Part shown: one piece after another, positions 1-62,091 of the stretch
Layout of the letters: each line of letters starts with the position of its first letter
Numbering within the stretch: position 1 is the first letter of the stretch
The notes under the pieces: model-generated
What the model saw: the letters and a program-made list of their open reading frames with translations, nothing else
Databases searched by the model: none
What the model was told of the DNA's origin: nothing
Virus record (IMG/VR): IMGVR_UViG_3300036399_000656
Coordinates: 1-62,091 of that record
Direction: 5' to 3' (one strand)
DNA: 62,091 bases
Source: a virus
Lineage: Duplodnaviria > Caudoviricetes
Program-made: the position numbers and the translations under genes

Positions 1-262
1 CTTTGCTGTCCTCGGTGCATTCGTACCATTGGCCGTCATGCTTCTCATACCACTCGCCTTCATCTTCCCAATCCCATTCGGTGTAGCAGTAGGCGTCGTC
101 GTCGTATGCCTCGTCGAGGTCGGCGTAGCCACTCTCGATTGCGTAGCGTTCGGCGTCGTCCTTCTCAATGAAGTATTGAAGGCTCTCTTCGAATAGGAAG
201 CCCTCGTTCATGCCCTCGTTTGTTGCACTGCATATGCGTGCGAATCTTTCAGTCGTTTCCAT
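1..262 (-). CDS. Highly acidic small early protein (truncated by window edge), DNA-mimic candidate
   Basis: ATG at 262, open to window edge: METTERFARICSATNEG...DLDEAYDDDAYCYTEWDWEDEGEWYEK; about 28 D/E vs 6 K/R in 87 visible residues; shares the TAAACCAACAGCAAC-ATG leader with the neighbouring gene. Confidence 0.75.
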   Translation of the reverse strand, partial: METTERFARICSATNEGMNEGFLFEESLQYFIEKDDAERYAIESGYADLDEAYDDDAYCYTEWDWEDEGEWYEKHDGQWYECTEDSK

Positions 263-274
263 GTTGCTGTTGGT

Positions 275-460
275 TTAGTAGTCCCTCTTTTCGAGTTCCT
301 TGTTGATTGATTTGATTTCCTTTTGAACTGCCTTCAGGAGTGCCTCGTCCTCGTTGAACACGTGGCGATAAGAACCCGTTAGCAGGTCGTTGATTTGGTG
401 CAGACATTCGATGCGCTCGCACAATTCGAAGTCGCTCATGATTTGGTGCTTGTTAGTCAT
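275..460 (-). CDS. Hypothetical early protein (61 aa)
   Basis: ORF track; same 18-nt start context as the ORF at 262. Confidence 0.7.
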   Translation of the reverse strand: MTNKHQIMSDFELCERIECLHQINDLLTGSYRHVFNEDEALLKAVQKEIKSINKELEKRDY

Positions 461-479
461 GTTGCTGTTGGTTTATTGA

Positions 480-689
480 TTAGTATTTACGTCCTCCATA
501 TGATAACCTTGTCTTCCTGAATGGCGCAAACATGGCGCATTCGGCTTGGTATGTGGCTGTATCGACAACCTCGTAGCCCTTACGCACCATGGATGCAATG
601 AAGTTAGCCTCATGCTGTGCGTCATTGATGTTTACCACCATATCGAAGGAGTACTGCGATGGGCGGCGAAAAAAGAATCGTTTTTTCAT
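480..689 (-). CDS. Hypothetical early protein (69 aa)
   Basis: ORF track; related leader TAAATTCAACAGC-ATG; tightly packed in operon. Confidence 0.7.
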   Translation of the reverse strand: MKKRFFFRRPSQYSFDMVVNINDAQHEANFIASMVRKGYEVVDTATYQAECAMFAPFRKTRLSYGGRKY

Positions 690-702
690 GCTGTTGAATT
701 TA

Positions 703-747
703 GAAACAGGGCAGGGAATCGAACCCTGCCTTGCACCATGCCTGTTT
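703..747 (-). ncRNA. Mini tRNA-like element (acceptor stem plus T-arm, no anticodon arm), copy 1
   Basis: Minus strand AAACAGG-CATGGTGCAAG-GCAGGG-TTCGATT-CCCTGC-CCTGTTT-C: 7-bp stem, 6-bp T-stem, TTCGA T-loop. Confidence 0.75.
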
Positions 748-1222
748 AGATGATTGAGTAATGAGCATCATTTGCGATGGCCTGAGCCGCGAGACGTGCA
801 TACGTCGCACGTTGCGTCTCAGTGCCGGCAACCTGTGGTTCAGGAAGGTCAATCACCTTATCGAGGTCAATTGAGTACATTGCCCGTTGGCCGTTGTGAA
901 TACCGAATTCAGCGGCCTCTTCGATAGTCTCGAAGTGACGGCTAATGTCTAGTACTAGCTTGCCGCTTTCCCACCAACCACCGATGTAGTTGTCGTCCTG
1001 CTCTAGCAACAGGCCGTTGGTTGCAATGAAGTCACGAACGTGCTGTGCAATCATTTCAGCCTGCAATTCACGCTTGTAGCGGATGAATGAGGTCGGAAGG
1101 TCAGCGATGTACTCATGGCCGTGAATCGAGGCAAATGCGCCTGTAGTTGGTATGCCATGGCTGAGGTGGTGAGTAGCCCCGTTGCCCGCAACGAGGGACT
1201 CGACAAAAGTGTTGAGGTTCAT
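746..1222 (-). CDS. Early protein (158 aa), apparently homologous to a module of the 2650-aa giant; possibly SAM-lyase-like fold
   Basis: Motifs NGAT...FIATN...YIGGW...LDIS...AAEFGIHNGQRAMYSID align by eye with giant-protein segment 43887-44204. Confidence 0.7.
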   Translation of the reverse strand: MNLNTFVESLVAGNGATHHLSHGIPTTGAFASIHGHEYIADLPTSFIRYKRELQAEMIAQHVRDFIATNGLLLEQDDNYIGGWWESGKLVLDISRHFETIEEAAEFGIHNGQRAMYSIDLDKVIDLPEPQVAGTETQRATYARLAAQAIANDAHYSII

Positions 1223-1238
1223 ATGATATTGAAATTTA

Positions 1239-1283
1239 GAAACAGGAGCGGGAGTCGAACCCGCTCTTGCACCATGCCTGTTT
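1239..1283 (-). ncRNA. Mini tRNA-like element, copy 2
   Basis: AAACAGG-CATGGTGCAAG-AGCGGG-TTCGACT-CCCGCT-CCTGTTT-C; T-stem differs from copy 1 by compensatory changes. Confidence 0.75.
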
Positions 1284-1767
1284 AGAAGATTGTCGTGTAA
1301 ATGCGGCCGTATGTGCGGCTTTGCTCTGCTAGGTAATCCCTTGCTGTATCGTTGCGCTTGAAGCGAATTGAGCGGCGGTTGTAATGCAGGATATTGTCCT
1401 CATCAATGGCAACCTCAACCCAAGGTGTGTTTGTCATGGATGCGCTGTACGATACACGATGGATGACCCGAACGCCTGTGCTGTTGCTGAATACTGAGAA
1501 GTACTCGTCGTAGCCGTTTGGACTCTCGTTCCTGTCTCGCTTGTACCACTTGACGTTGCCGTCAGTCAGTGTGAGCAAGCTATCAATTCGCTTGTCCCAT
1601 TCACGCGGGTTGTAATCGCGTCCCTGCTCTCTGATTTCATCAGTCGTGAGCGGTATCAGTTGAGCAATTGGCGCATAGTCGTGTATGTGAGCGTCGATTG
1701 TCTCTTGTGATAGGTTCATTTGCTTGAAGATTTCTACTTCGAATGCTGTGCCTTTTGTCATGTTCAT
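1282..1767 (-). CDS. Hypothetical protein (161 aa), first CDS of early operon
   Basis: ORF track; flanked by tRNA-like elements. Confidence 0.75.
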   Translation of the reverse strand: MNMTKGTAFEVEIFKQMNLSQETIDAHIHDYAPIAQLIPLTTDEIREQGRDYNPREWDKRIDSLLTLTDGNVKWYKRDRNESPNGYDEYFSVFSNSTGVRVIHRVSYSASMTNTPWVEVAIDEDNILHYNRRSIRFKRNDTARDYLAEQSRTYGRIYTTIF

Positions 1768-1790
1768 GATGTTGAGTTTTTAAGTGTTTA

Positions 1791-1868
1791 GAACAACGCG
1801 GGGACTCGAACCCCGTGCGATACTAGCAACCTCAGTTATCTAGTATTGCCGCGCCTTGCGTCGTTGCT
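1791..1868 (-). ncRNA. tRNA-like element with long central arm, copy 3
   Basis: AGCAACG/CGTTGTT acceptor stem, CGGGG-TTCGAGT-CCCCG T-arm, central GCAATACTAG/CTAGTATCGC stem; same C-TAAA trailer as copies 1 and 2. Confidence 0.7.
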
Positions 1869-2245
1869 ATAGTTGTCATTGCGGCACGTTTGCCTTTGCG
1901 AGCAGTCACGTTGTTAATGTTAACTGCTCCCCACATCACTGCGGGATTTATATTGCGCTGTTGCGCTTTTTTACAGGCCATTGCGGTACTCTGCTTTTTA
2001 CTCCCGTGCTATTTACACGGCTCAGGCAAGTTTAACCTGTAACTCCTAACCTTGTTACTGACAGGTTGCCAAATGTTGTTGGCCATTTGCGGGCTTGCTC
2101 CCGTCGCGTCGTCGCCTTCGCGCTCACCCTCTTTTGATTGTTGCAGAGAGGGAATCAGAACTGCTAGCTATCTTCAAGTTTCGTAAGCCTCACGGGTTAC
2201 TACTAGTTCGGGTGATGTGAAGCACTCCGTTGTTCCGTTGAACGG
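1869..2245 (-). ncRNA. Long structured 5' leader or large ncRNA candidate
   Basis: No ORF of 60 aa or more; about ten visible hairpins between the promoter at 2249-2256 and tRNA-like copy 3. Confidence 0.5.
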
Positions 2246-2248
2246 GGG

Positions 2249-2277
2249 CAAAGATAATGGTAAGTGATTGTTTCAAA
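2249..2277 (-). promoter_or_regulatory. Bacteroidota-type promoter of early operon
   Basis: TATCTTTG (-7 box) at 2256-2249 and TTTG at 2277-2274. Confidence 0.7.
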
Positions 2278-2340
2278 AAGAATTTAAAGAACCTTCTAAA
2301 ACACCTGTGTTTACAGGGCATTCAGAAAACGCAACCTCTT

Positions 2341-3483
2341 GAAACCCGCGCCAAATCAGCAAAATAACTACATCAAAAAAAAAGTTTCAAAACACCCTAA
2401 AAAAACCTCTGCATCCCTTGTGGCTCTAGGCGTATATGAGTTATTAACAAAAATGAAAATACCTGTTGAAATCCTTGGAAGCCGCGTAAACATTGACTAT
2501 CTTTGTAACCAATAGTGCTGAAAGCCGCGTCAGTATTGAGATACAGGCCGGCGGGAGAAAGTCAAAAATGGTCATTTTGAGGGTATGCGCTAGGCATTGG
2601 AGAGGGTAGCAGACAGGGAAGAAACCCAAAACATCGCGGGATGTTCTCTAGGACAGGCACAGCGCGGGATACAGGGCAAAAATCAACAAAAAGCGTTCAC
2701 TCCCTGTCACGCAGTCTACAGGATATCAGATAGGGGATAAACAAGCAAGCCAAACAGCAGGCAAAGGACAGGCCCAATCGCGGGCAAATCCACCACAGAT
2801 TCCACTAGATAACACACAAACAGCATAGAGATAGGCAAAGAGCAATAAAACCACTCATGCGCGCTCGCACATTGGCTCTCACAATCTAGGGTTGCCCGAA
2901 GCAGAAATTCCAAGCATTGCCTGTATCACAGTATTGACGCGGGTTCTAGGCGGTTTCTATTGGCTTGCATGACCATGTCGAGCGGGTTATTTGGCCTGCA
3001 TGGTGTGCATGGCTGAGCGGAATCTAACGTGCTGATAACTAACACGTTGGTGCTTTTATGCAAACAGGTTGATTATCAATGGGTTAGTCTACTTTCTCCA
3101 CGGGGCGGAGACAAGTTTACGGGGTGTCGAGCAGGCTATCGGGTGCGGGTTGTTGGGTGTGTGTTGCGTGGTCATTGGGTGCCTGTCGTCGGCATAGTAA
3201 GTGTATGATGTACACTAAGTCCTAGCACGTGTAGTAAGTGTATGGTGTACACTATCTCTACAGCCCGCATTGTTCCACGTATGTTCCACGGCCTGCTCCC
3301 CACGTTATCTTGCTGACTATCAGCGACATAGCTAAGTAGGTGTAACTGACTGCAAATCAGCCGATTGGAGGGTACCCCTGTTGCCAAATCGACTTCGGGA
3401 AGGGGTCGCGGCGGTGGCGGTGGGAGGGGTGACCCCAACCACAATTGGTCAATAAAATGTCTAAAAATGTCTAGGAATGTCTA
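2341..3483. repeat. Non-coding repeat-rich region, putative genome terminus or packaging region
   Basis: AA(C/G)CCGCG(T/C)(C/A)A motif at 2341, 2478, 2520 and inverted at 2929-2948; TGAnnAnCA-type palindromes around 3031-3360; GGGGTCGC/GTGACCCC stem 3402-3436; AATGTCTA x3 with 10-bp period 3456-3483. Confidence 0.5.
2498..2505 (+). promoter_or_regulatory. TAnnTTTG promoter box facing into the non-coding region
   Basis: TATCTTTG; no convincing downstream CDS. Confidence 0.4.
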
Positions 3484-3510
3484 ATTTTTTGGATAATAGA
3501 TGATCTTGCA

Positions 3511-3518
3511 TATATTTG
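3511..3518 (+). promoter_or_regulatory. Promoter of basic-protein cluster
   Basis: TATATTTG 13 nt before ATG 3532. Confidence 0.65.
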
Positions 3519-3531
3519 TAAAAAAAAGGCT

Positions 3532-4056
3532 ATGAAGAGCAAATCAATGGCATCACGCCAGTACACTGCAAATATGTTCGGAAAGAGCAGTGGGGACCCT
3601 GGTAAGCGTCAGGCACGTCAAGAGCGTCGTGACGCTAGACAAGCGACTCGTGGCGGTAGCAAAAGCAATGACAATGTTGAGGTTTGTACAGCCAAGACAG
3701 CGAAGGAGGGTAAGTGTGGTGCTTACGCCGGCGGTGGTCCAAGTACGGGCACTGTTCAGAAGGCTAAGAACACAAAGCCTTCTTCGGGTGGTGAGAAGAA
3801 TGTTGTGTTGAAGGAGGGGAGTCGTAAGTTAGCTCGTCATCAGCGCAATTTGGCTAAGGTTCGTGCCAAGGCTCCTGCCCGTCCGATGACCCGTAAGGAG
3901 AAGGAGAAGGCGAATGAGATGCGTCCATCGCGCCAGGATTACAATGACAACAATGTTCCACGAGTTTCGTCTGCTAGACCGGCTCCTAAGCCTGCTAAGA
4001 AGGGTGTGTTGGGTAAAATTTTTAAGACTAGAAAAACTCAGAAAATAACAATCTAA
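3532..4056 (+). CDS. Lys/Arg-rich basic protein (174 aa)
   Basis: ORF track; low complexity, strongly basic. Confidence 0.75.
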   Translation: MKSKSMASRQYTANMFGKSSGDPGKRQARQERRDARQATRGGSKSNDNVEVCTAKTAKEGKCGAYAGGGPSTGTVQKAKNTKPSSGGEKNVVLKEGSRKLARHQRNLAKVRAKAPARPMTRKEKEKANEMRPSRQDYNDNNVPRVSSARPAPKPAKKGVLGKIFKTRKTQKITI

Positions 4057-4060
4057 GGAT

Positions 4061-4420
4061 ATGCCAGAAAAAGTAAAAAAGAACCTGCTAGGTCGTGAGG
4101 TTACCAAATCAAAAACATATATTGGCCCTCCTGGAGTTAGTAAGAGTGACAAGGCAAAGGTGAAAACGAAGACTATTCGCAAGGGCGATACTACCAAGAC
4201 TCGTGAGGTGACTAAATATGGCGGTAAGAGAACGGTAGAAAAGACTAAAAATTACGGAGTTGGTGGGAATTCTTTAACCAAAAAAACGGTAAAATCGGGC
4301 GGCAAAACGGATCGTTCGGTTGAGGTTAAAAAGCCAGGAGAAACATTTACTTACGCCAATATGGGTCCTGCATCCCAGGCCCGTGCATACAATTTCCAAA
4401 AGAAAAAACTCAAAAAATAA
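4061..4420 (+). CDS. Lys/Thr-rich basic protein (119 aa)
   Basis: ORF track; KTKTI/REVTK repeats resemble the ORF at 4739. Confidence 0.75.
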   Translation: MPEKVKKNLLGREVTKSKTYIGPPGVSKSDKAKVKTKTIRKGDTTKTREVTKYGGKRTVEKTKNYGVGGNSLTKKTVKSGGKTDRSVEVKKPGETFTYANMGPASQARAYNFQKKKLKK

Positions 4421-4713
4421 TGAAAAAACCATCAGCCGGCCCAAAGAATCCTTTGAGACTGAAAACTCGACAAGAGAGAAATCAGTCTAAGCTCAACAAG
4501 GTAAACACAAGAATATCAAAGTTGGAATCTAGTCAGAAGGAGTTAAACAAGCAAGAGTACCTGAATAAGGCTGCTAGTAGAATTACTGGTGTTTCTGAAT
4601 CAAGCCTTGCCCAGGGTAAACTTGGACAGCTTCAGAAGAAGAAGCAGCGAATAGAAAATATGATTACTCCAGGAAGACAAAAAACTGTGAAGACAGTAAA
4701 AAAAGGTAAATAA
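4420..4713 (+). CDS. Basic coiled-coil protein (97 aa)
   Basis: ORF track; TAATG translational coupling. Confidence 0.75.
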   Translation: MKKPSAGPKNPLRLKTRQERNQSKLNKVNTRISKLESSQKELNKQEYLNKAASRITGVSESSLAQGKLGQLQKKKQRIENMITPGRQKTVKTVKKGK

Positions 4714-4738
4714 TTTTAATATCAAACAATCCAATAAA

Positions 4739-5158
4739 ATGGCTAGTTCTCCAAAAAACGATAGTACCCGCACCCGCAGAACGCTTGGTGGTGGTACAAA
4801 GACCGTTATCAAGTCGAAAGGTATTACTGGTAAGAAACGCACTGTGCTTCGCGAAATTCCAACTGATAAGGGCGTGGTGACCACTAAAAAAGAAGTTACC
4901 AGAAATAAGTATCCTGATGGCATCAGAACTAAAAGTAAGAAAGAGACTGTGTACAGAGGTGGTCAAAATAAAAACCTAACGACAGTTAAAGAAAAAACAT
5001 CTAAGGGCGGCCTTCTTAACAAGGCGAAGGGTTTGGTTAAAGGTTCTAACAAGTATGCATACACATCAGGTGACAACTTTGTAAGTTCTGCGAAAGAAGT
5101 TAATTATGGCTACGCAAAAAAACTGCAAAAGAGCATAAAAAAGGGAAGAACTAACTAA
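4739..5158 (+). CDS. Lys/Thr-rich basic protein (139 aa)
   Basis: ORF track; A-rich start context. Confidence 0.75.
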   Translation: MASSPKNDSTRTRRTLGGGTKTVIKSKGITGKKRTVLREIPTDKGVVTTKKEVTRNKYPDGIRTKSKKETVYRGGQNKNLTTVKEKTSKGGLLNKAKGLVKGSNKYAYTSGDNFVSSAKEVNYGYAKKLQKSIKKGRTN

Positions 5159-5201
5159 TGGCCAATGCATAATTGGTAAAACAGTAAAAAAGGTAAATAA
5201 A

Positions 5202-5675
5202 ATGGCTATTAAAAAAACGACTCCTCAAAACTCTCCTGACCCTAGACATAAGTCTTATGACAAGTTTAGAAAGGATCCATTAAGTAAGACACCTCAAAGA
5301 GGTGATAAAACAATTCGTTTTGATACGACTGATGCCGGGAAGACTTACACCAAAACTGTTTACAAAAGAGTTGGTGAAAAAAGAACGGACAGAGTAGCCA
5401 AAAAAGATCCTTATGCAAGATTTGGGAGCGATACCATTATAAAGCGAAAAACAGTATCCGCTAACAAGGCATTGCGTCAAGCTACTAGACTGTCTAAGAG
5501 ACCAGAAAACAAGTCTAAGTTAAATAACGAATCAGCACCTAAGAAAAATTCGTCAAAAGAAACTAGCAAGTCGGTTGGTTCTGCTGCTCCAGCTGCTGCT
5601 AAATCTTCTGCTGCTAAATCTGCCGCTGCTAAGAAACAAATTCCAAAAATGCGCGGAAAATACGGAAAAATGTAA
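5202..5675 (+). CDS. Basic protein with AAKS histone-H1-like tail (157 aa)
   Basis: ORF track; AAAKSSAAKSAAAKK. Confidence 0.75.
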   Translation: MAIKKTTPQNSPDPRHKSYDKFRKDPLSKTPQRGDKTIRFDTTDAGKTYTKTVYKRVGEKRTDRVAKKDPYARFGSDTIIKRKTVSANKALRQATRLSKRPENKSKLNNESAPKKNSSKETSKSVGSAAPAAAKSSAAKSAAAKKQIPKMRGKYGKM

Positions 5676-5794
5676 TGGCCAAATCACTAGGCAACGGACT
5701 AAAAACGGTATTCGGGAAGCGCAAGGAGGGTAAATCCTCCAAGCGCAAATCCCCGAAGGATAAGAATGTTAAACCTTCACGAGGACAGGGATGA
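5675..5794 (+). CDS. Small basic protein (39 aa), below ORF-track cutoff
   Basis: MAKSLGNGLKTVFGKRKEGKSSKRKSPKDKNVKPSRGQG; TAATG and ATGA couplings on either side. Confidence 0.7.
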   Translation: MAKSLGNGLKTVFGKRKEGKSSKRKSPKDKNVKPSRGQG

Positions 5795-5949
5795 AAGCAA
5801 AGGCAGGACTATACGCAAATATCAACGCCAAACGCAAGCGCATAGCTGCTGGATCAGGCGAGAAGATGAGGAAGCCCGGAAGCAAAGGCGCTCCTAAGTT
5901 GAAGGACTTCATCAAGTCCAAGTTGACGGCTAAAAAGAAAAATAAATAA
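5791..5949 (+). CDS. Small basic phage protein (52 aa), below ORF-track cutoff
   Basis: MKAKAGLYANINAKRKRIAAGSGEKMRKPGSKGAPKLKDFIKSKLTAKKKNK; GLYANI..KRKRI motif recurrent in aquatic phages. Confidence 0.75.
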   Translation: MKAKAGLYANINAKRKRIAAGSGEKMRKPGSKGAPKLKDFIKSKLTAKKKNK

Positions 5950-5950
5950 C

Positions 5951-6214
5951 ATGGCACGAACAGCTGCTTGGCAGCGTAAGGAAGGCAAGAACCCAAAGGG
6001 CGGATTGAACGCCAAGGGTCGTGCTGCGTACAAACGCGAAACAGGAGGTACATTGAAGCCACCAGTTTCAGCCAAGCAAGCAAAGAAGTCTCCCAAGAGC
6101 GCTGCCAGGCGGAAGTCCTTCTGTGCTAGAATGGGTGGTATGCCTGGTCCTATGAAGAAGCCTAACGGCAAGCCCACAAGGAAGGCGTTGGCTCTCCGCA
6201 AGTGGGACTGCTAA
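5951..6214 (+). CDS. DUF6321-like basic phage protein (87 aa)
   Basis: WQRKEGKNPKGGLNAKGRA...RRKSFCARM...LRKWDC signature. Confidence 0.8.
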   Translation: MARTAAWQRKEGKNPKGGLNAKGRAAYKRETGGTLKPPVSAKQAKKSPKSAARRKSFCARMGGMPGPMKKPNGKPTRKALALRKWDC

Positions 6215-6255
6215 AGATGCACGGGTTGTGTAGACGGCCCGTTATAATTACGGTT

Positions 6256-6283
6256 AAAGCCGATCAGTGATGGTCGGTTTTTT
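6256..6283 (+). terminator. Intrinsic terminator, probably bidirectional
   Basis: AAAGCCGATCA-GTGA-TGGTCGGTTTTTT at the convergence of two operons. Confidence 0.75.
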
Positions 6284-6359
6284 CTATTATACGAACTAAG
6301 GCGTAAACACCCACGTACAGGATCAGAGCTGCAAGCCCTAGGATAATGTAAGTTTCCAT
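6264..6359 (-). CDS. Single-TM microprotein (31 aa)
   Basis: METYIILGLAALILYVGVYALVRIIEKTDHH. Confidence 0.5.
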   Translation of the reverse strand: METYIILGLAALILYVGVYALVRIIEKTDHH

Positions 6360-6451
6360 ACGAGTATAAAATAAAGTATTGTTAGAATTAAGTAGTAGAC
6401 GACTACGGTGTACCAGTGGGGCTTGTTAATTTCCCACCAGATCTTTCTCAT
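6338..6451 (-). CDS. Single-TM microprotein (37 aa)
   Basis: MRKIWWEINKPHWYTVVVYYLILTILYFILVWKLTLS. Confidence 0.5.
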   Translation of the reverse strand: MRKIWWEINKPHWYTVVVYYLILTILYFILVWKLTLS

Positions 6452-6459
6452 ACCGCGCC

Positions 6460-6576
6460 TCACATCAGATTTGCACATACTTGAATGATATAAAAGGTTA
6501 ACACGCCAACGGCGATCATAACTAAATACGGGATGAGGTGTTCGATGTCCTTGCGGAAGTTATATTTCTTCTTCAT
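6460..6576 (-). CDS. Single-TM microprotein (38 aa)
   Basis: MKKKYNFRKDIEHLIPYLVMIAVGVLTFYIIQVCANLM, from internal ATG of track ORF 6460..6642. Confidence 0.55.
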   Translation of the reverse strand: MKKKYNFRKDIEHLIPYLVMIAVGVLTFYIIQVCANLM

Positions 6577-6853
6577 GCTTCCAAAGTTTTTTAACGTCAA
6601 ACAATAAATCGTCAAATGACTGTGACACGTACTGGCCCTCAACAGAGTCCCCCCATTCCTTACCTTCCATGCTTTCTAGCCAGTAAACGACGTCTTTATC
6701 TCCCGTGTCGTAGTGCCATGAAGCTACACGGGCCTTGTAAATTGCTAGGTGATCGGTTGGATCTCCGTGATCGTGCCATATCGAGATGGCATAAACCTCC
6801 GTGCCTGGTGCATAGGCAAAGATTGTGTAGGTTGTTTTATTTTTCATATTCAT
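6560..6853 (-). CDS. Hypothetical protein (97 aa)
   Basis: ORF track; starts 8 nt after a tRNA-like element. Confidence 0.7.
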   Translation of the reverse strand: MNMKNKTTYTIFAYAPGTEVYAISIWHDHGDPTDHLAIYKARVASWHYDTGDKDVVYWLESMEGKEWGDSVEGQYVSQSFDDLLFDVKKLWKHEEEI

Positions 6854-6861
6854 TTGTTTTG

Positions 6862-6957
6862 TAGCCAGGACAGGACTCGAACCTGTATGGGTGAAAATTT
6901 ATACGTCGTTTCTACACCCTTACTACGCTTAGCGTCTACCAATTCCGCCACCTGACT
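6862..6957 (-). ncRNA. tRNA-Leu-scaffold RNA without canonical anticodon arm
   Basis: AGTCAGG-TGGCGGAATTGGTAGACGC (Leu-type D arm)...ACAGG-TTCGAGT-CCTGT-CCTGGCT-A; centre is a GGGTG/CACCC stem; no 5-bp/7-nt anticodon arm; no CCA. Confidence 0.75.
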
Positions 6958-6965
6958 ATAATATT

Positions 6966-7223
6966 TTAAGATTCAATAGGTGATAGTTTAAAGTCAACCA
7001 TGTATACATCATTAACTTTTATTATTTCTGAATTAACTTTCATTCCGCCATGCGAATCAATGGAGATTCTACGTTCAACTCTTTCTATGAAATACTTAAT
7101 ATGTGTTTGTGTTGTTTTGTCATATTCAAAAACTATGTGGTCGGCTGCGATGCATCTTCCGACACTAAATAATTGTTCAACTACAAAGTTGACAATTCTC
7201 GATGTTCTACCTGTTTGTCTCAT
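6966..7223 (-). CDS. Hypothetical protein (85 aa) between two tRNA-like repeats
   Basis: ORF track; AT-rich; N-terminal RQTGRT resembles a degenerate P-loop. Confidence 0.7.
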   Translation of the reverse strand: MRQTGRTSRIVNFVVEQLFSVGRCIAADHIVFEYDKTTQTHIKYFIERVERRISIDSHGGMKVNSEIIKVNDVYMVDFKLSPIES

Positions 7224-7239
7224 TTTTTTATTTTTTTTG

Positions 7240-7364
7240 TAGTCAGGACAGGATTCGAACCTGCATATACTTCAGATACTATCTGCTGGATTGTATTAAT
7301 ATGGCAAAGTATATTCGTATCCAGTTACATACCATATTAGCGTCTACCATTCCGCCACCTGACT
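7240..7364 (-). ncRNA. tRNA-Leu-scaffold RNA with expanded centre (125 nt)
   Basis: AGTCAGG-TGGCGGAATGGTAGACGC...GCAGG-TTCGAAT-CCTGT-CCTGACT-A; centre has a TAATATGG/CCATATTA stem with a large loop and a CAGAT/ATCTG hairpin. Confidence 0.75.
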
Positions 7365-7392
7365 ATTGTCACAATTTTTCAAATATTTGTGA

Positions 7393-7605
7393 CTAAACCT
7401 TCATAATCTTCTTGAGATACAACGCCAGATCAAGCGCCTCCTCGTATGCGTGTTGGATCCACTGCTCCTTAGTCAGGTCCGTCCGGTCCATTGTGTGATT
7501 ATACTCAGAAAAACCCTTCTTTTCACGCATAATCATGTCCATAACCACTTCGTTAAGTATGTCCGATGCGTATTTTATCGGCTTATTGTCGCTTGTATGT
7601 CCCAT
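7393..7605 (-). CDS. Conserved phage protein (DRxDL...W..HA.EE..D..LYL; possibly all-alpha NTP-PPase-like)
   Basis: MDRTDLTKEQWIQHAYEEALDLALYLKK; ATG at 7605 preferred. Confidence 0.65.
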   Translation of the reverse strand: MGHTSDNKPIKYASDILNEVVMDMIMREKKGFSEYNHTMDRTDLTKEQWIQHAYEEALDLALYLKKIMKV

Positions 7606-7763
7606 CTGTAGCTTAACCATTTATGTTCAGTTCCCATCATTTTATCGAGCTTGTAGCAGTCGTTCAAAACCTTAGTTTTGGCTGATTCAGGACTCTTGGC
7701 CTTTGCTTTTGCGTTGTGGACGATCTTCTCGCCGTCCCATATCGTTATCACGTAATTATTCAT
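7575..7763 (-). CDS. Hypothetical protein
   Basis: Track ORF 7575..7793; ATG at 7763 preferred. Confidence 0.6.
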   Translation of the reverse strand: MNNYVITIWDGEKIVHNAKAKAKSPESAKTKVLNDCYKLDKMMGTEHKWLSYRWDIQATISR

Positions 7764-7947
7764 GTATTCCGTAGGTTGAGTTTTTCCACACACGCACCTG
7801 ATCGCTTGTAAAGTGCCTGATTTCGCCGCCGTTTGACAGCACGACCGTTATCTCATCATTCTCCAGCATCCCCCCCTGCGTTATGTAGAGGATGTATCCG
7901 TCTCCAAGGGGAGTCGTAACTGGGATTGGTGAAGGGGGAAAGATCAT
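7756..7947 (-). CDS. Hypothetical phage protein (63 aa)
   Basis: IPVTTPLGDGYILY...END...V.L..GGEIRHF. Confidence 0.7.
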   Translation of the reverse strand: MIFPPSPIPVTTPLGDGYILYITQGGMLENDEITVVLSNGGEIRHFTSDQVRVWKNSTYGIHE

Positions 7948-8113
7948 TTTTACACTTAATGAATAGGCTCTCTATGTCCTCCATCTTCATTGACTTCAAC
8001 TTGTTCAGGTTGACGTTCACTACTATCCTGATGGTCTCCTGATCCATCTGTGGTCTCCACTCCGTTAGCTTCTGCATCAGGTGTTCCTTCAGCGCTTGCT
8101 TGGTTTTTTTCAT
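7856..8113 (-). CDS. Hypothetical protein overlapping both neighbours
   Basis: ORF track; protein-like N-terminal ~55 aa. Confidence 0.55.
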   Translation of the reverse strand: MKKTKQALKEHLMQKLTEWRPQMDQETIRIVVNVNLNKLKSMKMEDIESLFIKCKNDLSPFTNPSYDSPWRRIHPLHNAGGDAGE

Positions 8114-8429
8114 CTATTTGTCGTTTTATGTCCGAAATTCCTTGATTTACTAGCGCCCAATACTCTACAGGAAGGGTTGCAAGGTTTTGAAGCGTGATTT
8201 CCATAGATTCGATAGCATTTAAGTATGCGTCTCCACCCTCTACGTTGCCAAGTATACCAAAGATGGGCATAAGCTCACGCTCTAGCTTGGTGATAAGGTT
8301 TTTGGAGTGCATCTTCAGGTCATGCTTGAAGAATTTTAAGTCAACGCACTCGTCGTGACACTGCGCGTAGATTTGTTGTGCGCCCAAGGCCGTCACAATC
8401 AGTCGTTTTTTTCTTTCTAGATCGTTCAT
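7956..8429 (-). CDS. Hypothetical protein (157 aa)
   Basis: ORF track; own promoter box TATATTTG at 8454-8447. Confidence 0.7.
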   Translation of the reverse strand: MNDLERKKRLIVTALGAQQIYAQCHDECVDLKFFKHDLKMHSKNLITKLERELMPIFGILGNVEGGDAYLNAIESMEITLQNLATLPVEYWALVNQGISDIKRQIDEKNQASAEGTPDAEANGVETTDGSGDHQDSSERQPEQVEVNEDGGHREPIH

Positions 8430-8487
8430 TTCGTTTATTTATGTGGCAAATATAATACACGCGTGGAATAAGTCAAGCAAATTAACA

Positions 8488-8742
8488 TTAATTTGCGCTA
8501 AACATAAAGCTGACGTCGCTCATAATGATTTCGTCCACCTGCTCCATAGAAAGACCAACGATAAAGTCGTCGCCACCGGAACTTATCATGCAGAGGTTTT
8601 TATAGTTCTGATAAGGACGTACATTGTCTATCTTGTAGAAGATGGCTGGCTCACACTCGTACTTGTCGGGAGTCGCACCAACCAAATCCGCAATTCTTTT
8701 TTCGTCGGTATCAACCACTATAGGAAGCAGGACTCTCATCAT
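8488..8742 (-). CDS. Hypothetical protein (84 aa)
   Basis: ORF track; operon packing. Confidence 0.7.
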   Translation of the reverse strand: MMRVLLPIVVDTDEKRIADLVGATPDKYECEPAIFYKIDNVRPYQNYKNLCMISSGGDDFIVGLSMEQVDEIIMSDVSFMFSAN

Positions 8743-8743
8743 A

Positions 8744-8986
8744 TCATTCCAAATTTACTTTTCTGTAGCCTAGAGACCACAAGAATTCCGATATTTTTAT
8801 CCCGTAGTCTTTAACATACTCCTCCTCCCAATGCTTGAATTCGTGATGTAAAAACTCGTGTATTAAAACTTCTAGATATTCTTTTGCGGGAAGCCTTGGA
8901 TCAATTTCGATTAAACCATGTTCATGGTAAAGGCCGCGAGCCTTTTCCTTTCCCAACCTTCTTTCTTTTACGATCAAGTTTTCCAT
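8744..8986 (-). CDS. Small HExxH zincin-like protein
   Basis: IEIDPRL...LEVLIHEFLHH...EE; ATG at 8986 preferred. Confidence 0.7.
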   Translation of the reverse strand: MENLIVKERRLGKEKARGLYHEHGLIEIDPRLPAKEYLEVLIHEFLHHEFKHWEEEYVKDYGIKISEFLWSLGYRKVNLE

Positions 8987-9052
8987 ACAGCAAAATAAGG
9001 AAAAATTCTTAGACCCCCGTAACAAAAAACAGGCAGAAAATGTTACCGCCCG

Positions 9053-10072
9053 TTATTTAATCTTGCCGTTTACGATACGGTAGTTTGTAACCTCAAACTC
9101 TTCATTATCAAATACTTTCACGTGGGCGAAGCCGTGTGTAAATTTGTTAATCGGCATATAGTCCGGGTGAAGTTCACACAGGCAGGCTACCGACCAGCAG
9201 GTTGTAACCTTTCCGTTGATGTTGGGTTCGGTATGCTCCGAGGTCTGGTGGTGGTGTCCGCAGATAGCGTTGTCCTTTGCGCGAAGATAGAGTCCACGGG
9301 CAATGTTTACCGGGCTGAACATACTTGATCCAAACTCGTGTCCGTGTAGTGCTACTAGCTTACCCATTCGCACTAGCTGCTTGTCTGGAATGAACGTGAT
9401 GTTGAGCTGCTTGAGATGTAAGATAGATTCTAACGAAAACTCCTCAATGCCGACAAGGTCTGATGCGTTATTGATCAGATAGTGGTCCCATCGGATGTCG
9501 TGGTTTCCTGCTTTGAAGTATATTGCTTGTGTAGGGAACAGTTTCCGCAGCGTGTAGAGGAATTCCCGCGCCATGTAAATTTCCGACGCCAGGTCGCGCT
9601 TGCGAGGATCTTTTTGAAAACGGCTAATGGCGTAGAAGTCGATAAGGTCTCCGTTGATGTAGATGGTGTTGACTTCGTTTTCGAGTCCGTATTTAAGCGC
9701 TGTTGTGAGCGCAGGAATGTTGTGATATGGTACGTGAATGTCGGTAAGAAAAAGGATATCATTGTGGTTTACCGGAAATTTATATGGATTGTATTGCTTT
9801 TCCTTTGAGTCTGGAAGACCTAGCGGGTTGTTATCGGGAACTAAGTCGTTAATGATTTGCTCAAACGCACCCACCACCTTGTTTGGATTGACCTTAGCCT
9901 TCTTTACATGCTTTGATGAGTTGTTTTTTTTCCACGCCATGAATGCGCGTTTGAAAGACTCTAGGCTTATATCGGATTTTACGTTTTCGTATTCTAACTC
10001 AAGCCTTTTGTTTTGACTTAAATCGCTTGGGTCTTTTAAAACATTGAGGTAATTTTGGACGTTGTTTTTCAT
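9053..10072 (-). CDS. Calcineurin-like metallophosphoesterase
   Basis: DIH, GDLIDF, GNHD, HGH and GHHH motifs; promoter box at 10096-10089. Confidence 0.88.
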   Translation of the reverse strand: MKNNVQNYLNVLKDPSDLSQNKRLELEYENVKSDISLESFKRAFMAWKKNNSSKHVKKAKVNPNKVVGAFEQIINDLVPDNNPLGLPDSKEKQYNPYKFPVNHNDILFLTDIHVPYHNIPALTTALKYGLENEVNTIYINGDLIDFYAISRFQKDPRKRDLASEIYMAREFLYTLRKLFPTQAIYFKAGNHDIRWDHYLINNASDLVGIEEFSLESILHLKQLNITFIPDKQLVRMGKLVALHGHEFGSSMFSPVNIARGLYLRAKDNAICGHHHQTSEHTEPNINGKVTTCWSVACLCELHPDYMPINKFTHGFAHVKVFDNEEFEVTNYRIVNGKIK

Positions 10073-10110
10073 TTAGAATAGTTATTTGCAAATATACTCA
10101 GTATCAATAC

Positions 10111-10207
10111 AAAAGCAAAAACCGCCTCGATTAGGAGACGGTTTTCACAAACGAAATGAATAAAACAAACTGAACTTGCGCGAAAACACGCAACATCAGC
10201 AAATGTA
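10111..10207 (-). ncRNA. Small RNA candidate (promoter, hairpin, U-rich linker, terminator)
   Basis: TACATTTG at 10207-10200; terminator AAAACCGTCTC/GAGGCGGTTTTT at 10145-10111; no ORF between them. Confidence 0.55.
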
Positions 10208-10228
10208 TCAACAAACTTTTTAAGTTGT

Positions 10229-10468
10229 TCATTTTCGTTTGATTACGATGACTTTCTGCTTGTTTTCAGGAGTCACCTTTTGTTTTTTCCATGCGTAGTA
10301 TTTAATCGGTAGAATACTAGCCACGGTAAGAAAGCAAGCCAATGCACTTACGTAGTCCTTCATCCATATTGATACACCTATAGCAATGCTAAATGCTATC
10401 AAAAATGCTGTGAGGGTTATGTTGTGAAGCTCCAACATATAGGCTGGGAATGATTTTTTTAGTTCCAA
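10229..10468 (-). CDS. Two-TM membrane protein (start uncertain)
   Basis: Two hydrophobic segments and a basic tail; promoter box at 10533-10526. Confidence 0.6.
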   Translation of the reverse strand: MELKKSFPAYMLELHNITLTAFLIAFSIAIGVSIWMKDYVSALACFLTVASILPIKYYAWKKQKVTPENKQKVIVIKRK

Positions 10469-10601
10469 AATATGAATTGTGTTTTTTCGTTAATTTTACC
10501 CATAATGACTAATGTTGCCGGCACACAAATATACATTACTTTTTTGTTGCCGTTTTCGACCCAACAATATCTCTCGTATATTATTGATTCGATAACAGAC
10601 A

Positions 10602-10880
10602 TCAGTCGATGGTTTCTATTTTTAATTTGTCGTACTCGTCAAGGTCAATTATTTTGCCCTCAAACTTTCCTCTGTACGTACAATCAATAACGTCGCAACC
10701 TCCTTCGCTATTCCATGCCATAGCCATTGCTCGGATGTGTTTCTTAACGCTATCGATTGTATTGAGTACTTCAGATGTCTGAAGAGTCTCGTTGTTCTCA
10801 CCAATAGTTTTTACGCGAAAGGCGTTTACCTTTTTACCGTCAATTGTACGACGCGCATCTTTAATCTCTATTCTGCCCAT
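10602..10880 (-). CDS. DUF1508/YegP-like protein
   Basis: FRVKTIGENNETLQTSEVLNTIDSVKKHI pattern. Confidence 0.6.
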   Translation of the reverse strand: MGRIEIKDARRTIDGKKVNAFRVKTIGENNETLQTSEVLNTIDSVKKHIRAMAMAWNSEGGCDVIDCTYRGKFEGKIIDLDEYDKLKIETID

Positions 10881-11133
10881 CTTCTATTTTTTTTAGTTCA
10901 TTAAAATGTCCACTGATCCAAAGGTACATATCATTTCCAGTTAGCTCGTACAATCTTACGTTGATTAAACGCATTAGCTTCTGTTCTCGGTTGTATTTGC
11001 TCATTGGCTTATATGTTCCAGCCTTTGGATATTCCATGTCGTCAGTGAGAAGCTTATGCCTCAGATTCCGAAGGTGTTGTAACTCGGTCAATGTCGACGG
11101 TGTAGGCGGCAAGTATATCGGGGTTCCGTTCAT
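10861..11133 (-). CDS. Hypothetical protein (90 aa)
   Basis: ORF track. Confidence 0.65.
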   Translation of the reverse strand: MNGTPIYLPPTPSTLTELQHLRNLRHKLLTDDMEYPKAGTYKPMSKYNREQKLMRLINVRLYELTGNDMYLWISGHFNELKKIEDGQNRD

Positions 11134-11539
11134 CGAAAAAATCTAATAAAAGTTCTTGTTTAGTTTGATCTAAGTCAGCAATGAAGTGACGTATTTTTTT
11201 GCGGCGCACTGCGTTGTATGCGTAGTCTCCTTTAACTGTTTTCAGTGCGTGACATACAGTTGAGTGGTCTTTGTTTACCGTTCTTGCAACTTCCGCAAGG
11301 CTCTTAGTTGAGCAAACCTTTACGGCGGTCATGTATACCTGGCGGGCTAAAACTACATCGGCAAAACGCTTCTGGCTTTTAATGTCAGAAGCACGAACCT
11401 CAAAGTGCTTGCTTACCTTTTTCATTATTTCGTTTTCTTGAGGATCTTCTATTTTATGAAGGTACTCATAAACTTTTGTGAATTCAGCCCGACGAGGTGA
11501 CGGGACCATGTTTACTAGGTCTTTGAATGTGTATCTCAT
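11054..11539 (-). CDS. DnaA C-terminal (domain IV) HTH-like protein
   Basis: DIKSQKRFADVVLARQVYM...SLAEVARTVNKDHSTVCHA matches the DnaA-IV R..ARQ..M...SL..IG....DHSTV.HA pattern. Confidence 0.8.
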   Translation of the reverse strand: MRYTFKDLVNMVPSPRRAEFTKVYEYLHKIEDPQENEIMKKVSKHFEVRASDIKSQKRFADVVLARQVYMTAVKVCSTKSLAEVARTVNKDHSTVCHALKTVKGDYAYNAVRRKKIRHFIADLDQTKQELLLDFFDERNPDILAAYTVDIDRVTTPSESEA

Positions 11540-11556
11540 TTGTTCGTTTGTTTAAA

Positions 11557-11590
11557 GCCGTGGCGGGCTTCGTTTATTACCCGCCACGAC
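11557..11590 (-). terminator. GC-rich hairpin after the SSB-like gene
   Basis: CGTGGCGGG/CCCGCCACG stem with only a short U-tract. Confidence 0.5.
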
Positions 11591-11602
11591 CTTTGGTTAA
11601 GA

Positions 11603-12235
11603 TTAGAATGGCAATCCGTCATCGTCCGGATCCTCTACCACCTGAGGGGCGTATGAATCTAATTTCTTTACAGAACTAACGGCCTTAACTTGTGGCATGA
11701 ATATGTCGTTCAAGTGCTTCTCAAAGAACTCTTGACGCTCTGAGTCATCCCACACGATCTGACCCTTTACCTTGATTTGTTTCATTTCCGGCATGTTACC
11801 TGGGTTGTCTTTAGTCCATCCCCACTTAATGTCCTCCTGCCCGTGACGCAGGTAAAGCATTGTGCGCGTCTTCCCATCAACTTCCTTGGACCACGGGGTA
11901 AGTGTAATTTCCTTTCCGGCGTCAATGTTAGGCATTGACAAGAAAAACCCTGACGAGTAGCGTGATGACCACGGCATTTGGATTTGATACTCGCTGTCTC
12001 CATCCTTCAAAACAACGCACAGCTGATCGCCATACCCTTGTTCTGAAACGCGCTTGAACACGTCTGTGATGTAACCAGAAAGAGACGCGTAACGCTCTTC
12101 GTACCAAATTTTAGTGCCGTCTTTGCTCATGCACTTAATTGAGCCAGCTGTGCCTTCAGGAACACGCTTGGCAATCTTACCGCCAGATATGCTGAGGTAA
12201 GTACGGTTTGATGAACCACCTTGATTTAATCCCAT
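11603..12235 (-). CDS. Putative single-stranded DNA-binding protein
   Basis: Acidic C-terminus EDPDDDGLPF; adjacent to primase-helicase; promoter TACATTTG at 12275-12268 places the start at ATG 12235. Confidence 0.65.
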   Translation of the reverse strand: MGLNQGGSSNRTYLSISGGKIAKRVPEGTAGSIKCMSKDGTKIWYEERYASLSGYITDVFKRVSEQGYGDQLCVVLKDGDSEYQIQMPWSSRYSSGFFLSMPNIDAGKEITLTPWSKEVDGKTRTMLYLRHGQEDIKWGWTKDNPGNMPEMKQIKVKGQIVWDDSERQEFFEKHLNDIFMPQVKAVSSVKKLDSYAPQVVEDPDDDGLPF

Positions 12236-12340
12236 AGATTTTTGATTAATTAATTGGTTATATTTCGCAAATGTAGCATATATGTTTCTTTTGTGCAAGA
12301 AAAAAACTGTTAAATTTATACCCTAGATGTCATTTTTCCG

Positions 12341-14287
12341 TCATTCCCAAGCCTCCGCGTACCCGTTCGGGTGCTGAATGTCCTCATTCCATTCCTTGGC
12401 CTCGCGAGAATCCGTCCAACTCTTGTTTGGCTTTATTGCTGTTGGCTGCTTGATTTCAGACTGCACGTATTTACCCTCGATCGCCTGATGAAGGTAATCA
12501 ACGCCCTCGAACGTGAACCTGCGAGTAGACCTTACAAGTTCAAAATCAAAGAATCCCTTGATTCCAACTATTTTCTGTCTGCGGATCTTCTTGGAGTGAA
12601 ACTCACACAAAGGGCTTTCGGGTGCGGTCTGAGCAAACGGACGGTGGTAGATGATAATGTTATCAGCCTTGTTGTTCCACATAGCACCATCTGCCAGGTC
12701 AAATACTTCTGGGCATGGGTAGTTGCCGTCATCACCCTTACGCATCTTGTGCGGGTGAACCACGATATCAAAATACACATTGTTCTTTCGCGCAAATCGT
12801 GTGCAGTCTGAAAGGAAGGTTTCAAGGTACTTGTCGCTGCGTCCACCGCCCTTGGTGTAGTCATTTGCCATCTGATTGAACGGGTCGATGACCACACGGT
12901 CCACTCCGTGCTTGATAATCATGCTAAGGAACACTTCCTTCACGTAGTCGGGTGTGGGACTTACGTTCTTGGGGTATACCATAAAGATGTGTTCGCCAAT
13001 CATTTTGTACACCTTCATGTACGCGTCGTAACTCGGCCTGTTGTAATTGCTTGGCGTACAGTCCTTTCCGAAGTAAATTTCCACCAGGTCGTGGTAGAAT
13101 TGTTCAGCGGGTAATTCCTCAGGGGTAAAGATGGCCACCTTCTCTCCAAACTTTACCATGCGGAATATCATCTCCCATTTCATGAATGATGACTTACCAT
13201 AGTTTCCTATTCCGGAAACAATTGTTAATTCTCCCTTGACCCTTTTAAAGTGTTTGTCGAGCAACGGAACGCCAAGTGGCATAGCGGCCTGATAACCCTT
13301 GAGGTAAATCTCGGACGCCTGTTCCATTACCTCCTCGGCATAGATCACGTCTTCCTTGCTTATTTCTTCGAGGTCCTGCTCAGTTAATTCAATCTTTACC
13401 TCCACATGGTTAGTCTTACTAACCAACTGATCCTTGGTAAACTCAGCCGTGTTCCATTGATTCATGTTGGCACGGTACGCACTGCGAATTGCTTGACGGC
13501 ACTCCTTCTGACTAAAGCTAGAGTCGGGCGTGACGTGCATCATCATCAGGTTGTAACACGTCTCCTCCATCATCCCAAATCGGCAGCAACTTGCAGCCAA
13601 CTTAAACACAAAATGATTCCTCTCTCCCTCACGGAATGCGTCACCCTTGGACGTCATCCACGTCAAGAGGTTTTGGAATATCTTGTCGTCTTCGTTAATG
13701 GTCTCCGTAGACGTCTGCTGTGGCAGCCTCCTGTCCTCCTTCTTTACAGGCAGCTTGCTGTAGACCTCTGCATTCGGATTATAGTACAATTCTGGATCGT
13801 ATGACTCAAAGCATAAACGGGAAACATTACGTCCTGTCTTGTCGATGTCGGGCATTTCCACCATTAGTGCATCAAAATGCTCTTTATGTTTGGTTTTCCA
13901 CTCAATTTGCACCAAAGCCTTTACACCATTTCCCGAAGGTGATATCCAAACTGCGGTAATGTGTCTTATAGCGCACAATTCATTTCTCTTTTGGGTGATA
14001 TTTGGGACATTATCGAAATCAAGCACGATGTATCCTGAGTGTTCGACAAGCTCAGAGTCCTTTCGTTTGTTAAAAAGCCCACTGAAGCAAACTGCTGGAA
14101 GTTTCTTTTTTAAATCATCCGCCTCTTTCTTGGTCTTGGCTTCCCTCGCCTTTTGTACAAGGTCCTTTGACTTTCCAGTCCGAATTCGTTCAAGTGCGCC
14201 CAGCACAGTAATTTGGTGTCCTTGCAGGTCGTTGAAGTCTTTGTAGATGGATACCTTACCATTTATTCCTTGCATCATTTGGATCAT
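12341..14287 (-). CDS. Primase-helicase (BT4734/VirE-N primase, PriCT-1, DnaB-like SF4 helicase)
   Basis: KKKLPAVCFSG..LDFD..SPSGNGVK..D...RLCFESYDP; EGERN; Walker A GIGNYGKS, Walker B VVIDP, VVHP. Confidence 0.88.
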   Translation of the reverse strand: MIQMMQGINGKVSIYKDFNDLQGHQITVLGALERIRTGKSKDLVQKAREAKTKKEADDLKKKLPAVCFSGLFNKRKDSELVEHSGYIVLDFDNVPNITQKRNELCAIRHITAVWISPSGNGVKALVQIEWKTKHKEHFDALMVEMPDIDKTGRNVSRLCFESYDPELYYNPNAEVYSKLPVKKEDRRLPQQTSTETINEDDKIFQNLLTWMTSKGDAFREGERNHFVFKLAASCCRFGMMEETCYNLMMMHVTPDSSFSQKECRQAIRSAYRANMNQWNTAEFTKDQLVSKTNHVEVKIELTEQDLEEISKEDVIYAEEVMEQASEIYLKGYQAAMPLGVPLLDKHFKRVKGELTIVSGIGNYGKSSFMKWEMIFRMVKFGEKVAIFTPEELPAEQFYHDLVEIYFGKDCTPSNYNRPSYDAYMKVYKMIGEHIFMVYPKNVSPTPDYVKEVFLSMIIKHGVDRVVIDPFNQMANDYTKGGGRSDKYLETFLSDCTRFARKNNVYFDIVVHPHKMRKGDDGNYPCPEVFDLADGAMWNNKADNIIIYHRPFAQTAPESPLCEFHSKKIRRQKIVGIKGFFDFELVRSTRRFTFEGVDYLHQAIEGKYVQSEIKQPTAIKPNKSWTDSREAKEWNEDIQHPNGYAEAWE

Positions 14288-14978
14288 AATTGTAGTTAGT
14301 TTGTTTTGTATTTGTATTCGTATTCGTTGTTTCGTCTTCCCACCTTCTGTCGCGAAGATAGCGCACCGGGTCCTTCCAGTATTTGCGCTCGCGCCCACTC
14401 TTATGGTTTCCCATGCCTTCTACAGCAAGAGTTCGGTCCTCATTAGATAGTTTATTCCAAACAGCAAGGGTTTGTTTCTTATCCACCTTCTTGTCATACA
14501 TCAACCAAAACTGCTCGAAAGAATACTTACTTTCTTCTTTTATTTTATTCTTTTTATTATGTGAGCATTCCTGAGCAGGGGTATGCTCATTTTTGAGCAG
14601 GGGGTATGCAGGTTTTTGAGCAGGGGTATGATCAAAAAATTCATCCTCCTCATTTTCAGATATTGGCATTTCGGGTGTAACTGTTCTACTCAAAATATCA
14701 GCTTCTGGATTTATTGTTAAACATCTTATTTCAACCTCATTTCGATTATTGAGTTTGACTATTCTTCCCAAAACACCCTTCTGTTCGAGGTCAGCAATTA
14801 CCCGTCTCACACTATGTTTTGATATGCCAAGGCATTCCCCCAAGTAATGGTTCGAAGCAAAACAATAGCCTTTGATGTTTGATAGATTTGATACGACACC
14901 TATGAGCAATTTCTCCGTAGATGACAATTCCTTGCTAAGTAGCACACTTGCAGGGATGATTGAGTATTGATTGTGCAT
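14256..14978 (-). CDS. HTH replication initiator (lambda O-like organisation)
   Basis: YSIIPASVL..KELS..EKLL...GYCFASN.YL...HTH; C-terminal FEQFW..Y.KK...YL...RWEDE; ATG at 14978. Confidence 0.85.
   Translation of the reverse strand: MHNQYSIIPASVLLSKELSSTEKLLIGVVSNLSNIKGYCFASNHYLGECLGISKHSVRRVIADLEQKGVLGRIVKLNNRNEVEIRCLTINPEADILSRTVTPEMPISENEEDEFFDHTPAQKPAYPLLKNEHTPAQECSHNKKNKIKEESKYSFEQFWLMYDKKVDKKQTLAVWNKLSNEDRTLAVEGMGNHKSGRERKYWKDPVRYLRDRRWEDETTNTNTNTKQTNYNYDPNDARNKW
14521..14630. repeat. Putative replication origin: three iterons plus AT-rich tract inside the initiator gene
   Basis: TGAGCAGGGG(G)TATG at 14572, 14594 and 14617 (22-23 bp period); AT-rich 14521-14560. Confidence 0.75.
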
Positions 14979-14983
14979 AAGAT

Positions 14984-15105
14984 AAAAAAAGCTCGCAAGA
15001 ACCACTTTGCGAGCTTTTGAGTTGGTTAGTATTTGTAACCACCTTCCAACCCCCGGTTGCTGTGGTTCTTTAGCAAACGGGGGGCGGAATATTTCAGCAA
15101 ACATA
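14984..15105 (-). promoter_or_regulatory. Promoter plus three-hairpin attenuator-like leader of the initiator gene
   Basis: TATGTTTG at 15105-15098; hairpin-1 loop AAGAACCAC complementary to terminator GTGGTTCTT; U7 tract ends 5 nt before the ATG. Confidence 0.65.
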
Positions 15106-15124
15106 AAACAACCACGCAAGGTTG

Positions 15125-15316
15125 TCAAGGATTTTCTTCATTATTTTTTATGTGCCATGTTTCGCACTCCCAGCACATATAAACCTGCTGATCATAGTCA
15201 CAATGTTCCTGAGCCTCCTTACGAGTCTTGTAGGTTCGCTTGCCACAGCCGTAAATAGAGTTTTTCATCATGAACCCAAAACAGAATATTGTAAGTGCGA
15301 TAGAAACGATAAACAT
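15125..15316 (-). CDS. Small protein with N-terminal TM and Zn-ribbon-like motif
   Basis: CGKRTYKTRKEA...YMCWECETWH; promoter TAAATTTG at 15328-15321. Confidence 0.65.
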   Translation of the reverse strand: MFIVSIALTIFCFGFMMKNSIYGCGKRTYKTRKEAQEHCDYDQQVYMCWECETWHIKNNEENP

Positions 15317-15380
15317 AGCGCAAATTTACGTTGTTTAATCTTATTTTCAAGCAAGAACTTGACACTATGTTATTTTTCTG

Positions 15381-15388
15381 TATATTTG
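15381..15388 (+). promoter_or_regulatory. Promoter of packaging operon, divergent from the 15321-15328 box
   Basis: TATATTTG 4 nt before ATG 15393. Confidence 0.65.
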
Positions 15389-15392
15389 CAGC

Positions 15393-15608
15393 ATGAGTAA
15401 TTTATTTCCACCCGACCACCGGGTATTTATTCAAATAGAAAACCAAACTGAAAAGCAAATGGATGCCATTATAACCAAAGTTGGCAACTTCTGTGACTTT
15501 GAAGTTGGTCAGCGCGTATGCATTGTTGGTAAGGTAGATAAAGTTGAACTGCAAGATGTTACAGAATATTCTGTACACGAGCGATATATAGTTATGGTAT
15601 ATGAATAA
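15393..15608 (+). CDS. GroES-like small protein with short mobile loop
   Basis: PPDHRVFI...IITKVG...EVGQRV...EYSVHERYIV. Confidence 0.6.
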   Translation: MSNLFPPDHRVFIQIENQTEKQMDAIITKVGNFCDFEVGQRVCIVGKVDKVELQDVTEYSVHERYIVMVYE

Positions 15609-15903
15609 CATTCAAAACTGGGATAGGGCTATACTTATTCTCAATACCATGATTGAGGAGAAGATTGAGATATATGAGGTTATGAGGATTTTTACTCCTA
15701 TGGCTACTAAGTCACGAAGAAAACTTCTTTATTGTGACCCGGCAATCAGTTCTGAAGATCTTGATCAGGTTGAGAAGGCCATAAATAGATACAGAGAAAC
15801 AATGAAGGAGATATCTGAAACAAAAGTAGAGACTAGGATCAAGAGGTCTTCCTTCTTCAAAACGCTTCAAGAGCATTATGATCAGAACAAAGACAAAAAA
15901 TAA
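15601..15903 (+). CDS. Hypothetical protein (100 aa)
   Basis: ORF track; overlap coupling. Confidence 0.7.
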   Translation: MNNIQNWDRAILILNTMIEEKIEIYEVMRIFTPMATKSRRKLLYCDPAISSEDLDQVEKAINRYRETMKEISETKVETRIKRSSFFKTLQEHYDQNKDKK

Positions 15904-16135
15904 CTACCTCAAAATCATAGAGGTATACGAATACTACATCCGAAGAGAACAGGTAGATCCTGTAAAGGTTGAGGGCTTGATGTCAGACTGGGACGCGGTG
16001 ATGGTTTTTGGGAGTTACTCGTCGCTACGCCGATGCGTGAATAAACTCAAGAATAAGATACCGATTGGGAAGAAGAACTTTGACAAACAAAAACAGGTGC
16101 TAGAGATTTACGAACAAAAATTAGCGAACAAATGA
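15878..16135 (+). CDS. Hypothetical protein (85 aa)
   Basis: ORF track. Confidence 0.7.
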   Translation: MIRTKTKNNYLKIIEVYEYYIRREQVDPVKVEGLMSDWDAVMVFGSYSSLRRCVNKLKNKIPIGKKNFDKQKQVLEIYEQKLANK

Positions 16136-16935
16136 ACTTAAATGGGATTAACTTAGAAAAGCTGAGACTCGTAAATGGGGAGTGTGTAATTCAACTTCAT
16201 TCACTTACTGAGGATGAGATTGACTTTAACGGTGGAAAACTAAAGATAGTCAATAAGATAAAAAATTACATTTCAGAGGTTGATGATGATGAAATGGTTG
16301 GCATTGTCAAGGCATTAAAGAAGTCTCAGTACAAGGATAAGCAGCTAATGAAAGAGTACGAAATAATGGCTAAGGAGTCGAGTAAAGAGGCTGATCCAGA
16401 TAAAGAGGATATACAAGGCAAGCAGGCGGTAAGGAGGGGTAAGATTATTAGGATTGCTGAAAAAGACCTTAGTCAACAAGGATGGGACTACGATTGTGAA
16501 TTTGATGCGGTAGAGGGGGATGAGGTTTGGTTTGACGCCACATTTACTCGCGAGATGATTACAGAAGGCGAGGGCGGCTGCATAATTGACGGTAAGGTGT
16601 ATTTAAACATCTCTAAAAAATCAATTTACGCAATGAAGCGTGGAGATGAGATTGTTAGCTTGAATGGTTACATAATAGGAAAGCTGCTTGGAAACGACAG
16701 AAAGATTGGCTCAATACACATGGTAGATAACGATATCCAAAGAGTTGAAGTCGTTGTGCCAAATGCTAGAACACCAAGATACACATTCCCAGATACCTGG
16801 ACAAATACCGAAGTTAAAAAAGGCGATGTTGTTTGTATCAGAAACATATTTGCGATTAAACTTGACCCAACACTTGCTAAAACCACGGAATATGTTCGTT
16901 TTCAACCACGTGTGATAATGGCATACGAAAGATGA
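16132..16935 (+). CDS. Tandem GroES-like domain protein
   Basis: RRGKII...VEGDEVWF...IDGKVYL.I....IYAMKRG...LNGYII...EVKKGDVV. Confidence 0.6.
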   Translation: MNLNGINLEKLRLVNGECVIQLHSLTEDEIDFNGGKLKIVNKIKNYISEVDDDEMVGIVKALKKSQYKDKQLMKEYEIMAKESSKEADPDKEDIQGKQAVRRGKIIRIAEKDLSQQGWDYDCEFDAVEGDEVWFDATFTREMITEGEGGCIIDGKVYLNISKKSIYAMKRGDEIVSLNGYIIGKLLGNDRKIGSIHMVDNDIQRVEVVVPNARTPRYTFPDTWTNTEVKKGDVVCIRNIFAIKLDPTLAKTTEYVRFQPRVIMAYER

Positions 16936-17585
16936 TAAAATTAGATTTTAGTAAAATATCTTACAACATTGAAGGCATCCCGGATGACGAGGCCGTCGTA
17001 TACCGTTTCTCGGACCTGGCCAGTCAAGCCCATATTCTCGATAGGTCTGACGACCTTCCTGAAGGGGTTAGCGCCGACAAGGTTGTTCGATATCTCATAT
17101 ATATGTTCGCTCCAGGTACTCCCGTTAAAGATGCGTATCCGGACATCAACCAGCGCAAACGATATACTTTGAACAAGCTGAACATCATGGTTGATGACAC
17201 GGATCCAGACAACGGGTACGCTCAGCTCTGCATGATGAATGTAGACTGGGCGGTGGAGCGATACATCGTATTTACCCGCCTACAATGCTCGGAAGACTAC
17301 TCGATCATGTGTACGGCGGATATAAGGATATCGGCATTGCAGAGGGCGCTGCTAACTCAGCCCGTGGACAGGTCAAATGACGATAAGAACTTCCAAGCAG
17401 GACTTGAGAGTTGGCGCCAAACTCTTGTAGATGCAAGGACTCGGATAATGAATGACGAGACGAGCATTACCTTGCAGAAGGCAATTACGTTCTCTGTTAG
17501 GGCTGAGAATTTAGGGATACAGCCAGAACACTATTCCCGCATATGGCGTGAGAAGAAAGAAATATTCCCGGAGATTATACCATAA
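16932..17585 (+). CDS. Hypothetical protein, candidate terminase small subunit
   Basis: Immediately upstream of TerL; helical character. Confidence 0.5.
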   Translation: MIKLDFSKISYNIEGIPDDEAVVYRFSDLASQAHILDRSDDLPEGVSADKVVRYLIYMFAPGTPVKDAYPDINQRKRYTLNKLNIMVDDTDPDNGYAQLCMMNVDWAVERYIVFTRLQCSEDYSIMCTADIRISALQRALLTQPVDRSNDDKNFQAGLESWRQTLVDARTRIMNDETSITLQKAITFSVRAENLGIQPEHYSRIWREKKEIFPEIIP

Positions 17586-17596
17586 AGTATTATACC

Positions 17597-20059
17597 ATGA
17601 AGTACGAATACGATGAGGAGGACAAATACGTTTCGTTCCATGAGGATGATGATGAGTTGGATACCATCCGAATCCCCCTGCCCCGGCTTGAGGAGTGGTA
17701 CTCACGCCATTTGAAACGTGAGGTTACAAGGGAAGAGGCGCTTACGTATGTGGACGGATATGGTCTTGATCCAAAGGAACAGAAGTTTCGTTATCAAGAG
17801 GTTCCCGAAAAGATAAAGCTCATTTACGAGGTTGTGTTCAACAAGAAACACATAGCCAACAAGTCTAAGTACAAGGAGATGGGCGACGTAAGGCTTGAGG
17901 ACATCTACGAGGAGATTGAGTCCAATCAAAAGTATTACGCGATGGAGATTGAGTGGATCAAACTCCAAATCAAGCGCCGTTATGTTGGATATTGGTGTTT
18001 CATTAAAGGGAAACCAGTATACTTAAACGGAGCTAACTACTTCTTCCTAAACTTTTGGACGGTAAAGAACTTTGGCAAGAACAACAACCGCCCAGACTAC
18101 CGCGACTACCAGCGCAAGATGTTTCACCTTTTCATGTATGCGTACACTACAGAAGATGCGTTCTACAAGCACAAGATCCTGTATCGGGAAGACGGCATTG
18201 TAAAGACTAAGTATTCAAACCAAGAAGTAAAAAGTGTCGTTGACGATATGAACGAGCAAGGGTTTGAGTATTACGTCGAGCCAAACGTAAACGTAACCGT
18301 AGGCAGGGGAAAACGGACAGTACACGGAATCAACTTTGTGTCCGGACGCCGTATCGCCAAGACTGCAATCGCTTGTTGTTTCTGCACGTGGGGGACACTC
18401 AATATGCCTGACCAGACCTTTATCATTCAAGCAATGAATGAGGACCAGGCGGTTAATAAGATATTTATCAAGCAGATACAAACTCCCGTAAGTAAACTTC
18501 CGTTTTTCTTCCGACCACACTACCGGGGAAGGATCGAGGCCAAGGAGGGGTTACGTTTTCAATACGAAGGATCAATCGCATCAGCTGCAAGGGCGGGGAT
18601 TATTCCTGAACAGATGGAGTGCTTCATCACGCCATTATCGTCGTCGGAAAAGGCGGCGGATGGTGAAGCGGAGATTGCATTTGTCTACCGTGACGAGCCA
18701 GCGAAGAAGACGGACGCGAAGGCAGCTGACCAAAATATCCCGACGTGGTGGTACAACACGATGAAGCCTGCCATCGAGCGAGGTGAAAATATTCGTGGGT
18801 TCTGCATCATGCCGTCTACTGTAGGTGACATGGATACAGGGGGTGGAGCGCAGTTCTTTGATATTGCTAATGACTCACACTTCTCCGATCGCAACGAGAA
18901 CGGAACAACTCCATCAGGACTCATAAACTTCTTCCTTCCAGGTTACTACGCCGTTGAGGGTTACATTGACGAGTATGGGGCAAGCATTATTGACGACCCC
19001 AAAGAACCTGTAATGTCCAATGAAGGCAAGTGGATTACTAAGGGAGCCAAGTCGTATCTTTTAAACCAAGCGGATTACTTTGAGCGCAAGCGTGAGTGGC
19101 AGAAGCTCATCAAGTTGCAGCAGAACTTCCCAATGACCTGGAAGCACGCATTTGCTGTGATCCCTAAGGACATGGGTATGCCCATCGAGAAAATGCGTGA
19201 CCGCATATCGGAACTTAAATTTCTACGAACACCAATTACGACGAAGATTAATTTTAAATGGGTTGGCGATAAGTTTGGAGGGGACGTATATGTTGAGAAC
19301 GACCCCAAGGGAAGCTGGACCATGAGTTATCTACCTCCGCAAGATCAGAGAAACAAGAGAACCGTAGTTTCAATGGAGGAGGGTTATATACCACCAAAGG
19401 AGCGTGGGCCTATTTATGCTCCCGATCCGTCGGTGATGAACAAGTACTTTCTTTGCTGTGACCCGGTAAAGTTTCACAAGAGAAATACGGTAGGTAAAAA
19501 GAAATCAAATGCGGCAGCGGCGGTTTTCTACAAACGAGATAGCCAGATAGATCCAGACAACAAACCAAGAAGCGAATGGGTTAGCAATGACTGGATTCTT
19601 ACTTATAACAGACAGACTGAAGACAAGGCAGAGTACCACGAGGAGTGGTTGAAGGCAGCTGTATTCCTTGGGGCCTACGTTTACCCAGAGTGGCCCGATG
19701 GGGAGGCCCTTGTAGAATATTTTAGGGATAATGGTTTTGATGGTTACCTTTTAAAAGATTTGGGGTCTGATGGAAAGCAGGACGCAAGGCCAGGTGTCTG
19801 GGCGGGTGAGGCAGAGAAAAACGAAATGGCTGGAGATATTATGACGTTCTTTAACAATAATGTTAGGTACGTAAAAATATGGGAGATAATTGAAGAGTGG
19901 AGTCAGATGAGGGGATTAGATGACTTGACAAACCATGACTTGTGTGCCGCTACAGGGTGGTGCATGAGGGCTATAAAAAGCAGAATGCCAGACCTTTACA
20001 AGGAGGTATATCAGCCAATAGAGATAAAGGGGGGCTTTGCAATGTTTGATGTAGAATGA
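17597..20059 (+). CDS. terL: Terminase large subunit (crAss-like)
   Basis: LNGANYFFLNF, PDYRD, Walker A-like GRRIAKT, Walker B VYRDE, STVG coupling motif, nuclease CCDP...HD. Confidence 0.92.
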   Translation: MKYEYDEEDKYVSFHEDDDELDTIRIPLPRLEEWYSRHLKREVTREEALTYVDGYGLDPKEQKFRYQEVPEKIKLIYEVVFNKKHIANKSKYKEMGDVRLEDIYEEIESNQKYYAMEIEWIKLQIKRRYVGYWCFIKGKPVYLNGANYFFLNFWTVKNFGKNNNRPDYRDYQRKMFHLFMYAYTTEDAFYKHKILYREDGIVKTKYSNQEVKSVVDDMNEQGFEYYVEPNVNVTVGRGKRTVHGINFVSGRRIAKTAIACCFCTWGTLNMPDQTFIIQAMNEDQAVNKIFIKQIQTPVSKLPFFFRPHYRGRIEAKEGLRFQYEGSIASAARAGIIPEQMECFITPLSSSEKAADGEAEIAFVYRDEPAKKTDAKAADQNIPTWWYNTMKPAIERGENIRGFCIMPSTVGDMDTGGGAQFFDIANDSHFSDRNENGTTPSGLINFFLPGYYAVEGYIDEYGASIIDDPKEPVMSNEGKWITKGAKSYLLNQADYFERKREWQKLIKLQQNFPMTWKHAFAVIPKDMGMPIEKMRDRISELKFLRTPITTKINFKWVGDKFGGDVYVENDPKGSWTMSYLPPQDQRNKRTVVSMEEGYIPPKERGPIYAPDPSVMNKYFLCCDPVKFHKRNTVGKKKSNAAAAVFYKRDSQIDPDNKPRSEWVSNDWILTYNRQTEDKAEYHEEWLKAAVFLGAYVYPEWPDGEALVEYFRDNGFDGYLLKDLGSDGKQDARPGVWAGEAEKNEMAGDIMTFFNNNVRYVKIWEIIEEWSQMRGLDDLTNHDLCAATGWCMRAIKSRMPDLYKEVYQPIEIKGGFAMFDVE

Positions 20060-20089
20060 TTGTTTTCAGCTATTTAATAAAAAATTTAC

Positions 20090-20116
20090 TACATTTGTGC
20101 TGGTAAACTAAATTTG
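20090..20116 (+). promoter_or_regulatory. Tandem promoter boxes upstream of portal
   Basis: TACATTTG 20090-20097 and TAAATTTG 20109-20116. Confidence 0.6.
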
Positions 20117-20122
20117 TAAGAT

Positions 20123-22519
20123 ATGATATTACCACAGATACTTGGTAGTATGTTGTTTCCAAATGACAACATACCTGAAGTTGACAAGTTAAAGCCGGAG
20201 TTTGGATTACGTTGTGCGAGAGCGCTTTATACTCGTTTTTGTTCTGGTGGTACATACTTCACGTACACACAAATCCCTGAGATGCAGGAGGTTAGAAACT
20301 ACGGTGCTGGTAATCAGTCGCAGGAGAAGTACAAGAATTGGTTTACCAATGGATCCCCTATTGGATCAAAGGGGGTAAATCAGAACGAGTCAAATTCAGG
20401 AAACAAGGGCTTAAGTAAAGCGCAGAGAAAGGCAATGGCTAATGTTAGCTATGACATCTTCTCGCCCATGAGAAAATTATCGAATGTTCTTCTATCAATT
20501 CTTGCGGATAATGATTATAAACTTGATTGTGTTTCTCTTGATAAAAACATCATCAATAAAAAGAAGCGTCAAAAATATGATTTGTACGCTAAAGCGAATT
20601 ACACGAATCCATTAGCAAGACAGTTAGGTCTTCCGGAGTTCAAGTTGCCTTTCGTTCCTAAAGACGAGACAATGCTAGAGATGGCGGATCGTCTTGGTTT
20701 TTTTAAGAGCAAGTATGAGGTTGCTTTGGAAAAATTAGCCGAGTCTGGTTTTAGAGCTTCAAATTGGGCTGGTCAGCGCATGGAGTTTAACCGTGATGCG
20801 ATTGACTTTCACTTCCGCGCAGCTAAGATTTACAATGACCCTATGACTGGACAGGTTAAGTTTCAATATATTGACCCTGCTCGAATGGTCATGCTTTGGA
20901 ATGAGGATAACCAGGATGAGCCTGTGGCAATTGGCCATATCGAGGCCGAGACCGTGCAGTCTATTTACGACAAGTTGATTGACGCTGGTTTTACTGAGGT
21001 TCAAATACAGGCTATGGCCAAGTCTTATGTTCCTTATCAGACAAGTGTATCTACAATCCCGCAATGGGCGTTTGAACGTAAGGACTCCACTACAAACCGC
21101 TGGGTTTGGATGGACTTCAAGGTTTATGTGTTGAAGTTTGAGTACCTATCCACAGACTACAAGCAGTATGTAGAGCGCACAAATAAGCAGGGATATGGAA
21201 GTTATATCCGTAACAACAAGCCGGTAGACGAGAAGAAAAAGAACCCTAGCGACACATACGAAGAGGTTAGCTGTAACTACTGGTATGAGGGCGCTTACAT
21301 TATTTCCGGCACTGGACAAGATAAGATCTACGACTGGAAAAAGAAGCCCAACCAGATGCAGAAGGGCTTGTCTCCGATGAGTTCGTATGTTATCCATCGT
21401 ATCAACGGTCAGTCTCCTACACGCAGCGTGAAGGGGTTGCTCGATGACTTGATGTTCGCGGTATTGAAGTTACGTGCAGCGGTATGGGCTGCTGCACCGA
21501 AGGGATATAGAATTGACGTTGGTGAAGCCGCCAACATCAAGATTGGAGGTGTAGAGTACGACCTGTTCGACCTCATGCACATCCACCGTCAAAACGGTAT
21601 TCAGATTGTTGCCACTAAATTCAACGCAGCAACAGGTAAGTATGTGTCTCAGCCATTGTCAGAAATGGATAACGGTCTTGGCCCACAGGGTCAGGAGTGG
21701 CTTGCTCAAATTGCCAATCTTCAAATGATGATTAAGGACTTGATGGGCATCCCGGATGCGATGGCCGCAAGTCCTGATCAGTCAGCAGAACGATTGGTTG
21801 GTGTAATGGAGGCCGATTACATTGCTGGTAACCACGCCAACTGGCCACTACGTGAGTCGGAGCGTCAGTTTAAACAGAAACTTGGTGAGAGAATAATTCA
21901 CCAGGCACGTATAGATATTGAATACGACCCCAAGATTCGCGAGTTTTATGAGAGTATTATTGGCGAAACCATGATTAATTCCTTGGACGACATCGAAGGT
22001 TTGTCATTAGATCAACTAGCGATTACCTGCAAGGTTCTTCCAAACGAGAAGGAAAAGAGTGCCATTCTTCAACGTGCTATGCAGATGTCTCAGATGCCAA
22101 CCAAGGACGGCGCTGTTCTGTTAAGTCCTTCAAGTGTAGAGCGTGTAGCTCAACTGTTGAAGAATGGGGATGTGGATGAGGCACTTTGGTTTATGGCTAC
22201 CGAAGAGACGGAGGCCCGTCAACGCGAGGAGCAACACGCTCAAATGATGATGCAGCAGACCATTGAAGGACAGCAGCAATCCGCTATGATGGCTGAAGAA
22301 GCCAAGCGTCAAACTGCAATGCAACTTGCTGAGATTGAAATCATGAAGCAGCGTGAGATGGCCAACATGGAACTTATGAAGGAACAGGAGATGGCTAGGA
22401 TTAAGGCTGATGGAAACTATCAAGTTCAGTTATTGAAAGGAAAACAGATTCTAGAACAAATACAGCTTGAGGCAACACTCGAAGCTCAATTAGGAAACGA
22501 AATAACAGGTAGAGTATAA
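20123..22519 (+). CDS. Portal protein
   Basis: 798 aa after TerL; FP.D....K...EFGL..ARA N-terminus, YIDPA, Q/M/E-rich coiled-coil C-terminal barrel. Confidence 0.88.
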   Translation: MILPQILGSMLFPNDNIPEVDKLKPEFGLRCARALYTRFCSGGTYFTYTQIPEMQEVRNYGAGNQSQEKYKNWFTNGSPIGSKGVNQNESNSGNKGLSKAQRKAMANVSYDIFSPMRKLSNVLLSILADNDYKLDCVSLDKNIINKKKRQKYDLYAKANYTNPLARQLGLPEFKLPFVPKDETMLEMADRLGFFKSKYEVALEKLAESGFRASNWAGQRMEFNRDAIDFHFRAAKIYNDPMTGQVKFQYIDPARMVMLWNEDNQDEPVAIGHIEAETVQSIYDKLIDAGFTEVQIQAMAKSYVPYQTSVSTIPQWAFERKDSTTNRWVWMDFKVYVLKFEYLSTDYKQYVERTNKQGYGSYIRNNKPVDEKKKNPSDTYEEVSCNYWYEGAYIISGTGQDKIYDWKKKPNQMQKGLSPMSSYVIHRINGQSPTRSVKGLLDDLMFAVLKLRAAVWAAAPKGYRIDVGEAANIKIGGVEYDLFDLMHIHRQNGIQIVATKFNAATGKYVSQPLSEMDNGLGPQGQEWLAQIANLQMMIKDLMGIPDAMAASPDQSAERLVGVMEADYIAGNHANWPLRESERQFKQKLGERIIHQARIDIEYDPKIREFYESIIGETMINSLDDIEGLSLDQLAITCKVLPNEKEKSAILQRAMQMSQMPTKDGAVLLSPSSVERVAQLLKNGDVDEALWFMATEETEARQREEQHAQMMMQQTIEGQQQSAMMAEEAKRQTAMQLAEIEIMKQREMANMELMKEQEMARIKADGNYQVQLLKGKQILEQIQLEATLEAQLGNEITGRV

Positions 22520-22524
22520 AACAT

Positions 22525-23583
22525 ATGGAAAACAACGAATTGAACAATCAAGAAGAATTGGTGAACGAACAAGTAACCAATCAAGAAACCGAACAGGTTA
22601 ATGAAGAAGTAGCGCCACAGGACAGTCCTTGGTTTGCTGCATATGGATACGAAAACGAAGACTCTTTTAAAAGTGAGTATGAACAACTGCGTTCATACAA
22701 GGGTCTTGCAGAAGAGTTAAGCCAAAAGCAAAAAGAAATTGAAGACGGACTCGCTCTTTTGCAAGAGGCTGATGATCCGTTTGGAGGTATTGAGGAAGCA
22801 AAGACTATGGTTGCATTTGGTAAAAAGGGCATTAGCTCATCTATAGCTAACCAAATTGTTTCCTCTAACCCGGATAGTCTTATGGAAGATCCGCTCAAGG
22901 CATTAGTGCTTGCGGAGGCGGTAAAGAATCCAGATAAATTCAAGCGATTAGGTCACTCAACTATTGAGGAGGCCATTCGTGAAAAATATAATTTAGGAGA
23001 AGGTGAGTATTATGCTACAGCTCTTTTAAAGTCTGATGCAATCGATGCAATCGAAATCATTGAAAAGACTAAAAAAGATGTTGAAACAGTTAAAAATCCT
23101 TTTACCTTTGCGAAAGAGCTAAAGAGCCAAAGTCAAAGACAGATTGCGGAAAGACAGACTATAGCACTTAACGAGGCAGAGTCCTACGGTAAGCAGCTAA
23201 AGGAGGTCCCCTACAAATTCGGCGATACGGAAGTTTCGTTACAAGTTTCAAACGAAGAGGTCGAATCGATTTTGAAGTCGCAGTATGCAGGTTATTTAGG
23301 TCAAGCCTTTGATACTACCACAAAGGAAGGTAAACAAGCGGTACGTGAATGGTTAACGAACCAAGTCCTCATTCATAAGGTTCAGTCTGGGGATCTAGGA
23401 GTTCAAATAGCCAAGTCACTTATGGCTCAAACCGAAAAAAAGGTGGTAAAAGAAGTCTACAACGGTCAGCCTAAAACGCCGAACCGAGTAGGCAAAACGT
23501 CTGCTGATACGAAGGGATTAAGCCCTGCTCAAAGAGATCTCATGGAGCGAGGAATTCCTTTGCCATCACAGTCGCTAAAGTAA
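22525..23583 (+). CDS. Putative capsid scaffolding protein
   Basis: Acidic and helical; between portal and capsid genes. Confidence 0.7.
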   Translation: MENNELNNQEELVNEQVTNQETEQVNEEVAPQDSPWFAAYGYENEDSFKSEYEQLRSYKGLAEELSQKQKEIEDGLALLQEADDPFGGIEEAKTMVAFGKKGISSSIANQIVSSNPDSLMEDPLKALVLAEAVKNPDKFKRLGHSTIEEAIREKYNLGEGEYYATALLKSDAIDAIEIIEKTKKDVETVKNPFTFAKELKSQSQRQIAERQTIALNEAESYGKQLKEVPYKFGDTEVSLQVSNEEVESILKSQYAGYLGQAFDTTTKEGKQAVREWLTNQVLIHKVQSGDLGVQIAKSLMAQTEKKVVKEVYNGQPKTPNRVGKTSADTKGLSPAQRDLMERGIPLPSQSLK

Positions 23584-23610
23584 TATTAACCATTAAAAAA
23601 ACTTAATAAA

Positions 23611-25074
23611 ATGGGTTTTGTAATTAATAACCCCACAGGTATTCAGCCGTTGTCAACATCGGCGATGAACTTTGGGAGCATCCAGAACAACTGGGATGCT
23701 ATTATGGAAGATTTCGATGCCGTAGCATATCTTCCTTTTGGTGATGAGTATTTCGATGCGATGAACCAAATCATGAACGCAGTAGGTAACCGCGAAATCG
23801 CGAAAAACCCACGTGTTCGTTGGTTTGAGATGACTCGTATGGAGGCTCCAATTTTGGTTGCTTCTACAGCTGCGTTTGCAGGACCTCCTGCTGGTTTCAC
23901 AGTTACTTTGGATGCATCAAACGTAGTAACTTTAGGTAGTACAACCTACTCTTGGCCAAATGTTGGTGATATTTGGAGAGATGCTAATGCAGGTTCTCTT
24001 TTCCAAATTATCCAAAAACCAGCCGCTAACCAGGTTGTAATGATTCCATTGATTACTGGCGCTGCTGCTCCAACTGGTTTGATGTATTACGTAGGTAACT
24101 CTGCGGGTGAAAACACCGGAGCGTACCCATCTAAGTTTACATTCGATGTAGTTCGTACATCTCCTTTGCAAACTTTCCGTAATGACACTACTTCTAGTTC
24201 TGAAGCGCTTTACAACCAACTTTGGTACTCACAGTTGGAGAACGGGGTTCAAACTCCATACTCTAACTCACGCGACATCATCTACTTGCAGCGTGAACAC
24301 CAGGTTGCACTTGTAAACACCTTCTTTGCTGGTACTCCATCTACTGCTACCAACTACAACACTGGTTTGAGTGCTACAAACTTCCAGACAACTACAGGTT
24401 TGGAATACGCAATCCGTAACAACGGTTCTGCATCCAACGGTGGTTCGAACACTGTAGTTCTTACCTCTGCTGCTACAGGCCCGGACCTTACTGACTTCTA
24501 TGAAATGGAAGCCGCTTTGACCTCACAGGATGGTTCTGTAAAGAACTACATGGTTTGGACTAGTGGTTATCTTCAGCAAGTATTGGAGCGCAACCTGTTC
24601 GGTAACGCTGCTGTTGCTCAGAACCCATTGCAGTTCAACGTACAGATCAACAAGGTTCAGATGGAGAAAACCTTCTGGGGCGAGGGCGCTTACGCTGACT
24701 TGATGAGCAAGACGTTCTCATTCAACAATCTCGTGTTCAACAACAAGAACTTCGGATTTGTTCGTATGGGTATCTTCGATAACCCAACCATGTTTGGTGT
24801 AGGTTCTAACACTCTTGGTCAAACAGATAACACTTGGAAAAACCAAGCGTTCTTCATTCCATTGAGTACCAATGGAGGTGTTGACGATGGTATGGGTAAC
24901 ATGGGTAAATATATCCGCGTATGCCACAAGCCAGGTGCATTCATGAATATGTGGCAAACAGGCGGTCGTGCAGCAGCTAACAAGACTGATGTATGGCAGC
25001 TCGGTGTTCATATCGTATCTGAATTAGGTTACAAGTTTGTAAACGCTAACAAGTACGGTTTGTTCTCAGTGTAA
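23611..25074 (+). CDS. Major capsid protein
   Basis: Position, size (487 aa), strong codon bias, TTGL motif, followed by a strong terminator. Confidence 0.85.
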   Translation: MGFVINNPTGIQPLSTSAMNFGSIQNNWDAIMEDFDAVAYLPFGDEYFDAMNQIMNAVGNREIAKNPRVRWFEMTRMEAPILVASTAAFAGPPAGFTVTLDASNVVTLGSTTYSWPNVGDIWRDANAGSLFQIIQKPAANQVVMIPLITGAAAPTGLMYYVGNSAGENTGAYPSKFTFDVVRTSPLQTFRNDTTSSSEALYNQLWYSQLENGVQTPYSNSRDIIYLQREHQVALVNTFFAGTPSTATNYNTGLSATNFQTTTGLEYAIRNNGSASNGGSNTVVLTSAATGPDLTDFYEMEAALTSQDGSVKNYMVWTSGYLQQVLERNLFGNAAVAQNPLQFNVQINKVQMEKTFWGEGAYADLMSKTFSFNNLVFNNKNFGFVRMGIFDNPTMFGVGSNTLGQTDNTWKNQAFFIPLSTNGGVDDGMGNMGKYIRVCHKPGAFMNMWQTGGRAAANKTDVWQLGVHIVSELGYKFVNANKYGLFSV

Positions 25075-25086
25075 TTAATAATCTTA

Positions 25087-25117
25087 AAACCGGGAGGGGG
25101 AAACTTCTCCCGGTTTT
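25087..25117 (+). terminator. Intrinsic terminator after capsid gene
   Basis: AAAACCGGGAGGG-GGAAA-CTTCTCCCGGTTTT. Confidence 0.8.
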
Positions 25118-25141
25118 CATACAAACAAAAAATAAAACGAT

Positions 25142-26071
25142 ATGTTATTTGATCTAAGCAACAATCAAGCTGTAGATGTTCCAGAATGGGCAGAACAGGA
25201 ATTGCGGGATACGTTTCCGTATTTTTTTAATGAAAAGAGACCGATTGTATTAAGGGTGATGGATAAATACAAGTTGAAAACCTACAAGGTTCCAACAAAC
25301 AATCCAGATGCAGACCCTATTTTGATGATTCAAGCCCCAGGGGCCACTTCTATTAGGTCTAGTGCAAATTTTTATGACAAAGAAAGTGAATCTGAGTACA
25401 CTTTAATTTATACTAACTCTGCTCCAACCAACATTAATGGTAATGTGACGTATCAAGGGGCAAGAGTTCAAATTGCTGATGGGTTCTCAATTCAGCCCCA
25501 TCAAAAGGATTTGTTGTTCTATATTCACTATATGTGTCCAATTATAGATGGGAACAAGTCCGTATTCAAATCGAATAGTGTAAGATATGAGTATGAGAAA
25601 AAAGACATCGAGGCTAAGAGCAAAATCAACCTTGCCAAGGCTGCTCGTGAGCTTGAGAATCTCATCTACTTCGATACTGATTATAAGACAATCTTGAAGG
25701 CTGTTGACGGCTTGGGCATGACTGCTCTTCACACAGAAGATGAGACTCGTGTAATGCTGTATGACGCAATTAAGAATGGTAGCGATACGTTCAAGAAGAA
25801 CGCCTTTGAAATCATCAACTCAGCAAAGCCTGTTCAAACACAGTCACCGGATGGAGAAACCATCCATGAGCTGGTAAACAGACTTTTGGGTGATAATTTT
25901 ATCAAAAATGAGGACGGTTTGTGGTATATTCGCGACCGTAGAGGCGATGGAACAAAGTGGTTGAAATCACCATTTTTTGAGTCAACGCAAACCGGTAGCG
26001 AAGCTGCATTTGCATTGATTGACCACCTCAAGGTAAATGAAGAATTATTAGGTAAATTAAGAAAACTATAA
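25142..26071 (+). CDS. Virion-module protein of unknown function (309 aa)
   Basis: ORF track; position after the capsid gene as in crAss-like gene order. Confidence 0.75.
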   Translation: MLFDLSNNQAVDVPEWAEQELRDTFPYFFNEKRPIVLRVMDKYKLKTYKVPTNNPDADPILMIQAPGATSIRSSANFYDKESESEYTLIYTNSAPTNINGNVTYQGARVQIADGFSIQPHQKDLLFYIHYMCPIIDGNKSVFKSNSVRYEYEKKDIEAKSKINLAKAARELENLIYFDTDYKTILKAVDGLGMTALHTEDETRVMLYDAIKNGSDTFKKNAFEIINSAKPVQTQSPDGETIHELVNRLLGDNFIKNEDGLWYIRDRRGDGTKWLKSPFFESTQTGSEAAFALIDHLKVNEELLGKLRKL

Positions 26072-26075
26072 AAAG

Positions 26076-28508
26076 ATGATTAGCACCGTATCCTTTTCGT
26101 TTGACTTAACGTACACCAACCCAGGCACTGGTGCGTTACAGCCACGAGGCGTTATCGTTGACTCTACCGATTATATCGGGTTGGGTCTCGATCCAATAGA
26201 TTTCGAACTGAAGGGATTGGGGCAGGTCACCTTTAACGGCGATATTATCGTCGATGGCAATCTTGTTAGCAACCCCATTATCGACCTTCAAGCCTGGGAT
26301 TTTGTCAATGATGGGGTTCCTACTGCCTATTTTGATTTACCGCTAGATTTAAACGGGAATGTGGCAAACGGCGTTTATACGTTTGTTTATAGACTCAGAG
26401 TCAACTCTTTCACTGTTCCTGTTGCGATTACGCTTACTCCACCTGATTTGGTTAACGTAGCGTCCAATCAATGGATAACACAATACTTAGAGGTCGGAAA
26501 CGAGATACGCTTAGCTAATCCAGGAGTGGGATTTGAGGATGTAACCGTAGAGGCGTTAAACCAAGTAGGTGCGAACGCAGAAGTAACTGTTTCGGACTAC
26601 ACCATTGCTGTTGCGGGAATCACCACGTTTGATTTAGAAAACGTACAATTCAATGGCGTGTACACATACGCCGGGTGTACACAGGTGGACGCAGAGGTTA
26701 GCTTCACTTACGACTGCGAGTATGGAGACAACGGGACATGGGGCGTGGCTAACACCACGGCGCTTGGCTCAAATGAGGTTGTCGCAAATTTAAGTTGTTC
26801 GATTAATTACCCTTCTTGGACTACACTTAGTCCTACGTTTCCAGGGAATATAGTTACCAGCTCACTTCCTTATCCGCCTCCTGGGGTGGAAACTCCTCTT
26901 GCAACAGGGACATATAGTGTTTCGCTTACACAGCAGATACAGCAGACTCAAACGAGTGGCTTGGTTGTCCTTTACACAAGGTCTGTGGTCAGGGAGTTCC
27001 AAGTAAGTTGTGCCGGCAGTCTTTGCGGTCTTACTCCTTGTATTGAGAACCTTCGCGTTGCTCACGCAAACGAGTTGCATCGTAACCGAATTTCAAAGTA
27101 CCAAGTTTTTGTAGACAATGTGCTTCTGTATTACGCGGAGGCTCAGAACTACAGATCTTGTGGAGACCTCGAAAACTACAGGGCTACCGTTGAGCTTATT
27201 AGAAACAATCTCGACTCATCTGGCTGCGAGTGTGCTTGTTGTAATGACGATACCTACTATTGGGTGTCAAACAACTCCGGAGAGTCTGTTATTGAGAGTC
27301 TTATTCGATCTTTTCAATTTCGATTGTTTTCGCTCGTCCCTGCTGGGCCGGGTTCTCCTTTGGCTAGTGATGACGAAACTCAAGGTGTTGAGGTTGGTGC
27401 GTTGTGGCAAAACACGAACACGGGCATAATCTATCGTTGTACTGTCAATACCGCTGAAAATGCTGTTTGGGTGGAGTATTATGCTCCAGGCGCACTGCCG
27501 ATTGCTTTAGACGTTCCGGCCACGCCTAACCTTCCGTTCCTGTCTTCCACTAACGTGCAGGACCAGTTAGGTCAAGCAAACACTCAGTTTGCCCTTCAGT
27601 TGTTGGCGAACGCTCAGTTTAATGCCGATATAACCGCTGTTGAAAATTCTGTGGCGGCTCTTGATGGTGTAAATGGTTTGACTCGCACTGGAGACGACTT
27701 TGCACTTGGCGGAGCGTTAACCGGGAACACAACGATAAACACCACTACGTTTAATTTTAAAGTAGCAACGTCAGGAAACGTAACCCCGCTATTAGTTGAG
27801 TCTTCTGGAACAGTAACGGCAATGTCAGTAAGAAAGACAACAACGAGTCCTACGGTGTCAAATGAAACTCAACGAACTAGAGTATACGCACCATCCGGAC
27901 AGAACGGCTTGGGAGCGTCATCTCTGGTATATCTTTCTGATATAACAGGTACAGAATCTTTTGCTGGGGAAATATCAACACAATGGACCGATAGTACTGT
28001 TAAGGATTCTATGATGAGTTTTTATCTTTCCGACAATGCTGTGTCTAAAACTCCATTAGTTCTTTTCGGTAATGGTCAAGTTTCGTTCCCGCAATACAAT
28101 GCTGCTAATTTTGTTGACCCAGCCCCAGCATACTTGCTCGGCGTTGACGCTGCGGGTAACGTGGTTCAGGCTACAAGTTCAAGCGGTCCTTTGGTTTATG
28201 TGGCAAGAATTACTCAGTCTGGAACAAACGCTCCAACTGCTGTTGAAATTGTTAACACTACTGGAGCTACATTTTCTTGGGTTGGAGGATACGTTGGCGC
28301 CGGCATTTACAGAGTTACTGCTTCATCTGCTGTTTTAACATCAAACAAAACAGCAATATTTGTTACGCCGTCTGGCGCTAATCCATATATAATGCTAGGT
28401 TCAGTATCAAATACAACTCAATGCATTGTAACTTCATCAAGCGCGTTTTCGGGATATACTGATAATTTGATTAATGGAGCTATTGTTAAAATAGAAATCT
28501 ACCCATAA
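26076..28508 (+). CDS. Structural fibre-like protein (810 aa)
   Basis: Beta-rich; GCECACC cluster; NGL...LGG.L..T.I fibre motif; C-terminal ITQSGTNAP...IEIYP domain. Confidence 0.7.
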   Translation: MISTVSFSFDLTYTNPGTGALQPRGVIVDSTDYIGLGLDPIDFELKGLGQVTFNGDIIVDGNLVSNPIIDLQAWDFVNDGVPTAYFDLPLDLNGNVANGVYTFVYRLRVNSFTVPVAITLTPPDLVNVASNQWITQYLEVGNEIRLANPGVGFEDVTVEALNQVGANAEVTVSDYTIAVAGITTFDLENVQFNGVYTYAGCTQVDAEVSFTYDCEYGDNGTWGVANTTALGSNEVVANLSCSINYPSWTTLSPTFPGNIVTSSLPYPPPGVETPLATGTYSVSLTQQIQQTQTSGLVVLYTRSVVREFQVSCAGSLCGLTPCIENLRVAHANELHRNRISKYQVFVDNVLLYYAEAQNYRSCGDLENYRATVELIRNNLDSSGCECACCNDDTYYWVSNNSGESVIESLIRSFQFRLFSLVPAGPGSPLASDDETQGVEVGALWQNTNTGIIYRCTVNTAENAVWVEYYAPGALPIALDVPATPNLPFLSSTNVQDQLGQANTQFALQLLANAQFNADITAVENSVAALDGVNGLTRTGDDFALGGALTGNTTINTTTFNFKVATSGNVTPLLVESSGTVTAMSVRKTTTSPTVSNETQRTRVYAPSGQNGLGASSLVYLSDITGTESFAGEISTQWTDSTVKDSMMSFYLSDNAVSKTPLVLFGNGQVSFPQYNAANFVDPAPAYLLGVDAAGNVVQATSSSGPLVYVARITQSGTNAPTAVEIVNTTGATFSWVGGYVGAGIYRVTASSAVLTSNKTAIFVTPSGANPYIMLGSVSNTTQCIVTSSSAFSGYTDNLINGAIVKIEIYP

Positions 28509-29263
28509 TGATTACTAACCTCGGTCAAATATATGATGAGCTTCTCTTCAGAGCCGGAAAGGATCTGAGGGGTGGCTACATCACGCCCGATGACTTCAAT
28601 CGGGCGATTAAGATTGTAAACCAGCGTTACTTGAACACGCTCGTAGACAACTTTGAAAACAGCCGAGAAATTACTAGCGACCTTCAGACATTCATCAAGA
28701 CCCTAGGTTCACCTCAGTACCCAGCCATGTCCTTCACTCCTGTTTTAGCAGGACGACCAGAGCGAGGAGGTTACGCGGACATTCCTGTCGACATTTGGTA
28801 TCAGGCAACAGCAAGTTTTCTTGAGATACTGAACAAGGAATGTTCATACGATACCAACTACCGAAGCGTAGAGTTTGTAAGCCAACACGAGTTTGACGCT
28901 AAGATGCGTAACTCGATTACAAGCCCGGTAGACAACCCGGAAGAAAACGATCCAATACTTGTTACACGAAATGACAGGTATTTCATTTATCCGTACATGC
29001 CACGGATAACCTTTACTTACATACGAGAGCCAATTCAGCCTGTATTTGATTATCAAATTGAGAACGGAATCCCTGTATATTTACCACCGGGAACTGTTCA
29101 CACGAATGCAACTACAGCTCCAATCGGCACTCCAAGTGCAAGCGTTGAATTTGAATATCCCGAAAGCTGCGTGGACCACCTAACTGATTTGATTAAAACT
29201 TACATCGGTATTGGTAACGAAAACCAATGGAACATTCAGACTCAAATGCCAAGTAAAGTATGA
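28508..29263 (+). CDS. Tail ring/adaptor protein 1
   Basis: GGYITPDDFN...Y.REP; position. Confidence 0.7.
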   Translation: MITNLGQIYDELLFRAGKDLRGGYITPDDFNRAIKIVNQRYLNTLVDNFENSREITSDLQTFIKTLGSPQYPAMSFTPVLAGRPERGGYADIPVDIWYQATASFLEILNKECSYDTNYRSVEFVSQHEFDAKMRNSITSPVDNPEENDPILVTRNDRYFIYPYMPRITFTYIREPIQPVFDYQIENGIPVYLPPGTVHTNATTAPIGTPSASVEFEYPESCVDHLTDLIKTYIGIGNENQWNIQTQMPSKV

Positions 29264-29859
29264 TCACAAAACGTCAAGTCATCGAATTAATACAGCACAG
29301 GTTGACTGGGGGAGATACCCCGGAAGATTTGCGTCGTCTGTATCCTCGTTCCATTATTTCTCGTGTAATCAACTTAGCCCTTGCCGACATTGTATCACGC
29401 GATCCTTACGAGGCAAGCGACATGGCGGTTCCATACGTGTTTACTCCGGCCAACGATGCCAACGGTTACTATGTAACCCTCAGTCCACAGCCAATCGCGG
29501 GGACTATGGCAATCTTTACTGTTGAGGATGAGTCTTCTGGGTTTAACTCATATTCAGTTCAAACCAAGGCGGAATCAAACGCATTGAATGTATTGCGTGG
29601 GGGAAACAATTCAGCGGCCATCCTTTTCAAGGACAAGCTGCGTTTCAACAAAAAGCCAGAGGGTAATGTAACGGTTACTATGGTTCCTAACGTGTATCAA
29701 ATGGAGGATGATGACGTGCTTATCATTCCAAGCGATGAAACAGGCGCGGGTGAAATGATGCTTTTCCAAATGTGTATGCAGGTATTGGCAACTCAAGGTT
29801 TCCAAGACGACTTGAACAACGACTCAATTGACGCACAAACTACCGCAGCTAGATCATGA
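29260..29859 (+). CDS. Tail ring/adaptor protein 2
   Basis: Position; ATGA coupling. Confidence 0.65.
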   Translation: MITKRQVIELIQHRLTGGDTPEDLRRLYPRSIISRVINLALADIVSRDPYEASDMAVPYVFTPANDANGYYVTLSPQPIAGTMAIFTVEDESSGFNSYSVQTKAESNALNVLRGGNNSAAILFKDKLRFNKKPEGNVTVTMVPNVYQMEDDDVLIIPSDETGAGEMMLFQMCMQVLATQGFQDDLNNDSIDAQTTAARS

Positions 29860-30587
29860 CCATTAAGAATATAAAATATATCGCCACATCAGCTTTGTAC
29901 CGCTTGGGTAAGAACCCAGCAGGTCGTGAGCTTACGTGGATGACTCAGGTGGCTATTGATTACTTGAGCGAGAAGGCTCCACTCGATGGGAATGTGAGCC
30001 TGAAGACAATATACGCCAAGATAGATACGGGCGCGCGGGTATTCACGATGCCAGGCGACTGCATGAGGATTTCCAAGGTAGGATTGAAATCAGGTCGTCG
30101 CATTTGGACTTTGACACCAGACACCTCACTGACTTACCCAGAAGAGTTTTTTCAATGCGAGAGCGATCAGAATGATGACGTGGTATTGAATGGTTTTTTC
30201 CCAACGGGTTACTTTGGATACTTTTACAACCAACCTAACTACACGCTAGGCGGCGGACGTAATGTGAACTACTACCGCATAGATGGTAACAATATCATAT
30301 TTGACCAAAACATACCCGACGGTCAATTGATTATAGAGTATTTCTCAAACGGTTCGGAGGTAAATGAAAACACCTTGATTGATACAGGGTATGCCGAGCC
30401 GTTTCGTTTGTATTTGATGAGCGAATACTGCTTCCACAAAGGAGGCAGCGAGGACAAGGCCAAGTACAAAGAATTGCAGATGCAATACGAGGCAGCTCAA
30501 TGGAGCGCAAACCTTTTGATTAAGGCTCCACGATTGAGTGAAATGATTGACGCACTTGCACAGGCATCAGAATTTAATTTAGGATAA
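29856..30587 (+). CDS. Tail ring/adaptor protein 3
   Basis: MPGDC..ISKV...Y.I.GN.I.F....IEY; position. Confidence 0.65.
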   Translation: MTIKNIKYIATSALYRLGKNPAGRELTWMTQVAIDYLSEKAPLDGNVSLKTIYAKIDTGARVFTMPGDCMRISKVGLKSGRRIWTLTPDTSLTYPEEFFQCESDQNDDVVLNGFFPTGYFGYFYNQPNYTLGGGRNVNYYRIDGNNIIFDQNIPDGQLIIEYFSNGSEVNENTLIDTGYAEPFRLYLMSEYCFHKGGSEDKAKYKELQMQYEAAQWSANLLIKAPRLSEMIDALAQASEFNLG

Positions 30588-33500
30588 TGGAGTTTAACGA
30601 AGTCATAGCATTTACCGGCGGTATAAATACCGACGACACACCTCAGGGTGTGCCTAAGGGAGATTATAGAGATTTCTCGTATTGTCGACTTGGATACAAT
30701 TCTGGTAACGCATATGCCGTAGAGACTTCTGATGGAACTTTGATTATTCCTGAGGAAACGATAGAGATTGAGGACCAAATCATCGGCGCTACCCAGTGGT
30801 TGAAAATGAACGCAATCGTGTACTTTGTCTATAAGGCTAATCTTGTTCATGAGATTTGGTTTTACGAAATAGATTCCCTAAGCCATACTCGCGTTCTACA
30901 GTCTGCTGAGCTAAACTTCAGCAGAGACTGGCCGGTATACCACGCCAACGTGGTTGACGATATTCTCAAATGGACGGACGGTCGTTGGGATCCCCAGATG
31001 TATGATGCGGACGGTAATAGACTTTTCAATCCTCCGTACCAAATCAATTTGCAAAAGGCGCTTGACAGCTTCTACACGAGCGTAACCCTTCAGACCATTG
31101 ATGCTATTAAGTGGCCAATGGACCCTCCTCGCGTAGCCTATTTTACAGATCCCACAAGACAAGATAACAAACTCCGCAATAAGCTGTTCAAGTTTATTAT
31201 TCAGCCTATTTACGAGAACGGGGAGGCTGGAGTGTGGTCGATGTATTCTAATTTAGAGTTGCCTCAGCAGTCTGAATTGATACCTGGAACCAATTGGCTT
31301 TATCCAAACAACAGTAACGGAATCAACATACAGTTTGAGACAGGTCCCCAGATAATAAGAAAGTTTAATATCGCTGTACAGCAATATGACAAGGAAGATT
31401 TTGGAACAGAGCCTCCTTTTGGGGTATTTCTTCAGTTAGACAAGGACCAAGACGTAATACCAAACAATACTATTTGGACTGTTTCTTTTTACGGAGGGGT
31501 TGCCACGACTCCGGCTGTAGACGTATTTAAGAACTACGATCGACTACCGATAACCGCAAGCTGTCAAGAGTACCTCCCCACGAGCCAGATAGTGTACACT
31601 AACTTCAGGGAGGGGTACGACAAACCTACAGAGGAGCCTTTTATCCTTGACGTTGGGGTTGGCTATCAGTTAAACGAAATAAACTGGAACCCATTTGCGG
31701 CAATTGATCTTGATATTACATACAGCCTTGCGTCTTCATCAATAACAACAGACACTGATGATTTTAACGCAAACGATGTGTTTCCGTTTTCTGCCGGTTT
31801 GGTGCTTCAAGGTCCAGCGCCAACTAGCGCTTCAATTGGTATATTTGTTTATCAGATAACTCAAGCGGATATTGACGCAGCACTAGCGGCGGGCGCTACT
31901 CCAATGGATTGGAACATAGCGATAATGAATATCATATGTAACTCTTTCATGTCTCAATTGGGCTACACCCCTGTGTCATCGGCAGTTGCATTAGGTAATG
32001 CTGTTAGATATACTTTTACAGCGGGTCCTAATCCAGATGGGGTTTTTAATCCAAGGGTAAGATCATACAGACAAACGCTTTCCGCTCCATCTCTGAAAGT
32101 AGGAGCCACCCATGAATTTGGTATTGTGTACGGAGACAGGGCGTATAGGGACGGTACTGTTTACACGGTAGATTCCATGAATCTATTCGTTCCCTGGTTT
32201 TATGATTTGGACAGGACTGGACTTAGCAATGCCGACAATCCATTTACGGTAAATGCAAGATTTACTATAGACCACATACCCCCGGTATGGGCTGACAGGT
32301 ATTGGATAGTAGCAAAGCCGGCAACTGAAATTTCTAGTTTTGGTCAGTACACAACCAACGCAAATGACATTAGTTTGATTGGTAATGTTGGGGGAAGCGG
32401 ATACGTTTCTTCAATATATTTAGACACAGTAACCAACAACAGATACATAATAAACATAGACAAGTACTATGTAAATCAGAACATTGGAGCGTCAATAGCC
32501 CATGAGATTAAAATTGGAGACAAGATAAGATTCATAAGAAGAAGACTGGACGGACCGGCAACAACCGCCGACCAGGTTGCCTACTTGCCGTATCTTGAGT
32601 TAGATGTTGTCGGGTATGATCCGGTGGGAGGTGAACAGCAACGCCAAATAGTTTATACAAACATATTTGACACAAGCCTCATAGAGACGCAGGCTGGATT
32701 AGACTCGGTTGACGGACAGCTGTTTGGTCAACTGATAGAAATATACACACCAACACCTTCGGTGGATGATACAGGAAACTTGTTTGTATCCACTTGGAAA
32801 GATGTAAGCGAGGCCATAGACATAAGAAACCCACACACGGAAGACAGGGCGCACGGAGCGCCGCCTTTGTATTATGTGTACATAACAGGTGATGACCCTT
32901 ATTTCTTCTACATGAATGGGGATTATACATTCCTAGAAGGCAATACGTATTCTGTTACAATACACAATTTAAACGGTACCACCAACTCGGTTAGCGCAGT
33001 AGTTAATTTAGCTTCCTACCAGCAGTCTTCAAATCAGACTAGACTTGCGTTTGGATTTGCCGCCACATCTAGCATGGCTTACTTGACCATAGATACGGAT
33101 GTGTTTGCTGCTGAAACAAACGAATATCAAATATCAAACGATTTAGTTTCATCTCGACCAGCAACGTTTGCTTTAGGCTACGGGGATGTGTATGTAAAGC
33201 AGAGAAACTACCAGACAGGCATGGCCGCAGAATCGGCTCAGGCTTATTATTTTATTGAGGATCCAAACTACTCAGACTACTGGCCAAGCAACATACACGA
33301 AACCGGAAGAACAAGGATTGAGGATCCTAATGCTAAGATGACTCACCGCCAGGCAACGGCTATTCATTCTGATTCATTTATCGTAGGAACCCAGATAAAC
33401 GGTTTATCTTCTTTCTCTTTGTTGAATGATAACATCGAGGGCATGAATTCACTGTTCGGTCCTGTTGTTAGAACATATATGTCAGGACGCGAAGGTAAAA

Positions 33501-34930
33501 CTCTCAAGTGTCTTCAGCCAAGGAAGGAGAACTCTATCTACATCCAATTCTACCCCAACGAGGTAGGCTCGGATTCAACCGTTCGTGTTTCTAGTAAAAC
33601 CTTTGCATCTTGGTTTGACTACAAGACATTGTTTGGTTGTTCGGACGCGGGGGCAAACGCGATACTGCCCGACGGTACAACGATGTACTTTGACAACAAG
33701 GCCGGGGTGTTTATGTATTCCGGTGCTAACGGGCAAATAGTTGTGAGTGAGATAGACCCCGGCACGGAAAAGGATTACAAGTTCAGAACAAAGACCAAGG
33801 AACTTGCCGCTTCGTACAATTCAACAAACAGACCGGTAGTTAGAACTTACGTGAACGAAACGGTTGGGGAGGTTGGCTTTGCATTTAGATTCGGTCAGCA
33901 ATTCACCGGGCAAATGCAGGGCGGGTTTAGTCCACCAACTTTTAACGACCAAGTTTGGGTTGTTGTTGGTTCTGATGTTGAGAATTTATTCGGATTAGAG
34001 ATTGTTGTCGTGCATGAAAATGGTGCGGTTTATACAGGAACTGTAACTCAGGCCATTTGGGATGAGGAACTGAACTACACTACGATTCAGATAAACAACG
34101 CAGGGCCTTCACCGGCTGAATTCAACATCCTAGCATACTACTACACAACTAGCGGGTTCACATACGACCACGTTGTGTTTGACTACGTGAACATGCGATG
34201 GAGGTCAACGTATGACTATAACTTCCAACAGTTCTGCAACCTAGGCCAGACTCTTGTCGGATGGGGCGTGAACAATCAAATGTACCTTCACAACCAATAC
34301 GGAAGCTGGGATTTCCACGGTCAGCCATTCATTCAAAAGGTTTCTTTTGTTTCGAACGAAAACCCACTAGCCCTCAAGAGGTATCAGGACATAAGTCTTA
34401 TTTCTGATAATATATTTTCTATTGAGGCTTCATCAGATCCAAACAGAAGTTACCCGCTTGGCATGAAAACCTTAATGCCATCAAACATTATAAATACCTA
34501 TGAGGGGTACGGCAGTGTTTACTACAGAAAGAATTTGTATGACCCAAGGTTCTTTAACACGGGTACTACAATAACAAGTAATTACGATCCGCCAAACGGC
34601 TTCCCGGTTAATGGCTGGGTTGTTCCTGGGGACCAACAGGACTTGTTTACACAAAATATAACCATCATACAAAACGACGGGACTATATTTTCAGGGGATG
34701 TTTCATCAGCTACTTACAGTATTCCGGACGACAACACATTAATCGTGCTTGCTGATCAGGAGCCTAGTAGTTTTGGCATAAACGGATTTTGGTACAACAG
34801 CGATAGAGCGATGTTAAACGGTGAAGACATGAGGGCAAATGCCTTGACTCACAACCTTTACTTTGACCCGTCACTGGCGGATCAGTCGTCTATTCTTTTC
34901 TCTGTTGCAATTAAGGGTGTTTTATCTTAA
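30587..34930 (+). CDS. Tail muzzle/stabilisation protein (P22 gp10-like)
   Basis: FTGGINTDD....P.GDYR; LKWTDG; NFREGYD; FGIVY.D; 1447 aa beta-rich. Confidence 0.8.
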   Translation: MEFNEVIAFTGGINTDDTPQGVPKGDYRDFSYCRLGYNSGNAYAVETSDGTLIIPEETIEIEDQIIGATQWLKMNAIVYFVYKANLVHEIWFYEIDSLSHTRVLQSAELNFSRDWPVYHANVVDDILKWTDGRWDPQMYDADGNRLFNPPYQINLQKALDSFYTSVTLQTIDAIKWPMDPPRVAYFTDPTRQDNKLRNKLFKFIIQPIYENGEAGVWSMYSNLELPQQSELIPGTNWLYPNNSNGINIQFETGPQIIRKFNIAVQQYDKEDFGTEPPFGVFLQLDKDQDVIPNNTIWTVSFYGGVATTPAVDVFKNYDRLPITASCQEYLPTSQIVYTNFREGYDKPTEEPFILDVGVGYQLNEINWNPFAAIDLDITYSLASSSITTDTDDFNANDVFPFSAGLVLQGPAPTSASIGIFVYQITQADIDAALAAGATPMDWNIAIMNIICNSFMSQLGYTPVSSAVALGNAVRYTFTAGPNPDGVFNPRVRSYRQTLSAPSLKVGATHEFGIVYGDRAYRDGTVYTVDSMNLFVPWFYDLDRTGLSNADNPFTVNARFTIDHIPPVWADRYWIVAKPATEISSFGQYTTNANDISLIGNVGGSGYVSSIYLDTVTNNRYIINIDKYYVNQNIGASIAHEIKIGDKIRFIRRRLDGPATTADQVAYLPYLELDVVGYDPVGGEQQRQIVYTNIFDTSLIETQAGLDSVDGQLFGQLIEIYTPTPSVDDTGNLFVSTWKDVSEAIDIRNPHTEDRAHGAPPLYYVYITGDDPYFFYMNGDYTFLEGNTYSVTIHNLNGTTNSVSAVVNLASYQQSSNQTRLAFGFAATSSMAYLTIDTDVFAAETNEYQISNDLVSSRPATFALGYGDVYVKQRNYQTGMAAESAQAYYFIEDPNYSDYWPSNIHETGRTRIEDPNAKMTHRQATAIHSDSFIVGTQINGLSSFSLLNDNIEGMNSLFGPVVRTYMSGREGKTLKCLQPRKENSIYIQFYPNEVGSDSTVRVSSKTFASWFDYKTLFGCSDAGANAILPDGTTMYFDNKAGVFMYSGANGQIVVSEIDPGTEKDYKFRTKTKELAASYNSTNRPVVRTYVNETVGEVGFAFRFGQQFTGQMQGGFSPPTFNDQVWVVVGSDVENLFGLEIVVVHENGAVYTGTVTQAIWDEELNYTTIQINNAGPSPAEFNILAYYYTTSGFTYDHVVFDYVNMRWRSTYDYNFQQFCNLGQTLVGWGVNNQMYLHNQYGSWDFHGQPFIQKVSFVSNENPLALKRYQDISLISDNIFSIEASSDPNRSYPLGMKTLMPSNIINTYEGYGSVYYRKNLYDPRFFNTGTTITSNYDPPNGFPVNGWVVPGDQQDLFTQNITIIQNDGTIFSGDVSSATYSIPDDNTLIVLADQEPSSFGINGFWYNSDRAMLNGEDMRANALTHNLYFDPSLADQSSILFSVAIKGVLS

Positions 34931-34941
34931 ATTTGCGAATT

Positions 34942-35835
34942 ATGAGTTTAGCAGCAATTGGATTAGGACTTTCAGCCGGGTCGGCAATTTTTCAAGGCGT
35001 TAAGGGTCTTCAACAGACCCGTGAGGCTAAGGAAATGCAAAAAAACCTTGGCCCAAGGGTTAATTATCAAATACCCGAAGAGGCTAGAAAGGCCCTTGCT
35101 CTTTATCAGAACATGGCCGTATCTCGTACCATGCCCGGCCAGCAGTTTATGCAGGATGCGATTGATATGCAGCAGGCAAAGGCATTGGGTGGGGCTACTC
35201 GTGCAGCCACCTCATCACAGGACTTGCTTAGCGTAGCAACACAGTTGGGCGAGCAGGGCATGGAACAGCAGCAACAACTTGGTTTCGAGGCTGCTCAAAG
35301 CTACAATCAACGCCAACAGGACTATGCTGGAGCGTTAGGAACTATGGCTGGATACCAAGAAAAGGTAACTGCCGACAAGCAACAAGATTGGTACGAGAGA
35401 GCGGCAGCGGCAAGAGAAATGAGAGAAGCCGGTCTTCAGAATACTATGGGTGCTGTTCAGGGATTGGGTGAAATGGGATTTATGGCGGCTATGGGTGCTA
35501 TGGGTAAAGAGCCAGCTCCAAGAGATGTTGTAGACGTTGATCAAACGAAAACTAAGGATTCGGATCCAAAAGATTTGTCTGAGGCGCAAAACAAAAGAGA
35601 CGCTACAGCAGGCTCTTCATCAGGCAGGTTTAAGTTTTCAAATCCATCATACGGAAATTATAAATCTAAACTTGGACTAGACGATTCGGGTTCATTTTAT
35701 GATAACACAGCACAGCCCCAACAACCTGGATTTTACAACGGGATGGATATGAATAACTGGAGAGCGGAAAGTGGCTTGTACGACTTTAAAAGACCCGGAA
35801 GTTCATTAGGAAGTATGTTTAATAATATACATTAA
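34942..35835 (+). CDS. Ejection/cargo protein (Gly/Ala/Gln-rich, hydrophobic N-terminus)
   Basis: MSLAAIGLGLSAGSAIFQG; promoter TAAATTTG 34928-34935 favours ATG 34942. Confidence 0.7.
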   Translation: MSLAAIGLGLSAGSAIFQGVKGLQQTREAKEMQKNLGPRVNYQIPEEARKALALYQNMAVSRTMPGQQFMQDAIDMQQAKALGGATRAATSSQDLLSVATQLGEQGMEQQQQLGFEAAQSYNQRQQDYAGALGTMAGYQEKVTADKQQDWYERAAAAREMREAGLQNTMGAVQGLGEMGFMAAMGAMGKEPAPRDVVDVDQTKTKDSDPKDLSEAQNKRDATAGSSSGRFKFSNPSYGNYKSKLGLDDSGSFYDNTAQPQQPGFYNGMDMNNWRAESGLYDFKRPGSSLGSMFNNIH

Positions 35836-35836
35836 A

Positions 35837-37066
35837 ATGGCAGAGATAGCAAGTCAAGGCAGGGTAGGAGAGCAGGGCGGCGGAGAAGCTGTCGTATTCG
35901 ACACGTCTCAGTTTTTCCAGAACGTATACAATATGCAAAAGGATTTGTATGCGCGTCAGGAAAAGAAGAAGCGGGAGATAGACCAACAGAATGCCACCTG
36001 GAATGCGTTTCTTGAGGATATGCCCGATGTATGGGAATCTGACTACGAGTACGTAAACAAGGCCCTCAACGAATACAACGATTACATAATCGACCTGAAG
36101 ACTCAGGGCTTAGACCCGGACGCTTTAGATCCTACGATTATGAAAAAAATCAAGCAACTTCAAAATAACGTTGCTAAGGAAACATCAAGGGCCAAAAACA
36201 ACGAGGACTATTCTGTAAAAGCAACTCAGACTTTTAATGGCGACAAGACCAACGCGTACAATAAAGACCACGCCACTCAATGGTTTAAGGATTATACTGA
36301 CCCCAACAAAACCCCGGAGCAAAGGGCCAAGATGAGGGCGGAATCAAGTCCATTCAAGTATAACTACACGATGGATGAATTCATAGACGAAACCATTCCT
36401 GACGAGGTGTACACTGATACGGGTCGTCAAAAAACTATATACAGGGACAAGGATTCGCACAAGGCGATAATATTCGACAATATAACCAACACCGACATAG
36501 GCAAGGACATATACGAAACCTTAAAGATAGACAACGAAACTCCCGAACAGTTTACTGAACGCGTGGCTGAACTTGGTCAGAAAAAATACGGTGTTAAAAC
36601 GGATGTTCAACCCCCACCATCGAGAGGCGGCAGCAGGGACAGCAGGGACAGCAGGGACAGCAGGGAGAAAAAAGAAGACAAGGTTGAGATTGTTGCTACA
36701 GAAAAGGTTGCGGATCCAAAGTGGACTCAAGAATACGATGTAAATGCGGTATCCCTTGGTAAGTTAAAGCCGCCTGTTTATGTTTACACGGATGATGGAG
36801 TCCCTGTAATGAATTTCGTTCCTGACGATGGTTTTTATTTGAGACCAGGAAACACGATAGTTGCTGTTGGATACGGAACCGATGAAGAGGATAAGCAGAT
36901 TAGGGTGGAGATTGACTATGAGAAAAACAAGAGGAAGTTTAATGCTGCCGGATACCCAGATATGTACGACTACTTTGTACAAAAGATTTGGGGAAACAAA
37001 TCAGGAGGGGCATCAACAAAAGAAACACCAGCTCAGAGAGCTGCACGAATAGCTAACGGAGGATAA
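35837..37066 (+). CDS. Ejection/cargo protein (409 aa)
   Basis: Position; GEAVVFDT N-terminus; coiled coil. Confidence 0.65.
   Translation: MAEIASQGRVGEQGGGEAVVFDTSQFFQNVYNMQKDLYARQEKKKREIDQQNATWNAFLEDMPDVWESDYEYVNKALNEYNDYIIDLKTQGLDPDALDPTIMKKIKQLQNNVAKETSRAKNNEDYSVKATQTFNGDKTNAYNKDHATQWFKDYTDPNKTPEQRAKMRAESSPFKYNYTMDEFIDETIPDEVYTDTGRQKTIYRDKDSHKAIIFDNITNTDIGKDIYETLKIDNETPEQFTERVAELGQKKYGVKTDVQPPPSRGGSRDSRDSRDSREKKEDKVEIVATEKVADPKWTQEYDVNAVSLGKLKPPVYVYTDDGVPVMNFVPDDGFYLRPGNTIVAVGYGTDEEDKQIRVEIDYEKNKRKFNAAGYPDMYDYFVQKIWGNKSGGASTKETPAQRAARIANGG
36631..36666 (+). repeat. In-frame 9-bp tandem repeat x4
   Basis: CAGCAGGGA x4 encoding SRDSRDSRDSRE. Confidence 0.85.
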
Positions 37067-37067
37067 C

Positions 37068-40000
37068 ATGGCAGATACCCTTACACCAGAAGAAAAGAAG
37101 AGGTTAACTGAAGAGCTAACTAAGTATGCAAACGAAGGCGCAAGCGATGATGATTTGCGTCAATTCCGTAATGCATTTATTTCTGAATTAAAAAAAAAAG
37201 GGGGTGGGCAACCCGCTTCTGGTGCGCCTGCCGCGAAGCCTACAAAGCCTTCTGCGCCGAGCTTTGGGCAGAAAGTGGTAAGTGAGGTAACGCAACCTCA
37301 AATAAAAATACCCCTAAGAGGTAAACAAAAACCTCCGGTAGCCAAAAAGCCATATCAAGATATTTATTATAAACCAGAAGGATTACCGTCTGAAACAACA
37401 CAGATACCGGAAACTCCCGTAATCAAAGCTGCTAAACAAGATTTCAAACAAACTCAATTAAAGCCTCAGATTCAACCAGTCAAAACCGCTCAAGAGCTTG
37501 AAGAAATTGAGAAAAAAACTGAAAAGGCAGATAAAACAGGGTTAGTTCTTAATGAGTATCAAAGCAGTGCCGATGCATTAAACGAATTAAATCGCCTCAA
37601 GAAAGATAATGCAAATGAGTTCTATCGCAATATAAAGGACGCGAGGCCAGATTTGTATGAGAAGTATTCTGGCAGGACTATTCAAGAGGGTAGAAATATT
37701 GAGAGTGATATAAGCGAGTCTCAAAAAGATAGAGATATAGTTTATCAGAATTATTTATCAGACCTACAACGCACAGACGAATCTCATAGAAACACTCTGA
37801 GCAAAGTGGGTCCTATAGTTAATTCTGTTGTAGATAAAAAAGTGACCCCTGAAAACTACAAGAGACTTACCACTAGTCATACAACGGATATTGGTGGCGA
37901 TGTTGTAGATATGGGTAAAGTTGATGACGAGGCTACCGCAATTGCTGAAAAGTATAATTTACCTACAGATGGAGAGGCGTGGAGATTGTTAAAGAATAAA
38001 ATCAAGTCAAACACTGACTTTCAAATAATAAAGCCACAAGCAGAAGAGTTATTTAAACAGAATTATCCAGAGCTACACGCCAAAAGGCAGAAAATGTTTG
38101 AGGATGGGTTTAAGTACGATGATGAGATTTATTCAAAGGTTGAATCTGAATTGACTTCTTTGCAGAATCAATACGAGGCTGATGCTAAAAACGAATTAAA
38201 CGCCATTGATGCTGAATACAAATCAAAGAGTGAATTATTAAATCAGCAGTATAAAGATTTTACTTCTCAATCCGAAAAAGTTGGAGCCGAGTTAGATAAT
38301 CTGTATAAATCAGGACAAATCGATCGATTAGAGTACGAGAATCGTTGGGGCTTATTGCAAAAAGAGAAAAAAGATTACTACGATCTTTATGAAAAACAAT
38401 TTCCAAGTCTTGATGAATATGTAAAGAAGTCAAATGAAATAAACTCAAAGTACAATAGAAAATTTGAGTTGCAAAAAAAGGCTTTAACAGATAAAGCTCA
38501 AGCGCAAATTAAGGCTGAATTTGATAAGTACTCCACCAATTACAAAGAGGATCCAGCTGTATTAGAAGAGCTAAACAAAGCGTATAGAGACTCGTATGAA
38601 CTGGCATCAGACATCAGAACAAAGACAATGGGTCTTGGCGCTGAAATGTCAAGCGCACCAATGTCTAAACTTTACCAATCAACATTAAGTTCTTTGGGTG
38701 GCGTATTTAAAGGATGGGGTGGTTCATTGGATAGCAAAACACTTGAATTGCTTGGTGAATCAATGGAACAAAATTTCATGATGCCAGCGGCGAGAACTGA
38801 AGAATTTAAAGACTGGTTAGACCCTCAAAACTTACAACTACTTACCGGTCAGCTTTTGGGTTCCATGGCCCCATCAATGGCCATAACCGCCGCTGTCGCC
38901 ACAAGCACAGGTGGAACGGGTATTCCCGCAATCGTTCCAATGATTACTGGGGGCCTTGCTGGATGGGCATCTGAAACGGTTGATATCGTCGGTCGTTCTT
39001 ACTTAGACATGTTTGAAAAGAGTGGGGGAGATGTTGCAAAGTCAAACAAAGCTGCTGAAAGGTCTCTAAAGTCTCAATACGACTTGATGTGGGCCTACTC
39101 TTTCGATGCACTTCCATTCGTGGGCAAGGTCTTGGGGGGTATACCCACAAAGGTGGGTAGAGTGGCTGCTGGTGCTGGTATAGAGATGGGTACAGAATTC
39201 TTGCAGGAATACCCACAGAATATTGCTGAAGAAAACATTCAGAAAGGACTTGACCCCTGGACGAACTTGGGCCAGGCTCTTCGGGATACTAAGAAGATGA
39301 AGGAAACGCTCATCTCAATAGGCCCTGTAGCAATCCTTGGTGGCGCTGGGCAACTTGGTTCTAAGTCAGCAAAACAGGAGGCGGTTGATACCTATGTCGC
39401 TATGCAACAAAAGGCTGCCTTGTCTATGGCATTACCTGATCAGAAGCGTCAGTACATACAAAACATGGTGTTCGACCGTGGCGGTAAGTTTGCTAGAGGT
39501 GTTGTGGGGGCAATGTTTGCTGATGGAACCATTGATGAGGAGACGTCAAAGGACTTGCTTGTGCAAGTGGAGAATTCCGAGAAAATACAAGAGGCAGGAA
39601 AAGGTGCAGGACTCAAGGGTTCTAAACTCAACATCTATGGTTTTTATAGCGCAAGGGCTGAAGAAGCTGAAAGAAATGCAGCTAAATTTGGTAACGACCC
39701 AATCCTTTCCGAGTCATACAAGCAGCAAGCAAAGCAATATCGTGACGCCGGTCTTGACTTCATGAAGGGAAATAATCCCGACCTTCTTACAGTTACTTAC
39801 GCTGATGGCTCTCAAGCTATGATGACCCCGGAGGACGTAAACGGGTTATTCTCCAATCCAATTGCTCTTACCTTATTAAATAGAAAAAAGATTTCAGTTG
39901 AAGCATACAGAGAAGGTGGACAGGGCGGCAAAGCTCTTCAAGAATTAACTGAAAGAGCTGATGCATACAAGCAGAGTAAAAAATATGTTGCCCCAAATAA

Positions 40001-43000
40001 AACAGAGGATGAGGTAAATGCTTCCTTCGAAGCTCAGTCAGTACAAGAAAAGGAACAGAAAAAAGATACGCGAGACATTGAGATTGAACAAATCCAACAA
40101 CAACGAGAGGCCCTTGGGGTTAGCGAGGTTGATGCGTTCTTTAGCGATATGAAGCCATTAGTTGCCACAATGGTGGAAAGAATGGAGGCAGGGCAGGCAG
40201 CGCCGCAATCGGGTGTGAAAGCCGCGTCTGATTATTTGTACGCTAAGTACAAGGAATTAACTGCGATGAAAGCAGATCCTAACCGGATGATGACCATTGC
40301 TCAAATCGAGTCTATACAAGCTCAGATAGAACAGGATTTACAAACCTTGGCGGGGAATCCTCCGTCACAACAAACTCAAACGAATGATCAAGAAAACATC
40401 CAAGGGCTACCAAGTGAAGTCGGAGTCGGGCAAGAACCTATCGCAGCCCAACCTGTCCAAGTCACAAGCGAAGAAGCGCCTGCAACAGGTGGAGTTCTTC
40501 AAACACCGGGGGAAAAAGTAGTAGAGGTAAAGCTCGCTGAGTTACCTACAGTAACAGTAGAAGGTCAAGCGGTAGAAGTAACCCCAACCACAGAAGCCGC
40601 CGCAGAACAGGTTGGTACTCAACCTTCCATTGGTATAAATCAAAAGGCTGAAAGCGTAGAAACGTCTTCTATCCAAGAGAGGGCCAAAGCCACTAATGCA
40701 AAAATTAAACGTAAGGATATTTTTGATGGGGTAGGTGTTTTCTCCGAGAAGTTAGGTGGAAGCGATGTTGAGTCAGTACCCGTTGGGCATTCTGAAATAG
40801 GAAATGCGGAAATAGTTCAATACGCAAATCCTAAAACGGGAATTATTGATGTAATCGTTGCAGGGATTACAGAGAATGATTTTGTTGGTTTTTATAGAAT
40901 ATATGAAAATGGCAAACCCACAAATAGATGGAGTTCTAAATTCGAGACTCAAACTGCTAGTAAGGAAGATTTTAAAAGCATGATCTCAGGAGTGCAAAAC
41001 GCACTTCCCCAGGGACATGAATATACCGAAACCACAAGCATATCTACGGATGGTTTGAGGGTGTGGAATCAGCAGTTAAACAGAGGATATGAGCTTCAAT
41101 ACGATGAAAAAGGAAAGTTGGTAACAACTCCGGTATATATAAATGGCGATTCCAAAACAAATATTTTAGGCATACCTGTAAACAAAGGAGCGTTTGATGC
41201 AATTAGTGTAACCAATGCGGACACATTTAATAAGGTAAAAGAGGTGCTTCTTCCATTCCTTGAGAAGTTTGGATTGAATGAAACAAATATTAGGGCGGTA
41301 AATGGATCTGTTGAAATAGATTTACCCGTATTAAGACAAAAGGCAACTCCCCAAGTTACCCCCCAAGTTACACCCGAATCTGCCCCTGTTACAAAACCAT
41401 CCCTTGGTCAACGTCTACGGATAGCTGCTGAGGCCGCAGAGACAACGGTAACGGTTCAAGAGCCTTCTCCTGTAAAAGAGGAAAAGAAGGAAGGTGTTGC
41501 ACCTGCTCCAAAGACCGAAGAAAAGCCAACCCGCAAGACTCGACTGGCCAAGTTGTTTGAAACGTCTGAAGGTGAAGAGGCTGTTCCATTAATTGAGCAA
41601 TCTCTTTCTGAAAGCGGCATAAAGGTAGACGTAAAAGATGATGCCGATTACAATAATGACGATCGTATAAAGCGTAGTCAAGGCCGTGGTTCAGAAGGTA
41701 TGTTCGTGGCTGATGATGGAACGATTATCTTAAACCGAGACAAGATCAAGGGCGAGTGGGGTAAAACTATCGTATTCCACGAAGGTATTCACCCAGTGGT
41801 AAACATCATCCGCAACACTGATCCAAAACGATACAGAGCAATCGTAGACGGACTTAAGTCGGAGGCAGCAAGAAATAATGCAGTGGCTAAGGCTGCCGCC
41901 GACATTGCTGCCTCTGAAGAGTATCAAAGAAGAGGTCCTGAGAGTATTGAAGATGAAACGGTTGTTGAGACTATGGCTCGTGTAGCAACTGGAGACATTG
42001 ACATCAACACGTTCAAACCTTCGTTCCGCGAGAAGTTCATCGAATTCATGAACGATATAGCTAAGGTATTTGGATTGAGACCTATCCTTACAAATTCTCC
42101 ACGAGTTGAGGTGAAGCGTTTGGCTGAGCAGATCAACAAAATGTTGAATGAGGGCGGTAAGATTAGCGATGTTGTAGGGAAGAAGAATGTAGGTAAGTTC
42201 CAGAACACTATTAGTGACGGACAATATTCTATAGATGCTAGAATAGCAGACAAAGGAGTTCAAGTTCCTCGAAGCGAAAAATTGCCATTGAAAATTGTGG
42301 CAAGCAAAGAGGAAAGTGTTATGCGTAGGATAAATGAATTGTTAGACAAATATCCAAACGCATTAACTGATAAAGAGCAATGGAAAGAGTTGATGTCAAG
42401 AGTTTTCCCTATAACTGTTGATGGGGAAGTGTTTATACCAGCATTTCCAGAAGGACTCTCTAGAATGGCTGGAAGTGTGCAAGAGACTTTAAAAGAGATA
42501 AATAAAGTCAGCGATGAACAAAGAAAACTCGCTTCAGAAGGTTTGAAAGGAACCAAGGAAATTGGCGAGTTGTACAAGCAAGGAAAAATGGACGAGGTTG
42601 ATACCGGTCTTTATTTCTTGTGGAACATCATGTCAATAGGTATAAGTCCATATCCTCAAGAGTCTGGATTTCTTCAGGCTGTTAATGGCGGTGTAGACAA
42701 GTATATAAAACTTGCAGCTGCGGGTAAATTTAATGAAAGCACTCTTAAAGAATACTTGAATTGGGTAGACGGAGTGCTTCCTAAAGGAACTCCTGGAGCT
42801 GGATCAAAGTCTAACTTAAATTCATTTGGTAAAAGTTTCTTATCAAAGGCGGCACAAGAAATTGAAAGTGGAGAATTTGAAGGGAAAACAAAACTGCAAG
42901 CTCTTCATGAAATTCTTTCTGATAGAAAAACACCAACCAACGAACTTAGAAGAAAATGGCAAGCAAACATGTCTGCCATGCAATTCAATAATAAGATTTT

Positions 43001-45020
43001 TGACTTTATCTTGCTTACTACTGGTCGTAGTGATTTGTTTGTTACAGACAGAGTTAGGGTAGATCACTTCTGGGACGGAAATAACTTTAAGAAGAAGCGT
43101 GGTTTAAAGGAGTCAACCTCTTTGTATGATGGAAGCGACTTGGCGTATGGTGCAGCAACAGGTGCTGGATTTAGTAAGATACTATCAGATGTGCCTGGAT
43201 TAGTGTTTAATGAATTGGCGAACAGAACTATGACGCCCATAGTTGAAAAGGCTTACAAACAGATAGGAGTAAAAGATTATCCTGAGGTAGGCAGATTTCA
43301 CTGGGAAACATGGGTAGCTGCTAGTTCTCAGGAAGTTTCTCACGGATCTATTGATGCTATTGTACAAAGAAAAGAGAAAGGAGAGATACAAGACGCCGGC
43401 ATTCGTCAAGGTAAATATGGCGCATGGGATTTTAATTTTGCGTACAAGAAAAGAGCGGGGAAAGATTTCGTTTATGAATTTGTAGACAATGACGGCAACA
43501 CTTATGTGTTTGATAAGATTAATGATATTCAAGACGAGATAGAGAAACAAAAGAAAAAAACATACGAAACAAATAATAGATTTTTATTACCAGATGCAAA
43601 AGGAAACATATCAAGGCCAACAAAAGGCTTATCGACCGCTTGGTACGACACAGAACTCGTCGATGCAGAAAAATATTTCGAATTCCTCAGAAGCAAAGCA
43701 AAGGAAATCATTCCAGCACCTGATGTCGTTGAAGATCAAGGCGTCGTAATTGAAAAGCCGAAATCTGAAAAGATTTCTAAGGAAAAGAAACCAACTGGCC
43801 AACCATCCCAAGGCATCCCAAGAACACCTAAAGAATTCGCAGGTAATGTAGGAGAGACGATCGACCGTATCAAGGCCGCAACATCGGAGGACGGAGCAAC
43901 GCTCAACCTCGATGGTACAACCTACGAAGACGGAGGTCTTGTGGTTCCTGCCGGTTCATTGAACGTGGCCCAGGACGAGGTTACTGCCGAGGGCTTGTTT
44001 GAGTTCTTAAAGGATAACGAGGAGAACATTTCTAGCGACATATTCAAGATCGGACTTTACAAGTTTCCAGACCGTCCAGAGGTTTCTTACGACTTGAACA
44101 TCGTGATTCCAAGGGAGTACCGTGATGTGGCCTTGAAGTTTGGTGAATTGTCTGGACAGGAATCACTGTTCGACCTTGATACGTTTGAGAACATCAAGAC
44201 CGGATCAGACGGTAAGAATCCACGCAAATTCACGGCCCAAGAGCTTGCTGAGATTGCCAAGGATTTGTCTGAGGGTAGACTTCCAAAGATTGTTTCAAAA
44301 GAAGAGATTGATAGAAAGTGGGGAGAGAAAAAAATGATCGCTTTAACTAAGCGAGAGGATCTTGGAACAAAGACTGACAGAGAGATTGCTGCCTATGCTT
44401 CTAAATTCCTGAATAAATTCGGACCATATACCAAGGCCAATGTTGTTCAGATTATGAATATGTCTGCTGAAGAGAAAATCAAACTCATCAATGACACATT
44501 TGAGGCTAGGGTCAAAAAAATGAATCCAGCCTTTAGAGAGCCTGGAAATGATTTTTATGATCAATCAGTTAAGCGTAGGGATGAGGTATTAGCTCTGGTT
44601 ACAAAGCCAACCGGCCAGCCATCAATGATGAAGCGTACTCCAGCCCAAATCAGACAGGCTGTAGAAGATGGGGTAGACGCAGTTGAAGCAGCGATTGCTG
44701 AGGGCGTGGATCCACAGCAGGCCGTTGACGAGAACATCTCAAACCAGGAATGGTACGGTGATTTGAGTGCTGCCCAGAAAGAACAGCTCAATGAAATCCT
44801 TCAAGACGAGTTCGGGGCTACGGCGAGTGAACCTAAACTACAGAACAACGCCCAGCGTGTAGCTGATCTTTGGGAAAAGGGTGGAAAAGAAGCCAAGGCA
44901 GAGATCAAGAACATTTTGGAGACTGACCCTGAACTTTCGTACATTTACAACAATTTCCCGAAGATAACTAAGCAGTTACAGGAACAGGGATTGTTGACTA
45001 AAACAGAGAATTGTCCATGA
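37068..45020 (+). CDS. Giant polyvalent ejection protein (2650 aa)
   Basis: Gly/Ala membrane-insertion segments, GNAT-like module, HEGIH zincin motif, HhH-glycosylase-like module, module shared with early gene 746-1222. Confidence 0.8.
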   Translation: MADTLTPEEKKRLTEELTKYANEGASDDDLRQFRNAFISELKKKGGGQPASGAPAAKPTKPSAPSFGQKVVSEVTQPQIKIPLRGKQKPPVAKKPYQDIYYKPEGLPSETTQIPETPVIKAAKQDFKQTQLKPQIQPVKTAQELEEIEKKTEKADKTGLVLNEYQSSADALNELNRLKKDNANEFYRNIKDARPDLYEKYSGRTIQEGRNIESDISESQKDRDIVYQNYLSDLQRTDESHRNTLSKVGPIVNSVVDKKVTPENYKRLTTSHTTDIGGDVVDMGKVDDEATAIAEKYNLPTDGEAWRLLKNKIKSNTDFQIIKPQAEELFKQNYPELHAKRQKMFEDGFKYDDEIYSKVESELTSLQNQYEADAKNELNAIDAEYKSKSELLNQQYKDFTSQSEKVGAELDNLYKSGQIDRLEYENRWGLLQKEKKDYYDLYEKQFPSLDEYVKKSNEINSKYNRKFELQKKALTDKAQAQIKAEFDKYSTNYKEDPAVLEELNKAYRDSYELASDIRTKTMGLGAEMSSAPMSKLYQSTLSSLGGVFKGWGGSLDSKTLELLGESMEQNFMMPAARTEEFKDWLDPQNLQLLTGQLLGSMAPSMAITAAVATSTGGTGIPAIVPMITGGLAGWASETVDIVGRSYLDMFEKSGGDVAKSNKAAERSLKSQYDLMWAYSFDALPFVGKVLGGIPTKVGRVAAGAGIEMGTEFLQEYPQNIAEENIQKGLDPWTNLGQALRDTKKMKETLISIGPVAILGGAGQLGSKSAKQEAVDTYVAMQQKAALSMALPDQKRQYIQNMVFDRGGKFARGVVGAMFADGTIDEETSKDLLVQVENSEKIQEAGKGAGLKGSKLNIYGFYSARAEEAERNAAKFGNDPILSESYKQQAKQYRDAGLDFMKGNNPDLLTVTYADGSQAMMTPEDVNGLFSNPIALTLLNRKKISVEAYREGGQGGKALQELTERADAYKQSKKYVAPNKTEDEVNASFEAQSVQEKEQKKDTRDIEIEQIQQQREALGVSEVDAFFSDMKPLVATMVERMEAGQAAPQSGVKAASDYLYAKYKELTAMKADPNRMMTIAQIESIQAQIEQDLQTLAGNPPSQQTQTNDQENIQGLPSEVGVGQEPIAAQPVQVTSEEAPATGGVLQTPGEKVVEVKLAELPTVTVEGQAVEVTPTTEAAAEQVGTQPSIGINQKAESVETSSIQERAKATNAKIKRKDIFDGVGVFSEKLGGSDVESVPVGHSEIGNAEIVQYANPKTGIIDVIVAGITENDFVGFYRIYENGKPTNRWSSKFETQTASKEDFKSMISGVQNALPQGHEYTETTSISTDGLRVWNQQLNRGYELQYDEKGKLVTTPVYINGDSKTNILGIPVNKGAFDAISVTNADTFNKVKEVLLPFLEKFGLNETNIRAVNGSVEIDLPVLRQKATPQVTPQVTPESAPVTKPSLGQRLRIAAEAAETTVTVQEPSPVKEEKKEGVAPAPKTEEKPTRKTRLAKLFETSEGEEAVPLIEQSLSESGIKVDVKDDADYNNDDRIKRSQGRGSEGMFVADDGTIILNRDKIKGEWGKTIVFHEGIHPVVNIIRNTDPKRYRAIVDGLKSEAARNNAVAKAAADIAASEEYQRRGPESIEDETVVETMARVATGDIDINTFKPSFREKFIEFMNDIAKVFGLRPILTNSPRVEVKRLAEQINKMLNEGGKISDVVGKKNVGKFQNTISDGQYSIDARIADKGVQVPRSEKLPLKIVASKEESVMRRINELLDKYPNALTDKEQWKELMSRVFPITVDGEVFIPAFPEGLSRMAGSVQETLKEINKVSDEQRKLASEGLKGTKEIGELYKQGKMDEVDTGLYFLWNIMSIGISPYPQESGFLQAVNGGVDKYIKLAAAGKFNESTLKEYLNWVDGVLPKGTPGAGSKSNLNSFGKSFLSKAAQEIESGEFEGKTKLQALHEILSDRKTPTNELRRKWQANMSAMQFNNKIFDFILLTTGRSDLFVTDRVRVDHFWDGNNFKKKRGLKESTSLYDGSDLAYGAATGAGFSKILSDVPGLVFNELANRTMTPIVEKAYKQIGVKDYPEVGRFHWETWVAASSQEVSHGSIDAIVQRKEKGEIQDAGIRQGKYGAWDFNFAYKKRAGKDFVYEFVDNDGNTYVFDKINDIQDEIEKQKKKTYETNNRFLLPDAKGNISRPTKGLSTAWYDTELVDAEKYFEFLRSKAKEIIPAPDVVEDQGVVIEKPKSEKISKEKKPTGQPSQGIPRTPKEFAGNVGETIDRIKAATSEDGATLNLDGTTYEDGGLVVPAGSLNVAQDEVTAEGLFEFLKDNEENISSDIFKIGLYKFPDRPEVSYDLNIVIPREYRDVALKFGELSGQESLFDLDTFENIKTGSDGKNPRKFTAQELAEIAKDLSEGRLPKIVSKEEIDRKWGEKKMIALTKREDLGTKTDREIAAYASKFLNKFGPYTKANVVQIMNMSAEEKIKLINDTFEARVKKMNPAFREPGNDFYDQSVKRRDEVLALVTKPTGQPSMMKRTPAQIRQAVEDGVDAVEAAIAEGVDPQQAVDENISNQEWYGDLSAAQKEQLNEILQDEFGATASEPKLQNNAQRVADLWEKGGKEAKAEIKNILETDPELSYIYNNFPKITKQLQEQGLLTKTENCP
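40384..40521 (+). CDS. Nested small basic protein (45 aa) in +1 frame of the giant
   Basis: MIKKTSKGYQVKSESGKNLSQPNLSKSQAKKRLQQVEFFKHRGKK; leader ACAACAAACTCAAACGA-ATG. Confidence 0.7.
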   Translation: MIKKTSKGYQVKSESGKNLSQPNLSKSQAKKRLQQVEFFKHRGKK

Positions 45021-45523
45021 TGACACCTAATAAACTCGATAAGAAAGCCGTTGACCTACTCATCCCGCGAATGAAGGATGAGTACAACGCATTTTACTTT
45101 TACCGTGCCGCCAGCAACTGGTGTCAGGGGGTTGGCTTTTTCCAAGCGGCCAAGTTCTTTGCTGCCGAGTCGCAGGATGAGCTTGAACACGCAAAGAAGA
45201 TTGAGGACTACATCACCGACTGGAATGTGATTCCGGAACTGCCAACGGTGGCTCGCCCACAACTAGATTTCTCTAGTATTGTGGAGGTTTTGGAAGAGGC
45301 TTATAAGATCGAGTACGATTTGTACGAGGCTTACGAGGAGACGTCGAAGAAACTTTTCGAGATCGACCTGTGCGTGTTTGACTTTCTCCAACCACTGCGG
45401 TTGATACAGAACAAGTCTGTTGCTGAGTACAGCGACAAACTTAACCTGCTCGAAGGGGTAGAGGGTACTGATAAATTCAAAGCACTGTTGTTGGAAGAAA
45501 AGTTATTCCCCGTAAATGGCTAA
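45017..45523 (+). CDS. Non-heme ferritin-like protein (FtnA-like)
   Basis: E..A...Y...., AAKFF..ES.DELEHAKK, EEAYKIE, FDFL....IQ; ATG 45017 overlaps the stop of the giant. Confidence 0.88.
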   Translation: MMTPNKLDKKAVDLLIPRMKDEYNAFYFYRAASNWCQGVGFFQAAKFFAAESQDELEHAKKIEDYITDWNVIPELPTVARPQLDFSSIVEVLEEAYKIEYDLYEAYEETSKKLFEIDLCVFDFLQPLRLIQNKSVAEYSDKLNLLEGVEGTDKFKALLLEEKLFPVNG

Positions 45524-48500
45524 TCCCTGTAAAATAACCTTTAAGAAAACCAAGGACGGAAAGGCAAAGGAGTATACCTATGCCGAGTTCATGACCGCCT
45601 TGCAAGACGGCTTGTTTCAAGAGCTTGTAGACTCTGGGGTTTTGAATGCAAACAAAATTTCAGGAAGCCCATTTGAGACCAAGACTCCTGAGGCTCCTAA
45701 GACCACCAAGAAGCAGACTAAAGAAAAGAAGAGTACGATGTCTGACTTTATGAAGTCAAGACTAGGCGAGGCTTATGGGGACCTAAAACAGCGTAAATAT
45801 GGGGAAAGACTTGCCGAGCAAAGAGGTATTGAAACCGAGGAATATATTTCGGTTGACCAAAAGGCTATGCAGGTTCTAGCTGAAGAAAAGTTTCAGCAAT
45901 TAAGAGAAATGTACGAATCTGGTGAGGATAAAACATTTGATGAGCTTTTAGAAGCCTATGGCAACACGACTCAAAAAGAATGGGACTCTAACCCAGGGCT
46001 ATTGTATCAGTATCAAGTTATGATGGCTAAGGCCGCTAATTATTTCTATGTAAAGGGAGATAAGAAGATGGCCAAGAAGATATACGATACCAAAGGCACA
46101 TCGGGAACTACGTTTGGTCAAGGCGTTGCCGCATTATCAGCTCAATCAACCCCGGAGCAGTTGGCCAATAGAATAATGGAAGAGGACGAATCAAGAGAAA
46201 ACTTCTTGAATCAGATCACTTCAGGACGAATAACAGTCGGAGAGGCGATTACACAATTGCGTGAAATAGCTAAGGTAACTCAAGGTGAAGTGGAGGCGAT
46301 TATTGCTAACGCAATACCTAAGGTTAAGAAGACAGCCACCGTGGTTACGGTTAAGCCGGAGTTCAAGACTCAAAGAACGGCTAGTGTAGCTGCGATCAAG
46401 GATATTTTATCGAAGAAGAGAGCGCCAGGACCACTCGCGTTATCAAACTCGGTTATTGCTGAAATTACACCTCACGTTATAGACATTGCAAGATCATACA
46501 TCCAGGAGGGTGCGTACTCTGCAAAGATGATTAAAAGCAAGGTGTGGAGTCATATTAAAAATGCTCTTCCAGGAGAACGTGCTGCGATTGACCAAATCGT
46601 AGACGACAACATGGCCGCCTTTGATTCTGAGATTAAGAAGAACAAGGAGGCTAGTGTTATCAAGCGTTTGGCAAAAGCATTTGAGGGTGTCATAGACGAA
46701 ACGGGGGTAAAGAAAAGGGCGTTAAAAATTCTTTCCGATACGATTCTGTCGAATGATCCTGGCTACATCATGGCCAAGAGCCGTGGTGAAAAGGTAAAGG
46801 CGAAAGATAGATTGAAGGCTATTCTAAACAATAAGCCACAAATAGAGACCCTAGTTCTTCAAGCAGCTAATATTGCCAAGGCTAATGTGGATGCTAACGA
46901 AAGTGCAGATGCGGCAACTAAGATGGCCATCAAGAACGAAATTGATGCTCTGGTTTCTGATCTTCTTGAAATGCCAATAGGCAATGTAGAGAGAAGGGCG
47001 GCTGCCTCATCAATGACTAAAGAAGAGCTTAATGCAGAGATTGCTCGAATTGCGACAGAACACTTCACAAATCAAAATGCGGAAATACAAACGCTTGCCG
47101 AGACTCTAGTGAACAACCTTGGTGTTGATCCTGCATACGCCACTCAACTACAGGCGGAAATCGAGCCTATGATTGAGGGTCGGGTTAACGACAAGATGAA
47201 GGCGAACAAGGATAAGATTGACACTATCATGCAGGGAATTAAGGATTCTGAAAGCGTGAAGAAGGGTGTCATCAAAGCTATTGCTAAGGGACAGGTTTCA
47301 GACACCCAGTTTGAAGACGCTCTTTTAAAGACGTTAGGTTACAAGGGTATATCTCAAGCTGACATTACAACGTTGAAGAATTACTTTGACAGACTTCAGC
47401 AGTTGCAGCCGGGTGAGGAATTGTATCAGGAAATCAATAGATACATCAATGACATTCTTAGCGAGTACGACGAAACAACGGCGGCACTTATTGGTCGTTG
47501 GTTTACTGAGCAGTTCTATATAAATGCTCTTTCCGACGTATTCAAGACAGCGGTTATGGCCTCAGGTGTCGGCGCCATAGTATCAAGCATTCAGCACGGT
47601 GCGTTTACATTCCTGTACAATCCTGCCAGGATGATGAGAGCCATTAAATTTGCTAAAAAGATGAGTTCCGAGGGAGCGACAATGGGATGGGACACCGTGG
47701 TAGCGAAATGGCAAAAGCCTGAGTCAAGATTTGGTGAAACCACACTCCTTGAAAGGCCAGAAGAAAAGGCTCACGGAGCGGTTGTTCGTGTTACTAAAAA
47801 AGAATACGCTCAAATCCTTGACGATATTATAAAGGCTAAGGGTGGAAGAAAGGGATACTACGCGGCACAGGCCGCATTGAAAACAGCGAGTCACATGATG
47901 GGCGCGGGCAAAAGAAAGCGCAAGTATATGCCAGCGTTTTCTGAGATAAGTATGGTAATGATGGGCGCTCAGGATATAATCATGGGGGGAACCTTGCAGG
48001 ACATCTACACTTATGTTGAGGCGGAGAATTATCTTGACTTGATAAATAAAGAGTCAGGTATTAAAATGAAGAAGGGGTCTGCTGCTTGGAATCAGCAATT
48101 AAAAGAGCTTTTACAGGTTGGCCCTGAACAGATAAATAACCTCAAAAAAGAGGTTGCTAAAGAGGCTGCCGACAGAATAGCCATGGGTGAGTCACTGCCT
48201 AAGGGTTGGTCTAATAGAAGACTTCGTGACAAAATTCACAATACCATGCCTAAGCAGGTGGTTGATGAAATGGCTCACCAGGCTAAAAAGTCACTGTTCC
48301 TTCAGAAACCTGAAACTGCGATTGGCGCACCAATATTTAATTTCCTTACAAGTAAGATGACCATAAAGGATTCTGATAGCGCGGCTGTAGCTAGTTTGCG
48401 TATTATAGGAAACCTGGTTATGGGCTTTGCTCGACTTAGTATTGTGTCAACTGAATATGCTTACAAGGCCCTTCCGATTGTGCCTGCCGTTACTGGTATT

Positions 48501-49691
48501 GCCTATGGTAAAAAGATTCGATACATCGACGGCAAACCAACGGTAGAGGACATGACTAACGAGGAAAAGATTACACGCATATTGAAAAATGTTGCGGTAA
48601 CAGCTGCCTGGGCTGGTCTTGTCGCTTCTATGTTTGATTATGACGATGAGGATGATGAGATCACTTTAAATCCCAATGCATGGATTAAGTTTTACGGATC
48701 AGCTGATGACGGTAAACAGAAGGCGGAAATGGAGGCGGAGGGTGCAGAACCTAATAGCGTGACTATATTTGGTCTAAACTTTTCTCTTACCCTTCTTGGT
48801 TTTGGTGCTGGTTCAATTGGGAAAATACTTGGTGAGGTCTCAAACGACGTGCGGTTTGGAAAGGAAGACAAAACTACTTTGAGTATCAATAAGGTTGTTG
48901 GACTTATTGCATCGCAGCTTACAGGAAGTGAAATGTCGGCCCCTAAAAGAGCTATAGAAAAGGTATATCAAGGATACGGGGAGGGTAAGTATTTAGAGGC
49001 TGGAGAAATACTGCTTTTAGATGGTGTTGAGACAGCTTTGTCTCCAACTATACTTGAAAATTTTAGAAAAGATTACCAGGCATGGAAGGGTGTTCAAAAA
49101 GAAAAAAGAAAGGGTGTCGTAGATAATATTGTTTCAGACATCTTTTTTACTGACATTTTCATGGATACTAATGGAGGTAAATTATATGATCATTTTGGTC
49201 AGCCTGTTTATGTCCAGCCATCTAATCCCGTTCTCAAGGCCCTTCTTCCAGAAAACGTATGGAAGGACGGAACTAACCACGTTGAAAATAGCCCGTACTA
49301 TAATCTTACCAAAGAGAAATGGTTTCCGAAACCTTACACCCGGTGGAATGCGAAGGACTGGACTGAAATAAAGGTTGGTTCCGAAAAAGAGGTTTTCGAA
49401 ATGGATGATGATTTCAAGCAGTCTTTGAGCTTGGTTATAGACAAAAAAACTGCTGAGTTAATTGATAAAAACAAGTCGAAGATAGAAAGAGAATCAGAAG
49501 AAAAGAAGGTTGAACGCCTAGATGATTACAGACAAGAGGCAATCGAAGATATCCGCGAGGAATTCAATAAGGAAATGCGAAAATTGGTTTTAAAATCTAT
49601 GAGCGAAAAGGAAATGCGCCAAGCGGTTTACAACAAAAGAGAAGAAATTGTGACGCAATTACGAAAAAAATACGGAATCGAAACCAAGTAG
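45516..49691 (+). CDS. Large helical ejection protein (1391 aa)
   Basis: Position after the giant; helical; G.T.GQ.V.AL and YINALS motifs. Confidence 0.75.
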   Translation: MANPCKITFKKTKDGKAKEYTYAEFMTALQDGLFQELVDSGVLNANKISGSPFETKTPEAPKTTKKQTKEKKSTMSDFMKSRLGEAYGDLKQRKYGERLAEQRGIETEEYISVDQKAMQVLAEEKFQQLREMYESGEDKTFDELLEAYGNTTQKEWDSNPGLLYQYQVMMAKAANYFYVKGDKKMAKKIYDTKGTSGTTFGQGVAALSAQSTPEQLANRIMEEDESRENFLNQITSGRITVGEAITQLREIAKVTQGEVEAIIANAIPKVKKTATVVTVKPEFKTQRTASVAAIKDILSKKRAPGPLALSNSVIAEITPHVIDIARSYIQEGAYSAKMIKSKVWSHIKNALPGERAAIDQIVDDNMAAFDSEIKKNKEASVIKRLAKAFEGVIDETGVKKRALKILSDTILSNDPGYIMAKSRGEKVKAKDRLKAILNNKPQIETLVLQAANIAKANVDANESADAATKMAIKNEIDALVSDLLEMPIGNVERRAAASSMTKEELNAEIARIATEHFTNQNAEIQTLAETLVNNLGVDPAYATQLQAEIEPMIEGRVNDKMKANKDKIDTIMQGIKDSESVKKGVIKAIAKGQVSDTQFEDALLKTLGYKGISQADITTLKNYFDRLQQLQPGEELYQEINRYINDILSEYDETTAALIGRWFTEQFYINALSDVFKTAVMASGVGAIVSSIQHGAFTFLYNPARMMRAIKFAKKMSSEGATMGWDTVVAKWQKPESRFGETTLLERPEEKAHGAVVRVTKKEYAQILDDIIKAKGGRKGYYAAQAALKTASHMMGAGKRKRKYMPAFSEISMVMMGAQDIIMGGTLQDIYTYVEAENYLDLINKESGIKMKKGSAAWNQQLKELLQVGPEQINNLKKEVAKEAADRIAMGESLPKGWSNRRLRDKIHNTMPKQVVDEMAHQAKKSLFLQKPETAIGAPIFNFLTSKMTIKDSDSAAVASLRIIGNLVMGFARLSIVSTEYAYKALPIVPAVTGIAYGKKIRYIDGKPTVEDMTNEEKITRILKNVAVTAAWAGLVASMFDYDDEDDEITLNPNAWIKFYGSADDGKQKAEMEAEGAEPNSVTIFGLNFSLTLLGFGAGSIGKILGEVSNDVRFGKEDKTTLSINKVVGLIASQLTGSEMSAPKRAIEKVYQGYGEGKYLEAGEILLLDGVETALSPTILENFRKDYQAWKGVQKEKRKGVVDNIVSDIFFTDIFMDTNGGKLYDHFGQPVYVQPSNPVLKALLPENVWKDGTNHVENSPYYNLTKEKWFPKPYTRWNAKDWTEIKVGSEKEVFEMDDDFKQSLSLVIDKKTAELIDKNKSKIERESEEKKVERLDDYRQEAIEDIREEFNKEMRKLVLKSMSEKEMRQAVYNKREEIVTQLRKKYGIETK

Positions 49692-49711
49692 CAACTATAT
49701 TTGTAAGCGCA

Positions 49712-49927
49712 ATGCACCATGATATAAATCACACAGAGATGACAGGGGACGGATACGCAGATGGAATTGGTTCAGTTTTATTAACAACATTTGCCGCGGT
49801 GTTGTCTTGGCAGGAACAGGCTGAATGGGCCTTCCGTATTTCGTCTCTATTACTGGCTTGTACAGTCTCTGTCGTCGTTCTTTACGGGCACTACAAGAAG
49901 TCCAAGACAAAGCGCTCAACCAAGTAA
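49712..49927 (+). CDS. Small two-TM holin-like protein
   Basis: Two hydrophobic segments, basic tail KKSKTKRSTK; own promoter TATATTTG 49696-49703. Confidence 0.6.
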   Translation: MHHDINHTEMTGDGYADGIGSVLLTTFAAVLSWQEQAEWAFRISSLLLACTVSVVVLYGHYKKSKTKRSTK

Positions 49928-49957
49928 TTTCTCCCTTCTGTAATTGTATACCTTCTG

Positions 49958-50044
49958 AAAACACAGAGGGCGGTGATCAGCCCGCCCTCAAAGTTCTCGT
50001 CTCCCGACTGCACTTGGTGTGCGCGAACTTGCGAGGCAAATATA
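49958..50044 (-). ncRNA. Small RNA candidate antisense to the late operon
   Basis: TATATTTG 50044-50037; junction AAGTTC/GAACTT enclosing GCAC/GTGC and GTC-GGGA-GAC; terminator GAGGGCGG/CCGCCCTC-TGTGTTTT. Confidence 0.5.
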
Positions 50045-50194
50045 TGACATTTCTTAATTAATGCAAATTAATTTGCAAAATAGAATGCAGGGATATAAAT
50101 TCGCCCCGGTTTTGGTAATACTAGTGTTTATGTGTTGGTTTCCCTGGACAACGGTCTGGGGATTTCTTTTATATTTGCAGCACAAAACGAAATT

Positions 50195-50842
50195 ATGATT
50201 GAATTGAAACTAGCGGACCCGACCCCGCACGAATTAAACGAATATAGATTGCTAATTAGCGAACTCAAGGACAAGTTCCCAGGTGCAAGCGTATTTGTGG
50301 ACAGGGGTGCTGGAGAATACGCCATAAGCAACACCACGATACTAATAGAAAATGACAGGCGTACAGAAACACATTCCGCAATTTACCCCTCGGTTCCCAA
50401 CCGGGGAACGGCGCAAATCAAGGCCGACATTCTCGCCCTTACCTTCGCTATGCGCGAACTTGGGTTTGATATCAAATTCTTGGACAGCGATCCAGTCGTT
50501 CGCGAAAAGGTTACGATAACCCGTGGCAAGCTCGATTCTTGTGTATCTCTTCGTCAACTGGTGGAACTGCTCGAAGAAGCGAACCACGAAAAGCTCGACG
50601 AAGTAAAGATTTTGATAGAGAACAAACGCAAGAACGGCGGTCGTCCTAGCAAGAAATCCGTGATCGAATTTATCTTTTCGGGCGCCAAGGAAGAGAAGCG
50701 GGCGCAGCCTGTACGGACGGGTCCAGAGTGGGCGCGGGTCAAGATGGAGTGGCGTGATAAGTTTCCTACCTCTAAGTACGCGAAAATATACAAAAGTCTC
50801 GACGAATTTTGTACCTTCGCGACTGAAGAAGAATGTAAATAA
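50195..50842 (+). CDS. Hypothetical protein (215 aa)
   Basis: Track ORF 50132..50842; promoter TATATTTG 50170-50177 favours ATG 50195. Confidence 0.7.
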   Translation: MIELKLADPTPHELNEYRLLISELKDKFPGASVFVDRGAGEYAISNTTILIENDRRTETHSAIYPSVPNRGTAQIKADILALTFAMRELGFDIKFLDSDPVVREKVTITRGKLDSCVSLRQLVELLEEANHEKLDEVKILIENKRKNGGRPSKKSVIEFIFSGAKEEKRAQPVRTGPEWARVKMEWRDKFPTSKYAKIYKSLDEFCTFATEEECK

Positions 50843-53800
50843 TGGCTACAATACCAACATCGAACAGGCAACGGATTGACATCAACAATCCCATAATCAC
50901 TCGAATACAAGTAGAGGGGAACGACACAGTGTCTTTCCTGAATGGGACTGTTGCCCCGTACCAGTACGTTCGAGGTATGAGCCAGATCATGCCCCAGACG
51001 CCGACTTACATTTCATACCGGTACGATAGCATTACGATTTCACAGGTATCAGGGGACTCGTTTACGTTTACAATTTATGCAGTAACTGACGTTGGCGGTA
51101 ACACATTTACCCCACTTACATTCCAAGATTCTTCTGATGTAGTACAAGCCAAGACAGTTGAAATATACCGACTTCTTGTAACGGCCGTGTTCAAAGGTTG
51201 CTGCGAGTGCGGTAATACCGAGCCTGAGTGCTCCATTCAGTACACCGCCGGCACAGACCCAACTATTCCGGGGACGCTGTATGATGTTGGAGCTGTTGGG
51301 ATGAGGATAAACTATTTCACTGCTAACAGTCAAGACTTCACGGGGTTCTGGCCGATTATCCAAGACGGTTCATGGATTTTTGTGTTTAGCAAAACAGACC
51401 CGACTGTGTATGGTGTGTATCAGCTGTCGAATTATAACGACGGCGGAACATTTGCTCAATTTGATTCTACCCTGCTTGCAGGGCCTGCTGGATTTCCAGA
51501 CGGAACAGAACTTTGCGTGGACGTAACAAGCGTTGGTGGCTCCTTGGTGCAGGGATGGCAGGACACCTTAGATATCAACTCCACTTTAGATAAGGACAAC
51601 ACAGTAGACGGGGCAGGGTTTGATTTCGTATTTGACAACAATAGTTCGTTTACCGTCAACTCAGTTGGCGGGTCTATACAGACTAGCGTGTCTGGTGCTT
51701 CATTGATTTCGGGTGCATTATCGATTGATGTTGCGCCTGGCTATATTGATATTATTACCCCCGGTTACGGAGCCGCCACGACCGGCATGGTACTAGCCCT
51801 TGATTCCTTTGGTCACGTAGAATACACCTTGGCGGGTACAGGAACGATAAGTTCTATTGGCCTTTTCATGCCTTCTGCGTTTACAGTAAGCACACCGAAT
51901 CCATTGACAAGCAATGGCGACTTTACGGTGACGGGCGCGGGTACAGACTTAGAGTATATTAACGGACTTGGCGAACTTGCCACGCTTCCGGTTTACACGG
52001 TAGAGAACGGACTTCACCCATTCGGCGGAGTACCAGGAGAGGCTCCTCCAAATCCTTTCCTATTCCACTTGGGAGGACAGCTCATCGAGGACACCTTAAT
52101 AGAAACCACCGAGGTTGTAAGCCCCGGTGTGGTAAACGAGTGGCAGCTCTCCGTAAGGGGAGCGGGTGGAACGGACGGGCAGAACACCCAATTCCCGTTT
52201 GGTGTGGCTAACCTTGGTGACGGTGGTGTCGCTACCTTCCAGGACTACGGATCGGGCGACAGACCTAATCCATCTGTAGAAATCGTTGGCGATGTCGACC
52301 TTCTCCAGCCGTTACTTGAGTTAAACATGGAGGGCAACCTTCCGACTGCGGACGACACGCTCTTGCGCCTTCGTTATAGTGGTGATCCATCGCTTGCCAT
52401 GATGACGATAGACTACCAGTTCAGAAACAATAACGCGGTAGTAGCGAACTCTAATTTCGTAGGCTCTCGCCTGTCTACCGAGGTGGTAAGTTTTGTTGAT
52501 GGTAATGAGGAGACTAGGCTTGAGGTTCAACTCGTTGATAATGGTACACTTTCAAATAAGCTAGAGTTGCAGGGATTTGGTCAGCTAGTGTTAAATGAGT
52601 ACGCTACATCTGCGTTCAGTAATACTACAAGCAATATCAACAATGATCTTGAATATGTGCTTGCCGTTGACACGAGCGGTAACGTGTTTAAGAAGTTGTC
52701 TGAGGGTGGTGGAACGGTAACGGAGGTTGATGCAACAGGTCTGTTGACCACATCTCCCGATCCAATTACCACAACAGGAACCGTAACATCTGAGATGAAC
52801 AGCGGGTTCCTTGTTGGCCGTTATGATGCTGGGGTTGGGGTGTTCCAAGAGATTACGATTGGTTCGGGCCTTACGTTGACCGGCGATACATTGAGTGCGG
52901 ATGGCGGCGGCGGAACCTACGACTCAGACCAGGGTATATACAAGGACACTTCGCTTACCAACGACACCTTCCAACTCGGTGCGCCAAGCGGAAATCAAGC
53001 GGGTATAGCGTTTTCAGTAGATAGATATGTTGATACCACGGATAAATTCTTACAGCTAGAAGGCGCAAACGGTGCAACCGGATCTGTTGTACTAAAGGTA
53101 ATTGAAGGATCAGCAACACCTGTTGACACAAAGGCTTCGTTTATATCTGCAACACAATACAAAAAATACGCAGGTTCATTTACGGGGCATTTTAATTCTG
53201 GACTATTAGCGTATTCAACAGCGGATGGCGGAATCGCATTAGATGCCAATAATGCTTCTAGCGCTAATGGTTTGTCAGCTAGGTTTCAATGTGTTAACGG
53301 CAATGGTATTGAAGTGTTTTCAGCTCTCAAAAGCACATTTAAAGTAAATAGTGGCGCAACTTCAAGCATATACCCGGCTATTGATATTGAAAACTTAGGT
53401 GGTTTAGTTGGAAATGGATTAGGTGTTTCAGTAACAATGTCCCCAGGAGCTGATGCTTTTGGTACAATAGACGTAGGGGTTTCGTTAAATGCTGTAATAT
53501 CAGACATTGGAACCCCTTCTGGAAATGACTCTGTTGTTGATTTCAGAGTAGACACTCTAAATTCAGGAACCGTACAGCAGCACACTTCTTTCATTGGAAG
53601 CGGTCAATTGCAGTTACACGAATACGGTCAAACCCCCGCCAACTTCCCCGACGCATCTCCTGTATGGGCTTTAGGTGTAAATGCAAGCGGTAACGTGGTT
53701 GAATTTACTCCAGGCGACAGCACAACCTACACCGTAGACAACGGTCTTTCGCCGCAAACCCTTCCGACGGCTAACCCAGATAACTTCCAACTGGGGGGAC

Positions 53801-54228
53801 CGCTTGTTTTGGATACTATTATAGACGGAGACTCTACATACGATCTGTCTTTTACAAATATCCAGTCATTAATTGGAACTGCGGCAGACGTTTACTTTGC
53901 AGGTTCTGATGGCGTTAACAATAGTTCATTAGGGTTAACATCACTTATTGCGGCACTAGAATTTACAGATGGCACTACTGGAACTGTTTCAGTTCTAGAA
54001 CTCAATAATGCCTTTTCAAGGTTTACTCACTTAGACGGTACTACTTCATCTATATCCGCAATACAACTAACCGGAACAGAGCTTAGAGTTCAGACCCCGT
54101 TGTACGCCACCAAGACTGCCGGGGACGTATTGACACTTGTTGATCCAACCACGGGCGAGGCCGAGTGGAGTACGCCAACGGTAGGAGGATCTGGTCTTGA
54201 GCCGATACTAATGTTAATGGGAGCATAA
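50842..54228 (+). CDS. Tail fibre protein (1128 aa)
   Basis: Gly/Thr-rich beta repeats, GCCECG cluster, repeated NGL...F.LGG.L modules. Confidence 0.8.
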   Translation: MATIPTSNRQRIDINNPIITRIQVEGNDTVSFLNGTVAPYQYVRGMSQIMPQTPTYISYRYDSITISQVSGDSFTFTIYAVTDVGGNTFTPLTFQDSSDVVQAKTVEIYRLLVTAVFKGCCECGNTEPECSIQYTAGTDPTIPGTLYDVGAVGMRINYFTANSQDFTGFWPIIQDGSWIFVFSKTDPTVYGVYQLSNYNDGGTFAQFDSTLLAGPAGFPDGTELCVDVTSVGGSLVQGWQDTLDINSTLDKDNTVDGAGFDFVFDNNSSFTVNSVGGSIQTSVSGASLISGALSIDVAPGYIDIITPGYGAATTGMVLALDSFGHVEYTLAGTGTISSIGLFMPSAFTVSTPNPLTSNGDFTVTGAGTDLEYINGLGELATLPVYTVENGLHPFGGVPGEAPPNPFLFHLGGQLIEDTLIETTEVVSPGVVNEWQLSVRGAGGTDGQNTQFPFGVANLGDGGVATFQDYGSGDRPNPSVEIVGDVDLLQPLLELNMEGNLPTADDTLLRLRYSGDPSLAMMTIDYQFRNNNAVVANSNFVGSRLSTEVVSFVDGNEETRLEVQLVDNGTLSNKLELQGFGQLVLNEYATSAFSNTTSNINNDLEYVLAVDTSGNVFKKLSEGGGTVTEVDATGLLTTSPDPITTTGTVTSEMNSGFLVGRYDAGVGVFQEITIGSGLTLTGDTLSADGGGGTYDSDQGIYKDTSLTNDTFQLGAPSGNQAGIAFSVDRYVDTTDKFLQLEGANGATGSVVLKVIEGSATPVDTKASFISATQYKKYAGSFTGHFNSGLLAYSTADGGIALDANNASSANGLSARFQCVNGNGIEVFSALKSTFKVNSGATSSIYPAIDIENLGGLVGNGLGVSVTMSPGADAFGTIDVGVSLNAVISDIGTPSGNDSVVDFRVDTLNSGTVQQHTSFIGSGQLQLHEYGQTPANFPDASPVWALGVNASGNVVEFTPGDSTTYTVDNGLSPQTLPTANPDNFQLGGPLVLDTIIDGDSTYDLSFTNIQSLIGTAADVYFAGSDGVNNSSLGLTSLIAALEFTDGTTGTVSVLELNNAFSRFTHLDGTTSSISAIQLTGTELRVQTPLYATKTAGDVLTLVDPTTGEAEWSTPTVGGSGLEPILMLMGA

Positions 54229-54238
54229 AAAATAGAAT

Positions 54239-54568
54239 ATGGCAACTACTTATAAAATACTAGGGCAGGTAAGCCCAGCGACAGGGGTTGAGACAGCTCT
54301 GTACACCGTTCCAGCGGCCACATCGACTGTTGGGAGTTCATTAATTGTAGCAAACCGAGGGACGTCTACGGCATCATTTCGAGTGAGCGTGTCGGCGGCA
54401 GGTGCTGCGACAACAAATAAGGACTATATTTACTTCGATCTTCAAATAGGGGCAAATGATACCTTTATTGCGACGGTAGGTATTACCTTAGCGACCACGG
54501 ACGTTGTAAGGGTTTATGCGTCCAATACGAATTTATCTTTTCAACTTTACGGATCTGAAATAAGCTAA
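54239..54568 (+). CDS. Small virion protein (109 aa)
   Basis: MATTYKILGQ..P....T.LYTVP...FQLYGSEIS, a familiar phage structural-protein pattern. Confidence 0.75.
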   Translation: MATTYKILGQVSPATGVETALYTVPAATSTVGSSLIVANRGTSTASFRVSVSAAGAATTNKDYIYFDLQIGANDTFIATVGITLATTDVVRVYASNTNLSFQLYGSEIS

Positions 54569-54569
54569 C

Positions 54570-55820
54570 ATGGCACAGGGATATTCATCATACAACATAA
54601 TTAGTAGTGAGATTTCATTTGCAAATACTCCTAACATAGACGCATTCGGCAGACTTAGGGTAAGTGATCCTTTCACACTCTTTGACTCTAGTCATAGATT
54701 CGCTGACAATGGCCTGTGGTCAACAGGAACCGCAACGGGTGGGACTGCTACATTTAATGCTGCTCAAGGATTAGTTGATCTAGATGTAACCGCAGCATCA
54801 GGTTCTGAGGTTGTTAGGGAGACAACTAAAGTATTCTCATATCAACCCGGTAAGAGTTTGTTAGTACTCAGCACGTTTGTAATGAGTACTGCCAAAGCTA
54901 ACCTCAGACAAAGGATTGGTTACTATGGAGCAAACAACGGATATTATCTAGAGCAGAACGGGACTACTGTAAGTTTTGTAGAGAGGAGTTTTGTTACAGG
55001 GGCGGTAGTAAACACACCGGTTGCTCAGGCAAGTTGGAATGTTGACCCTATGGATGGTTCAGGACCTAGTGGAATCACCCTTGACTTAACAAAGGCTCAG
55101 ATTCTATTCATGGATTTGGAGTGGTTAGGGGTAGGTACAGTTAGAATCGGCTTTGTTATAAATGGTAACTTCTATGTTTGTCATAAGTTTCACCATGCTA
55201 ATATTATTGCCACCACGTATATTACAACTGCCTCATTACCACTAAGATACGAGATAACTAATACAGGTGCTACAAGTGGTGCTAGTACACTAAAGCAAAT
55301 CTGCTCTACCGTATTATCTGAAGGAGGATATCAGCTTAATGGATTACAGCAAGCAATTGGTCTTCCAATTCAATCTCCAAGAACATTAGGAACAGCAGGA
55401 ACATTTTACCCTGTAATAAGTTTACGTTTAAAATCAACAAGATTGGATGGTATTATTATTCTTACTGCTTTTTCTATAATGCCAATGAGTACAGGTAAGT
55501 TTAATTGGCAGGTAGTAGCATCTGGAACAACAACAGGTGGCTCTTGGACGAGTGCAGGAGCAAACTCTTCTGTAGAATATAATATATCATCAGGAACTAC
55601 TTTTAGTTTTACAGGGGCAAGAGTACTTGCAAGTGGATTTTTTAATGAAACTAATCAAGCGGCAAGTCAAGTTGATATATTGAAGGAAGCATTGTTTAAA
55701 TTTCAGTTAGAAAGAAATGGATTAACATCAACACCATTTGAACTTACATTGGTAATTGCTTCTGATAGCAGTAATGATACTGTTGTTGCATCAATGGACT
55801 GGGAAGAAATAAGCAGATAA
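54570..55820 (+). CDS. Virion structural protein (DAFGRLRVS family)
   Basis: DAFGRLRVS.P.TLFDS, YQPGKS, DLEWLGVG.VR.GF, LPLRYE, MDWEE. Confidence 0.8.
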   Translation: MAQGYSSYNIISSEISFANTPNIDAFGRLRVSDPFTLFDSSHRFADNGLWSTGTATGGTATFNAAQGLVDLDVTAASGSEVVRETTKVFSYQPGKSLLVLSTFVMSTAKANLRQRIGYYGANNGYYLEQNGTTVSFVERSFVTGAVVNTPVAQASWNVDPMDGSGPSGITLDLTKAQILFMDLEWLGVGTVRIGFVINGNFYVCHKFHHANIIATTYITTASLPLRYEITNTGATSGASTLKQICSTVLSEGGYQLNGLQQAIGLPIQSPRTLGTAGTFYPVISLRLKSTRLDGIIILTAFSIMPMSTGKFNWQVVASGTTTGGSWTSAGANSSVEYNISSGTTFSFTGARVLASGFFNETNQAASQVDILKEALFKFQLERNGLTSTPFELTLVIASDSSNDTVVASMDWEEISR

Positions 55821-55821
55821 T

Positions 55822-56538
55822 ATGGCACAAGGATTTACAAGGGGGCTACCCATAGATACGGACCCAACCATGTCGCTTGATAGCGAGATCGTTGTTCCGT
55901 CTCAGAGCGCCGTAAGGGATTACGTCGCAAATAATGCAATCAATACAATTAACGGACTGACCCCTGGTGTACAGACAATGGCCGTAGGTACGTCTGGGAC
56001 TGACTTTGCCATATCTTCGTCAGTGGCCACTCACACGTTCAACCTACCTACCGCAAGCGCGACGACAAACCGTGGAGCATTGAGTAGTGCAGATTGGTCA
56101 ACATTTAATGGAAAGGCGGAACAGGATACGTTTACAATCCGTATGGGTGTAGGTCCAGTGGCACCTGCGGATAATACAACATACTATTTAGGTGAAGGTA
56201 CATTAACCTTAAGCACAGTACCTACCTTGTGGGATAATAAGATGGCATTTGCTTGTAAGTTAGTGGGCGCACAGATTATGGCTAACAATACTACGGCAAC
56301 TGCAACGGCTGAAGCAAGTACACTATCTGTCAGAATCAATAATACTACTGATGTGCTGCTATTAAATACGGTTGTATTTACAGGTGCGCCACCTACATCC
56401 ACCTCATATACTGTAACAGGGCTAAGTCAAAGCATTGCTGCTAATGACGAAATAACTATTAAGTGGCAAACCCCAACGTGGGCAACCAATCCAACAAACG
56501 CACAGTTAGTAATATCATTATTTTTTGAAAGAACATGA
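55822..56538 (+). CDS. Fibre/spike-associated protein (238 aa)
   Basis: VPSQSAVRDYV, GALSSADWSTFNGK. Confidence 0.75.
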   Translation: MAQGFTRGLPIDTDPTMSLDSEIVVPSQSAVRDYVANNAINTINGLTPGVQTMAVGTSGTDFAISSSVATHTFNLPTASATTNRGALSSADWSTFNGKAEQDTFTIRMGVGPVAPADNTTYYLGEGTLTLSTVPTLWDNKMAFACKLVGAQIMANNTTATATAEASTLSVRINNTTDVLLLNTVVFTGAPPTSTSYTVTGLSQSIAANDEITIKWQTPTWATNPTNAQLVISLFFERT

Positions 56539-56738
56539 GAAAGGAATACGAATACAAACTACAGGGTGACGGCACAGATTCATGGACTGTAAGTGAGTTT
56601 GATGAAAATGATGTGTTGATTAGTAAGTATGTCGTGCTTGAAGACCCTACAGTTGAAGTAGGCACAGCACTAAAGGCCGTGTTGTCTGCAACGCCAGAAG
56701 AAATTGAACAAATAAGACAAATATTAAATATTAATTGA
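56535..56738 (+). CDS. Small protein, possible fibre chaperone
   Basis: ORF track; ATGA coupling. Confidence 0.6.
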   Translation: MRKEYEYKLQGDGTDSWTVSEFDENDVLISKYVVLEDPTVEVGTALKAVLSATPEEIEQIRQILNIN

Positions 56739-56740
56739 CA

Positions 56741-57139
56741 ATGAAAAAGATACTACGCAAACTACAACTCTTCGACGGGCTATGGACCATACCCATCGCA
56801 TTCTTCTTATTCTTGCTTGCAGGATCCTACAGCGCTGAGTATTTCGGCGACGGACTGATCTCAACTGAGTACATACAGCAGGTTTTTCTTGCTGCACTTA
56901 TCCTAGTTTTTGCTAACTTTGTGGTGTTCCTTGGTGGGTTCTTCAACTTCCGTGGTTTACAGAACTACTTCTACTCGAAGGCGGCCAAGGAGGAACTAGA
57001 ATACTCATCAAGCGCATGGCAAAGAATCGTATTATACATCTGTGTTTATTTTGGATTGCTCTTATCCTTCCTTCTTATACTTTGGTTGGTAATGACGGCA
57101 ACTGTGTCCGCGCCACCGCTGCTTCCTATGTGGGAGTAA
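56741..57139 (+). CDS. Three-TM holin candidate
   Basis: Three hydrophobic segments; immediately upstream of the endolysin. Confidence 0.7.
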   Translation: MKKILRKLQLFDGLWTIPIAFFLFLLAGSYSAEYFGDGLISTEYIQQVFLAALILVFANFVVFLGGFFNFRGLQNYFYSKAAKEELEYSSSAWQRIVLYICVYFGLLLSFLLILWLVMTATVSAPPLLPMWE

Positions 57140-57603
57140 AGGAGAAGGGGGGTAACAATAAGGGTTTTACCGATATCGACCTTCAAAAGAAGATGGCTGC
57201 TGTCGGTTGGAAGCCCGGCTACGCATGGTGTGCGTTCTTCGTTCGCGCAATCCTTGACGAGTGCGGTATTGAGAACAAGATATCGGGATGGTCTCCCACC
57301 GCTTACAATAAAGAGGATGTAATCTATACCAACGGTAGGTTCTATCAAAGATACAGGAATCGCGATGTCCTTGTGATGACCCTGTCTTACAATAAGTTTA
57401 AGAATACCAAAAGGTACAAGGCCATTGGCCACACGGGAATCGTGGACCGCATTAACGAACACTCTGTAAGGACGATAGAGGGCAACACCAATGAGCGCGG
57501 GGATCGCGATAGTCGTTCTCGTGACGGGGTGTATGTCAAGATCCGACCCCTATCTAAAAACATCCACATCACTCGTTGGAAAAAATTTCGATTGTTTAGA
57601 TAA
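57016..57603 (+). CDS. CHAP-domain endolysin with N-terminal signal/anchor
   Basis: GVKEKGGNN.G, AWCAFFV (Cys), GHTGIV (His), TIEGNT. Confidence 0.88.
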   Translation: MAKNRIIHLCLFWIALILPSYTLVGNDGNCVRATAASYVGVKEKGGNNKGFTDIDLQKKMAAVGWKPGYAWCAFFVRAILDECGIENKISGWSPTAYNKEDVIYTNGRFYQRYRNRDVLVMTLSYNKFKNTKRYKAIGHTGIVDRINEHSVRTIEGNTNERGDRDSRSRDGVYVKIRPLSKNIHITRWKKFRLFR

Positions 57604-57609
57604 ACAAAA

Positions 57610-57628
57610 ATGGGGTCAATGACCCCAT
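57610..57628. terminator. Hairpin between convergent operons
   Basis: ATGGGGTC-AAT-GACCCCAT with an A-tract on the left (U-tract for the minus strand). Confidence 0.65.
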
Positions 57629-57651
57629 AATTGTTATCCAAATCATAATCT

Positions 57652-58713
57652 TTACCACAAGAGGTTTCCTTGCTTTTCCAAGTGATACCAGCGTCCAGTT
57701 GCCTCGTTCTTTCCATTTGCAGGAAGGAACTCCATGCAGGCAAGAACCTGTGCGTCGTATGGTAGATCAGGATTGTACGTGATCGTGCGGGTTGTCGCGT
57801 TCCAAGAGTTGGTTGTTCCGGGAAGTACGTTGATTGTGGAGTCCGCCATGATGTTGATGGCCACGTTCAGTGTGCTTCCGTATGGATTCTCCGGAGTAAT
57901 GCTTGGCCCGTTGTGGAGTCGGTACTGCCAAACATACCCGCCGTATGTCTGATTAAACGAGTTAATCAGGGTCTTGTAGTTGAATGTCTGTGCGTCCTGT
58001 CCGTTGATGTAGAACACGCTCTTGATCTGTGTGTCGCTCAAGTACTCGATGTCCATAGCAATGTTATTGATATGGGTCTCAGGGTTTGTGGCAACTCGGT
58101 TGAATGTGAAGCGGGTCTTCTCAATGAACTCTTCCATAGATATACCAATCATCTGAAGGAACTCTGCACGACGGATGCGGCGCTTTGGAGTGATTGCGTG
58201 TTTAGATGTCCACGCCACAAATGGCTTACCATCTGCGCCCTTCTTCACAAGACGGGCCTTGTAGCCAACCCGCATCATCGGGTCTTTCATGTCGTCGATA
58301 ACACCCTTCCACACGGTCTCATACGGCTCGTAAAGGAAGTCGATTCCCCCTTCGCTTACCTTCATCTGGGTCCACACGTAGTACACGGGCTTACCGGCGT
58401 GGACGCCATCGGGACTTGTCACAAACTGACCGGGCTTGGTAAGTGTTGCCACGTTTTCCTCGTTGATGCCCTCGTACACGAATCCCATACTGTGGACTGC
58501 GTTGGCGATGTAGTTCAACGGGTACAGTCCGAACAGGTCTGTCTTCTCGTTGTCGTATCCAACGGTGTAATACACGCGGGTTGGTGACGATGAGATGTCT
58601 GTGGTTTCATAGATCCAAGCCTTGCGCTCTGTGCGGGTTTGGATTTGGCCGTCATACTGGGCAAGTTCTTCCGGAAGTTCAAGGACTTCCAATGCTTTTT
58701 GTACGTTTGACAT
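57652..58713 (-). CDS. Hypothetical protein (353 aa)
   Basis: ORF track; strong codon bias; A-rich leader. Confidence 0.8.
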   Translation of the reverse strand: MSNVQKALEVLELPEELAQYDGQIQTRTERKAWIYETTDISSSPTRVYYTVGYDNEKTDLFGLYPLNYIANAVHSMGFVYEGINEENVATLTKPGQFVTSPDGVHAGKPVYYVWTQMKVSEGGIDFLYEPYETVWKGVIDDMKDPMMRVGYKARLVKKGADGKPFVAWTSKHAITPKRRIRRAEFLQMIGISMEEFIEKTRFTFNRVATNPETHINNIAMDIEYLSDTQIKSVFYINGQDAQTFNYKTLINSFNQTYGGYVWQYRLHNGPSITPENPYGSTLNVAINIMADSTINVLPGTTNSWNATTRTITYNPDLPYDAQVLACMEFLPANGKNEATGRWYHLEKQGNLLW

Positions 58714-58842
58714 TTGATTATTTATTTATTTATTTGATTTGGGTGCGCTAATTTACGCTAATTTACTTAATAAAATAAAGCGGCAGCCACGTTTGGCCAC
58801 CGCCTTTCAACAATAAACAACTATAACAACAATAACTACACA

Positions 58843-59259
58843 CTAAAATACAAAAAAGTACAATGTGGTTGCGGAAGTAACAATGGTTGCACACTTCCAA
58901 AATATTTTTCTTCGTCTTTCCTTCTTCATCTCACCCTTCATAAAGACGTACTGCTCCTTTAGAAAGCGAATCTCAGCCAGTTGGTTCTGACGAATTTCCT
59001 CGCACAGTTCTCCGTTCTTGATGGCCAAGTCCAAGGCCACCTGAGCCGCCTCAATTTGATCCCTCATGAGTTGAATACGCTGCGAACGAGACTCGATCGT
59101 CATCTTGTCCTGACGAATGGTCTCAGCGGCAGCAGATATCACCTCCTGAGCTTCCCTAGGAATCTGTGGGGTATTATTTGGCTGGGCGCAAACGTCCGTT
59201 ACGATACTCATTAAGAAGATAATTCCAAGAGCTAACGTATAAAGTTTTGAGCGAGTCAT
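58843..59259 (-). CDS. Signal peptide, coiled coil and C-terminal TM protein (spanin-like)
   Basis: MTRSKLYTLALGIIFLMSIVTDVCAQ...KKERRRKIFWKCATIVTSATTLYFFVF. Confidence 0.6.
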   Translation of the reverse strand: MTRSKLYTLALGIIFLMSIVTDVCAQPNNTPQIPREAQEVISAAAETIRQDKMTIESRSQRIQLMRDQIEAAQVALDLAIKNGELCEEIRQNQLAEIRFLKEQYVFMKGEMKKERRRKIFWKCATIVTSATTLYFFVF

Positions 59260-59572
59260 CTGACATGTGGGGTATTCGTGAAACAATTTTTTGTGCTTTT
59301 TCTATTTGCTCCTGCTCCATCATAAAGTGCTGCTGGTCCTGCACCATGAAGGAATCAAGGGCCGCCTTGGTCGCGTTGACCACAAGCAGGTTGGAGTCCA
59401 TCTGTGCGATGTACTTCTCGTTGATTTCGTGTAGGCGTTCGATGGCCACGGCTTCATTCTCTGAACTGGTGTGAAGGATGCCCATCCTGAATACCATAAA
59501 GAATACTCCGAACAGGATCACGACACTCAGCGCAAGGATAATTAAGGTATAGATATTCTTAGTCTTGTCCAT
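59174..59572 (-). CDS. N-terminal TM plus coiled-coil protein (i-spanin-like)
   Basis: Single N-terminal TM; overlaps the next gene; promoter TAATTTTG 59584-59577. Confidence 0.6.
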   Translation of the reverse strand: MDKTKNIYTLIILALSVVILFGVFFMVFRMGILHTSSENEAVAIERLHEINEKYIAQMDSNLLVVNATKAALDSFMVQDQQHFMMEQEQIEKAQKIVSRIPHMSDDSLKTLYVSSWNYLLNEYRNGRLRPAK

Positions 59573-59618
59573 TATTCAAAATTAGCGTAACCTAGGTCTT
59601 CCCAAGTTGGTGGGTCTA

Positions 59619-60158
59619 TCATTTTTTTAGCTCTTTTACTTTGTCTTTGTAGTGGTATATTAACTCTTTTATCTTATCAAGCGGCAGGCTCAGGCGTTCA
59701 TTCCTCAGGGAGTGTAGTTCCTGTAGTGCGTTCTTGCCAATGCGCTTCTCGATCCTGATTCCATACTCGATCAAGTTACCATGGCGGTGCTGGTTGCATT
59801 CCACGCACTGTCCATGAACATTCGATTCGTTAAACCTCAGGTTAGGGTACGAGCCGACACTAAAGTAGTGGCCGGCGTCGTACTTCCCCTGTAGCTTCTT
59901 TCCGCAGGACACACACCCCTTCCCTTGGTCTCGAAGCCTGATGTATTGGTTAAACACCTGCTGGAGTTCTTTCCTCCACTGAGACACGGACTTGTTGCGT
60001 TCCTTGATCTCTTTCAGTTCCCGTTTAACCTTTCTGTCTTTTTGCTTGGAGGAATATGCAATCATGCATTCGATGTTCTCACACGTTGCCTGCATGGTGC
60101 TGTACTTTGGAATGAATTCCTTTCTACAGATTCTGCACTTTTTATTCCTCACCTTCAT
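59619..60158 (-). CDS. ninG: NinG/Rap-family recombination endonuclease
   Basis: CRIC..F.P...TC...C; FNQYIRLRD..CVSCG..DAGHY.S.G..P.LRF.E.NVHGQC..CN. Confidence 0.92.
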   Translation of the reverse strand: MKVRNKKCRICRKEFIPKYSTMQATCENIECMIAYSSKQKDRKVKRELKEIKERNKSVSQWRKELQQVFNQYIRLRDQGKGCVSCGKKLQGKYDAGHYFSVGSYPNLRFNESNVHGQCVECNQHRHGNLIEYGIRIEKRIGKNALQELHSLRNERLSLPLDKIKELIYHYKDKVKELKK

Positions 60159-60166
60159 GCGCTATC

Positions 60167-60442
60167 TTATTTATCGGCAGGCTTCCACTCTGCCTGTTCT
60201 TTAGCCAAGTTCGCCTTGACGGTCTCTTCAAGCATTGCTTTGAAGTATTCCGACTCGCCTGGTTCGTCAAAGTGTTGGTTGAATTGTTCATGGTCTGCTT
60301 GTACGGCAAAGGTAGTTGATCCATTCGTTGTACGCAAGACTATGAAGTTCCAAACTTTGTTTTCGATTCCGGGAAATGCCATTGTTACTGTTCCGGTAAA
60401 GTGTTCCACCCGCTTGGATGGCTTGTCAGAAATTTTAATCAT
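60167..60442 (-). CDS. Hypothetical protein (91 aa)
   Basis: ORF track. Confidence 0.7.
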   Translation of the reverse strand: MIKISDKPSKRVEHFTGTVTMAFPGIENKVWNFIVLRTTNGSTTFAVQADHEQFNQHFDEPGESEYFKAMLEETVKANLAKEQAEWKPADK

Positions 60443-60893
60443 GTTGCTTGAAGTGTTTGTTGAAAAAATATTTTGGTATATCTGAATGCTTTAGTTGAAC
60501 CCTTTCCGCGTCGCCTCCGGTCGCCTTGATGCGATCGGCCATTGGCCTAAGGGACTTGTTGGTAGTTCCCCACACCGATGGGTTGTAAACGATGGCCGCG
60601 TTGTCATACGTTCCATTAAGAAACGATGGCCGCGTTGATGGGTCTATCAGTCCGATGAAGGCGTATCGGCTGTCGTAGTTCTTGAGTACGTCTATCCCTC
60701 CGGCGCTGAATCCTATCAGGGCTGTGGTCTCGTAGTCAATGGTAGGGTCGATGACGGAAAGCGATGTGCCGTAGGGAGCGATGAGTATCTCGTACTCAGA
60801 CCACATCCAATCGGGAATCTGTTTCTCCATCCACTTGGGCGTGGCGTAGTGCATACCACCCCACACGATTATGGTGCATATTAATGGGTTCAT
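60435..60893 (-). CDS. Minimal alpha/beta-hydrolase-like protein
   Basis: LIGFSAGG nucleophile elbow, LIDP, C-terminal His. Confidence 0.6.
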   Translation of the reverse strand: MNPLICTIIVWGGMHYATPKWMEKQIPDWMWSEYEILIAPYGTSLSVIDPTIDYETTALIGFSAGGIDVLKNYDSRYAFIGLIDPSTRPSFLNGTYDNAAIVYNPSVWGTTNKSLRPMADRIKATGGDAERVQLKHSDIPKYFFNKHFKQHD

Positions 60894-61105
60894 AGCTTGA
60901 TGTTGTTTTGTTCAAGTAATCTGAAAAACTCTTGGTAAATCTCATCGCAGGTCTCCCACTTTTCAGCCGGCATCTCTTCGTACTTTACTCTACCCCTGAG
61001 GTAGTTCCTGATGTCGTTGAGTGCGAAGGCCATCTCGCGGGATTTGACTGCCATGTCCCAGTATTCCTGATCGTCAGGAAGGTTGAATTCAAGTATTGCT
61101 TTCAT
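60890..61105 (-). CDS. Conserved small phage protein (MKAILEFNLP)
   Basis: ORF track; promoter TATATTTG 61118-61111. Confidence 0.75.
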   Translation of the reverse strand: MKAILEFNLPDDQEYWDMAVKSREMAFALNDIRNYLRGRVKYEEMPAEKWETCDEIYQEFFRLLEQNNIKL

Positions 61106-61149
61106 GTTTACAAATATAACTCGTGTGTATTATTAATGCAATTATTTTT

Positions 61150-61289
61150 TTTGACTTCCGTGTTGCGGTCGCCATACATTTGTTGCGTTCTCACATTACA
61201 GTGTCTGGCTGGCAGTGTAATGTGGGAGATAAGAATTAAAATTCTTATTATGAATTGCCCTCGGTCCAGCCAGACGAGGGCTTTTTTTT
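61150..61289 (+). ncRNA. Promoter plus three-hairpin RNA ending in a terminator
   Basis: TTTG-N21-TACATTTG; hairpin-1 loop GTCTGGCTGG complementary to terminator CCAGCCAGAC; GCCCTCG/CGAGGGC-T8. Confidence 0.65.
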
Positions 61290-61488
61290 ACCCCAACCCC
61301 ACCACCCGAATCAGCCCTGTCGGTGCAAGAGGCAAACTTCATACGCGAGTATGTTGGATCGGGTAGCTGCCCCTTTGTGGGGCGGGGTAGTTTGTTTTTC
61401 ACGGGGGGAGGCTTTTTCTTTTCTTCTCTTTAGGTTTCTTCTTGACTTGTTTCTTTTCTCTGTCTTTTCTTTTGAGTGAGCCAAGGGT

Positions 61489-61923
61489 TTAACCTATCTG
61501 AAGTTGCTCATTTGGGTCAGGAATATAAATATCCAACGTTTCGGCAGCAAACTGCTTGACGTGTTCCATGTACTCTATAAATTCCTCCGTTGCAAGTTCC
61601 GATGTTTTGCGTGGTATCTTCATGACTTCACCGGTATTGGGGTCAGTCAATTCAGAATACAAAAAACGCCCCTTCAAAAACTCATGCGTGAGGTCACGGT
61701 CGATGTCATGGCCAAGTTCCCTGAGCCTGTCCGACACCATTGCCACCACCACGCCCCAGTAGTATGCGTTCTGCACGTCTGAGCGGAATCGTTTCTTCAG
61801 TTTAACTTCGATGGTCACAGCCAAGTCCTTGTCACGGGACATGGCTCTGACCTGTTCTTCGAAGAGGGGGCGGTCGTAGATTCGTAATGCCCCCTGTGGT
61901 GTTATTACTCCGTTGTGTTTCAT
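61489..61923 (-). CDS. NinB/YbcN-like protein
   Basis: RS..QNAYYWGVV...HEFLK..F...TS.L...EF.EY.E.....A...LDIYIPDPNE. Confidence 0.75.
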   Translation of the reverse strand: MKHNGVITPQGALRIYDRPLFEEQVRAMSRDKDLAVTIEVKLKKRFRSDVQNAYYWGVVVAMVSDRLRELGHDIDRDLTHEFLKGRFLYSELTDPNTGEVMKIPRKTSELATEEFIEYMEHVKQFAAETLDIYIPDPNEQLQIG

Positions 61924-62091
61924 TTTATCCTCCAAATTCTAAATCCATCGGGATACACACGTGACTTGAACTTCTTGCCTGAAGACTTGCCGTAGTATAC
62001 GGACGAGGACAGGACGGTCGATCGTTTGCTCGTCATGGTTTCTTTGTCACACTTGATAAAGAATGAGTCGCCCACTTCCATCTCATGGAAT
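61920..62091 (-). CDS. Small phage protein (partial), MEVGDSF...G.RIWR family
   Basis: FHEMEVGDSFFIKC...KKFKSRVYPDGFRIWRIK; TGA overlaps the ATG of the next gene. Confidence 0.7.
   Translation of the reverse strand, partial: FHEMEVGDSFFIKCDKETMTSKRSTVLSSSVYYGKSSGKKFKSRVYPDGFRIWRIK

What the first reader, a model, noticed from the sequence alone, without database searches (positions are those of the whole stretch)
1791..2256. About 460-nt hairpin-dense non-coding RNA heading the early transcript and ending in a tRNA-like domain
Seen: between the TATCTTTG promoter and the first ATG (1767) there is no ORF of 60 aa or more, but a chain of minus-strand helices: CCGTT/AACGG, CCCTCT/AGAGGG, CGGG/CCCG, GCCA/TGGC, AACCTGT/ACAGGTT, CCGTG/CACGG, GCGC-AACA-GCGC, CCCGCA-GTGA-TGTGGG, GAGCAGT/ACTGCTC and GGCA-AACG-TGCC. 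Most other promoters in this genome lie within about 30 nt of their ATG, so this leader is exceptional. Known: large phage RNAs such as GOLLD and ROOL lie near tRNAs, and HK022 put RNA antiterminates in cis. Inference: a large ncRNA released by cleavage at the tRNA mimic, or an antitermination leader.
Basis: partly seen in the sequence, partly recalled or inferred. Interest (0 to 1): 0.72.

Follow-up and report, generated by a model that had tools for sequence, protein, structure and literature searches.

The report
Structured phage leader RNA with tRNA mimic
A freshwater phage starts its early operon with a roughly 375-base folded non-coding RNA that ends in an anticodon-less tRNA look-alike, and smaller tRNA look-alikes separate the next genes, an arrangement that resembles the tRNA punctuation of mitochondrial transcripts.

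Summary
On the minus strand, a Bacteroidota-type promoter box (2249-2256) is followed by about 375 nt with no conserved ORF. Next comes a 78-nt tRNA-like domain (1791-1868), then the first ATG (1767).

- **tRNA-like domain:** compensatory changes support the cloverleaf (13 of 25 pairs, 14 sequences). The anticodon arm is replaced by a capped hairpin.
- **Leader core:** covariation supports it too (16 of 58 pairs, 10 sequences), including an H-type pseudoknot.
- **Known families:** Rfam and ARAGORN assign it to none.
- **Mini-helices:** two 45-nt acceptor-plus-T-arm mini-helices (1239-1283, 703-747) follow the next two ORFs. Relatives carry the same punctuation.
- **Cassette behaviour:** relatives keep the promoter, the first ~35 nt and the tRNA mimic, but carry unrelated middles of 190-440 nt. 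Some close relatives lack the whole unit.

Best reading: an accessory structured ncRNA cut out of the early transcript by host RNase P and RNase Z at tRNA mimics. Cleavage is inferred, not shown, and the RNA's function is unknown. An antitermination leader is disfavoured. I class it as a new RNA family and a new variant of tRNA-like processing signals.

The parts
2249..2256 (-). Bacteroidota-type -7 promoter box (TAnnTTTG). The transcript is predicted to start about 5-8 nt downstream, near 2241-2244.
   Evidence: Motif scan. The box keeps the same position in all 9 type A leaders and in near-consensus form in type B. The start site itself is inferred from what is known of Bacteroides promoters.
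1996..2243 (-). Conserved 5' core of the type A leader RNA: about 10 helices, GNRA-capped hairpins, and a long-range closing helix CGGAAC/GUUCUG.
   Evidence: Alignments A5 and A12; RNAalifold; pair counts: 16 of 58 pairs changed on both sides, 99.1% paired.
2026..2103 (-). H-type pseudoknot inside the core. The loop GCAAG of the hairpin CGGG..CCCG (2090-2103) pairs with CUUGC (2026-2030). Three helices sit in the connecting loop.
   Evidence: Helix 7 has 3 of 5 pairs changed on both sides (GCAAG/CUUGC versus GUUCG/CGAAC in 4 of 10 sequences). The hairpin stem covaries in L102 (CGAG/CUCG).
1873..1995 (-). Variable 3' module of the leader, holding four local hairpins. It is shared only with the closest relatives and is replaced by other sequence in subgroup A2 and in L043.
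   Evidence: Alignment A2. Too few differences exist to test pairing. The only change of note is the loop GUGA to GUAA.
1791..1868 (-). tRNA-like domain. It has a 7-bp acceptor stem (with G2-U71), a 3-bp D-like stem whose loop carries GG, a 10-bp capped hairpin in place of the anticodon arm, a 5-nt variable loop, a 5-bp T stem with loop UUCGAGU, and discriminator C. No CCA is encoded. Predicted RNase P cut at 1869|1868 and RNase Z cut at 1791|1790.
   Evidence: 13 of 25 pairs changed on both sides, all four helices covary. The mascRNA model matches below threshold (23.5 bits against 42.5). No tRNA call. The cleavage sites are inferred.
1768..1790 (-). A-rich, unstructured 23-nt spacer between the tRNA mimic and the first ATG.
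   Evidence: Read directly from the sequence. The same layout occurs in relatives.
1282..1767 (-). First early ORF (161 aa, no family). Its stop codon overlaps the first two bases of the next mini-helix.
1239..1283 (-). Mini tRNA-like element M1, copy 1: 7-bp acceptor stem, 11-nt linker containing UGG, 6-bp T stem with T loop, discriminator C.
   Evidence: 83.7 bits; 7 of 13 pairs changed on both sides in 16 copies.
746..1222 (-). Second early ORF (158 aa, no family). Its stop codon again overlaps the next mini-helix.
703..747 (-). Mini tRNA-like element M1, copy 2.
   Evidence: (80.9 bits).

Best explanation
The stretch is a gene for a structured non-coding RNA of about 375 nt. It sits as an optional cassette between the host-type early promoter and the first early ORF.

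The RNA folds into a multi-helix core with an H-type pseudoknot. It is followed directly by an anticodon-less tRNA mimic. Two shorter mimics, each an acceptor stem plus a T arm, follow the next two ORFs.

Most likely mechanism: host RNase P cuts at the 5' side of each mimic and RNase Z cuts after the discriminator base. That would free the ncRNA and chop the early polycistronic transcript into separate mRNAs with short A-rich leaders. This is the way tRNAs punctuate mitochondrial transcripts and the way mascRNA defines the 3' end of MALAT1.

Shown here: the conserved structure of the leader core, the tRNA mimic and the mini-helices; their fixed order and strand; the cassette behaviour; and the absence of a conserved ORF or a known family.

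Inferred: the transcription start, every cleavage, and the idea that the freed RNA acts in trans. What the freed RNA does is not known. The unrelated interchangeable versions, and its absence from some close relatives, point to an accessory role such as host take-over or counter-defence rather than a housekeeping role.
For: 1. Cloverleaf. 14 sequences, 97.7% of cells paired, 13 of 25 pairs changed on both sides, all four helices covary, 0 of 500 shuffles as high, slid controls 0-2. Two of the 14 (L102, L091) were found with a covariance model in loci chosen by a protein, not by an RNA pattern.

2. Leader core. 10 sequences, 16 of 58 pairs changed on both sides, 8 of 11 helices with at least one such pair, including the pseudoknot helix.

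3. Mini-helices. 16 copies, 7 of 13 pairs changed on both sides. The window holds exactly two strong matches.

4. Order. In 16 of 23 non-redundant loci at least one mini-helix lies downstream on the same strand, and none lies upstream. The 7 loci without one have at most 1264 nt of downstream sequence.

5. Geometry of a processing substrate.
- The acceptor stem (7 bp) plus the T stem (5 bp) give the 12-bp stack of a tRNA.
- U stands at -1, and U follows the discriminator.
- No CCA is encoded, as in the phage's own two tRNAs.
- That these features favour RNase P and RNase Z is established knowledge that I recall, not a result of a call.

6. Cassette behaviour.
- The promoter, the first ~35 nt and the mimic are shared, while the middle is unrelated between type A and type B.
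- Shorter and further variants exist.
- L064, L065 and L067 have mini-helices but no leader.

7. No conserved ORF. The 49-50 aa frame exists only in three near-identical relatives, is cut to 35 aa in L003, and is absent elsewhere.

8. Weak expression evidence. Contigs from RNA libraries of two runs (X2, X3) cover 1787-2229. DNA carry-over cannot be excluded.
Against: - No read ends were available, so no cleavage site and no transcription start is shown.
- One RNA-library contig of a relative (X2, record 6) runs across the whole tRNA mimic into the next gene. Either uncut precursor or DNA is therefore present.
- The stop codons of the 161-aa and 158-aa ORFs overlap the 5' strand of the mini-helices by two bases. 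An RNase P cut there would leave those mRNAs without a stop codon, which argues against efficient 5' cutting at the mini-helices.
- The folding energy alone is only modestly better than shuffles (z -1.99 and -1.58).
- Most homologues were gathered with DNA patterns that fix the 5' acceptor strand and the T loop. Conservation of those parts is therefore partly circular, and the acceptor stem varies in only one sequence.
- The sequences are few and related. The core structure was derived from nearly the same alignment on which it was counted.
- Type B shows little covariation in my alignment (3 of 37 predicted pairs).
- The phage encodes no recognisable RNA-processing enzyme. That neither helps nor hurts a host-enzyme model.
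Confidence: 0.55

Rival explanations
1. The tRNA mimics are themselves the product. Cut out and given CCA by the host, the anticodon-less tRNA look-alike and the mini-helices would act as decoys or competitors for host proteins that bind tRNA, such as defence nucleases, modification enzymes or elongation factors. The structured leader would be secondary.
For: The mimics keep the T loop, a GG in the D-like loop or linker, and a tRNA-length helix stack under compensatory change. There are three per window and up to three per related locus. They are the part shared by all leader types.
Against: With no anticodon loop they cannot mimic the usual target of anticodon nucleases. Their strict placement between ORFs, with stop codons and start codons abutting them, fits processing signals better. 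No binding partner is encoded nearby.
Confidence: 0.15
2. The stretch is a cis-acting leader, either a riboswitch-like sensor or an antitermination or attenuation element. It would control read-through into the early genes, with the T-arm hairpins and their U-rich 3' flanks acting as weak terminators.
For: It lies between the promoter and the first ORF. It has a complex pseudoknotted fold of the kind seen in riboswitches. A simple scan flags all three T arms as terminator-like.
Against: L064, L065 and L067 run the homologous operon without it. The same first gene follows type A1, A2 and B leaders. No antiterminator or riboswitch family matches at E up to 10. The U tracts are short and are paired to an upstream strand across an 11-nt linker. 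The T-loop sequence is kept, which a terminator does not need, although its conservation is partly fixed by my search patterns.
Confidence: 0.12
3. The tRNA-like elements have no RNA function. They would be conserved linkers at which related phages recombine to shuffle early-gene cassettes, or decayed remnants of tRNA genes.
For: Mosaic junctions fall at the elements. L003 lacks the 161-aa ORF and L002 lacks the 158-aa ORF, with breakpoints at the mimics. An RNA-library contig of a relative diverges exactly at 1787.
Against: A DNA linker predicts sequence identity, not compensatory double changes that keep the helices. The elements occur on one strand only and always downstream of the promoter.
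Confidence: 0.08
4. The tRNA-like domain is an attachment site that matches the 3' half of a host tRNA gene, for integration.
For: Phage attachment sites often copy tRNA 3' halves. This is general knowledge, and one archaeal virus example was read as a passage of PMC8707807.
Against: No exact match to the T arm plus 3' acceptor strand, or to the mini-helix, was found in one genome for each of 185,579 species (0 hits). No integrase appears among the 57 ORFs scanned. Both acceptor strands are present and there are three elements in a row.
Confidence: 0.02
5. The leader encodes a small protein, the 49-aa frame at 1832-1981 on the minus strand.
For: The frame is open in the window, L009 and L045 (49-50 aa).
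Against: Those three are near-identical. The frame is cut to 35 aa in L003 and is absent in L043, in all A2 leaders and in all type B leaders. It lies in the variable module and inside predicted hairpins.
Confidence: 0.03

Closest known systems
mascRNA / MEN-beta tRNA-like elements at the 3' end of the long non-coding RNAs MALAT1 and NEAT1 (Rfam RF01684)
   Same: A tRNA-like fold without a working anticodon arm lies directly after a long structured non-coding RNA. That arrangement would let RNase P make the 3' end of the long RNA. This is the only Rfam model that matches at all (23.5-30.7 bits).
   Different: All scores are below the 42.5-bit threshold. The known elements are vertebrate nuclear RNAs. 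No triple-helix-like element is seen upstream of the cut site here. In this phage the mimic is followed by coding sequence.
tRNA punctuation of mitochondrial polycistronic transcripts, and t-elements of plant mitochondria
   Same: tRNA-shaped elements lie between ORFs of one transcript, with stop codons abutting or overlapping their 5' ends and the next ORF starting shortly after. t-elements are likewise partial tRNA mimics. I saw the abstract of PMC1920247 in a search listing. The rest is recalled knowledge.
   Different: This is a bacteriophage of a bacterium and not an organelle. The elements are not functional tRNAs. Nothing is known here that would complete the truncated stop codons, as polyadenylation does in mitochondria. 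Cleavage is untested.
Large structured phage-associated RNAs GOLLD and ROOL
   Same: All are large, highly structured non-coding RNAs of unknown function carried by phages and found beside tRNA-type elements.
   Different: There is no sequence or structure match at E up to 10. This RNA is smaller (about 190-440 nt). It sits as a leader in an early operon and is fused to a tRNA mimic rather than lying near true tRNA genes.
C4 antisense RNA of phages P1 and P7, and CI RNA of P4 (phage regulatory RNAs matured by RNase P)
   Same: These are phage non-coding RNAs cut out of longer transcripts by host RNase P, with allele-like variation between related phages. This is recalled knowledge; no paper was read.
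   Different: Those RNAs are short antisense regulators with known targets. I found no complementarity between the leader and the rest of the window beyond chance.
HK022 put RNA (cis-acting antitermination)
   Same: It is a structured RNA near the start of a phage early transcript.
   Different: put is two short stem-loops. No family match was found. Close relatives do without the leader.

Membership tests
tRNA (Rfam RF00005 / ARAGORN) | Scores as a tRNA with the standard detectors | tested here: not met
   ARAGORN found one tRNA in the window and none in the leader. Rfam found none in the leader at gathering score or at E up to 10, even in a 511-nt search. Relaxed ARAGORN gave only noise.
tRNA (Rfam RF00005 / ARAGORN) | Anticodon stem with a 7-nt anticodon loop | tested here: not met
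   The arm is a 10-bp hairpin with a one-base bulge and a 4-nt cap in long forms, and a short GCAA-capped hairpin in type B.
tRNA (Rfam RF00005 / ARAGORN) | Acceptor stem of 7 bp stacked on a T stem of 5 bp, T loop UUCRANU, and GG in the D loop | tested here: met
   acceptor 99% paired, T stem 100% paired with 4 of 5 pairs covarying, and GG invariant at columns 18-19. One relative (L091) has a deviant T loop.
mascRNA-menRNA tRNA-like elements (RF01684) | Reaches the family's gathering score (42.5 bits) | tested here: not met
   23.5 bits in the window. The best relative reaches 30.7 bits.
mascRNA-menRNA tRNA-like elements (RF01684) | Lies at the 3' end of a long non-coding RNA and is cut off by RNase P | not testable with these tools
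   The position is met. Cleavage needs read ends or an enzyme assay, and only contigs were served.
tRNA punctuation / t-elements | tRNA-shaped elements between cistrons of one transcription unit, all on the coding strand | tested here: met
   Three elements lie between the leader, the 161-aa, the 158-aa and the 69-aa ORFs. The same order is seen in 16 of 23 loci. No promoter box lies between them.
tRNA punctuation / t-elements | Endonucleolytic cuts at both sides of each element define the mRNA ends | not testable with these tools
   No raw reads were available.
GOLLD / ROOL large phage RNAs | Match to the family covariance model | tested here: not met
   No match at E up to 10 in the window or in type B relatives.
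HK022 put-type antitermination RNA | Match to a known antiterminator family, and requirement for downstream gene expression | tested here: not met
   No family match. L064, L065 and L067 lack the leader but keep the operon. The functional requirement itself was not tested.
tmRNA | tRNA-like domain closed by the 5' and 3' ends of the RNA, plus a tag reading frame | tested here: not met
   ARAGORN and Rfam made no call. A possible pairing of the transcript's 5' end with the 3' acceptor strand does not covary where the 3' strand changes (L014, L018, L026, L051). The local acceptor stem does covary in L091.
Intrinsic terminator | GC-rich hairpin followed directly by a run of U | tested here: inconclusive
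   The scan flags the three T arms. However, the U-rich flank is short and pairs with an upstream strand in 99.5% of cells.

The most novel reading that the evidence does not exclude
A group of freshwater Bacteroidota phages expresses its early genes the way mitochondria do. Anticodon-less tRNA mimics and 45-nt mini-helices would be cut by host tRNA-processing enzymes to punctuate the transcript. The first cut would release a pseudoknotted RNA of about 375 nt. This RNA exists in several unrelated, interchangeable versions and would act in trans as an RNA effector of host take-over or counter-defence.
Probability: 0.3. Interest if true: 0.85.

Novelty: new variant of a known kind. Interest (0 to 1): 0.7.

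Why it matters
If the cuts are real, this would be a bacterial-virus example of tRNA-style transcript punctuation. That strategy is known from organelles and from a few vertebrate long non-coding RNAs.

It would also show that phages can borrow the host's tRNA-processing enzymes to mature both mRNAs and a large non-coding RNA without encoding any enzyme of their own.

The leader adds a new family, in fact several unrelated ones at one locus, to the short list of large, complex-folded phage RNAs of unknown function. Unlike most of these, it offers a clean experimental handle, because natural relatives with type A, with type B or with no leader share the same operon.

The mini-helices could serve as compact processing signals for synthetic operons in Bacteroidota.

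My five literature searches found no paper describing such elements in phages. That is not proof of absence from print.

Tried and rejected
- **Relaxed ARAGORN** on the first 2400 bases gave only scattered false calls.
- **blastn against 50,697 phage records** found no match to 1-3600.
- **A tmRNA-like closure** by the 5' end of the transcript (GAACAACG against the 3' acceptor strand) was considered. I rejected it for lack of covariation.
- **Hammerhead motif.** CUGAUGA occurs in some type B leaders, but other members interrupt it with an inserted hairpin and Rfam gave no ribozyme hit.
- **An RNase P RNA-like reading** of type B motifs had no Rfam support.
- **Antisense targets.** The best match of the leader elsewhere in the window is 13 nt with E 0.35, which is chance level.
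- **RNA runs.** 16 RNA runs hold 5-16% of the words of 600-2400. I laid only four of them. The unlaid ones are no evidence of habitat or expression.
  - In the four laid runs no contig lay on 2281-3600, and contigs of 151 nt end at 2223 and 2229 near the predicted start.
  - With read-length contigs at depth 2-3, neither a missing cover nor these ends can be used.
  - Contig ends at 1287 and 742 near the mini-helices are likewise too few to count.
- **Type B structure.** My alignment gave only 3 of 37 covarying pairs, so type B is called structured only by analogy and by its conserved hairpins.
- **Distant relatives.** Seven protein-selected loci with 61-66% identical phosphoesterase and 9-10 kb of downstream sequence (L106, L110, L112, L114, L115, L117, L118) gave no match to either RNA model. 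Whether they lack the elements or carry diverged ones is open.
- **Supplementary files** were not consulted for any claim.

Full report
**What the window is.** The window is a whole 62,091-base virus record, estimated 95% complete.
- It encodes a terminase, a portal, a BT4734-like primase-helicase, NinG, a CHAP lysin and several giant ORFs without any family.
- Promoter boxes of the Bacteroidota type TAnnTTTG precede many genes. The primase domain and these boxes point to a Bacteroidota host. That is an inference.
- No match exists among 50,697 deposited phage records.

**The observation.**
- On the minus strand the box TATCTTTG lies at 2249-2256. The first ATG of a 161-aa ORF lies at 1767.
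- In between, the longest sense frame has 49 aa.
- Of 21 intergenic boxes, 11 lie 6-39 nt before the next ATG. This one lies 482 nt before it.
- Folding energy is only modestly better than shuffles. z is -1.99 for the whole stretch, -1.58 without the tRNA mimic, and -0.53 for the opposite strand. On energy alone the finding would be weak.

**Relatives.**
- Two protein searches and three pattern scans gave 54 stretches that match the pattern. Of these, 37 carry the family's 3' end and 17 are chance hits, mostly true tRNAs. The 37 reduce to 23 non-redundant leaders.
- These patterns fix the 5' acceptor strand and the T loop. I therefore also fetched 65 loci through the phosphoesterase gene at 9053-10072 and searched them with covariance models.
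- Among the 25 of those loci with at least 8 kb downstream of that gene (my count from the table):
  - 15 have the full tRNA mimic.
  - 3 more (L064, L065, L067) have only mini-helices.
  - 7 have neither at my thresholds.

**The tRNA mimic (1791-1868).**
- It has a 7-bp acceptor stem, a 3-bp D-like stem whose 5-nt loop keeps GG, a 5-nt variable loop, a 5-bp T stem with loop UUCGAGU, and discriminator C followed by UAA. No CCA is encoded.
- In place of the anticodon arm stands a 10-bp hairpin with one bulge and a 4-nt cap. Type B leaders have a shorter GCAA-capped hairpin.
- On 14 sequences, 97.7% of cells pair and 13 of 25 pairs change on both sides. All four helices covary. No shuffle of 500 reaches the observed values, and slid controls give 0-2 such pairs.
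- It is not a tRNA by any detector. It matches only the mascRNA model, below threshold.
- It is not an attachment site. No bacterial or archaeal genome of 185,579 species holds its 3' half, and no integrase was found.

**The leader.** Type A comprises the window and 11 other loci. Nine of these have a full 5' end, and L102 was added later.
- Type A shares a core of about 250 nt.
- RNAalifold and my own refinement give 11 helices. 16 of 58 pairs change on both sides, 99.1% of cells pair, and slid controls give 0-2.
- Three consecutive double changes (GCAAG/CUUGC against GUUCG/CGAAC) tie the loop of the hairpin at 2090-2103 to 2026-2030. The hairpin's own stem covaries in L102. Together these make an H-type pseudoknot with three helices in its long loop.
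- Several hairpins carry GNRA caps.
- The last ~120 nt before the mimic differ between subgroups.

Type B (11 loci) is unrelated in its middle.
- It keeps the promoter, a similar first ~35 nt and the mimic.
- In both types a 5' GGAAC-like word can pair with a distant GUUCU. The two types may therefore share only a closing helix.
- Type B covaries little in my alignment (3 of 37 pairs).
- Further variants of about 190 to 440 nt exist.

No Rfam family matches any of these. No ORF is conserved.

**Punctuation.**
- Two 45-nt elements at 1239-1283 and 703-747 consist of a 7-bp acceptor stem, an 11-nt linker with UGG, and a 6-bp T stem with T loop.
- In 16 copies from relatives, 7 of 13 pairs change on both sides.
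- Each element starts inside the stop codon of the preceding ORF. Each ends 13-16 nt before the next ATG.
- In relatives such elements always lie downstream of the leader's mimic, on the same strand and within about 4 kb.
- A second kind (M2), followed by two hairpins and then a new promoter box, seems to close the operon in relatives. The window has none in the part it covers.
- Neither kind occurs in the genome collection.

**Cassette behaviour.**
- The 161-aa ORF follows type A1, A2 and B leaders alike.
- L003 lacks that ORF and L002 lacks the 158-aa ORF, with breakpoints at the mimics.
- L064, L065 and L067, whose phosphoesterase is 89% identical, begin the operon with ORFs a few bases after a promoter-like box. 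They have no homologue of 1790-2760.
- The leader is therefore dispensable for the operon as such.

**Expression.**
- Sixteen RNA runs hold small shares of the stretch.
- In the four I laid, contigs cover the two ORFs. In two runs of two studies they cover 1787-2229.
- Contigs cannot show ends, and DNA can be present in such libraries.
- One contig of a relative crosses the whole mimic.

**Mechanism.** The geometry matches what bacterial RNase P and RNase Z are known to need; that knowledge is recalled, not from a call.
- The features are a 12-bp stack, a T loop, U at -1, U after the discriminator, and no CCA.
- The phage's own two tRNAs are also CCA-less.
- I therefore hold that the host enzymes cut at the mimics, freeing the ncRNA and separate mRNAs.

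The overlap of stop codons with the mini-helices is a real difficulty for 5' cuts at those two sites. Either only the 3' cut is made there, leaving a protective tRNA-like 3' end, or cutting competes with translation and shortens the life of the upstream message. I cannot tell which.

The function of the freed RNA is unknown. It has no antisense target in the window.

**Novelty.** Five literature searches found nothing like it in phages. I saw listings and abstracts only, plus one passage of PMC8707807.

It works like mascRNA and like mitochondrial or plant t-element punctuation, but it is a member of none of these families.

Noticed in passing
window 2498-3510 (+ strand): A second TATCTTTG box at 2498-2505 points the other way and is followed by about 1 kb without an ORF before the next + strand gene (3532), which has its own box at 3511. 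This stretch folds better than shuffles (z -2.96, 0 of 20) and holds direct repeats. It could be a second long non-coding transcript, or the origin or regulatory region.
   Followed up: partly
window 7240-7364 (-) and 6861-6957 (-): There are two real tRNA genes without encoded CCA. The first matches the tRNA model (37.4 bits) only with a 68-nt insertion in the anticodon region, so it may hold an intron, and ARAGORN does not call it. The second is tRNA-Leu(UAA).
   Followed up: no
L009 3359-3470 and 4422-4540 (also L002, L003, L004, L013, L019, L020, L030, L039): A composite element M2 is made of a tRNA-like mini-helix, a short hairpin, a conserved GCUCGUAAU-like word and a GGGAGG..CCUCCC hairpin. 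At the second L009 copy it is followed by a new promoter box. It looks like an operon-end element. The window has none.
   Followed up: partly
window 3532-5675 (+): Five consecutive ORFs (174, 119, 97, 139 and 157 aa) encode very lysine- and arginine-rich proteins with no Pfam or PHROG family.
   Followed up: no
window 30587-54228 (+): Giant ORFs of 1447, 2650, 1391 and 1128 aa match no Pfam or PHROG family. A ferritin-like protein (45017-45523) lies among them.
   Followed up: no
window 260-277 and 458-475: An identical 18-nt intergenic word, read on the minus strand as UAAACCAACAGCAACAUG, joins stop and start of the small early ORFs that follow the punctuated part.
   Followed up: no
L091 8830-9263 and L080 11650-12089: A third leader variant shares some words with type B (AGUUCWUUGAUGUACUGCAA and a GUGUGAMAAAGCAC hairpin). 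L091's tRNA mimic has a deviant T loop, and both have changed acceptor pairs.
   Followed up: partly

Follow-up and report, generated by a model that had tools for sequence, protein, structure and literature searches.

A complete open reading frame of 138 nucleotides, embedded out of frame in the gene for a giant virion-module protein of a tailed phage, is very probably a real and functional protein gene, judging from its membership in a widespread protein family and from the way in which its codons vary among related phages. It lies in the window, by which we mean the whole stretch of 62,091 nucleotides analysed here (Caudoviricetes; positions 1 to 62,091 of IMG/VR record IMGVR_UViG_3300036399_000656). 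The features of the window on which the argument draws are the following.

40384-40521, + strand: putative nested small gene, 138 nt, 45 aa and then TAG; assigned from family membership and purifying selection in this frame
40384-40386, + strand: ATG start of the nested gene, where the giant frame reads AAT-GAT (Asn1106-Asp1107)
40519-40530, + strand: stop region of the small frame, TAG TAG AGG TAA
40327-40329, + strand: upstream in-frame TAG closing the small frame, 19 codons 5' of the ATG
40364-40383, + strand: leader of the nested gene, within the giant's coding sequence, 50% A
37068-45020, + strand: giant ORF, 2650 aa, in a late/structural gene block; mosaic
40383-40523, + strand: giant codons 1106-1152, the overlapped linker, which shares its bases with the small gene
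35837-37066, + strand: upstream neighbour, 409 aa, syntenic in related nested loci
45011-45523, + strand: downstream neighbour directly after the giant, 170 aa, phrog_16594, syntenic in related nested loci

The small gene falls entirely within ORF 37068-45020, on the same strand and, since (40384-37068) mod 3 = 1, in its +1 frame. Its product, MIKKTSKGYQVKSESGKNLSQPNLSKSQAKKRLQQVEFFKHRGKK (45 aa), runs from the ATG at 40384 to the TAG at 40519-40521, behind which the small frame meets a second TAG (40522-40524) and a TAA (40528-40530). The protein is very basic (pI 10.7, with 13 K+R and 2 D+E) and is predicted to form a beta-hairpin (residues 2-5 and 8-12) followed by a helix (residues 26-42), with an AF2 pLDDT of 91.3. 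The overlapped residues of the giant, 1106-1152 (NDQENIQGLPSEVGVGQEPIAAQPVQVTSEEAPATGGVLQTPGEKV), are acidic (pI 4.1) and rich in G, P, Q, E, V and T, and they sit in a low-complexity stretch of about 110 residues (~1085-1195). An earlier note on this DNA had described both a complete small basic gene in the +1 frame of the giant and an acidic linker overlapped by it, and the coordinates, the two isoelectric points and the family membership bear this description out.

Homology searches with the 45-aa peptide place it in a large family. Of 195 candidates, 194 proteins with lengths of 24-79 aa matched at E <= 0.01; the 120 matches listed are 42-63 aa long and 70-98% identical to the window's copy, whose best family E-value is 3.7e-19. 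Clustered at 50% identity, the family has 1429 clusters with E <= 1e-3, of which 286 reach E <= 1e-10. In an alignment of 32 sequences the window's copy has the family's start, its length and all 12 of its invariant columns (I2, G8, V11, S13, G16, K17, N18, S20, L24, A29, R32 and F39); the pattern for these basic proteins of ~44 aa can be written M-I-x-K-x(3)-G-[YF]-x-V-x-S-x(2)-G-K-N-L ... A-x-K-R-L-x-Q-V-E-x-F-K. By these measures the window's ORF is a typical member of a widespread and strongly conserved family of basic beta-beta-alpha proteins of ~44 aa.

Members of the family occur in three states: free-standing, both in phages and in bacterial chromosomes; as in-frame fusions to longer proteins (portals, prohead proteases and giants); and nested. 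We examined 81 viral loci, built on the best 80 of at least 457 viral stretches, and in 34 of them the gene is free-standing. An unannotated free-standing ORF of 43 aa in Aeromonas phage 1233 (55% identity, E 2e-7) is one stand-alone homologue, and the pattern that the earlier note gave for a small phage gene in its own right does exist as such. Directly downstream of the free copies, seven of the nine genes tested encode the terminase large subunit (18 neighbour proteins were scanned). The bacterial loci were built on the best 80 of at least 529 genomic stretches, and most of the 78 that could be parsed are free-standing, with Shine-Dalgarno (SD) sites; in Acidobacteriota and other bacteria the small gene sits amid ordinary cellular genes. 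One nested copy (locus L091) was met in a chromosome of Prolixibacteraceae, perhaps as part of a prophage. The module also occurs as an in-frame part of 419 longer proteins, among them portals (at the C-terminus), prohead proteases and MuF proteins (at the N-terminus) and giants; a portal family, InPase, DUF2213, an S49 peptidase and PF04233 are among the Pfam families precomputed for them.

The nested state is found in the other 47 of the 81 viral loci, in uncultivated phages, always in the same relative frame and within open frames of 385-3141 codons; in 43 of the 47 the giant frame continues for 100 codons or more to either side of the small gene. Starts and stops are kept in all of these homologous arrangements: 42 begin with ATG and five with GTG, every one ends with TAG or TAA, and in most of them a stop lies in the small frame 0-4 codons ahead of the start. 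In locus L026 the ATG lies one codon further upstream. The window's genome has a single copy of the small gene, and no second copy of the module was found in any frame within 6 kb on either side of the 81 loci. Homologues of the window's neighbour genes are present at 25 of the 47 nested loci as against none of the 34 free ones.

The giants themselves are mosaics in which the small gene is the sole constant part. When nested loci were compared pairwise, 670 of 741 pairs showed no similarity in the 400 aa that flank the small gene on each side, although the small proteins average 74% identity; where one side alone is homologous, the homology comes within 15 aa of the small gene in 10 of the 35 pairs that are alike upstream and in 8 of the 20 that are alike downstream. 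Between the window and locus L010, identity is 0.87/0.91/0.78 in the ORF as against 0.3-0.6 in the flanks, and co-occurring lake-phage contigs match the window only from 40383/40384 onward. These contigs have seven variant positions, five of which are synonymous third positions. The window's giant is encoded on the same strand as the terminase (17597-20059), the portal (20123-22519) and a virion structural protein (54570-55820); a Pfam search (E <= 1) gave it no family and no polyvalent-protein domain, and a PHROG search no match of its own. It has one HExxH motif, at residue 1571. Polyvalent-protein-type domains (ddrB-ParB, RadC, ART-PolyVal, InPase or Kinase-PolyVal) were detected in 5 of 18 related nested giants.

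The two frames of the overlap differ sharply in how they vary, as was seen when 39 distinct nested copies were compared with 31 distinct free copies. The small frame has a pN/pS of 0.29 in the nested and the free group alike, and its nucleotide diversity at codon positions 1, 2 and 3 is 0.24, 0.18 and 0.46. The giant frame over the same bases has a pN/pS of 1.91 in nested copies, as against 1.59 in the corresponding unused frame of free copies. Among 13 pairs with homologous giant flanks, 138.4 synonymous and 86.6 nonsynonymous differences were counted in the small frame (pS 0.41, pN 0.07, ratio 0.17); even between the window and locus L009, whose giant flanks are 66% and 20% identical, the small gene differs by six synonymous changes and one nonsynonymous change. 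These figures show purifying selection on the nested small frame. The giant frame is open, with no stop, in 39 of 39 nested copies, whereas 29 of 31 free copies have at least one stop in it, and T occupies only 43 of 1818 third positions of the small frame (2.4%), as against 29.6% in the 71,523 giant codons that lie elsewhere in the giants. The giant's reading is thus constrained only to remain open and to avoid T-initial (hydrophobic or aromatic) codons, staying hydrophilic, and to behave in every other respect like a non-coding frame. Both frames of the embedded pair are in this manner maintained by selection.

Signals at the start site were compared in the window and across the set. The leader of the window's nested gene (ACAACAAACTCAAACGA, 40367-40383) shows no SD pairing (dG +1.0) and is weakly folded, as are the window's other starts (22 gene starts compared); the MFE around its start is -4.0, where the mean is -9.2 (p 0.077). 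The leader had been likened to the A-rich starts of real genes in this phage, such as AAACGATATG at 25142, and this resemblance is clear for the set, with 18 of 39 nested contexts A-rich at p < 0.05, but weak for the window alone, where it falls short of significance (p 0.135). A strong SD site lies inside the giant's coding sequence in 6 of the 39 contexts. The surroundings of the start are less folded than the rest of the same giant at p < 0.1 in 26 of 39 contexts, with p > 0.75 in none, although relatedness among the phages means that the p-values of different loci are not independent.

Other explanations of the same stretch can be weighed against these data. The small ORF might be an untranslated by-product when nested, the stretch being retained for a role in the DNA, as a homologous joint at which modules are swapped, or for a role in the RNA. 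The conservation of the small proteins in pairs without flank similarity, the one-sided homologies that reach almost to the nested gene and the divergence of co-occurring contigs exactly at 40383/40384 are all in keeping with such a joint. Yet a joint in DNA or RNA fails to predict that variation is concentrated at the third positions of one frame (0.46 versus 0.18-0.24), that pN/pS in this frame is 0.17-0.29, that ATG or GTG starts and stops are present in 47 of 47 loci, or that start-site signals match the type of host; we consider it improbable as a substitute for coding, and a joint function may instead exist in addition to it. A programmed +1 ribosomal frameshift or transcriptional slippage, which would append the module to the N-terminal half of the giant and yield a truncated giant ending in a basic domain, is less probable still. 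Of 134 domain rows for longer proteins, 36 have the module at the C-terminus, and in locus L004 a run of A immediately precedes the ATG, as slippage might lead one to expect; but the stops that close the small frame shortly ahead of most nested starts (immediately ahead of the ATG in L019 and L044), the lack of a common slippery motif in the leaders and a first codon that is always ATG or GTG, for which a frameshift product has no need, led us to reject this reading.

That the ORF is an artefact, either a chance frame or an in-frame domain displaced by assembly errors, deserves almost no weight. Nothing but its shortness speaks for it, and it is refuted by the recurrence of the arrangement in 47 loci from different samples, by contigs from four other DNA runs that cover the stretch without insertions or deletions, and by the family E-values down to 3.7e-19. 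(The search of sequencing runs for the stretch listed no RNA run.) We likewise rejected recoding of TAG: read with the standard code, neither the giant nor any structural gene is interrupted, and the small frame terminates in TAG TAG ... TAA.

The small gene is probably also the older of the two coding frames, with the giant's linker overprinted upon it, as the earlier note had supposed. This order is favoured because the family extends far beyond the nested clade and because selection is asymmetric, with a pN/pS of 0.29 in the small frame and of 1.9 in the giant frame, the latter resembling the unused frames of free copies. The sequence of events is still a matter of inference, because the tree of 43 columns is poorly supported and the module is also fused in frame to other giants. 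In that protein tree of 70 copies, 1 of 64 branches is starred, and changes between the nested and free states number 11 as against 23 in shuffles, which is compatible with a single origin or with several. Nesting may have arisen by gene fusion around a free gene or by another path.

Embedded genes are familiar from other phages. Lambda Rz1 within Rz and T7 18.7 within 18.5 are embedded spanin genes, the products of both members of each pair being needed, and outer-membrane spanins of the Rz1 type have a lipoprotein signal with a lipobox cysteine. Gene E within D of phiX174 is an overprinted gene of a small virus, and in the usual case of overprinting the short nested ORF is the novel one. Like Rz1, the gene described here is small and complete, has a start and a stop of its own, and occupies the +1 frame of another late phage gene. 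It differs in being apparently older and widely distributed, in having as its host gene a 2650-aa mosaic virion-module protein that is overlapped only in a linker, and in that the pair is not evidently a two-subunit complex; identity with an Rz1-type spanin was rejected, the small protein having neither a cysteine nor a hydrophobic signal. The overprinted genes of small viruses offer a parallel in that sequence-specific selection acts on one of the two frames, and the other has a biased composition and is disordered. Here, however, the genome is that of a 62-kb tailed phage and is not size-limited, and the novel frame would be that of the long gene, with the nested ORF ancestral. Spanin function is described in PMC5295617, and a review (PMC8227390) bears on overprinted genes. 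Phage polyvalent proteins, according to passages of Iyer et al. 2017 (PMC5512222), are giant multi-domain proteins encoded among late virion genes, a location shared by the present giant; in addition to the domains in related nested giants noted above, the small module is itself fused in frame to InPase-bearing proteins, whereas the window's own giant is without a Pfam match. The text of that paper does not contain the word "overlapping", and its passages mention no out-of-frame embedded gene. Full-text literature searches on embedded or overprinted phage genes brought up no paper on the small gene, although the module might be among the 40 "LPD" domains of Iyer et al. 2017.

If the embedded ORF is a gene, as we favour, ribosomes translating the giant from late mRNA would read the overlap as an acidic, disordered linker between modules, and other ribosomes would initiate internally at the ATG at 40384. 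This internal start would be served by an unstructured, A-rich and SD-free leader, the type of start seen throughout the phage, and relatives from SD-using hosts would rely on GGAGG at the corresponding place. Ribosomes so started would yield the 45-aa basic protein and terminate at the TAG at 40519. Historically, the giant ORF would have come to run through the small gene, thereby creating the overprinted linker. As to function, we tentatively propose a small protein of the capsid interior, nucleic-acid-binding or associated with packaging, that works with the virion's internal proteins, because the module is fused to portals, prohead proteases, MuF proteins and giants and because free copies adjoin the terminase; a purely virion-related role cannot be the whole story, because the bacterial copies sit amid cellular genes. 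Somewhat more speculative is the idea that the embedded gene is the fixed joint of a modular system, in which ~135 nt, near-identical in unrelated giants, would serve three purposes with one DNA: as a linker in the giant, as a crossover site for module swaps between co-infecting phages, and as the source of a small protein acting in trans with the giant (e.g., as a packaging or DNA-tethering adaptor in the capsid).

Because gene callers skip genes nested in longer ORFs, a conserved gene seems to have escaped annotation throughout a group of abundant lake phages, and probably in other phages as well. Its arrangement would reverse the usual course of overprinting, the long gene being the newcomer on the shared bases and the short gene the ancestor, and it offers a natural system, represented by dozens of independent sequences, in which two frames occupy one DNA and only one of them seems to need a specific sequence. 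It also brings to light a very common and uncharacterised module of 44 aa that occurs free in bacteria, beside terminases, and as a fusion partner of portals, proteases and polyvalent proteins, with a function worth determining, and it hints at how giant mosaic virion proteins may exchange modules.

No match of fold or sequence in the databases points to a function. Pfam gave no family for the 45-aa protein at E <= 1, a DNA-level search of deposited phage genomes with 1.4 kb around the ORF gave no match, a sequence-profile search of the PDB gave 0 matches at E <= 10, and Foldseek against the PDB gave nothing at E <= 0.001; VIA-align against 48,161 chains gave a best Z of 4.8, in the aligner's noise range. 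DUF2188 (PF09954) and the chains 6q2z, 3bid and 2k7i, which we take to be small proteins of the UPF0339/DUF1508 type, likewise consist of a short beta-hairpin and then a helix, the chains scoring VIA-align Z values of 4.3, 3.8 and 3.1, all within noise. Three of 20 members of the present family match DUF2188 at the same positions with E 0.008-0.035 (14.7-16.7 bits), below its gathering threshold of 22 bits, and membership of the window's protein was rejected, as it has no match to DUF2188 at E <= 1. In PHROG, phrog_26216, of unknown function, aligns with residues 4-42 over profile positions 2-41 of 56 (E 0.026, 15.9 bits), and the ESM Atlas returned matches only to unnamed clusters of 43-47 aa.

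The earlier note placed a small basic gene within the giant, the 2650-aa ORF at 37068-45020 (+), in its +1 frame, and every one of its features is found where the note had put it:

40384-40521, + strand, nested small gene, encoding the 45-aa peptide MIKKTSKGYQVKSESGKNLSQPNLSKSQAKKRLQQVEFFKHRGKK
40327-40329, + strand, upstream stop of the small frame (TAG)

In this 62,091-bp viral record, which has a completeness of about 95%, the small ORF overlaps giant residues 1106-1152 in the +1 frame relative to the giant, and the 3' end of the small frame reads TAG TAG AGG TAA. Its product is strongly basic (pI 10.7; K+R = 13, D+E = 2), and the same bases in the giant frame yield an acidic peptide (pI 4.1) that sits within a low-complexity stretch of ~110 residues. 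A TTG-start ORF of 142 aa at 39337-39765, also in the giant's +1 frame, has a Cys/Trp/Arg-rich translation and looks like an unused frame.

A homology search limited to proteins of 24-79 aa returned 195 candidates, 194 of which are relatives of the 45-aa peptide; among the 120 matches listed, the relatives are 42-63 aa long and 70-98% identical. An alignment of 32 sequences has 12 invariant columns, and the window's copy agrees with the family in where it starts and how long it is. When 1.84 billion cluster representatives were searched with a profile, 1429 clusters matched at E<=1e-3, 286 of them at E<=1e-10. The free-standing small phage gene that the note had described does exist: Aeromonas phage 1233 has an unannotated ORF of 43 aa (55% identity, E 2e-7), beyond which the deposited phage genomes gave no clear match, and the gene stands free in 34 of 81 viral loci. 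Klebsiella phage YX3973 and its relatives have a 467-aa protein whose N-terminus matches weakly (E about 2) and is possibly a distant relative; the gene for this protein immediately precedes the decoration and coat genes. A Pfam search found no model for the small family, and phrog_26216 matches the peptide weakly (E 0.026).

The 81 viral loci are the window and the best 80 of 457 loci confirmed among 598 pattern matches in IMG/VR, each with one copy of the small gene. In 47 the gene is nested within open frames that span 385-3141 codons, with contig ends truncating the shortest; its frame relative to the host frame is identical in all 47, and at least 100 giant codons lie on each side in 43. 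All 47 nested loci retain both a start (ATG in 42, GTG in 5) and a TAG or TAA stop (25 and 22). TGA, which at this position would make no stop in the giant's frame, ends none of them and 19 of the 34 free copies; its absence from nested copies may be no more than an effect of lineage or G+C content. The statistics below use 39 distinct nested copies and 31 distinct free ones, nucleotide duplicates and one locus with no clear start (L080) having been dropped.

At positions 1, 2 and 3 of the small frame's codons, pairwise differences average 0.24, 0.18 and 0.46 in nested copies and 0.30, 0.24 and 0.60 in free ones. The frame-specific selection that the note had proposed to look for is evident in a small-frame pN/pS of 0.29, nested and free alike, as against 1.91 for the giant frame in nested copies and 1.59 for the corresponding unused frame of free copies. 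Since such selection could predate nesting, we compared 13 pairs of nested loci with homologous giant flanks, and these differ in the small frame by 138.4 synonymous and 86.6 nonsynonymous differences (pS 0.41, pN 0.07, ratio 0.17). Between the window and its closest relative, L009, the small frame has six synonymous changes and one nonsynonymous, the giant's two flanks of 150 residues each being 66% and 20% identical; against locus L010, identity in three 45-nt bins of the ORF is 0.87, 0.91 and 0.78, with flanks at 0.3-0.6. ORF 40384-40521 is an island of conservation. Contigs of other phages from four other lake-water runs begin to match the window only at 40383/40384, with no insertions or deletions reported; five of their seven variant positions in the ORF are third positions, read as synonymous, and the remaining two combine to change Ser15 to Lys, a substitution known elsewhere in the family. 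As judged from these substitutions, the nested ORF is real and selected as a protein.

The giant's frame leaves its own mark. It is stop-free in 39/39 nested copies, and the same frame of free copies holds at least one stop in 29/31. Only 43 of 1818 nested-ORF codons (2.4%) end in T, compared with 16.6% in free copies and 29.6% of 71,523 giant codons outside the overlap at the same loci. This depletion exceeds what stop avoidance would bring about, because 131 of the 241 third-position T's of free copies would make no giant-frame stop (110 would); it also strips the linker of T-initial codons (Phe, Leu, Ser, Tyr, Cys, Trp). By this measure the giant frame is under compositional rather than sequence-specific selection, as expected for a flexible linker, and the giant, to judge by its codons, reads the small gene's bases as linker. 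The note's suggestion that the nested frame is the older accords with a small family extending beyond the nested clade and with the contrast in pN/pS, from which we infer that the small frame predates the giant's. In architecture the nearest known case is Rz1 within Rz; the present one differs in the relative age of the two frames, in the kind of gene that hosts the small one and in recurring across mosaic giants. Full-text literature searches for embedded or overprinted phage genes gave no description of the nested arrangement; the module may be listed as a domain in supplements of published papers.

The note had likened the A-rich leader to real gene starts. Among the 22 larger genes of the window, most show no Shine-Dalgarno pairing and are preceded by A-rich leaders, and the nested start resembles them (A 0.50, dG +1.0); for the window alone, the leader's A-richness is not significant (p 0.135). 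When 39 distinct nested contexts were each tested against other positions of their own giant, leaders were A-rich at p<0.05 in 18, and the 60 nt around the start were folded less than the rest of the giant at p<0.1 in 26 (window p 0.077) and at p>0.75 in none; these tests are not independent, because the loci are related, and the ORF's Lys-rich start also contributes to the weak folding. Six contexts (L031, L043, L050, L059, L068 and L071) have a strong Shine-Dalgarno sequence inside giant coding sequence.

In 670 of the 741 pairs of the 39 nested loci there is no similarity within 400 residues on either side; 35 pairs share the upstream flank only, 20 the downstream only and 16 both, and the flanks form 22 upstream and 21 downstream clusters. 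On these comparisons the giants are highly mosaic, with the small gene their only constant part. Where only one flank of a pair is homologous, the homology ends no more than 15 residues from the nested gene in 10/35 upstream and 8/20 downstream. Homologues of the window's neighbouring genes occur at 25/47 nested loci vs 0/34 free loci, and the giant therefore fills a syntenic slot in a related phage group; where the neighbours are window-like, a 170-aa gene directly follows it. This gene (45011-45523) is 99% identical between the window and loci L012/L013. The giants of these loci and the window are 86% identical in the mid C-terminal part and unrelated in their N-terminal halves, a pattern indicating that modules of the giant were recently exchanged. 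The window's giant, with which terminase, portal and a virion structural protein share a strand, has no Pfam or PHROG match. Three more very large ORFs in the structural block, at 30587-34930 (1447 aa), 45516-49691 (1391 aa) and 50842-54228 (1128 aa), have no PHROG match. Domains of polyvalent-protein type (ddrB-ParB, RadC, ART-PolyVal, InPase, Kinase-PolyVal) occur in 5/18 other nested giants scanned; polyvalent proteins, as Iyer et al. (2017, PMC5512222) describe them, are multi-domain, packaged in the virion and injected, and encoded among late genes. HExxH occurs once in the window's giant (FHEGIH, residue 1571; 41778-41792). The processing of polyvalent proteins has been ascribed to zincin-like peptidases; no profile backs a zincin-like reading of this motif.

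The module also exists in other states. Among 18 proteins flanking free-standing phage copies, terminase large subunit accounts for 7 of the 9 directly downstream (L022, L030, L042, L066, L077, L081 and L082), and one gene further lie one more terminase and one portal. In-frame fusions are found in 419 proteins of 112-2000 aa that match at E<=1e-3; in 134 domain rows (120 listed proteins and P0001) the module is N-terminal in 38, C-terminal in 36 and internal in 60, including giants of 1000-1868 aa. Some of the C-terminal cases contain an internal Met and probably represent the free gene with its start wrongly called. Precomputed Pfam assignments of the partners include PF18823 (InPase), PF09979 (DUF2213), PF05136 (portal), PF01343 (S49 peptidase), PF04233 (Mu F), PF02661 (Fic) and PF01068 (ligase). 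In BFVD, proteins labelled prohead protease and XkdF share the small protein's fold.

In bacteria, with each species represented by a single genome, 529 of 600 stretches were confirmed, and of the best 80 of these 78 were parsed. The gene is free-standing in 72, mostly with GGAGG at the proper distance, and many of these copies lie in Acidobacteriota chromosomes. Stand-alone 44-aa genes with a strong Shine-Dalgarno sequence include, among others:

about 6001-6132 in each of bacterial loci L090, L096, L108, L115, L124, L130, L141 and L162, small gene

Acidobacteriota and other bacterial copies are closely alike across species, opening MIKKVKGGYKVLSEKGKNLGGPYKSK, amid ordinary metabolic genes (among them ketoacyl synthase, ETF, radical SAM and glycosyltransferase); 35 neighbour proteins at 11 loci included one serine recombinase and no phage-specific Pfam domain, which suggests a cellular role. 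By the same test six of the 78 are nested: L087 (a Pelotomaculum MAG, with a Shine-Dalgarno sequence), L091 (a Prolixibacteraceae chromosome, with an A-rich leader) and L094 in frames of >1000 codons, and L097, L143 and L158 in frames of 334-601 codons. The records of these last three are richer in G+C, so that frames of such length may be open by chance.

From the family alignment, AlphaFold2 gave a confident model (pLDDT 91.3), a predicted beta-hairpin (residues 2-5 and 8-12) followed by a helix (26-42), with no convincing match by sequence or fold among solved structures in the PDB. Three of 20 family members matched DUF2188 below threshold, itself an uncharacterised domain (bioRxiv 10.1101/2022.04.27.489752). 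The fusion partners and the terminase neighbourhood suggest, tentatively, that the small basic protein might bind nucleic acid or take part in packaging inside the capsid; given the cellular copies, such a role cannot be the whole story.

Window positions 39600-41400 are present in 24 listed sequencing runs from 23 studies, all DNA runs, labelled lake-water metagenome in 22 and plain metagenome in 2, and the window's phage appears to be widespread in lakes.
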